Below are positions 1 to 32,420 of a stretch of 32,420 nt of DNA, in pieces. The position numbers and the translations under genes are program-made. The stretch lies in the sequence record SRR20825006_2474; one strand, written 5' to 3'. The notes below the pieces were generated by a model. That model had not been told where the DNA came from. It did no database searches and was given only the letters and a program-made list of their open reading frames with translations. Every line of letters begins with the position of its first letter. Within the stretch, counting starts at the first letter, position 1.

Positions 1-25
1 GTTCCCGCACTATCGGGGAGGTGGT

Positions 26-265
26 ATGGACGCGAAGAAGAAATTGCTGGTCGTCGCCCATGCACCCTCCTCGAATACTCTCAAGCTCCGGGAAGCGGTA
101 GAGCAGGGCGCGAGGCACGAAGACATTGAGAACGTCGAAGTGACCGTGCTCCCTCCGCTGGAAGCCGGCCCGGAAGACGTCCTGGCCTGCGATGCCATTA
201 TCCTCGGTACCACTGAAAATCTCGGTTACATGAGTGGTGCTCTGAAGGATTTCTTTTCCTTATAG
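26..265 (+). pseudogene. 5' part of the host flavodoxin-like gene, interrupted after codon 77 (nt 256) by the element
   Basis: RBS-like GGGGAG precedes the ATG. The protein has a flavodoxin-type DAIILGTTENLGYMSG segment and is collinear with the intact homolog at 28682..29152 up to KDFF. It then reads 2 codons into element DNA and stops. Confidence 0.9.
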
Positions 266-276
266 CAATTTAATAT
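257..276 (+). repeat. Left-end imperfect inverted repeat (partner 32260..32279)
   Basis: TCCTTATAGCAATTTAATAT versus the reverse complement of 32260..32279, AGTTTATACGAATATGAAAT: 12/20 identical by hand. AT-rich, so modest support. Confidence 0.5.
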
Positions 277-333
277 TCAATATTTGTTGCTGAGTCATCC
301 AGATGGTGTTGTTATACGGATACACGTATAGCA

Positions 334-1542
334 ATGGATATTTGCATGCCCCCCCAAGTAAAAAAATTGTCTCTGAGCTATCACGGCCATTTGCTAGACC
401 CCCTCTGGTTGATTTTAGACCAGCAATCCTCTCCGCCGATACTGCCGTTGATGTTCTCTACTCATCTATCCCGGCATGGCGTTGTATATGAAGCCCGTGA
501 GGTTGCAGATGAGTCGTCCCGCAGGCGAATCAGCTCATTGATGGAACGTGAGGTTTCTGACGCCACAATACGATCTTATATTTACTCTCTTGCTAAGTTT
601 CTTTCTTATTTGGAGGAGTGCCAAGTTCATCACCAAACACCTGGAATGCACGAATCTTCAGCGTGCAGCGCACGGTTCGTCAATCATTATCTGAATCATA
701 TTTTGGCAAATGAGCTCGATTCGTCTCAATCACTGAACACTCATCGATCTGCATTGATAGCCTATTACAACTGGTTGACCTATATGGAAATCAGTCCACG
801 ATTAGAGTTGAAGATTGACAGGAGAACTCGCCAATTTATGGCAGAAAAAAACAAAAAACAGAATTACATACAGTACGTCTCTCGCTACCAGCGCAACGAG
901 TTGCTAAATGCCTGTGAGACGTTGGCCGAGAAGCTGATGATGCGGATGGGATTCGAGGTTGGATTGAGAACCTCGGAGCTGATGGGATTGCGGCTCTCCG
1001 GAGAAAAAGGCCTTCTGACGTTGATTGGACAGCTTGATGATAATGATTTCAGCCACGTTAATCAGTTTCGCTATTGGCTCCATGGGCGCTATACAAAGGG
1101 TTCCAAGTCGCGATGGATCTATTTTGACCGTTTCCTATTGCAGGATATGAAGCGATACCTTGAGACGGAGCGCCAGTGGGTTATCGACCAGACCAGCAGT
1201 AACGACGACAGCTTTTTTCTGAGAACCGATCAGCGCTTCATAGGAACCGGCATCGGTAAAGAACAGGGATCACGGGTATTTACGAAACGCGCGCGTTCGG
1301 CAGGACTAAATCCTCTTCTCCATTTTCATGATTTGCGACATACCTTTGCCACCGAGTTATTCCACGCCGAACTGGCCGGACCCGATGGTCGTGAAACACG
1401 CTCTGAATCAGCAGCGCTCATTGTGGTTGCGCAACGGCTCGGTCATTCCATTGGTCGGGATGGGCAGCCACCCCGCGTCACTACCGTTTATATACGGATG
1501 CAGTTGGAAATGCTGCAGGTGGAGGGAATGGTGAATGGGTGA
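334..1542 (+). CDS. Tyrosine recombinase/integrase (GinA/IntA-like)
   Basis: Full catalytic set: GLRTSEL (R), TKGSK (K), HDLRH (HxxR), RLGH, TTVY (Y). Confidence 0.92.
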   Translation: MDICMPPQVKKLSLSYHGHLLDPLWLILDQQSSPPILPLMFSTHLSRHGVVYEAREVADESSRRRISSLMEREVSDATIRSYIYSLAKFLSYLEECQVHHQTPGMHESSACSARFVNHYLNHILANELDSSQSLNTHRSALIAYYNWLTYMEISPRLELKIDRRTRQFMAEKNKKQNYIQYVSRYQRNELLNACETLAEKLMMRMGFEVGLRTSELMGLRLSGEKGLLTLIGQLDDNDFSHVNQFRYWLHGRYTKGSKSRWIYFDRFLLQDMKRYLETERQWVIDQTSSNDDSFFLRTDQRFIGTGIGKEQGSRVFTKRARSAGLNPLLHFHDLRHTFATELFHAELAGPDGRETRSESAALIVVAQRLGHSIGRDGQPPRVTTVYIRMQLEMLQVEGMVNG

Positions 1543-3628
1543 CGTTGATTCCGCCGTCAAAAACGCGCATGAGTATGCCGTTGACAATGAAACGAGTCCG
1601 TTTAATAAAGTTCTCTCAAAAGAGCATGCCAAACTACCAACGCAGTCCAAAAGGATTGTTTACCAATCAATTTCGGGAGCTACAAAGGTCATCGCTCTCA
1701 AGAGAAAAGATAAGTATCACCGAATTATCTTCAAGGCGTGCGCTGCCGGTTTTCGAAGTGATTGGTTTGACGGAATTAGTGATCGCTCTAAACCTGCTTA
1801 TTTTGATTATGTCCGATATTACTTTGATTGGATCAACGAGTCAGGGTGCAATACGACTGACAAGGCTCGTTACGAAACGCTGAAGGCCTTTGAAGCCTTT
1901 TGGTTGAATAATCGAGGGTTAAAAAAAAGCCCCTTAATTTATATAAATGTAATAATCCGAGAAGGATTAGGGTGTGCCACAATATCAGACTCAGATTATG
2001 TTTTTCTGCAAACTTTGCTTTCACTCTCGAAACACGCGAAGAGTCCAGAGCCAGAGTCTGTCACACTTTCAAGTTGGTTTGACTTGCCCTGGCTTCGCGT
2101 AGTTATTGGCGAACAGGCATATTTGCAACTGGAGAGTCCCCGGCTGCTGCTCAAAAGCTTTCGGGCGACAATCGCTACAACTTTGCTTTATTTGCTGGAA
2201 CAGCGGCAGTATTGGCAGCAGTCTTCTGTTATCACGGTTGACACATCGCGTAAAAATTGGCAGTACGGCTGGAGTCGAATGCTCTTTGAGCGTGATGGAA
2301 AGTTCAATAAACAGTTCGATCCGGAGGATGAATTTACACACTTGCTGTGGCTAGATCTTGTCACGCAGCCTGGACAAGAAGCTTTAAAAGAAAAATTTAC
2401 GAAAACCGGTTCGCTTAACTTAGCGCTAAAGGTAAGTTACCAAGAAAAACGAATTTGCCCCTGGCAGTATCCTGTCTTCTTCCATCCGGATTATCAAACG
2501 CGATACTCGCATGTTGAAGAATTATTGTGTGCGTGGCTGGCAGCATGTGAGACAGTTCAGCCAACCGATATACCGAAATTAAAAACCAACAATTACACTT
2601 GTGAACGAAATAGTTCTGGTCGTCTTATCGCGATGGAATGTACGTACTATAAGGGCCGGTCCGGCACGTTCAAGCAGCCTGCCATTCTCATGGGAAATGC
2701 CCCTTGGGCACGTGCAATGGATTGGTATATGAATGGCCTTTCTGAGACGTCCCTTTTTAAAACTCGCGTTGGGTCACAGGGTGCATTTTCGATCTCAACA
2801 TCTCGGAATAATGCAGATATTCGACATAAGATTGTTAGCTTTTTATTCAAGATCTGGAAGCTGCCCAATTTTCAGAAAAAGCTAGAATCTGAACTGCAAC
2901 GCACCGAAGCTGCCCCACTTTTTTTGCATGCTATGCTCGCGCTAGAGCATGGAGATGAAAGCTTTCTCACGTTTAAGACTCGAACAGATAAATGGGTGGA
3001 TGAATACCGAGCAATAACGTCCCGGCCATTACCAATCCGTCTGTTTTCGCTCACGCACATCAAAAATACTGCAGTTCACGCGGGAACCGATGCATACCGC
3101 GAGGCAGATCTCATCAACCATCATTCACATACATCATCAACAGAAAAAACATCCTACCTGACGGATAAAAATAAAGAGTGGGTAAATCAGGCGGGTCGGA
3201 TCACGCGACTTGTTCTCCATGATTTGCAAAACGTAGTATTCCAACCCTCGATAACAGCCATCGATCAATCCGTAAGCGACTTGGAGCTGCGCACGCGGGT
3301 CAGCGCGGTGACCCATGCCAAAAACAGTGTAACTCACTCCTTGCGAAGCAGTGCCGTTGATAGTGAGAGTGATGGCACTATAGTTGTTTCGGACACTAGC
3401 GATACGGCGCTGTATTTTATTCACTACATCACCCAAGCCGAAAAACTGTTGCCAAAATTACTCGCTGTTCGCCCTGATTGGGTTGAACGTGAGCTTATAG
3501 TGCAGGTCGAGTGGATGACCCGCACGCTTACTCGCATGCGAACAGCTGCAAACGCTCAAAGAACCTATAAAAAATTAGCGGTCCATTTGCCCCCTCTCTT
3601 TTCTCATCTCTTGGAGACCACGGAATGA
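1535..3628 (+). CDS. Large degenerate tyrosine-recombinase-like protein (GinB/CDS2-like)
   Basis: 697 aa, overlaps the upstream integrase by 8 nt. Vestigial motifs: YYKGRSG, LTHIKNT (in place of HxxR), NHHSH..TEKTSY. Position matches gene 2 of these modules. Confidence 0.7.
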   Translation: MGDVDSAVKNAHEYAVDNETSPFNKVLSKEHAKLPTQSKRIVYQSISGATKVIALKRKDKYHRIIFKACAAGFRSDWFDGISDRSKPAYFDYVRYYFDWINESGCNTTDKARYETLKAFEAFWLNNRGLKKSPLIYINVIIREGLGCATISDSDYVFLQTLLSLSKHAKSPEPESVTLSSWFDLPWLRVVIGEQAYLQLESPRLLLKSFRATIATTLLYLLEQRQYWQQSSVITVDTSRKNWQYGWSRMLFERDGKFNKQFDPEDEFTHLLWLDLVTQPGQEALKEKFTKTGSLNLALKVSYQEKRICPWQYPVFFHPDYQTRYSHVEELLCAWLAACETVQPTDIPKLKTNNYTCERNSSGRLIAMECTYYKGRSGTFKQPAILMGNAPWARAMDWYMNGLSETSLFKTRVGSQGAFSISTSRNNADIRHKIVSFLFKIWKLPNFQKKLESELQRTEAAPLFLHAMLALEHGDESFLTFKTRTDKWVDEYRAITSRPLPIRLFSLTHIKNTAVHAGTDAYREADLINHHSHTSSTEKTSYLTDKNKEWVNQAGRITRLVLHDLQNVVFQPSITAIDQSVSDLELRTRVSAVTHAKNSVTHSLRSSAVDSESDGTIVVSDTSDTALYFIHYITQAEKLLPKLLAVRPDWVERELIVQVEWMTRTLTRMRTAANAQRTYKKLAVHLPPLFSHLLETTE

Positions 3629-6309
3629 CGCAATCAGCCGAATTTCTAAAGGCTCTGGATTCATGTGAAGCGCAGGCGCGGTTGGATGTCCTACCCGGTT
3701 CCACTAATAATCACTTTAAGAGTATGACTTGGCAGTTTGAAAATCAGCGTGGGGATCTTATCACCATCGATTTCAATGATCTGTTGGATATGGTTGAGAA
3801 GCATCCCGATTGGCTACTGGTCCATACGGTCGATTGGATAGTTCTCACCAAGCTAATATGGCTCTCGCTCGCCTCAACGGCGACTCCTAGTCAATATGTG
3901 TCTAGAGCTTCCGGTTTAAAACTCTTTTGGGCGGCAATGGCACATTATAATTTGACGCAATTGACTCGAGATAACTGTAAGTTAGTTCTCGAGTTTCTGT
4001 TGATGCATAGTTGGCGTCAAGGTGCTGTAAGTCGGAATCTATCTATTAGATCAAGTTCTAGTTTTAGTACTCAAATACCACTCAAAACATGGAGACTGGC
4101 GCTTTCGGATCTTGGCTTGGACTGGTTTGCACGTGAAGTGACGGATTCGTTTATAAATAAACAGGTAAAAGCACTAGTTCCCGAATTAACGGACGATGAG
4201 CTAACCTGCAAAGATTGGTTCGAAGGAGGAAGTTACGATCTATTAACCCTGGATCATGGTCGTTATTACGTGGAACATTGTCTGGCCTTTTTTGGAAAAC
4301 AATATCCCCTGGCGCTAGCGCTGGCTTCGACGTTTCGGGCGATTCCGGCTTTGGCGGCTTCGTGCGGCTACGAACGCAGAACTGTAAGTCAACTTGTACC
4401 TCTCTGTTTACAGGGGTATACAGCTGATGAAATAAACCATCGGTGGCCTTCGTGGTCAGCTACCACGGTACAAAATGTCCATGGCAAGGTGACCCATCAC
4501 TTTAAAGAAGCATACCAACAGGCGCGATTTGAAGCAGCGTTTCTGCAAGACGAGACAGTAACATCCTTTGTTAGAGCTTGTGGACTTCAGCCCTCATCAG
4601 AAAATACAGACCGGATGCGGGTCATTCTCTGGGACTGGCTGCGTCGAAAAGACAAAGCGGAAACCCAACGCCTTTTGAATGAAGGGCAGGAAGTGCCGTG
4701 GGCAGTTTTCGAGCAGCAATTTGGTGTTTTTAAAAGACATAGTGCTCAGCAGAATTGCCTAGTCCCCTCAGGCGAGGATTATAAGGCGTTCGGGCTGGTT
4801 GAAGGTGGTATAAGGAGTTCGTCTTCATCATATCCTCGACTCTTGATAAATCTTGTTGCCAAAGCCGGGCTGACCACTATGGTGGCCTTGACTGGTTGGC
4901 GACGAAGCGAGTTTGGCTTTCCACGTTCGGCGATCATGCGGACGAGGAATGACGACAAATTAGATCAACATGCCTTTCCCTGGCGCTACCAAGTGGACTG
5001 GTATGTATATAAAACAAGTGGAAAGGTCCGCCAGCTAAGAGAGATTTCCTTCAGCAGTTTCTTGATTGCGGAGCAGATGCAGTCATTGCTCGACGCTACT
5101 GATGAGCAGCCTTGTTTGTATGCTGTTAAAAAAAATAAAAAGGATCCTTCAGATTCGATGCAGCAAGTGCAGCACGGAGTTCGGGCCCTATGGGGCCACT
5201 TCGTCAATCATTATTCAGGCTTTAAGCAGCTTGATGATTGGACAACATGGCAAGCGTTGCAAGCGACCCGTGATTCTGGCAACCCGTTTACGAAGGTAGA
5301 GCAACAAGAGTTTGAGCGCTTATTGGCGCAGCGCTCTGCTGAGCAATGGTCGGACCTATCGATAAACACCAATTTGAAAGAGGCGTGGCGACGTGCGCGA
5401 AGGGAGTGGCCCCGTCTAGAGTTGTTTTTTAGTGGATCAACCACTAAAGACAAAAAGGATTGGTTGGTCCAGTACTGCGACGGCACGCTGAGACCTGACT
5501 GGCAGGCTTTGCTGGACGCGTACTTGCCAGATAATACAAAAGAATGGATTTTTTCGTTACCGAAGGAAGAATTAAGATCTAATCGAGTACCCAGAACAGT
5601 AATGAATAACTTAATAGAAGGAACCCTTTATCCAAGCCCACATGCCTTTCGTCATATGTGGGCCGAAGCGGTCTATCGACGTTTTGATGGCGATGCCGGC
5701 TGGATGATACGCAGTCAGTTCAAGCACATATCGCGGGCCATGTGGCTGGCCTACGTCCGTGATAAGGATAACCGGCTTGGCCACGAAAAAGCCAAAACTC
5801 AGGTCATTAGTTCGCTGGTTCACAACTATCTCAGGCATCAGGGTGAGGGTTATGCGGGTCAATTGCACACCTGGCTCCGAAGATTATTCAAAATAACCTC
5901 TGTGTTGTCACCCGAGGAACAAGAAAAGCTGGCCAATCACTTGGCTACCGTTGAAATTGAAAACATCAAGTCGAACCCCTGGGGATACTGTCTGCTCAAA
6001 CGCAGAACCCGAAGCAAGGCGAAATGCGCGGAAATGGGCGAACCCATGCGCCACAACGCATCGCCTGACCTCTGCCTGGGCTGCATCCACAACCTCATGC
6101 AGACAGAGAATGTCGAGTGGGCCTTGTTCCATGTAGCAACCCATGTAGAGGCGTTACGGAACCCCGTCGTGCCGGCTATTTTCAAAGCCTCATCCTACGA
6201 TCTGGTTAAAAATGTGACGCGACACGTTCGCACCCTAAATCCTCAGCATGAAGCACTCGCCGAGTTGCAAGGGGTTTTGGACGATTACAAAACATCAAGG
6301 GCTGCCTAA
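3625..6309 (+). CDS. Large tyrosine recombinase (GinC/IntB-like)
   Basis: 894 aa, ATGA overlap with the previous gene. Motifs TGWRRSE, YKTSG, PHAFRH, QFKH..WLAY, and a Cys-rich C-terminus (GYC..C..LCLGC). Confidence 0.82.
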   Translation: MTQSAEFLKALDSCEAQARLDVLPGSTNNHFKSMTWQFENQRGDLITIDFNDLLDMVEKHPDWLLVHTVDWIVLTKLIWLSLASTATPSQYVSRASGLKLFWAAMAHYNLTQLTRDNCKLVLEFLLMHSWRQGAVSRNLSIRSSSSFSTQIPLKTWRLALSDLGLDWFAREVTDSFINKQVKALVPELTDDELTCKDWFEGGSYDLLTLDHGRYYVEHCLAFFGKQYPLALALASTFRAIPALAASCGYERRTVSQLVPLCLQGYTADEINHRWPSWSATTVQNVHGKVTHHFKEAYQQARFEAAFLQDETVTSFVRACGLQPSSENTDRMRVILWDWLRRKDKAETQRLLNEGQEVPWAVFEQQFGVFKRHSAQQNCLVPSGEDYKAFGLVEGGIRSSSSSYPRLLINLVAKAGLTTMVALTGWRRSEFGFPRSAIMRTRNDDKLDQHAFPWRYQVDWYVYKTSGKVRQLREISFSSFLIAEQMQSLLDATDEQPCLYAVKKNKKDPSDSMQQVQHGVRALWGHFVNHYSGFKQLDDWTTWQALQATRDSGNPFTKVEQQEFERLLAQRSAEQWSDLSINTNLKEAWRRARREWPRLELFFSGSTTKDKKDWLVQYCDGTLRPDWQALLDAYLPDNTKEWIFSLPKEELRSNRVPRTVMNNLIEGTLYPSPHAFRHMWAEAVYRRFDGDAGWMIRSQFKHISRAMWLAYVRDKDNRLGHEKAKTQVISSLVHNYLRHQGEGYAGQLHTWLRRLFKITSVLSPEEQEKLANHLATVEIENIKSNPWGYCLLKRRTRSKAKCAEMGEPMRHNASPDLCLGCIHNLMQTENVEWALFHVATHVEALRNPVVPAIFKASSYDLVKNVTRHVRTLNPQHEALAELQGVLDDYKTSRAA

Positions 6310-6824
6310 TGGTCATGGACTACCTGAAAAAGCGGGTCGAGGCAGCGGCTAGTCAACAAGAGGCAGAACGCCCTAGCTGGGTATCCAACAAAAATGCCAG
6401 CTTGAAAGCATGGCAGTATGTCGAGGAACTCAAAAAAGAGAAGTCGCTTTATATAAAACGTCACCACAAGATCACCGATTATCTGGTTCAGAAAACCTAT
6501 CAAATAAAGGGCTCGGACATCGCCAGCGCTTTGGATATAAATCGCGCTTCACTGATGAATACCTCCAGCTATTCACCGCATTTCAAAAAATATCTGGATA
6601 GTGTTAACAAGGAGTTAGCGGCAGCTAAGGAGGCCAGGCTGCTTAAGGCTCAAAAGTCTCCTTCTCGCGGTTCCATCCGAAACAGCAAAGATGAACTGGT
6701 TCGGTCCAATACTGATTTGAAAAAAAGAGTATCTGAACTAGAGGCTCAAAAGACTGAAGAGCTGGTTCGCTATGCCTTTGATCAGCTGCCGCTGCCAGTC
6801 AAAAAGAAACTTGGGATCGACTGA
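6309..6824 (+). CDS. Small basic coiled-coil recombination accessory protein (GinD/Srap-like)
   Basis: 171 aa, TAATG coupling to the previous gene. HTH-like SDIASALDINRASL and a C-terminal coiled coil. Fourth gene of the module. Confidence 0.7.
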   Translation: MVMDYLKKRVEAAASQQEAERPSWVSNKNASLKAWQYVEELKKEKSLYIKRHHKITDYLVQKTYQIKGSDIASALDINRASLMNTSSYSPHFKKYLDSVNKELAAAKEARLLKAQKSPSRGSIRNSKDELVRSNTDLKKRVSELEAQKTEELVRYAFDQLPLPVKKKLGID

Positions 6825-6860
6825 CCAACGCAACCCAAAAGCTTGGCAAAATATCGGTCG

Positions 6861-6924
6861 TTTTCTGGACGCTTCCACTAATCCTCGAAAAACCACCATT
6901 TCCATATTGTTTTGCGTCCAAAAA
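6861..6924. promoter_or_regulatory. Candidate resolvase binding (res) region
   Basis: Inverted pair TTTCTGGACGC (6862..6872) and GCGTCCAAAAA (6914..6924), 10/11 match, directly upstream of the resolvase gene. Confidence 0.35.
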
Positions 6925-6962
6925 TCACGTACAAAAAACTATGGCTAGAAAAGGTGCGTTTA

Positions 6963-7526
6963 ATGATCATAGGTTATGCACGTGTCAGCACTCAGGATCA
7001 AAATCCGGAATTCCAGGTAGATGCCCTGGAGAATGCAGGGTGCGAACAGATCTTCCAGGAGAAATATACTGGGAAGTTCCGAGAACGACCTGAACTGTCG
7101 CAGTGCCTTCGCACCCTCCGCAAGGGCGACGTTCTAGTCGTCTGGAAACTGGACCGGCTGGCTCGTTCACTAAAAGACTTAGTTGAAATCGTCCAAGATC
7201 TCAATGAGAAAGAGATCGGTTTCAAATCACTGACAGAATCGATCGACACTACCACCTCTGGCGGCCGGCTTGTCTTTCATATATTCGGCGCCCTCGCTGA
7301 GTTTGAGCATGACCTGATTCGTGAGCGAACAAAGGCGGGGCTCCAGGCAGCCAGGGCACGGGGACGCAAAGGAGGCCGTAAACCTGCTATGTCTGACTCG
7401 GACATCAGAAAAGCGGCAGCGATGTTGTCAGACTCTCAGATCACAAAGACCGAAGTTGCCGCGCACTTTGGTGTGACCCGAACAACACTGAATGCTTCTC
7501 TTAAAAGAATTAAATTGGCAGCCTAA
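6963..7526 (+). CDS. Serine recombinase (resolvase/invertase family)
   Basis: MIIGYARVST (catalytic Ser), VWKLDRLARS, ERTKAGLQAARARGRKGGR and a C-terminal HTH. Start set at the ATG at 6963. Confidence 0.95.
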   Translation: MIIGYARVSTQDQNPEFQVDALENAGCEQIFQEKYTGKFRERPELSQCLRTLRKGDVLVVWKLDRLARSLKDLVEIVQDLNEKEIGFKSLTESIDTTTSGGRLVFHIFGALAEFEHDLIRERTKAGLQAARARGRKGGRKPAMSDSDIRKAAAMLSDSQITKTEVAAHFGVTRTTLNASLKRIKLAA

Positions 7527-7582
7527 GTTGAAACTTGTTGCCTCGAATTTGCCAGCAACCGTATTCGACCCGGGAGGGTTTT

Positions 7583-10258
7583 GTGGCTCTTAATCATGGA
7601 AAGCTAATGGAGGATCTGGAGCGCCTATCGTCGCAACCGGACGCCGATCAGTTCATCTTCGACTTTCTCCGTGCTTACCAAACCCCGAACTCCACACTGA
7701 CCCGCTTGATGCAGGGCGGAGATCGCAATGTTGGCGAGCGCTCTGGGGATGTCGGGGTCCGGCAGAAACTGTATTTCCGCCCGGTTACTGGAGATCCGTA
7801 CACGGCGGCAGAGGGGCTGCTGGACGAAGAGGTGATTTCCCGGCACAAGATCCGCTTTGTGATCGTCACCGACTTTAAAGACCTGGTGGCTTATGATTTA
7901 GGGGTTGGTGACCGGATGGAGTGCGCCTTCCGTGATCTTTCCCTGCAGTACAGTTTCTTCCTGCCCCTGGCGGGCTACGAAAAAGCCGTTGAATACTCGG
8001 ACTCGCCCGCCGACGTTAAGGCCGCCGAGAAGATGGGTCGCTTGTGCGACCTATTACGACAGAGTAATGACATGGATGCCCCGGGCCGGGTTCATGAACT
8101 TAATGTTTTCCTCACCCGGCTGTTGTTCTGCCTGTTTGCTGAAGATACCGGCATTTTTGAACAAAACCAGTTCACATCTGCCGTGCAGGGAAATACACAC
8201 AAGGATGGCAGCGACGCCCACCAAGTGTTACGTCAAATTTTCCTGGCGATGAACACAGAGCGCAGGCCGCGGGATCTCCCCGCACACCTGGCTGCCTTCC
8301 CCTATGTGAATGGTGGGCTGTTCCGTGATGACCTTCCGGTGCCTGTCATGGGGCCCCGAGCTCGCCGCATGCTGCTGGATGCTGGCCAACTGGACTGGTC
8401 TACGATCAACCCCGATATTTTCGGCTCAATGTTTCAGTCCGTAATTGATCCTGAGCAGAGGGGTAGCCTTGGTCAGCACTACACTTCCTTGTCGAACATC
8501 ATGAAGGTGCTTCGTCCGCTGTTTCTCGACAAGTTGGAGGATGGGCTGGAGAAAGCGAAGGGAAAGCCAAAGCAGCTGGAAAAGTTGTTACAGCGTGTTC
8601 GAGACATCAAAGTTTTTGACCCCGCCTGTGGTAGTGGCAATTTCCTCATCATTGCCTTCAAAGAGCTGCGAAGGCTTGAGATGCAAGTGCTGGAAGCTCT
8701 CAACAGCAGCACAAAGCAGAATGTGCTGGTCATGCCTGGGGTACAGATCCAGAATTTTTACGGTATAGAAACTGACGACTTTGCCCATGAAATAGCGTTG
8801 CTCGCCTTGTGGTTAGCTGAGCATCAAATGAACATGGCGTTCCTGGATAAATTCGGGCATTACGAACCGACCCTGCCACTGAAGGCCAGTGGCAATATCG
8901 TTTTGGGCGATGCACTGAGTTTGGACTGGACTCAGGTATGCCCCAGACGCCCGAATGAGGAGGTGTATGTTTGCGGAAATCCTCCTTTCAATGGAGCTAA
9001 CTCCCGAACGCCTGAGCAGAATGAGTCGATGACCCGTGTATTCAGGGGCTTCAGAACCTACAAATATCTGGATTTTGTTGCTTGCTGGTTCTGGAAAGGC
9101 GCTCAGTACATAGCCGGCACCCAGGCGGAAATGGGGCTTGTGGCGACCAACTCCATTTGCCAGGGGATGCAGACCTCAATGTTATGGCCGCCCATCCTGG
9201 AAAAAGGTCTTTCGATTCACTTTGCTTACCAGGGCTTCCAGTGGAAGAACAGCGCTCGGGATAATGCCGGGGTTCATGTGGCGATAATTGGGCTCAGTAA
9301 CAACGCAATTACCAAGAGCCTGTATAAAAAGGTGGGCGGCGACTGGCACAAAGAGACAGTTTCAAATATCAGCCCCTATTTGCTGGAAGGGGCTGACACT
9401 GTAGTTAAAGATCGTTCATCACCTCTTATAAAATCAACCAGAATGGAGCATGGCAACAAGCCCGTCGACGGCGGGAATCTTCTGCTAACACCAAAAGAAA
9501 AAGAAACGCTGCTCGACATAGAGCCTACTGCCGAAAAATGGTTAAAGAGGCTTTTAGGTGCTGATGAATTTATAAAGGGCAAAGAGCGGTGGTGTCTGTG
9601 GCTCAAAGATGCCTCAGAGGCCGATATAGCCTCAATGCCGGCAGTCCGATCAAGGGTCGATCGGGTCAGAGAGGCTCGCTTAGCTAGCAGAGATGCAGGA
9701 GCGAGACAGTTGGCCTTGAGACCACATCAATTTAGGGATCTGAATAATCCTGAGAGCTTTATTCTTGTGCCTTGCGTCACATCGGAACGCAGAGAGTATG
9801 CGCCTGTTGGGTTCTTTAGCCGCGACTATATTCCCACGAATCTTGTCAATATCGTGGCAGGTGGAACCTTATACGATTTTGGCGTGCTCTCAACCCGCAT
9901 CCACATGGATTGGCTACACTTGGTCGGAGGGCGGCTGGAGAGTCGTTTTCGCTACAGCGCGAAACTCGTTTATAACACCTTCCCTTGGCCGGATTGCACT
10001 GCCAAACAACGCGCTGAAATCGAAACCCTAGCCGATGAAGTTCTGCTTGCCCGGGAGGACACCTTCGATTGGACCATGGCCGAAATGTACGATCCGGACA
10101 AGATGCCCTCTGCGCTTCGGGACGCACACAGGAATTTGGATGAGGCAATAGAGCGGTTATACCGCCGCACGCCTTTCAGGGATCAGGCCGAACGCCAGGA
10201 GTTCCTACTGGCGCGGTATGAAAAACTCATCAAGCAGGAAGCAGGAGTCGCAGTATGA
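7583..10258 (+). CDS. MmeI-like N6-adenine DNA methyltransferase with target-recognition domain (YeeA/DnmA-like)
   Basis: FDPACGSGNF (motif I), GNPPF (motif IV), GQHYTS, and an MmeI-type C-terminus (RYSAKLVYNTFPWP, MAEMYDPDKMP). GTG start follows GGGAGG. Confidence 0.9.
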   Translation: MALNHGKLMEDLERLSSQPDADQFIFDFLRAYQTPNSTLTRLMQGGDRNVGERSGDVGVRQKLYFRPVTGDPYTAAEGLLDEEVISRHKIRFVIVTDFKDLVAYDLGVGDRMECAFRDLSLQYSFFLPLAGYEKAVEYSDSPADVKAAEKMGRLCDLLRQSNDMDAPGRVHELNVFLTRLLFCLFAEDTGIFEQNQFTSAVQGNTHKDGSDAHQVLRQIFLAMNTERRPRDLPAHLAAFPYVNGGLFRDDLPVPVMGPRARRMLLDAGQLDWSTINPDIFGSMFQSVIDPEQRGSLGQHYTSLSNIMKVLRPLFLDKLEDGLEKAKGKPKQLEKLLQRVRDIKVFDPACGSGNFLIIAFKELRRLEMQVLEALNSSTKQNVLVMPGVQIQNFYGIETDDFAHEIALLALWLAEHQMNMAFLDKFGHYEPTLPLKASGNIVLGDALSLDWTQVCPRRPNEEVYVCGNPPFNGANSRTPEQNESMTRVFRGFRTYKYLDFVACWFWKGAQYIAGTQAEMGLVATNSICQGMQTSMLWPPILEKGLSIHFAYQGFQWKNSARDNAGVHVAIIGLSNNAITKSLYKKVGGDWHKETVSNISPYLLEGADTVVKDRSSPLIKSTRMEHGNKPVDGGNLLLTPKEKETLLDIEPTAEKWLKRLLGADEFIKGKERWCLWLKDASEADIASMPAVRSRVDRVREARLASRDAGARQLALRPHQFRDLNNPESFILVPCVTSERREYAPVGFFSRDYIPTNLVNIVAGGTLYDFGVLSTRIHMDWLHLVGGRLESRFRYSAKLVYNTFPWPDCTAKQRAEIETLADEVLLAREDTFDWTMAEMYDPDKMPSALRDAHRNLDEAIERLYRRTPFRDQAERQEFLLARYEKLIKQEAGVAV

Positions 10259-12333
10259 CCACGGACCTGATCCGCGTGGAGTACGCGCAAAACGGAAAAA
10301 GCAAAAAGACCAATGAACTGGGTATGCGCGAGATGCAGGCCAGAGCCTATGAGGCGCGAGACCAACAATACCTGTTACTCAAAGCGCCGCCGGCGTCCGG
10401 CAAATCCCGAGCTTTGATGTTCCTGTCGCTGGACAAGCTGATCAACCAGGGCATCCGCAAAGCGATCGTGGCGGTACCGGAGACTTCTATTGGGGCCTCA
10501 TTCAGCGACACTCCGCTGTCTGAGCATGGATTTTATGCCGATTGGGTCGTGCGGCCCGAGCACAATCTTTGCACTCCTGGAAGCGAAGGTAGTGATGGCA
10601 AGATCGACGCCTTCCGCCGATTCATGCACCGCGACTCCACGGACATCGCGGATCGCGTGCTTATCTGCACTCATGCCACCTTGAGATTTGCCTTCGAGAA
10701 GCTCGATACGTCCGAGTTCGACGACACGCTATTGGCGATTGATGAATTCCATCACGCCTCGGCCGATCGCGATAATCGCCTGGGCAATCTTCTGGACCGG
10801 CTGATGAAGCAATCCAGTGCCCATGTAGTGGCCATGACCGGCTCCTATTTCCGTGGGGATACGGTACCGATCCTGTTGCCCGAGGATGAGGAAAAATTCA
10901 GCCGCATCACATACACCTATTACGAGCAGCTCAACGGTTACGAACATCTGCGATCACTGGGTATTGGTTATCACTTCTACACCGGCCGCTACATGAGTGC
11001 GATCAAGGAAGTGTTGGACCCGGACAAGAAGACGATCATCCATATTCCCAATGTAAACTCGCGGGAATCGACCAAGGACAAGTTCACGGAAGTAGATCAG
11101 ATTGTGGACGCCTTAGGCACGGTCGAAAAAACTGAGCCCGATACCGGCATTCTTGTCGTCCGTGTCGAAGGCGGGAAGCAACTGCGGGTGGCCAACCTTG
11201 TCGACGATACGGTTGAGCGCCCCAAGGTGATGGCCTATTTAAGACAGGCCGAGGGTTACGACGACATCGATATCATCATTGCCCTGGGCATGGCCAAGGA
11301 GGGTTTTGACTGGCCATGGTGCGAGCACGTACTGACGATCGGCTACCGTAATTCAATGACTGAAGTAGTGCAGATTATTGGCCGGGCCACCCGTGACGCT
11401 CCTGGCAAAAGCCACGCGCAGTTTACCAACCTGATTGCCCAGCCCAATGCTGAGGACGAAGACGTAAAGTTCGCGGTTAACAACATGCTCAAGGCGATTA
11501 CCGTCTCTCTATTGATGGAACAGGTGATGGCACCGAACTTCAACTTCCGGCCCCGGGATCTTGGCGGTGAGGCCGTAGTGGACGGGCCCGGTTCGATTGA
11601 AATAAATGGAATAGGCGGGAACAAGCCTTCCCCGCAGGTCCAGCATGCCCTGGATAACAGCAGTGACATCGTGGCCGCGTTCATCCAACAGCCTGAGGCG
11701 GCCGCCGCGATAACTGGCACCAATGACCCGGAGGTGATGACCCAGGCAGTCCTGACCCGGGTAATCCAGGAGCGCTGCCCCCAGTTAAGTTCAGAGGAAG
11801 TCGAGAATGTCCGCATGGGGATTGCGACGCAAATGGCGCTGAGTGCCAGTGGCGGGCTGTTTACTGAAGATACCTTGCCTGAAGATGCCGAATTCATTAC
11901 GCCGGAGCCCACGCCCGAAGGCGAAGATGAGCCGCTGGCCGCGCCCCGTATCATTCCTGGCAAGGAGAGCCCCGGTGGAGAAGGTACCGGCGAAGACAAA
12001 CGCTTTCTTCAATTGGCCGGAAAGTTCGTGAACATTGAAGACTTGAACATGGACATGATCGATCAGATCAACCCGTTCCAGGGTGCCTACGAAATCCTGA
12101 GCAAGTCTGTTACTGCCGGGGTACTCAAGACCATCCAGGATGAGATTCATGGGAACCGGGTCGAGATGACCGAAGAGGAAGCGACGATTCTGTGGCCCAA
12201 GATCAAACGCTTCGTTAGAGAGCATGGCCGCAATCCCGCGGCGTCCTCCCCCGACCCTGTGGAGAAGCGTTATGCAGAGTGTCTCCTCTGGCTAAAACAG
12301 CAAAAGCGCCAACGCTCACAACAGGCTGGCTAA
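10255..12333 (+). CDS. SF2 DEAD/DEAH-type helicase (YeeB-like)
   Basis: APPASGKS, DEFHH, MTGS, EGFDWP, QIIGRATR. ATGA overlap with the methyltransferase. Confidence 0.9.
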   Translation: MTTDLIRVEYAQNGKSKKTNELGMREMQARAYEARDQQYLLLKAPPASGKSRALMFLSLDKLINQGIRKAIVAVPETSIGASFSDTPLSEHGFYADWVVRPEHNLCTPGSEGSDGKIDAFRRFMHRDSTDIADRVLICTHATLRFAFEKLDTSEFDDTLLAIDEFHHASADRDNRLGNLLDRLMKQSSAHVVAMTGSYFRGDTVPILLPEDEEKFSRITYTYYEQLNGYEHLRSLGIGYHFYTGRYMSAIKEVLDPDKKTIIHIPNVNSRESTKDKFTEVDQIVDALGTVEKTEPDTGILVVRVEGGKQLRVANLVDDTVERPKVMAYLRQAEGYDDIDIIIALGMAKEGFDWPWCEHVLTIGYRNSMTEVVQIIGRATRDAPGKSHAQFTNLIAQPNAEDEDVKFAVNNMLKAITVSLLMEQVMAPNFNFRPRDLGGEAVVDGPGSIEINGIGGNKPSPQVQHALDNSSDIVAAFIQQPEAAAAITGTNDPEVMTQAVLTRVIQERCPQLSSEEVENVRMGIATQMALSASGGLFTEDTLPEDAEFITPEPTPEGEDEPLAAPRIIPGKESPGGEGTGEDKRFLQLAGKFVNIEDLNMDMIDQINPFQGAYEILSKSVTAGVLKTIQDEIHGNRVEMTEEEATILWPKIKRFVREHGRNPAASSPDPVEKRYAECLLWLKQQKRQRSQQAG

Positions 12334-12335
12334 TC

Positions 12336-13589
12336 ATGGTGCCGAGAGAATTCTTCAACTTAGATGAGATATTCCAGGACGATGATCAGGGATTACTCGA
12401 CAGCCGGGGCAACAACCAGGCTCCAAGCCAGATTTATCGTCTTCGTGAGGGTTTTGCCGAGATTAACGGCTTTGTGGATGAGCACGACAAGGTGCCATCT
12501 GACGAGGGGGATCAGTTGGAGCGACGCCTGGCTCGGCGTCTTGCGGTCATTCGTCGGGATCGTAGTAAGGCACAAGTTCTTGCTCCGGATGATCGACACG
12601 GCTTGTTAGGCAGCGCGTCAGAGCCCGACTCCGTGCCGGCGGGTGATGATTTCGATGCTGTGTCTGAGAATGTCACCTCACTCGACGATATCCTCGCAGA
12701 CGCCGGTGGCTTGCTGGATAGCGAGGCCCAAGAGCTGTTTGAGCAACGCCACATTCAATTCGGTTCTAAAAAGAATACACCCGATGAGATCGCTCAGCGC
12801 ACACCGTGTCGGGACTTTGACCGTTTCGAGGGACTATTCAACGGGGCGAAATCTGAGATTCGAGAGGGTCACAGTGAGACGGTGCGTTTTGCCAAGGGCG
12901 CACAGATCCAAGAGGGAGATTTCTTCATCTTGGATGGCATCATGTGCCTGGTCGATAGGATTGGTGAGAAGAACGAGGGCGTTGGCCATTCCAGACACAA
13001 TCCTCGTATCCGGGTCGTCTTTGATAATGAAACCGAATCCAACTTGCTGCTGCATTCGTTCGCCCGGGCCCTCTATAAAGATCCCAATGGTCGGCGCGTT
13101 TTAATGGACCCTGATCGAGTGTTTGAAAAGATGCAGGGGTTATCGCATCACGATCGACGTAAAGGCGTGCTTTATATCCTTTCATCGAAGAGTGCGAACC
13201 CCGAGTTGGCTGCCATGAGAGATCTCTACAAGATCGGTTACACCGAGGAAGCGCTTGGGAAACGTATTGCCGGTGCTCAGCGGTCGACCACATACCTTGA
13301 AGCTCCTGTGACAGTGGAAGCCACCTACGACTGCTATGGTGTAAACCCACGGGCGGTAGAACGCCTAGTCCATGCAATGCTTTCCTCGCAGAAGTTGAAT
13401 GTGACGCTCACGGATCATCAGGGGCGGCGGTATAGACCTAGAGAATGGTTTTCTGTGGACTTGGAAACAGCGAAAAAGGTTGTGGAGCGGATTGCCGATG
13501 GGACGATCAGCAACTACCGCATTGATGGTGTCAGCGGCAGACTTGTGGCCAAAAGCAGGCGTTATGGCGGAGGCTCAGATAATAAATGA
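12336..13589 (+). CDS. GIY-YIG (T5orf172-like) nuclease-domain protein (YeeC-like)
   Basis: C-terminal GVLYIL...LYKIGYT...RI...ERLVH...REWF pattern. ATG is 2 nt after the helicase stop. Confidence 0.85.
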   Translation: MVPREFFNLDEIFQDDDQGLLDSRGNNQAPSQIYRLREGFAEINGFVDEHDKVPSDEGDQLERRLARRLAVIRRDRSKAQVLAPDDRHGLLGSASEPDSVPAGDDFDAVSENVTSLDDILADAGGLLDSEAQELFEQRHIQFGSKKNTPDEIAQRTPCRDFDRFEGLFNGAKSEIREGHSETVRFAKGAQIQEGDFFILDGIMCLVDRIGEKNEGVGHSRHNPRIRVVFDNETESNLLLHSFARALYKDPNGRRVLMDPDRVFEKMQGLSHHDRRKGVLYILSSKSANPELAAMRDLYKIGYTEEALGKRIAGAQRSTTYLEAPVTVEATYDCYGVNPRAVERLVHAMLSSQKLNVTLTDHQGRRYRPREWFSVDLETAKKVVERIADGTISNYRIDGVSGRLVAKSRRYGGGSDNK

Positions 13590-13841
13590 GATGAACCTTG
13601 TGCCCTTGCAGAAATTGATATCTCTCGAGACAAGGGCACGAGAGATCATCACCTTCAGACTGGATTTTAAATATGCATCTAAACAATAACCAAAATTTGA
13701 TATCTCCGCTCCAGAGTTTAAGAAAGCGAAGGATAGTTTTGCCTCCGAGAATCTGATTTAGCTAGTCTCGACAATTGAATGTACGGTGACATATTTGTCG
13801 CCGAGAAAAGCACCAAAAATCAATGAAATTAAGGGGATATC

Positions 13842-16823
13842 ATGCTAAATCGCGGATCGGAGTGGCGAAGGTGGGAGCCACATATCCATGCGCCCGGCAC
13901 AGTCATGAACAATCAGTTCAGTGGATCGAATGCATGGGACGATTACCTCACAGCACTTGAACAGGCAGCTCCGGTCATTGAGGCGATCGCGGTCACCGAC
14001 TATTACATAACTGATACCTACCAAAAGATCTTGGAATATCGAGATGCAGGAAGACTTCCGAGCGCCACGCTGATTTTTCCGAATGTCGAGCTGAGGCTCG
14101 ATGTTGCGACTGCGAAGGGGGGCTTCGTCAATTTACATCTTTTTGTAAGCCCAGAAGATCCGCAACATCTTGATGAGCTGCAACGGATACTATCGCGCTT
14201 ACAATTTAACGTGATGAAGGATCGATTTGATTGCACACGCGCCGAACTGATCAGACTAGGCAAGAATGCAGACCCAAACATTACTGATGATGGTGCTGCG
14301 CTTGCTTACGGTGCAAGCCAATTCAAAGTCAACTTTCAGCAGTTGCGTGAAGTGTATGCGGAGAGCAGCTGGGCGCAACAAAATATATTGATTGGTGTGG
14401 CAGGCGGTGCGAGCGATGGCACCTCGGGCGTCCGAGAAGCGGCCGACCAGACTATCCGGCGCGAGATCGAAGGTTTTGCACATATAATATTCGCTAGCAG
14501 CGAAGCTCAGCGGGAATTCTGGCTGGGCCTCAAACCTTCCATGTCTGCCGATGAAGTTCGCAAGGTCTATGGTGGTCTCAAACCCTGCCTTCACGGAAGC
14601 GATGCGCATGACCTTAAGAGTGTCGCTTCGCCGTTTGGAGATCGCTTTTCTTGGATTAAAGGTGGACTCGAATTCGACTCTTTGCGCCAAGCATGTATTG
14701 ATCCAGCGGGCCGTGCGCATGTAGGGAGAGAACCGCCGGCGTCTGCAACACCGTCGCAGGTGATTTCCGGTGTCGAGATTCTCGATGCGTCATGGATAAA
14801 GACTCCGACCATACCGCTCAATCCGGGGTTGGTCGCGATTATCGGTGCCCGCGGATCTGGCAAGACGGCGCTGGCAGACATGATAGCAGCAGGCTGTGAT
14901 TCAATCCCAGACGAGGCCTGGAATGCAGATGAGTGGGCAAATCCATCTTTTCTAGTTCGGGCACGTCCGCTTGTCGGAGGAGCAAAGGTCAAGGTCAATT
15001 GGGCTGCTGGACAACCAGAAACACGGACGCTCGACGGTTCGGACGCAAACGGGCCATTCACCTATGAGCGCGTGCGATATTTGTCTCAGCAGTTTGTCGA
15101 AGAACTCTGCTCCTCAGACGGACTCACAGACGGACTGCTCCGTGAAATCGAACGCGTAATTTTCGAGGCGCATCCCGAAGATACTCGGGACGGTGCATTG
15201 AATTTTTCGGAGCTGCTGGAACAGCGTGCATCCCGACATCGCCTCGCTCGCGCCAGAGAGGCTGAAGCAGTCGCCCAGATTTCTGATCGAATCAATACAG
15301 AGCTAGAGAAAAACAAACTCGTCGCCAGCTACGAGGCGGATGTGACGAAGAAAAGAAAGCTGGTTGATGCCTATACGGCCGACCGTGCCAAGCTGGTGTC
15401 GAAAGGTAGTGAGAAGAGAGCTCTGAGACATACGGAATTAGCTGGCGCCGCTAACGATGTCCGAGCCAAACTTCGTCAGCTCACGGGGCAGCGGCAGGCG
15501 TTTCTGGCTATGCAGGATGAAGTTAAAGATATGCGCCGCAACCAAGCGCCCGAAGCGCTCCGACAAGCTCAGGCGCGCTATGACCAGAGCGGAATGTCGG
15601 AAGACCAATGGGCTGCGTTTTTGATCGACTATAAAGGGCCGGTTGATGACGACCTCACTGGTTATGTGAGATATGTCGATCGTGAGATCGCTAAACTCAA
15701 GGGAACAGCTCCGCCACCAGGCGACGCGAACACTGCCTATTTTCCAGACGATACTGATCTCGGCACACTTACACAGGCCTTGCTGGACGCGGAGATGGCG
15801 CGGTTGGAGAAACTGGTCAGTGCCGATAAGGATGCGCAACTCCGTTATGCCAAGCTTTCCAAAAACATCGCGACCGAAACCTCGGCACTACAAACGTTGA
15901 CGCATAAGTTAAGCGATGCGAGAGGAGCCAAGGAGCGCGTTCGCCAATTACAGGCAGATCGTGAGGCGGCCTATGGTAGGACCATCGATGCGCTCGTTGC
16001 TGAGCAATCGGTTCTGGAGGAGCTTTACGCTCCATTAATGGCACGGCTTGAGGCGTCCTCGGGAACATTGAAAAAACTCTCGTTTTCCGTCTCGCGACAT
16101 GCGGATGTGGAGGGATGGGCAGAGGCGGCTGAAGATGGACTTATTGACCTGAGAAAGGCCGGCGCCTTCCGTGGGAAAGGGACGCTTCAGCAAAAGGCTA
16201 ATGAGGTGCTGAAAGCTGCATGGGAAACCGGGGATTCTGGTGCCGTCATTGGAGCTGTGGAAAAGTTTCGCAGGCTATACCAGGACGATTTGCTGGAACA
16301 CTCCCCTGTCGCTAGGGCAGATCAGGCAGAGTTTCGTGCATGGTTGAAACGCTTTGCTCAGTGGCTTTTCAGCACGGACCATATCGAGATTCAATATGGT
16401 ATCGACTACGATGGTGTCGATATTCGAAAGCTATCCCCTGGCACTCGGGGAATAGTCCTTTTGCTTCTCTATCTCGGTTTAGATGATAAAGACGACCGGC
16501 CACTTCTTATTGACCAGCCTGAAGAGAATTTGGATCCGAAATCAGTCTTTGATGAATTGGTACAGTTGTTTATTGAAGCTAAATCGCACCGGCAGGTTAT
16601 CATCGTCACACACAACGCGAACCTCGTTATCAATACCGACGCTGACCAGATTATTATCGCAGAGGCAGGGCCACATCCCCATGAGGCGTTGCCGCCGATT
16701 ACCTACCTGTCTGGTGGTCTCGAGAACTCCGAAATCAGGAAAACGGTATGCGATATCCTGGAGGGTGGCGAGGCGGCGTTCCAAGAGCGTGCAAGGCGAC
16801 TGCGTGTGAGGTTGTATCGATGA
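13842..16823 (+). CDS. PHP phosphoesterase fused to an SMC-like ABC ATPase (TrlF/Ppl-like, likely anti-phage)
   Basis: PHP motifs RGSEWRRWEPHIH, TDYY, PNVE, HGSDAH. ATPase motifs GARGSGKT, long coiled coil, LSPGTRG, LLIDQPEENLD, VTHNAN. Confidence 0.88.
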   Translation: MLNRGSEWRRWEPHIHAPGTVMNNQFSGSNAWDDYLTALEQAAPVIEAIAVTDYYITDTYQKILEYRDAGRLPSATLIFPNVELRLDVATAKGGFVNLHLFVSPEDPQHLDELQRILSRLQFNVMKDRFDCTRAELIRLGKNADPNITDDGAALAYGASQFKVNFQQLREVYAESSWAQQNILIGVAGGASDGTSGVREAADQTIRREIEGFAHIIFASSEAQREFWLGLKPSMSADEVRKVYGGLKPCLHGSDAHDLKSVASPFGDRFSWIKGGLEFDSLRQACIDPAGRAHVGREPPASATPSQVISGVEILDASWIKTPTIPLNPGLVAIIGARGSGKTALADMIAAGCDSIPDEAWNADEWANPSFLVRARPLVGGAKVKVNWAAGQPETRTLDGSDANGPFTYERVRYLSQQFVEELCSSDGLTDGLLREIERVIFEAHPEDTRDGALNFSELLEQRASRHRLARAREAEAVAQISDRINTELEKNKLVASYEADVTKKRKLVDAYTADRAKLVSKGSEKRALRHTELAGAANDVRAKLRQLTGQRQAFLAMQDEVKDMRRNQAPEALRQAQARYDQSGMSEDQWAAFLIDYKGPVDDDLTGYVRYVDREIAKLKGTAPPPGDANTAYFPDDTDLGTLTQALLDAEMARLEKLVSADKDAQLRYAKLSKNIATETSALQTLTHKLSDARGAKERVRQLQADREAAYGRTIDALVAEQSVLEELYAPLMARLEASSGTLKKLSFSVSRHADVEGWAEAAEDGLIDLRKAGAFRGKGTLQQKANEVLKAAWETGDSGAVIGAVEKFRRLYQDDLLEHSPVARADQAEFRAWLKRFAQWLFSTDHIEIQYGIDYDGVDIRKLSPGTRGIVLLLLYLGLDDKDDRPLLIDQPEENLDPKSVFDELVQLFIEAKSHRQVIIVTHNANLVINTDADQIIIAEAGPHPHEALPPITYLSGGLENSEIRKTVCDILEGGEAAFQERARRLRVRLYR

Positions 16824-16924
16824 TCTGTGGTCGTCCAGAGTAATATTGATTAACGTCATCATAACAATTAGCTACTGCGCATAATCTGGGGTTATGGTGA
16901 ACCGACTTTGAGGAAATGGGAACT

Positions 16925-16994
16925 AGGCGTCTCCCTGGCGCGTCACACCACTGGGCAGGTGTCGCGTTTGCCTGGCATCCGTGCCGGCGCTGAG
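16925..16994. repeat. 70-bp direct repeat, copy 1
   Basis: 63/70 identical and ungapped against 26201..26270 (hand alignment). Confidence 0.9.
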
Positions 16995-17165
16995 TTTCGG
17001 TCCTATTGACTGAAATCCCGGACAAATAATACCACTCGAGAAACCTTAAGCTGTGCGAGATCTCGCATCGGCGTTTGAGAAGTTGCTTTCTAAAGGGGAG
17101 TGCGCGGACAAAATGAGAGGTGGTTTGCACACTGGTGTCGATGGTTTGCACATCGCTGACTCAGG

Positions 17166-17276
17166 TTATTTTTCTTTGTCGTTAATCTCCAAGTAGCGCG
17201 AATACAAACACCAGGCAGTCAGCAGTGCGCTGCCAAAGATCCCGATACCCATCGTTAGGAGCAGCGCTTTTTCCAT
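17166..17276 (-). CDS. 36-aa single-TM small protein
   Basis: MEKALLLTMGIGIFGSALLTAWCLYSRYLEINDKEK. AGGAG lies 6 nt upstream of the ATG. Hydrophobic helix followed by a charged tail. Confidence 0.55.
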   Translation of the reverse strand: MEKALLLTMGIGIFGSALLTAWCLYSRYLEINDKEK

Positions 17277-17353
17277 AGGTGACTCCTGTCTCAAAGATAA
17301 CCGATTCGTGGATGTGCAGAATAGTGGGTCAGCCACGAACCATGGCGCGATCT

Positions 17354-17536
17354 CTAGGAAAACTCGCCACATTCGATTTTCCTGAGAACCCCCGTAACCT
17401 CTCGACGACCTTCGGACGTCTCGCATAGTTCAATAGGTCGCCGATGGCCAAGTGCGGCAACAGGACCGTTTAGCCAGTCACAAGCTAGCTGGCGAGATTC
17501 AAAGACCTGCGAGGCGTACTCGATTAATTCGTCCAT
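17354..17536 (-). CDS. Xre/MbcA/ParS antitoxin C-terminal domain protein (DUF2384-like), orphan
   Basis: ASQVFESRQLACDWLNGPVAALGHRRPIELCETSEGRREVTGVLRKIECG fits the A..VF....A..WL..P..ALG...P family pattern. No N-terminal HTH and no RES toxin nearby. Confidence 0.8.
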   Translation of the reverse strand: MDELIEYASQVFESRQLACDWLNGPVAALGHRRPIELCETSEGRREVTGVLRKIECGEFS

Positions 17537-17736
17537 ATTCTTGGGGGCTCTTGGACCATGGATTAACCATACAGTATAGGGCCGGAAGTCTTTCTTACCC
17601 AAGTCATGCTGAGTTGAGGTGGCCTTGGTCTTGCCCCTGGCCTGGCTGTCCATGTAAGGGGCTAGTCAGGCCCGGGAATTGTTGCCTTAGGACTGGGAAG
17701 CTGCTGGTGGCCGCCCAAAATGTTTTCTTTTAAACA

Positions 17737-17786
17737 AAAGCGGACATTCAGAAACGACCGAATTGAACAATAAAGCGGACCTTTTC
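17737..17786. repeat. Two AAAGCGGAC motifs, each inverted relative to a motif at 25937..26015
   Basis: 17737..17748 is the exact reverse complement of 25937..25948 (12 bp). 17772..17786 is the exact reverse complement of 26001..26015 (15 bp). Confidence 0.7.
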
Positions 17787-18055
17787 TTCGGCCGCGTGAC
17801 CTGGTTGCCTTCCCCCCCCGCGAGTCACCGAAAGACCCTCTGACATTGGAATGTTTGGCAAAACACAACCGTGCGGAGAACCCTAATCCGCGGTGCAACT
17901 AAAACAGGGATGTTTACATAAGCTCCGAATGTTCCTGACATTCGTTCCGAAAACTGCCAGTTGGAATTCTCTCAGCACCCACCGGCTGATTTGATTTTTC
18001 AGTCAGTTTTCGACTCCGGCCTCGTTTTAGGTCTGCTCTGAATCGAAACACCCGG

Positions 18056-18832
18056 CTATTTGCGCATTCGGGAAACTAGGTCGAGACAACTCGCTGCAAG
18101 GATCGCCTGCGCGCGGTTCTGAACATTTAGCTTACGTAAAACAGCCGAAACATGAGCCTTCACGGTCGTTTCGGCCAGGTGTAAGTTGTACGCAATCTGT
18201 TTGTTGGACTCTCCAAGTGTTATTCTCTCTAAAACTATCAACTGGCGCTTTGTTAAAGATTGAAACTGGCTGCGATCTATCTCTGCTTCTGATCCGGCTC
18301 GGCCAGCAGCAAGACCATTACCACTTTCGAATTCGTCAGAGCCTGCACAAATGCAAATCTTGCCATCCAAAACCTGTCGAATAGCGTCGACAATTTCATT
18401 TCTTGATGCATTTTTCGCTACGACTCCCATGGCCCCCCGGCCAATCGCCTGAGACGTGATATACCTATTTACTCTAACCGACATAACTATGATGGGTAGC
18501 GAAGGTGCGATCTCATTTAAGCTACCGAGACCGCCAAGCCCCTGCATTTCCGGCATGTCGAGATCGAAGAAGATGAGACCAAGGCTGCCATGCTCACTCA
18601 CGATTTCCATAGCATCTTTCAAGCTGGATACCTCGAAGACATGTTCACAAAGATGATTTACTAAAATAATGTCGCGTATGGCGTCGCGAAAAAGCGGCTG
18701 ATGATCAGCAATCATGACCTTGGGCAATCGCGCCATTTCAACTTCGTCCTGCCCAATGTCAGGAACTGGAAGCGAGTGCAGCGTAGCTTGGCTCTTTGCC
18801 AAGCTTCTGAAGTTATTGGCTTCTTTTAGCAT
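18056..18832 (-). CDS. NarL/LuxR-family response regulator, AgmR(ErbR)-like
   Basis: REC domain (IADHQPLFR, FDLDMP) plus HTH LTKRQLIVLERITLGESNKQIAYNLHLAETTVKAHVSAVLRKL, close to Pseudomonas AgmR as I recall it. Alternative start at 18736. Confidence 0.88.
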   Translation of the reverse strand: MLKEANNFRSLAKSQATLHSLPVPDIGQDEVEMARLPKVMIADHQPLFRDAIRDIILVNHLCEHVFEVSSLKDAMEIVSEHGSLGLIFFDLDMPEMQGLGGLGSLNEIAPSLPIIVMSVRVNRYITSQAIGRGAMGVVAKNASRNEIVDAIRQVLDGKICICAGSDEFESGNGLAAGRAGSEAEIDRSQFQSLTKRQLIVLERITLGESNKQIAYNLHLAETTVKAHVSAVLRKLNVQNRAQAILAASCLDLVSRMRK

Positions 18833-19042
18833 TTGTTATTCCTCGCCAAACTGTACATACATTGACCGGTGCTCCGCCCGCACTCCTCGCCGCATGGATT
18901 GACTATTTCGAGCGGCATCGCGCAAGGAGCCTTAAAGCAGACCTGCGTCATTCTCTTCATCCCCATATCGGTGAAGCTTTGTGGCTCACCTGTGAGGAAG
19001 GTGTTATTCGACTCTCGGAAATTGAATGGTTGACCTATCTAG

Positions 19043-19076
19043 GCTAAACCCCTGCTTCTCAGAGCTGGGGTTTAGC
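19043..19076. terminator. Stem-loop just downstream of the aldehyde dehydrogenase gene
   Basis: Perfect 10-bp stem GCTAAACCCC/GGGGTTTAGC. No clear U-tract on the minus strand, so it may be a stabiliser or a leaky terminator. Confidence 0.5.
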
Positions 19077-19083
19077 ATTTGTC

Positions 19084-20598
19084 CTAGAGGGCAATGACAA
19101 CCGACTTTGTTTCAAGATATGAATCGAGTGACTGTTTACCCATATCACGTCCAACCCCGGAGAGTTTATAGCCCCCGAATGGGATGTTTGCATCAAGCAT
19201 GTTGTGCCCGTTTACCCACACAGTGCCTGCCTTTAATTTCGGGATTAAGCGTTGCACTTGAGAAAGATTGTTTGACCAGATACTCGCTGCCAGGCCATAG
19301 CGACTATCATTGGCCCGGTCTACGACATCCTCGATATCATCAAACGGGATGACCACCAGAACGGGACCAAAGATCTCGTCTTTGGCTATGACCATAGAGT
19401 CGTCTTCGGTCGCAAATATGGTGGGCTTGACGTAATAACCTTTGCGGTCAGCACGTTCGCCACCGGTAACCAGGCGGGCACCTTCCTGGCGGCCCGTCTC
19501 AATGTAGCGACAGACCCGGTCTAGCTGAACCCTGGACACGAGTGGTCCCATTTGCGCAGCTGGATCCAGGCCAGGCCCCAGGGGTATTGCCTCTGCTAAC
19601 TCGGCGAGCCGATCCAGGACCTTGTCAGAAATGCTTCGGTGAACGTAAAGTCGCGAGCCTGCACTGCAGGTTTGTCCATGGTTGAAAAAGATTGCTGCCG
19701 CTGCCCCTTGCGCAGCCTTCTCCGGATCACAGTCAGCCAGGACAATCATTGGAGACTTGCCCCCCAGCTCTAAGGTAACTCGCGCCATATTATCCATCGC
19801 AGCACGGCCTATGATCTGACCCACCTCAGTGGATCCCGTAAAACTAATCTTGTTGATGTCAGGATGAGTTATCAGTGCCGACCCAGTGCTCTGGCCCTCG
19901 CCAGTAATGATATTGACAACCCCGTCAGGAAAATTTGCCTCTCCGATCAGCTCGCACAGATAGAGGGCAGAAAGGGAAGTTTGTTCCGCAGGCTTCAACA
20001 CAACCGTGCAACCCGCTGCAAGTGCCGGAGCCAGCTTCCAGCAGGCCATCAGAAAAGGAAAGTTCCACGGTATGATTGCGGCAACAACACCGACGGGTTC
20101 GCGTCGGGTATATGCAGTAAAGTCAGAGTCAGCCGGGGCAAAGGGCATGGACACATCAAGAGTCGAGCCCTCAATTTTTGTTGCCCACCCGGCCATGTAG
20201 CGAAAGAATTCCAGACCCAGGCTTATGTCAACAGCTTCGGCAATAGCAGCAGACTTGCCGTTGTCGATAGCTTCCAGCTCAGCAATGATTCTGGCATCTC
20301 GCTCAATCAGATCTGCAAGTTTGAGAAGCATGTTCTGACGGGCGGAGGGTCTCATTCGGCCCCAGTCATCACCATTGAACGCACTTTTTGCACAGCTAAC
20401 GGCTTTGTTAACGTCATCAGGATGTGCAAGGGGTATGCTTCCTATAACCGTTTCTTCAGCTGGGTTTTCTACCTCTATACGTTTGTTTTCCAGAGCATCA
20501 ACCCATTGGCCGCCTATCAGCATACGGTGATTTTGACGAGCCAGGAACGCCCGGGTTTTATTCTCTAAATCATGTGGATGTTTTGTGAACGTATTCAT
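19084..20598 (-). CDS. NAD-dependent aldehyde dehydrogenase (phenylacetaldehyde dehydrogenase-like)
   Basis: IPWNFP, KPAEQT, FTGST, LELGGKSP, FFNHGQTC (catalytic Cys), EIFGPV. Subfamily is judged by overall resemblance only. Confidence 0.93.
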   Translation of the reverse strand: MNTFTKHPHDLENKTRAFLARQNHRMLIGGQWVDALENKRIEVENPAEETVIGSIPLAHPDDVNKAVSCAKSAFNGDDWGRMRPSARQNMLLKLADLIERDARIIAELEAIDNGKSAAIAEAVDISLGLEFFRYMAGWATKIEGSTLDVSMPFAPADSDFTAYTRREPVGVVAAIIPWNFPFLMACWKLAPALAAGCTVVLKPAEQTSLSALYLCELIGEANFPDGVVNIITGEGQSTGSALITHPDINKISFTGSTEVGQIIGRAAMDNMARVTLELGGKSPMIVLADCDPEKAAQGAAAAIFFNHGQTCSAGSRLYVHRSISDKVLDRLAELAEAIPLGPGLDPAAQMGPLVSRVQLDRVCRYIETGRQEGARLVTGGERADRKGYYVKPTIFATEDDSMVIAKDEIFGPVLVVIPFDDIEDVVDRANDSRYGLAASIWSNNLSQVQRLIPKLKAGTVWVNGHNMLDANIPFGGYKLSGVGRDMGKQSLDSYLETKSVVIAL

Positions 20599-20612
20599 TG
20601 GTTTCCCTCAAA

Positions 20613-22724
20613 TCACTGACTTTTCGGACGGATAGCATCTGCAGTACCCTGAATAAACGCTTTTATTTTCTCGACATCTATCTCATTCAGCGTTTCGGTA
20701 AAATCAGGCATGCCACGGGAAACGAATGGACCGTGAAACAGGAAGGCGTCCAGGTTTTCAATAACTGATTTCTTTGAGTAGCCCAGGTTTGGAATATTAC
20801 CGCCCTTGTCTACACCAGGAACACCATGACAGAACACGCAATTACTGACGTAGAGAGCCGTGCCTTCTCCAATAAAGTCGGGATTATAGTCAACGCCGGA
20901 AACCAGTGAGTTCAGCTGATACTTGGTGAACTCAGGCATCTCGGCATCACCGTTCAGGACAAACGTATAAACAGTACCGGCGGTCTTGAGGTCGGAGGCT
21001 CTCTGGGATTTTCCAAAAACACCGCCCCAGCCTGCTGCAATAGAGACATACTGAGTGCCGTCTACTTCATAGGTTATGGGCGCTGCAATGACGCCGGTAC
21101 CCATTGGGGATTCCCATAGGTGGTCACCCGTTTGCGCGTTGAACGCCATAAAGCGAGCGTCTGCGGTTCCCTGAAATACCAGATCGCCGGCCGTTGTCAG
21201 GGTTCCGCCGTTCCAGGGAGAGACGTGCTCGTAACGCCAGGCTTCCTGCTGCGTAACGGGATCCCAGGCTGTAAGTCGCCCGAATGGCTTGCTTGATGGT
21301 GGCGCTACGTTGAGTTGGAAAGCGGTGTTCCAACCTATGCCACTCATGGGTTGTCCCGGCTCATTGCTTTCTATGCTTTCCCAGGAGGGGTCCTCGACCA
21401 TTGTGATAGGGATGTGCTGAGACGGGAAGTAGGCCAGGCCGGTTTGGTGATTAAAAGACATTGAGTGCCAATTATGGCCACCAAAAGGCCCAGGGACGAT
21501 ATCGAAGGGTTCGTCCATGGATCGTGCTTCAGGAACTTCTATTGGACGACCATTGCTGTCGTATCCCGTGGCCCAATTAACATCGACATAATTGTCGGCC
21601 GATATGAATTCACCGTTTGTCCGGTCGAGAACAAAAAAGAAGCCGTTTTTGGGAGCTTGCATGATAACTTTGCGACGCTCTCCATCAATCGTGAGCTCGC
21701 TGAGAATCATGTCCTGCGTTGAAGTATAGTCCCAGTTGTCCCCGGGCGTTGCTTGGTAATGCCATACGTACTCACCAGTGTCGGCATTGAGAGCAACAAT
21801 CGAGGAGAGATAGAGGTTATCCCCACCTTCCGGACTACGCTTCTTGTGTGACCATGGAGATCCGTTACCCGTGCCGATATATAAGAGATTCAGGTCCGGA
21901 TCAAAAACGATAGAGTCCCATACAGTGCCACCGCCACCGGCCTCCCAGTATTTTCCACTCGGGTCCCAGGTTTTTGCGGCGCGAGCCATGGCCTCGTTTT
22001 CAAACGGTTCGTCCGGATTTCCCGGCACAGTATACCAACGCCATTTCTGTGCCCCGGTTTTGGCGTCGTAAGCTGTGATGTAGCCCCTGACTCCAAATTC
22101 GGCCCCACCATTGCCTATGATCACGTTGCCATTAACAATCCGAGGTGCGCCGGTAATCGTGTAGCTCATGCCGTTGTCGGGCAGAGTATTCGTTTCCCAA
22201 ACTTTTTCGCCGGTTTTTGCATCAATGGCGATCAGTCGACCATCGTAGGATGCAACATAGACATTTCCGTAGTGCACTGCCACGCCACGGTTTACAACAT
22301 CACAGCAACCCCTGGAGCCCGCCTCCCCAGGTACTTCAGGGTCGTAGGTCCAGAGTTTTTTGCCGGTCTTTGCATCAAGTGCATGTACAATGCTCCAGGA
22401 GGCAGAGACATACATCACGCCATCCACAACAAGTGGAGTGGCCTCGACACCTCGCTCAGACCCAAGGTTGTAGGACCATGCAAGCCCGAGGTTTTCGACA
22501 TTGTCCGCCGAAATTTGGGAAAGAGGGCTAAAGCGCGTCTCCGCATAATCAAAACCATGGGTGGGCCAGTCCTTGCCGGTTTTGGCATTTTCAATGATAT
22601 AGCTTTGGTTAACCTGATCGGCGGCAATAACGGTGCTGGCTCCGATTACTAAAAATGGAACTAATACCCTACTTATCGCTTTTTTTGTGAAACGGTTTTT
22701 GTAGTGACTATTAATCAGCTTCAT
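20613..22724 (-). CDS. Type II quinohemoprotein alcohol dehydrogenase (PQQ + heme c; QbdA-like)
   Basis: Signal peptide, CCDVVNRG vicinal cysteines, PQQ beta-propeller repeats, C-terminal CVFCH heme motif. WDYTSTQD lacks the extra Asp of lanthanide enzymes, so Ca-type is predicted. Confidence 0.93.
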   Translation of the reverse strand: MKLINSHYKNRFTKKAISRVLVPFLVIGASTVIAADQVNQSYIIENAKTGKDWPTHGFDYAETRFSPLSQISADNVENLGLAWSYNLGSERGVEATPLVVDGVMYVSASWSIVHALDAKTGKKLWTYDPEVPGEAGSRGCCDVVNRGVAVHYGNVYVASYDGRLIAIDAKTGEKVWETNTLPDNGMSYTITGAPRIVNGNVIIGNGGAEFGVRGYITAYDAKTGAQKWRWYTVPGNPDEPFENEAMARAAKTWDPSGKYWEAGGGGTVWDSIVFDPDLNLLYIGTGNGSPWSHKKRSPEGGDNLYLSSIVALNADTGEYVWHYQATPGDNWDYTSTQDMILSELTIDGERRKVIMQAPKNGFFFVLDRTNGEFISADNYVDVNWATGYDSNGRPIEVPEARSMDEPFDIVPGPFGGHNWHSMSFNHQTGLAYFPSQHIPITMVEDPSWESIESNEPGQPMSGIGWNTAFQLNVAPPSSKPFGRLTAWDPVTQQEAWRYEHVSPWNGGTLTTAGDLVFQGTADARFMAFNAQTGDHLWESPMGTGVIAAPITYEVDGTQYVSIAAGWGGVFGKSQRASDLKTAGTVYTFVLNGDAEMPEFTKYQLNSLVSGVDYNPDFIGEGTALYVSNCVFCHGVPGVDKGGNIPNLGYSKKSVIENLDAFLFHGPFVSRGMPDFTETLNEIDVEKIKAFIQGTADAIRPKSQ

Positions 22725-22763
22725 TTCTATGTCCTTTCGTTTTTATTACTGTTTTATAAGATT

Positions 22764-23687
22764 TTAAAACGCCTTTAGAATCCGAAAGTTGAGTCGATGT
22801 TGTTCTTTAAATCCATTTTCTACGGACAAATCGCTTCCATAATTTGCGATTAGTTGCAGTCCCGGATTCGCAAACCATGCCGTACCGATTGTCATTTTGG
22901 TGGTGGCAAGGTCATTGTCCTGGTTAATATCATTTATCTGTGTCTCACCGCCGAAAGTATGAGAAATACCGGTGCGAAGGTCCCATTGCGGCGTTACGTT
23001 ATAACGCAGGAAGCCTTGGAGCTGATACAAGGGGTCCTGTTCCAGAGTGGCCTTGGAGGCACCGAGTTCGTCATTCTTGCCGAAAAAAGTGACGTCACCA
23101 ACCAGGTCTAATGAGATGTTAGAAGTGAGACCAGTTATGTAACCCGCCTGTAATGTATGTTTCCACCGGTTTTCGCCAAGATTTAATGTGTCATTTCGAT
23201 CGTAACTCCCTACCGGAACATACAGGAACGGAGTAATGCCGAAATAGGTGTTACTTTCGGGCTCGTTTACAAGCCAAACTGTCGCCGCAAGTATCAGGTC
23301 GCCGATGCCACTGGTGTCACCAAGGGAAGAGGTATCGTCTTTTCCTTCCACCTTGCCAAATGGGAGGAGAAATTGAGGGTCTACTGTGTAACCGCCAATT
23401 TCAGTGAAATGCACCCCACGCAGGATTCCTACCTGTGAGTCTAATCCAGCATTAATGGGCGCTTTGTCGCCATCCGAGTAGAGTGAGTCTGCAGTGGCGT
23501 ATTGATAGTAGACCATTCCAAGATTGGTTCCGGCGGGCAGTGCCGTGTAATCCCCGGCATCAACGTCAATAGCTACTGCATTACCGGAAGTCAGCAACAT
23601 GGTGGTTAATCCAACAGAAGCGACGCTGAAATTCCCCTTTCTGGAACCGAGTAAACTTTTTTGCTTATAGTTTGATACAGATGACAT
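22764..23687 (-). CDS. Outer-membrane beta-barrel channel (QbdB/SphA, MetA-pathway family)
   Basis: Signal peptide, IDVDAGDYTALPAGTNL, GIGDLIL, PVGSYD...NLGENRW, terminal Phe. Directly upstream of the ADH, as in qbdBA. Confidence 0.82.
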   Translation of the reverse strand: MSSVSNYKQKSLLGSRKGNFSVASVGLTTMLLTSGNAVAIDVDAGDYTALPAGTNLGMVYYQYATADSLYSDGDKAPINAGLDSQVGILRGVHFTEIGGYTVDPQFLLPFGKVEGKDDTSSLGDTSGIGDLILAATVWLVNEPESNTYFGITPFLYVPVGSYDRNDTLNLGENRWKHTLQAGYITGLTSNISLDLVGDVTFFGKNDELGASKATLEQDPLYQLQGFLRYNVTPQWDLRTGISHTFGGETQINDINQDNDLATTKMTIGTAWFANPGLQLIANYGSDLSVENGFKEQHRLNFRILKAF

Positions 23688-23731
23688 AGTGCAGCCTCTT
23701 ATTAGTTTTGTTGGTATTGCACTCGACGTGA

Positions 23732-23747
23732 AGCAATCAATATGCCA
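23732..23747 (-). promoter_or_regulatory. Sigma-54 (-24/-12) promoter of the channel-ADH-ALDH operon
   Basis: Minus strand reads TGGCAT-ATTGA-TTGCT, with exact consensus spacing. It lies 45 nt upstream of the channel ATG, next to a divergent sigma-54 activator gene. Confidence 0.85.
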
Positions 23748-23896
23748 GATCGATTGCTCCTTAGGAAATTATTATGAAACAATTACTTATGCGGCTTTAT
23801 AGCATCTATGTTTTAGTTTTTGGAAAAAAGTGGATCGTTTCAATACACTAAAATTGGATGGTTGAATAAAAAAAATACAGAGTGGTGGGTGTCCTT

Positions 23897-25780
23897 ATGC
23901 ATAAAAAGATCGTTGATCTGAACACTCAGGTCCAGCAAGCCCGTGAGTTGTTTGACGAAGGGCATGTTGTACCGTCCCAGTGGGTGCGGGATGAGGTTTT
24001 GCGCTCTTGGCTAAGATGCAGAAAACATGGCGTGTCCCCCTCTGGTCAGCTCTTACTTGAGGCCGCGCAATTCGACCAGATTTCTTATATCCGCAATCAA
24101 CATCAGCGTCTCATGACATTTGCCGAGCCTGAAATGCATCGGTTGTTTCGTGCAATCAGTTCTGCAGGTTGGGTTTTGGCGTGTCTGGAAAGAGAAGGCC
24201 GCAGCATTAAATATTTCGGCAATGACAGTCCCTGCTACGAATTGCTGGGAGCCGCTTTGAATCCTGGTATGGACCTTTCAGAGGATATAGCTGGAACCAA
24301 TGCTCCCGGTTGCGCTTTGATAGAAGGCAGGCCTTCGCTTGTGTGTGGAAGTGAGCATTTCTTGCATTCTTTCCGCGATCTATCCTGCGTGGCAGTGCCC
24401 ATTTTTGACCCTGCAGGGACGCTGGTCGGGGCTTTGAATGCTTCGAAACCTTATGATGGCCGACCGGTCGGGATTCTTGAAGCAGTTGCGCTCGCAACTC
24501 GGTCTGTTGAGAATCGAATGGTCGACGATTTGCGTGGCGCCTTGGTCCTCGCCCTTCACTATCGCCCGGAGCTTACACAGTCACCCATGCGTGGGTTGAT
24601 ACATTTCGGCGAGGATGGTGAAGTTTTAGGTGCAAACCCCTCGGCCAGACAGATGCTGGATCTCGAGTCTCTCGAGAAGACGCAGAGTCAGGTCTGTTTC
24701 AAAGACTTATTTTCATGTCGCGCTGCCGAGATCGAGGGATCACAACAAAGCCCTGTTGAGGTGGAATGTCACAATGGGGCAAGGCTTTTTCTTAAGGTTG
24801 AAAGTCTTCGGAAAGGGCTCGTGAGCGTCAAATCGACGCCACCGCAAAGACGGCCGGACATCAGTCAGTCTTTTTATGTGGGCGAGCCAACAAAACCACT
24901 TTTTGACAAGGCGCATCGGGCCTTTCAGTTTGGAGTTCCGGTTCTGGTGACTGGGGAAACCGGAACAGGCAAAGAGGTTTTAGCGCGCTCGCTACATGCC
25001 AATGGGCCTTCTTCAAAAGGCGCGTTTGTTGCCGTGAACTGCTCGGCTATTCCTGCCGGCCTGATAGAATCAGAGTTGTTTGGCTATGCAGACGGCGCTT
25101 TTACTGGTGCCCGACGTGGGGGTGCCAAGGGGAAATTTGAGGAAGCGAACGGCGGTACGCTCTTCCTGGATGAAATAGGCGATATGCCGGTAGAATTTCA
25201 AGCACGGTTGTTACGTGTTTTGCAAGAACGCATTGTCACCAGGCTTGGAGAAGAGAAGTCTCGGCCCGTCTCGTTTTCTCTGGTCTGTGCGACACATCGG
25301 AACCTTGATGAGCTTATGGAGAGTGGGGACTTTCGGAGCGATCTTTACTACCGAATCAATGGCCTCAGGGTGCAGCTCCCTGCTCTGCGGGAGCGTGAAG
25401 ACCTCGATGCTTTAATTGATCACTTGCTGGCATCAATGTCACAGGAAGATTCCCCGCCAATTCTGACAGCTGAGGCTCGTAATCTCTTAAGGCACCATTC
25501 GTGGAGAGGCAATATTAGAGAGCTCCAGCAGGCACTGAATCTTGGCCAGGCGCTTTCTACTCAGGGAATTATCGATGTTGAGCACTTGCCCGAGGACATC
25601 AAGGCCAAAAATGATACTGCGGATGTGGACGTAGGCGAGGGCGGCACACTCGCCGCTGCGGAGCGCCAAGCGGTGCGATGTGTGCTCGAGAAACACAATC
25701 ACAACGTCAGTGCCGCGGCTCGAGAATTAGGAATAACACGAGCCACTCTCTATCGGAAAATTAAACATTTTGGCCTCTGA
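23897..25780 (+). CDS. Sigma-54-dependent activator, GAF-AAA+-Fis HTH (AcoR-like)
   Basis: SWLRC and AGTNAPG (GAF region), [46 protein letters not shown]. Alternative GTG start at 23882. Confidence 0.93.
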
Positions 25781-25936
25781 GGTAATTCGTGGACTAGCCC
25801 GAATTTCTCATGAGGGGATAAAACGCGCCGCTCTTTTCACCGAGTAAGCGCCTGGGCATTACAGTTTGTCAGGTGTATCCGGCTTCTAGTTGTGGGGCAT
25901 TAGCTTGGCTGTGCCGGTCGTTGTCCGCCCATTCCA

Positions 25937-26027
25937 AATGTCCGCTTTGCGACCTCAGCGTGCTTTATTTCCGAATAGCGGATTAGGCAGGCCCCTATCT
26001 GAAAAGGTCCGCTTTGTGGTCATAGCG
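25937..26027. repeat. Two GTCCGCT-N10-AGCG imperfect palindromes
   Basis: GTCCGCT-TTGCGACCTC-AGCG and GTCCGCT-TTGTGGTCAT-AGCG, in intergenic DNA after the activator gene. Confidence 0.6.
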
Positions 26028-26200
26028 AAGAAGTTGGACCCGACACCGGCCCCACAACTGTGTGAAACGGCGGCTAAATTAGTTGAGCCGATCATTTGGA
26101 AATATTTTCTTTGACGGGTCTTTCGTCGGCACAGCAGGCTATTTAAAATGCGCGTCGTCTCGGCCGAAGTGGAAAGGAATCAACAACAGAAGTGGACACC

Positions 26201-26270
26201 AGGCCTCTCCCCGGCGAGTCACACCACTTGGCAGGTGTCGCGTTTGCCAGGCATCCTTGCCGGCGTTGAG
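26201..26270. repeat. 70-bp direct repeat, copy 2
   Basis: 63/70 identical to 16925..16994. Confidence 0.9.
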
Positions 26271-26438
26271 CCCTGATCATCCTGATCAAACGGCTCGACC
26301 GCATTGTCTGGTTTTCAGCCGACCGCCTAAAGCGGATAAATCCGAAAGGCGGGTGGGATTTATCCTACAGAGAATACCGGTGACCATTGCCTTTAACATG
26401 ACATTCGGGTGTGTGCTTTTGAGATATAGGGGAAGTCA

Positions 26439-27158
26439 GTGAAGTATTTCCAGCATTCTCTGTTGGCTGTAATGCTGCTTATCGCGTCCGGAGTTGCCAG
26501 TGCAGCCGTGGTCAAGAAGACGTCGTCTGGCATTTGTCATCCACCCGCAAGCCCTTATTACGAACGAACCCAGGATTTTGAGCCTTTTGACTCCGTTGAC
26601 GCTTGCGTAACAAGTGGCGGACGCTTACCAAAGACATTGGTGCAAAACCAATCAACTCAGCCGACGGAGTCCAGCTCAACGTCCTACGCGAGATCAGCAT
26701 TTGGCAATGGGTGGGATGACGCAGATGGCGATTGCCAGAACAGTCGGGCCGAGGCACTAATCGAAACTTCCAGCACTACGGTGCGATTCGCTACAGACAA
26801 AGAGTGTCGAGTCGTCACCGGTCGCTGGATAAGTACCTTCACGGGCAACGTCGTCCAGAACAGTAGCGAGATCGACATTGACCACGTGGTCCCTCTTAAT
26901 TGGGCCTGGAAGCGTGGCGCACAGCTTTGGCCTCAAGCGAAAAGAGAACGGTTTGCAAACGATATGGTCAATCTCTGGCCTGTCGAGCTAAGCCTAAATA
27001 GAAGTAAGGGCGCCCAGGGCCCGGACGAGTGGTTGCCGCCATCTGGAAAGTGCGGATACGTGGCGCGATTTCGCCGAATCGTAAAACAATATGATCTTCA
27101 GCTGTCTCCGGCGGAAGCCAGTTGGACCAAGTCTTTCCTCAATAGGTGTCGCACCTGA
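26439..27158 (+). CDS. Secreted HNH-family nuclease (DUF1524-like) with a small Cys-containing N-terminal domain
   Basis: Signal peptide ending ASA-A, VKKTSSGICH...C..SGGRLPK domain, Ser/Thr linker, then IDIDHVVPL...FAND..NLWPV...NRSKG...WLP. Confidence 0.82.
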   Translation: MKYFQHSLLAVMLLIASGVASAAVVKKTSSGICHPPASPYYERTQDFEPFDSVDACVTSGGRLPKTLVQNQSTQPTESSSTSYARSAFGNGWDDADGDCQNSRAEALIETSSTTVRFATDKECRVVTGRWISTFTGNVVQNSSEIDIDHVVPLNWAWKRGAQLWPQAKRERFANDMVNLWPVELSLNRSKGAQGPDEWLPPSGKCGYVARFRRIVKQYDLQLSPAEASWTKSFLNRCRT

Positions 27159-27206
27159 CCAATTGCTATACTAAGGGTGTAATGATTCGCTCTCAAAAGA
27201 GGCGGT

Positions 27207-27449
27207 ATGAAAAAGAAAAGGTTCACTGAAGAAGAGCTGCTTGACGGCCTGGATCCCTATGCGGCCCATGCGGATGAGCTTGCCGAGCCGCAGGGTAATG
27301 AGCTGACACCTCTGGAACGTTTAAAAGGTTCCGTCCTTCGCTACGAAAGGCCAACTGATCCCGTGTGGGATGAGTGGTTTGAGGCTGAGGGCGTAACGGA
27401 GGATTTTATGGAAAATCGAGATCAGCCGGATAACAAAGAGCAAAAATGA
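27207..27449 (+). CDS. Acidic 80-aa antitoxin-like protein with a VapB-like C-terminal tail and no DNA-binding domain
   Basis: GAGG RBS. WDEWFEAEGVTEDFMENRDQP resembles the enteric VapB C-terminus as I recall it. Confidence 0.7.
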   Translation: MKKKRFTEEELLDGLDPYAAHADELAEPQGNELTPLERLKGSVLRYERPTDPVWDEWFEAEGVTEDFMENRDQPDNKEQK

Positions 27450-27780
27450 TAACCCGTTACATTCCTCTCAGTATGAAAAGTGCCATACCGCTAATATTTT
27501 CAGATCGTTAAAAATACCAGCCTCTGGCTTTTCAGGCCTGCACGGCTCCAAAAACTGACTAATTGCATCAAAGTGGAGCCGACCGTGAAGTTTATTGGAA
27601 CAACTTGCTTGTTTTAGAGAGAAATTGTCCCCAAATTTGTGGGCAAACGCCATTAAACTGGGCTCCACAAGCGTGCATAGACGAACCATCAAGTTCTGAG
27701 GATTCGTCCACTCATTGTCTGAGAAAAGTCCGCGGGAATATTCCGATAATGGAACTCAGAAAAAATTTTCGGGGAAGCCG

Positions 27781-28560
27781 TCACAGCACCCTATCCCCGA
27801 ATAAAGACAGAACTTCTTTCCAGTAATGATTGCTCATGGAGAGTTCAGTTGTTTCCTTCTGCCATGTTTGGTCAGGCCTTGCTGTCCGGGTATCCGTCCC
27901 ATTGACACTGAAGTCCCACTCGGATGCGTCACTGTCTTCGGGTACAACTGCTCGCTCCATAGTGCCATCCGCGTTTTGCCTTGAAGCCCTGGGTGAAAAT
28001 GAAACCACGTTTTGCTCTGGGAGATCGTCGCCAATTCGACGCGCAAACTCTGTCAGGCTGGGTTCCGCGAGTACGTAGAGCCAGCCTCCTATGTCAGAAG
28101 GTTCGCCTGCCTGGCAACGGAGGATTCTGCCGAGAACCTGCCGGAAATGGAGCTCTGTTCGAATTCTACTAAGGTGACAGCATACTTGGAGTCGAGGAAT
28201 GTCGGTTCCTTCACTGATCATCCCTACAGAAATGATCCATCGATCAGAGGAGGTTCTGAAGTTATTGATGACCTCATGAGCTTCCGGAGTCCGGCTCGTC
28301 ACAACAACGGGTTTCTCACCCAAGGCTGAAAACCTGGTCGCTATTTGTTCTGCGTGAACCACGGTGGCTGCTACGACCAACCCGGCCGCAGTAGGAACGC
28401 GCCGCCGAATCTTTGATAGCCTTTTTGATGCCTCAGAAAGCGTATGGTCGATCACCTCATCCCGGAAAAGAAAGTCAGGATAAGTAATATGACCATGCTT
28501 GATCGTTTCTCGGATACTGAAATAAGTTTTGAGGCCGAGCTTTCGGATACGTAGAATTTG
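27781..28560 (-). pseudogene. 5'-truncated SF2 helicase (C-terminal RecA domain only)
   Basis: WIISVGMISEGTDIPRL and FRQVLGRILR (motifs V and VI). The frame is open upstream only to an in-frame TGA at 28561..28563. No Walker A or DExH motif. Confidence 0.75.
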
Positions 28561-28681
28561 TCAGCAGCCGGCCAACGATCAATTGGATAGATAACGGTGT
28601 CTGTTTCGAGTCATCCATATAGGATGGGCTTAGCCAAGAATTTTCGGTAATGCCCGTGTCTAGATCAGTTTGGAGACCGCC

Positions 28682-29152
28682 ATGTCTGAAAAAAAGATGT
28701 TACTTATAGTCGCTCATACTCCCTCTGAAAACACAAAAAGAATGTTGGAGGCGTTGATTAAGGGAGCCACTGATCCCGATATAGACAATGTAGAAGTGCG
28801 GTGTCTGCGCCCCCTTGAAACAGAGCCTGACGATATCAACTCGGCTGATGCGATCGTTATAGGCACGACTGAAAACTTAGGGTACATGGCAGGCCTGATT
28901 AAAGACGTATTTGACCGGTGTTTCTATGGGTGCCTCGAAAAAACTGAGGGCCTACCCTTTGCCTTCTATGTTCGAGCGGGTCGCGATGGAACGGGTACTC
29001 GGAAAGCAATAGAGAGCATTACGACAGGCCTAAAATGGCGGCTGGTGCAAGAGCCTCTAATCTGCCGTGGGGAGTTTCAGGAAGAGTTCATTGACCAATG
29101 TGAGGAGCTAGGATTGTCGATGGCGGCCAGCCTGGAGGCGGGAATTATCTGA
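28682..29152 (+). CDS. Intact flavodoxin-like protein, homolog of the disrupted host gene
   Basis: GGAG RBS, 156 aa. 78/122 aa (64%) identical and ungapped against the rejoined host protein (hand count). Confidence 0.92.
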   Translation: MSEKKMLLIVAHTPSENTKRMLEALIKGATDPDIDNVEVRCLRPLETEPDDINSADAIVIGTTENLGYMAGLIKDVFDRCFYGCLEKTEGLPFAFYVRAGRDGTGTRKAIESITTGLKWRLVQEPLICRGEFQEEFIDQCEELGLSMAASLEAGII

Positions 29153-29562
29153 GGTGACGCGTCGAGCAAAATAGCTAAGCTCAAAGAACAAAAACCTGGC
29201 CCACAATCTTTGAGCTTAAGCTATAAGCTTGCCGGGACGGTGGTTGTTATGACGCAACAATAATCCTGTACTTTGATATCGGTCCACCCAAATAAGGACG
29301 TTCAGAACAACCTTGGCTTCGTTTTCTTGGGTCGAACAGGAACTCGACATTCTCTGGATTGCAGGGATTAAGGTCCACACTATATGTTCTTCGCTGTTGC
29401 GATATACGGACCTGAGCCAGCAGAAGCGGCTCGACAAATATCAGGTTGATCCTGGCGTCCAAATTAGCGCCACGCTAGGATGGCGGCAGTTCAGCGTGGG
29501 TTGACTGTTGATATAAAGAGACTGTGCTTAGAAATAATAATCAACAAATACAAGGAGTTTTA

Positions 29563-30618
29563 ATGTCTACCCTGAATCTGATTGTCCATGAGGTTCAAAA
29601 GGAGGAGGCTGATCGTAAAGACGCGGACGCGTCGAGAGCGAGAATAACCTTTCGAGATGACGAGAACCGAATTGATGAGCACTCAGAGAACCTTAGCAAC
29701 CAGCTGCGAGAGCTGTTCAGAAAAACAGGATTGAGCACAGGTGAGTTTAGTGCTGCGGATGAAGCTGACGGCGAAGCGCCAGAGTTCAAACAGCTATTAG
29801 AGCGCTCATTCGACGGGCGTCAATTTGCAGACTTTGTGAAATTCTCGAAGGATGCCACCTATTTATTCAAGAAAGAGCTCGACCGATCCCCACCTTCAAA
29901 GGGCGGCTATCTTTGGTTTAACCATTATGTTTACGGAGGCGAGCACTTCCTCTCAGTTGTGCTGCTTCGCAAAAAAAAGGGCCTGCGCTTAGGAAAGGAT
30001 CTTAGTCTTGCAGAAATCGAGCAGCTAGATCTTGACAAACTTCACATGGCAGCTCGTTTGAATCTCAGCGCCTGGTTGGAGGGGAAATCCACTCGGTATA
30101 TTTCATTCCGTGTGGGGCAGGGTGCAACTGAAGTGACTAATTATTTCTCACTCTTCGTTGGATGTGCTGAGTATCGAAGAGACAAGGCCGATACGGCCAA
30201 TATGATACATGCGCTAAGGGCATATTGTAGCTTTCATAATTGGAATGAGAATAAGATCGAGTCTGTAAAGCAAAGCCTCTACGATAAATGTGTGGAGTGG
30301 AGGCGGGATGAGGTGCCCGTTATGCTTGACGCAATATCAGAATACCTTGATGCGCTTCATGTGACACCGGATGGAGAGAAGGGAATTTTTTTAGAGAAAG
30401 CGCAGCGTGATTTTGAATTAAGCAACCATGTTCCTATAAACAGTCAGGAGCTAAATAAACTTCGGAGATATTCTGGCCGAAATAGTAATATTTCGATAAG
30501 TTTCAAGAGTGGTGCGCTGAACGTAACAGTATTTTACGACGCTAAATCGGAGGAGCTTCGTGTAACTGATGTTCCCGATGAACTCAAGCTGCAGTTAGAT
30601 AAGAAGAAAGATGGATAA
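29563..30618 (+). CDS. NdpA/YejK-family nucleoid-associated protein (divergent, island-type)
   Basis: LIVHEVQK, KGGYLWFNHY, LDLDKLHMAARLNLSAW, YISF, NYFSLFVGC. AAGGAG RBS. Confidence 0.85.
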   Translation: MSTLNLIVHEVQKEEADRKDADASRARITFRDDENRIDEHSENLSNQLRELFRKTGLSTGEFSAADEADGEAPEFKQLLERSFDGRQFADFVKFSKDATYLFKKELDRSPPSKGGYLWFNHYVYGGEHFLSVVLLRKKKGLRLGKDLSLAEIEQLDLDKLHMAARLNLSAWLEGKSTRYISFRVGQGATEVTNYFSLFVGCAEYRRDKADTANMIHALRAYCSFHNWNENKIESVKQSLYDKCVEWRRDEVPVMLDAISEYLDALHVTPDGEKGIFLEKAQRDFELSNHVPINSQELNKLRRYSGRNSNISISFKSGALNVTVFYDAKSEELRVTDVPDELKLQLDKKKDG

Positions 30619-31897
30619 TTCGACTCCAACCCTTGGCTATTCCGAGTTTGGCGATATCATCAAAGATTGGAAGTTCGCTGTTAAACCCGATGGCCTCGCA
30701 ACTAAAGTCACTATTAGTGAGGCGGTTGTTCGAGATATCGAGAAAAGATTTTGGTATTTGAAAGATGTATTAGGTACGAGGATTAATGGTCGTGAATATA
30801 TGCCAGATGAGTTGCTCAGGTTTGAAGGCGAAGAATGCGAGTTGCTCCTTCCTTATAATGGCCTGAAAGACCTAGGAATTAACATATATGAATCGTGGTC
30901 AAGCTTTCTGACTGTTCTAAATCATCGAGTATGCCCTCCTAGTAGTTTTTTTATCATCGAAGACTCTTCGTTTTTAGATGAGGCAGGGAATCCAAATGGC
31001 GGTTTGGTGGACCACTATCTTTCTGTTTGTGACTTTATGCAGCTGCTCATTGGTGCCTCGGATCATGCGGAAAGACTAGACGAGGTTTCAGTAAGAAGCT
31101 TAGTGTTCTTATTCAAGAACAGGCTTGAAATCCCTGTAGAATATGGCACAGAAGTGTTAGGTGATAAACTAGACGGTTTCTCCATTCTTCGAGATTTATT
31201 TGACGAAAACTCCCATATTGAGCAGAAACGCAATATATTAAAAGAGGTGCTCAACCAGCAATGTCTACCTATACACGAGGCCGATCGGCTGACTCACATA
31301 CTCAATAATTTTGGGCTTTTCTCTGCGCGCGTCGTGGAAAACTATCATCTTTTTGTAACAGATTTTTCATTTGAGGATGTTCGAAAAGAGTATGAGGAAA
31401 AGCGTCGAGACTATTTATTAAAGATTGATGAGATATTTTCTTCTGTGTATACGAAGTTGATGGGTATACCTGTATCTCTTGGTATATTGGCTGTGCGAAT
31501 GGGTGGCTTAAAGAATTTCACTCCTGCAGCAGATTTTTTTCTGATGCTTGCGATCGCAGTATATGCTTTAATGATGGTTGCGTTGGTGCAGAATCAAAGG
31601 CATTCCCTTGTTGCTCTCAAGCAAGAGTTCAAAGGGCAGATCGATAGATTTAGGCTTGTTTACACACTAAAGAACGACAAAATTGATGAGATTGAATCAG
31701 AATTAAGAGAGCGAAGTCGATTTCAAGAGAGATGCCTTACGGCGTTCTTTTGGATTTCTGTCCTATTACTTTTCTTCGTTGTGGGGCTATATTGCAAACA
31801 AGTCTTTCCCGAATATTGGGAGATAGCTATTGAACGTGCGAAAGAGCTTCTGGATTCTTTGAAAGTTCTTGTGGCCTCTTCAAGTTCCGCTACTTAG
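30611..31897 (+). CDS. Uncharacterised protein: soluble N-terminal region, coiled coil, about 3 C-terminal TM helices
   Basis: 8-nt overlap with the NdpA-like gene. Hydrophobic segments LMGIPVSLGILAV, FFLMLAIAVYALMMVALV, AFFWISVLLLFFVVGLY. Confidence 0.8.
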   Translation: MDNSTPTLGYSEFGDIIKDWKFAVKPDGLATKVTISEAVVRDIEKRFWYLKDVLGTRINGREYMPDELLRFEGEECELLLPYNGLKDLGINIYESWSSFLTVLNHRVCPPSSFFIIEDSSFLDEAGNPNGGLVDHYLSVCDFMQLLIGASDHAERLDEVSVRSLVFLFKNRLEIPVEYGTEVLGDKLDGFSILRDLFDENSHIEQKRNILKEVLNQQCLPIHEADRLTHILNNFGLFSARVVENYHLFVTDFSFEDVRKEYEEKRRDYLLKIDEIFSSVYTKLMGIPVSLGILAVRMGGLKNFTPAADFFLMLAIAVYALMMVALVQNQRHSLVALKQEFKGQIDRFRLVYTLKNDKIDEIESELRERSRFQERCLTAFFWISVLLLFFVVGLYCKQVFPEYWEIAIERAKELLDSLKVLVASSSSAT

Positions 31898-32259
31898 AGC
31901 AAGTTAAAATCGAAATGCCCTGGATTCGGGTCAAAAGGTATCTGAGCATATCTCGGGTAAAATATAATCGGGTGGCCGGGGTATCTAACTCCCAGCCCCT
32001 TTTGCCGGTGTTTCCGAGCGCAATGATCGCCTGACATAAATGTCCATCTTGATCGGGCTCGTGACTTTGGTGAGCGGTTTTCACCCCCGCGCAAAAAGGC
32101 AGTCCGTGGCCCGTAGCAGATCCAGTAGTTGTTGCTGATGGGTGGAAATTACCCAAACGGCGGTTCTGAGAAAAATGTTGGTAACACGATGTTGTCGCCC
32201 GAGCCTGATAAGCTGTTGTTTATAAGTTAGACTCGCTCTATGAGCAACGTTAATCGCAT

Positions 32260-32285
32260 ATTTCATATTCGTATAAACTTATTTT
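32260..32285 (-). repeat. Right-end imperfect inverted repeat (32260..32279) plus 6-bp spacer TATTTT (32280..32285)
   Basis: Partner of 257..276. Host sequence resumes at the GAC at 32286. Confidence 0.5.
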
Positions 32286-32420
32286 GACCGCAGTTACTAC
32301 CCCTGCCTAGAGAAAACCCAGGGCCTTCCTTTTACCTTCTACATCCGTGCGGGCCTCGACGGCACCGGCACCCATCGCGCCATCGACTCTATCACCACGG
32401 GCCTGCGTTGGCGGCTGGTG
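32286..32420 (+). pseudogene. 3' part of the interrupted host flavodoxin-like gene (runs off the window)
   Basis: Not in the ORF track. Translates [45 protein letters not shown], collinear with residues 78-122 of the protein at 28682..29152. Confidence 0.93.

Follow-up and report, generated by a model that had tools for sequence, protein, structure and literature searches.

A tail-only antitoxin-like protein of Marinobacter mobile elements combining sequences from three antitoxin families

Mobile elements of Marinobacter carry a small, conserved gene whose 80-aa product resembles the toxin-binding tails of three different type II antitoxin families, MazE, Phd/YefM and AbrB-type VapB, with no recognizable DNA-binding domain and no PIN or PemK toxin gene found beside it. 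The protein therefore probably disarms toxins encoded by other elements, although this function is inferred from sequence alone. The gene was found in a DNA stretch of 32,420 nucleotides (record SRR20825006_2474, hereafter the window). A first-pass annotation had described it, from the letters alone, as an acidic small ORF lacking a DNA-binding domain and an adjacent toxin, with successive segments resembling the tails of MazE/PemI-type antitoxins, of Phd-type antitoxins paired with PIN toxins and of enteric VapB. This observation was confirmed, with the one correction that the second and third segments are not separate blocks. Its interpretation, a multivalent antitoxin neutralizing several type II toxins in trans as an anti-addiction or anti-defence device, was partly supported, the anatomy being borne out while the function remains an inference. 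The features relevant to this analysis are the following:

27207..27449 (+), gene for the 80-aa tail-only composite antitoxin-like protein, stop codon included
27198..27202 (+), Shine-Dalgarno-like AGAGG, 4 nt before the ATG
27222..27305 (+), segment 1 (residues 6-33), MazE-type tail, predicted to bind PemK/MazF
27306..27386 (+), segment 2 (residues 34-60), tail of Phd/YefM-type antitoxins paired with PIN toxins
27351..27440 (+), segment 3 (residues 49-78), tail of AbrB-type (enteric-type) VapB, predicted to bind VapC and overlapping segment 2
26439..27158 (+), upstream neighbour, a 239-aa protein with a signal-peptide-like N-terminus and a GmrSD_C/DUF1524 nuclease-like domain (PF07510, E 1.1e-11)
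27781..28455 (-), downstream neighbour, a truncated helicase gene (PF00271, E 3e-5)
17354..17653 (-), separate orphan MbcA/ParS-type toxin-binding domain ORF (99 aa)

A conserved gene under purifying selection

The ORF starts at ATG and encodes exactly the sequence quoted in the first-pass annotation, an acidic protein (pI 4.40, with 22 D/E against 11 K/R). A word-indexed search of 5.8 billion proteins returned 198 homologs. Of the 120 listed, most are 72-90 aa long (a few up to 127) and 62-95% identical, and nearly all those named are from Marinobacter, with a few from Halomonas, Saccharospirillum and Balneolaceae, annotated as "hypothetical" or "antitoxin VapB". A family alignment of 46 sequences (A1) is conserved along its whole length, with a mean column identity of 76%. 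For 32 unique coding sequences, dN/dS was 0.115 overall and 0.145, 0.067 and 0.160 for segments 1 to 3, these ratios being approximate since dS is high. Among 121 Marinobacter genomes, 44 have a match at E<=0.01 and 36 a match at E<=4e-16, with up to 7 matches in one genome. Contigs from RNA libraries of three studies cover the ORF, but this is only a weak hint of transcription, since contigs show neither strand nor level and DNA carry-over is not excluded.

These data leave little room for the view that the gene is a decayed remnant of fused or eroded toxin-antitoxin (TA) loci with no function of its own. Several hits in other genomes carry internal stop codons, and the locus is a mosaic, the downstream helicase gene being truncated (224 aa here against 466 aa in two other family loci, L001 and L002). 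Yet each segment has a dN/dS below 0.17, length and sequence are conserved across the 198 homologs, and the gene is multi-copy in genomes and also found on plasmids, so that this reading is very unlikely and already close to refuted.

Three antitoxin tails in one polypeptide

That each segment should hit a distinct antitoxin family had been set beforehand as a test of the proposal, and in each case the family was found with the expected toxin as its neighbour. The three resemblances are more than chance. For segment 3, NCBIfam NF040493 (VapB) matches residues 48-78 at E 2.4e-7, but only on model positions 39-69 of 73 and at 30.8 bits, below the curated cut-off of 60 bits. A profile of A1 hit nine PDB "Antitoxin VapB" sequences at E 1.9e-6 to 3.3e-4, always on the tail (9h6a-d including 9h6d_B, 6sd6_A, 3tnd_B, 6ifm and two 6ifc chains). 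The two 6ifc chains are only 22 and 29 residues long, showing that a tail alone has been crystallized under this name. In Shigella, VapB residues 46-67 wrap around VapC, with Trp47, Trp50, Phe51 and Phe60 inserted into its hydrophobic groove and Arg64 and Gln66 entering the active site (PMC3384007). These align with W54, W57, F58, F67, R71 and Q73, and all six are present in the window protein. W54 is invariant in A1, and F58, F67, R71 and Q73 are at least 90% conserved, whereas position 57 is aromatic in most rows shown but not in all. In L001, L002 and the RNA-library contigs, W57C changes one aromatic anchor.

Segment 2 (match on residues about 30-60) was traced in G001, the complete Marinobacter genome of L001, whose copy is 96% identical to that of the window. 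There, a Phd/YefM-type antitoxin directly upstream of a PIN gene (locus L025) ends in a tail that BLASTP aligns to residues 24-57 at E 6e-9, and it is the only other hit of the A1 profile in this genome (E 6.2e-5, query positions 30-59). The L025 toxin matches PF01850 at E 5.2e-15. Similar antitoxins in loci L107 and L108 of Marinobacter, as well as in L019, each sit beside a PIN gene. The N-domains of the L025 and L019 antitoxins match PF02604 at E 2e-5 and 2.9e-6, just below the curated cut-off.

For segment 1, neither the whole protein against the NCBIfam MazE models nor the A1 profile against the PDB gave a MazE hit, and the link therefore rests on a genome survey. A profile of segment 1 alone (alignment A2), run over 400 sampled Gammaproteobacteria, matched 21 genomes besides G001 at E<1e-3, with per-genome E values of 1e-11 to 6e-4. 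Of the 20 loci read, leaving out one from an unpublished genome (L059), 17 have the motif at the C-terminus of an AbrB/MazE-type antitoxin next to a PemK-like ORF, the three exceptions being an orphan 69-aa ORF, a truncated antitoxin and one locus with no ORF hit. In one example (L042), the toxin matches PF02452 at E 2.7e-22, and the antitoxin matches MazE in NCBIfam (NF007312, E 1.1e-9) and in the PDB (1ub4, E 3.7e-8; 1ub4/1mvf, E about 3e-8). The MazE/PemI resemblance claimed in the first-pass annotation is thus also borne out, with the refinement that the motif belongs to a MazE lineage distinct from the PemI-type tail (as in locus L036); its identification as a PemI tail proper was rejected because the two are separate motifs that co-occur in relatives P0199 and P0169.

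The three donor families occur in the same genus. When partial A1 hits from the Marinobacter survey were read, 6 of 6 segment-3-only hits were AbrB-VapB plus PIN, 4 of 4 segment-1-only hits were MazE plus PemK (L103-L106), and 2 of 2 segment-2-only hits were Phd-type plus PIN, to which L025 is added; three further hits were fused forms without a toxin. Identity of the window protein to the nearest canonical tails is 16/28 for segment 1 (MazE of L103), 17/37 for segment 2 (L107) and 17/32 for segment 3. The matches of segments 2 and 3 overlap on about 11 residues (about 48-59), so that the two PIN-type tails are spliced in register rather than simply abutted, and the protein may not be truly trivalent at one time.

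Absence of a DNA-binding domain and of a linked toxin

Pfam returned no family at E<=1, and the only NCBIfam hit was the VapB tail match. The protein thus lacks the AbrB/SpoVT-type domain of VapB, the N-terminal fold of Phd/YefM antitoxins (PF02604) and the AbrB-type swapped-hairpin domain of MazE, although it carries the C-terminal tail of each family. With no DNA-binding domain, no partner toxin (such as a vapC gene directly downstream) and sub-threshold scores, it does not qualify as a member of the VapB, Phd/YefM or MazE families, and its VapB-type tail is preceded by two tails of other families. AlphaFold2, run on the 46-sequence alignment, predicted a non-globular model (mean pLDDT 64, pTM 0.24) with only three short helices at residues 8-12, 35-42 and 52-60.

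None of the window ORFs scanned with Pfam is a type II toxin, and phmmer searches with 11 PIN and 3 PemK reference proteins found none among the 633 stop-to-stop frames of at least 30 aa, other families (RelE/ParE, HigB, Doc, RES, HEPN) being screened only through the Pfam scans of the listed ORFs. Across 40 non-redundant family contexts, 0 had a PIN- or PemK-like ORF within 2 kb, with the limited sensitivity of phmmer and these 14 reference toxins. The first-pass annotation had further proposed that, together with an orphan MbcA domain, the element would carry up to four toxin-binding modules and no recognizable type II toxin. The MbcA-like ORF does match PF09722 (E 3.6e-11, residues 48-93), and the ORF downstream of it, 16735..17151 (-), has no Pfam family at E<=0.01. 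However, the MbcA-like ORF lies 9.5 kb away, beyond an alcohol-oxidation operon, and referring to a single element is loose wording on present evidence.

Motif shuffling and fusions among relatives

Homologs with other tail combinations do exist. A profile search of 1.8 billion representative proteins gave 131 hits at E<=1e-3, and scanning the 250 stored relatives and hits with per-segment profiles gave motif hits in 249, some of them fragments. The motif orders were 1-2-3 (136 proteins), 1-2 (45), 1 (26), 2-3 (10), 2 (9), 1-3 (8), 3 (7), 2-1 (4), 3-2 (3) and 1-3-2 (1). The permuted proteins were hits at E 7.5e-7 to 3.4e-4, with complete examples including P0221 (3-2) and P0231 (2-1). The latter is an NCBI-annotated protein of Vreelandella/Halomonas chromosomes, lying beside type I restriction-modification genes and a umuC-like gene. 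The motifs were also found fused to the Xre/MbcA/ParS toxin-binding domain (P0129, E 5.7e-10; P0144, E 6.7e-15), to nucleotidyltransferase domains (P0145 and P0222), to PemI-type tails (P0199, P0169, P0211, P0226 and P0240) and to a second AbrB-VapB tail type (P0163 and P0175), while some forms follow an N-terminal hydrophobic helix. This behaviour fits independent short binding motifs rather than one fold.

Proposed mode of action and comparison with known systems

The reading we favour, with moderate confidence, is that of a free-standing, largely unstructured "poly-tail" antitoxin, a string of short motifs that would fold on binding, each copied from the toxin-binding C-terminus of a different type II antitoxin family circulating in Marinobacter. 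In this view, segment 1 would wrap a PemK/MazF-type RNase, segment 2 would bind the PIN toxin of a Phd-type VapBC module, and segment 3 that of an AbrB-type VapBC module, its aromatic anchors sitting in the VapC groove and Arg71/Gln73 plugging the active site. With no DNA-binding domain and no toxin of its own, such a protein could neither autoregulate nor addict and would only soak up toxins made elsewhere. Carried on plasmids and integrase-linked islands (see below), it would protect the carrier element or its host cell against resident or competing TA modules, whether in post-segregational killing, TA-based exclusion or abortive defence. Our analyses establish the homology of each segment, the retention of the contact residues, purifying selection, the lack of a DNA-binding domain and of linked toxins, the mobile-element location, and motif shuffling and fusions in relatives, whereas binding, neutralization and the biological purpose (anti-addiction, displacement of competitors or escape from TA-based defence) are inferred.

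Several points argue against this reading. Type II antitoxin-toxin pairs are usually insulated (PMC7354431), and tail identities of about 46-57% may not allow cross-neutralization. In three carrier genomes searched whole (G001-G003), only one canonical counterpart was found at E<=10, the Phd-type module of G001, suggesting that targets are often not in the same genome. The overlap of segments 2 and 3 may also make binding of the two PIN toxins mutually exclusive, and the W57C allele of L001 and L002 changes one aromatic anchor.

Two alternatives start from the same tails. As a modulator, the protein would compete with full-length antitoxins for their toxins and change toxin:antitoxin ratios on the operators, a ratio that controls TA transcription in VapBC systems (PMC3378870), thereby de-repressing or destabilizing resident TA modules and helping an incoming element to displace them. 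The missing DNA-binding domain and the homology of the tails to those of resident antitoxins in the genus are consistent with this possibility, but it requires the same toxin binding plus an additional, purely hypothetical step, and we regard it as unlikely. As a protease decoy, a string of antitoxin tails, which are also what Lon/ClpXP-type proteases degrade, would compete for the protease and stabilize resident antitoxins, blocking TA activation without touching the toxins. Blocking TA activation through the protease is a phage strategy, and the extended, non-globular prediction fits. Yet the residues conserved in segment 3 are exactly the toxin-contacting ones, fusions are to toxin-binding domains (PF09722) and no degron was identified, making this alternative also improbable.

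Conceptually, the protein is closest to orphan antitoxins and anti-addiction modules, such as the chromosomal CcdA of Erwinia, phage T4 Dmd and the orphan antitoxins on pVbh, in plasmid leading regions and in phages (PMC7354431; PMC11541004; PMC11825919), with which it shares antitoxin homology without a linked toxin on mobile DNA, and which are proposed to neutralize toxins encoded elsewhere. Those described are single antitoxins of one family, mostly with their full domain set, whereas this protein concatenates tails from three families with no DNA-binding domain and its relatives shuffle them. Literature searches, in which subscription journals and supplements were not covered, found no description of a composite, tail-only antitoxin or of shuffled tail arrays. 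A parallel also exists with the polyvalent proteins of phages and conjugative elements (PMC5512222), single polypeptides that combine in variable orders several modules aimed at different host or competitor systems. Polyvalent proteins have 2 to 15 domains, and no toxin-binding antitoxin tail is listed where that work mentions antitoxins, while here the modules are motifs of about 25 residues in an 80-aa protein, and the variable orders and fusions seen in relatives involve such short motifs rather than the globular domains that define that class.

TA modules stabilize plasmids and act as anti-phage and anti-plasmid barriers, and how incoming elements get past them is known for only a few single-target cases. 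If the favoured reading is correct, the protein would be a compact, multi-target countermeasure, and its relatives would show that antitoxin tails behave as portable short linear motifs. It would also offer a direct handle on cross-neutralization and insulation in TA biology, a reason why orphan antitoxin-like genes cluster on mobile DNA, and a natural template for peptides that bind PIN and MazF RNases. A broader and more tentative possibility is that mobile elements of marine Gammaproteobacteria (Marinobacter, Halomonas/Vreelandella, Vibrio) maintain a combinatorial repertoire of "beads-on-a-string" antitoxins, in which motifs lifted from MazE, PemI, Phd-VapB and two AbrB-VapB lineages are freely permuted and fused to MbcA/ParS and MntA-like modules. 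Each element would thereby carry a custom master key against the toxin pool of its community, a general counter-TA strategy of plasmids and islands evolving by motif shuffling and the short-linear-motif counterpart of polyvalent proteins.

Genomic neighbourhood and mobile context

The neighbours of the gene vary across the 40 contexts. They include the secreted-looking DUF1524/GmrSD_C protein, upstream and on the same strand as in the window (14 contexts), an MbcA/Xre-like gene (12), an MntA-like nucleotidyltransferase (10), an unknown 142-150-aa protein, fam62 (10), a 3'-5' exonuclease (10), a small unknown protein, fam28 (9), and integrases (4). Neighbouring genes are thus often other toxin-less antitoxin-like genes, and the one MntA-like copy read (locus L006) has a PemI-type N-terminal tail. 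For fam62, found downstream, Pfam gave only a weak sub-threshold DUF2469 hit, NCBIfam gave none, and the ESM Atlas gave unnamed clusters, with AbiEi-like clusters only at 0.87, which is no more than a lead.

The linkage to DUF1524 leaves room for a pairwise function, in which the small acidic protein would be an inhibitor or immunity protein keeping the nuclease-like protein inactive in the cytoplasm before export, as in nuclease-inhibitor pairs. In the window, the two genes are separated by 48 bp on the same strand, and no sigma-70-like promoter was found on the + strand between 25700 and 27900, so that they may be co-transcribed. However, 26 of 40 contexts lack the DUF1524 gene within 2 kb, and the 80-aa protein is equally conserved there. 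This reading, which we consider unlikely, does not explain why each segment matches a different antitoxin tail, why the VapC-contact residues are kept, or why relatives fuse the motifs to MbcA and MntA-like domains.

No relative was confirmed in IMG/VR (7 pattern matches, 0 confirmed), and tblastn gave no match in 50,697 phage records, providing no support for a phage origin. PADLOC returned no hit for the 80-aa or the DUF1524 proteins, and no tRNA gene that could mark an integration site was found in the window. In contrast, the family was found on three Marinobacter plasmids, one of which is typed conjugative (MOBH, MPF_F), while another places the gene beside HipBA and HigBA modules and an IS1595 transposase.

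Organization of the regions flanking the 80-aa gene

The part of the window at 334..16823 has the appearance of a defence island, whose components are given in the first entry below, followed by other features of the window:
334..16823, integrase, followed by two large unknown ORFs and a serine resolvase, and then by an MmeI-type restriction-methyltransferase, a helicase, a T5orf172 protein and a 993-aa ATPase with a Ppl-like PADLOC hit (E 4.3e-27)
17354..17653 (-), orphan MbcA/ParS C-terminal toxin-binding domain ORF (PF09722, E 3.6e-11)
27468..27692 (-), 74-aa ORF
27781..28455 (-), truncated helicase
29524..30618 (+), YejK-like nucleoid-associated protein (PF04245, E 2.3e-51)

No RES-like ORF was detected downstream of the orphan MbcA/ParS-type ORF, and its N-terminal half has no family. 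The YejK-like protein also displayed a weak hit to the NCBIfam "nucleoid-associated anti-phage protein" (E 4.6e-10, far below the cut-off), and is followed by a 428-aa ORF with no family.

Closer to the 80-aa gene, the 74-aa ORF repeats a stretch of the C-terminal part of the adjacent truncated helicase, both sharing a similar "...EPSL..FA...G..." segment. The two ORFs also occur in L001 and L002, two loci carrying the 80-aa gene in which the helicase is 466 aa long, and this arrangement looks like a duplicated or rearranged helicase 3' end. On the other side of the gene, RNA-library contigs from two runs (X14 and X18) break near position 27000, with loose ends unlike the window. This is in agreement with strains, such as those of L001 and L002, in which an integrase gene, and not the DUF1524 gene, lies upstream of the 80-aa gene.

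Other composite and tail-only proteins

Several loci carrying the 80-aa gene (L004, L005, L006, L008 and L012), as well as plasmid NZ_CP092285.1 (L068), revealed the recurrence near this gene of a 166-aa protein (e.g. L006:5280-5780, - strand) that joins a PemI-type tail at its N-terminus to an MntA-like nucleotidyltransferase (NF047752, E 5.8e-9; PF01909). This is another composite antitoxin-like gene with no toxin seen beside it. In the Marinobacter locus L110, a small ORF (141..410, +) consists of little more than a PemI-type tail and lies next to a 165-aa fusion of segment 1 (the MazE-type tail) with an MbcA-like region, thus representing another tail-only protein in this genus.

Downstream of the 80-aa gene in L004 and L005, two unknown small proteins recur (fam62, 142-150 aa; fam28, about 97 aa) and were also found fused to the tail motifs in relatives of the 80-aa protein, P0179 being fused with fam62 and P0131 with a fam28-like end. 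Neither has a Pfam or NCBIfam family, and the ESM Atlas provided only a weak AbiEi-like lead for fam62. Five other relatives (P0156, P0170, P0175, P0135 and P0239) carry a hydrophobic, transmembrane-like helix before the tail motifs, suggesting membrane-anchored versions.

In the Vreelandella/Halomonas loci L112, L113 and L115, the permuted variant, in which segment 2 (the Phd/YefM-type tail) precedes segment 1, lies between type I restriction-modification genes and a umuC-like polymerase gene. Downstream, a 218-242-aa protein appears to carry a PemI-type motif near its C-terminus, as seen in L112, and its N-terminal region recurs fused to segment 1 in another locus, L109. Finally, in Vibrio ostreicida, an 83-aa protein (L114:2971-3222, +) joins segment 1 to a stretch resembling the N-terminal extension of the HigA-like protein seen in locus L047, without the helix-turn-helix part, which is a possible further motif type.
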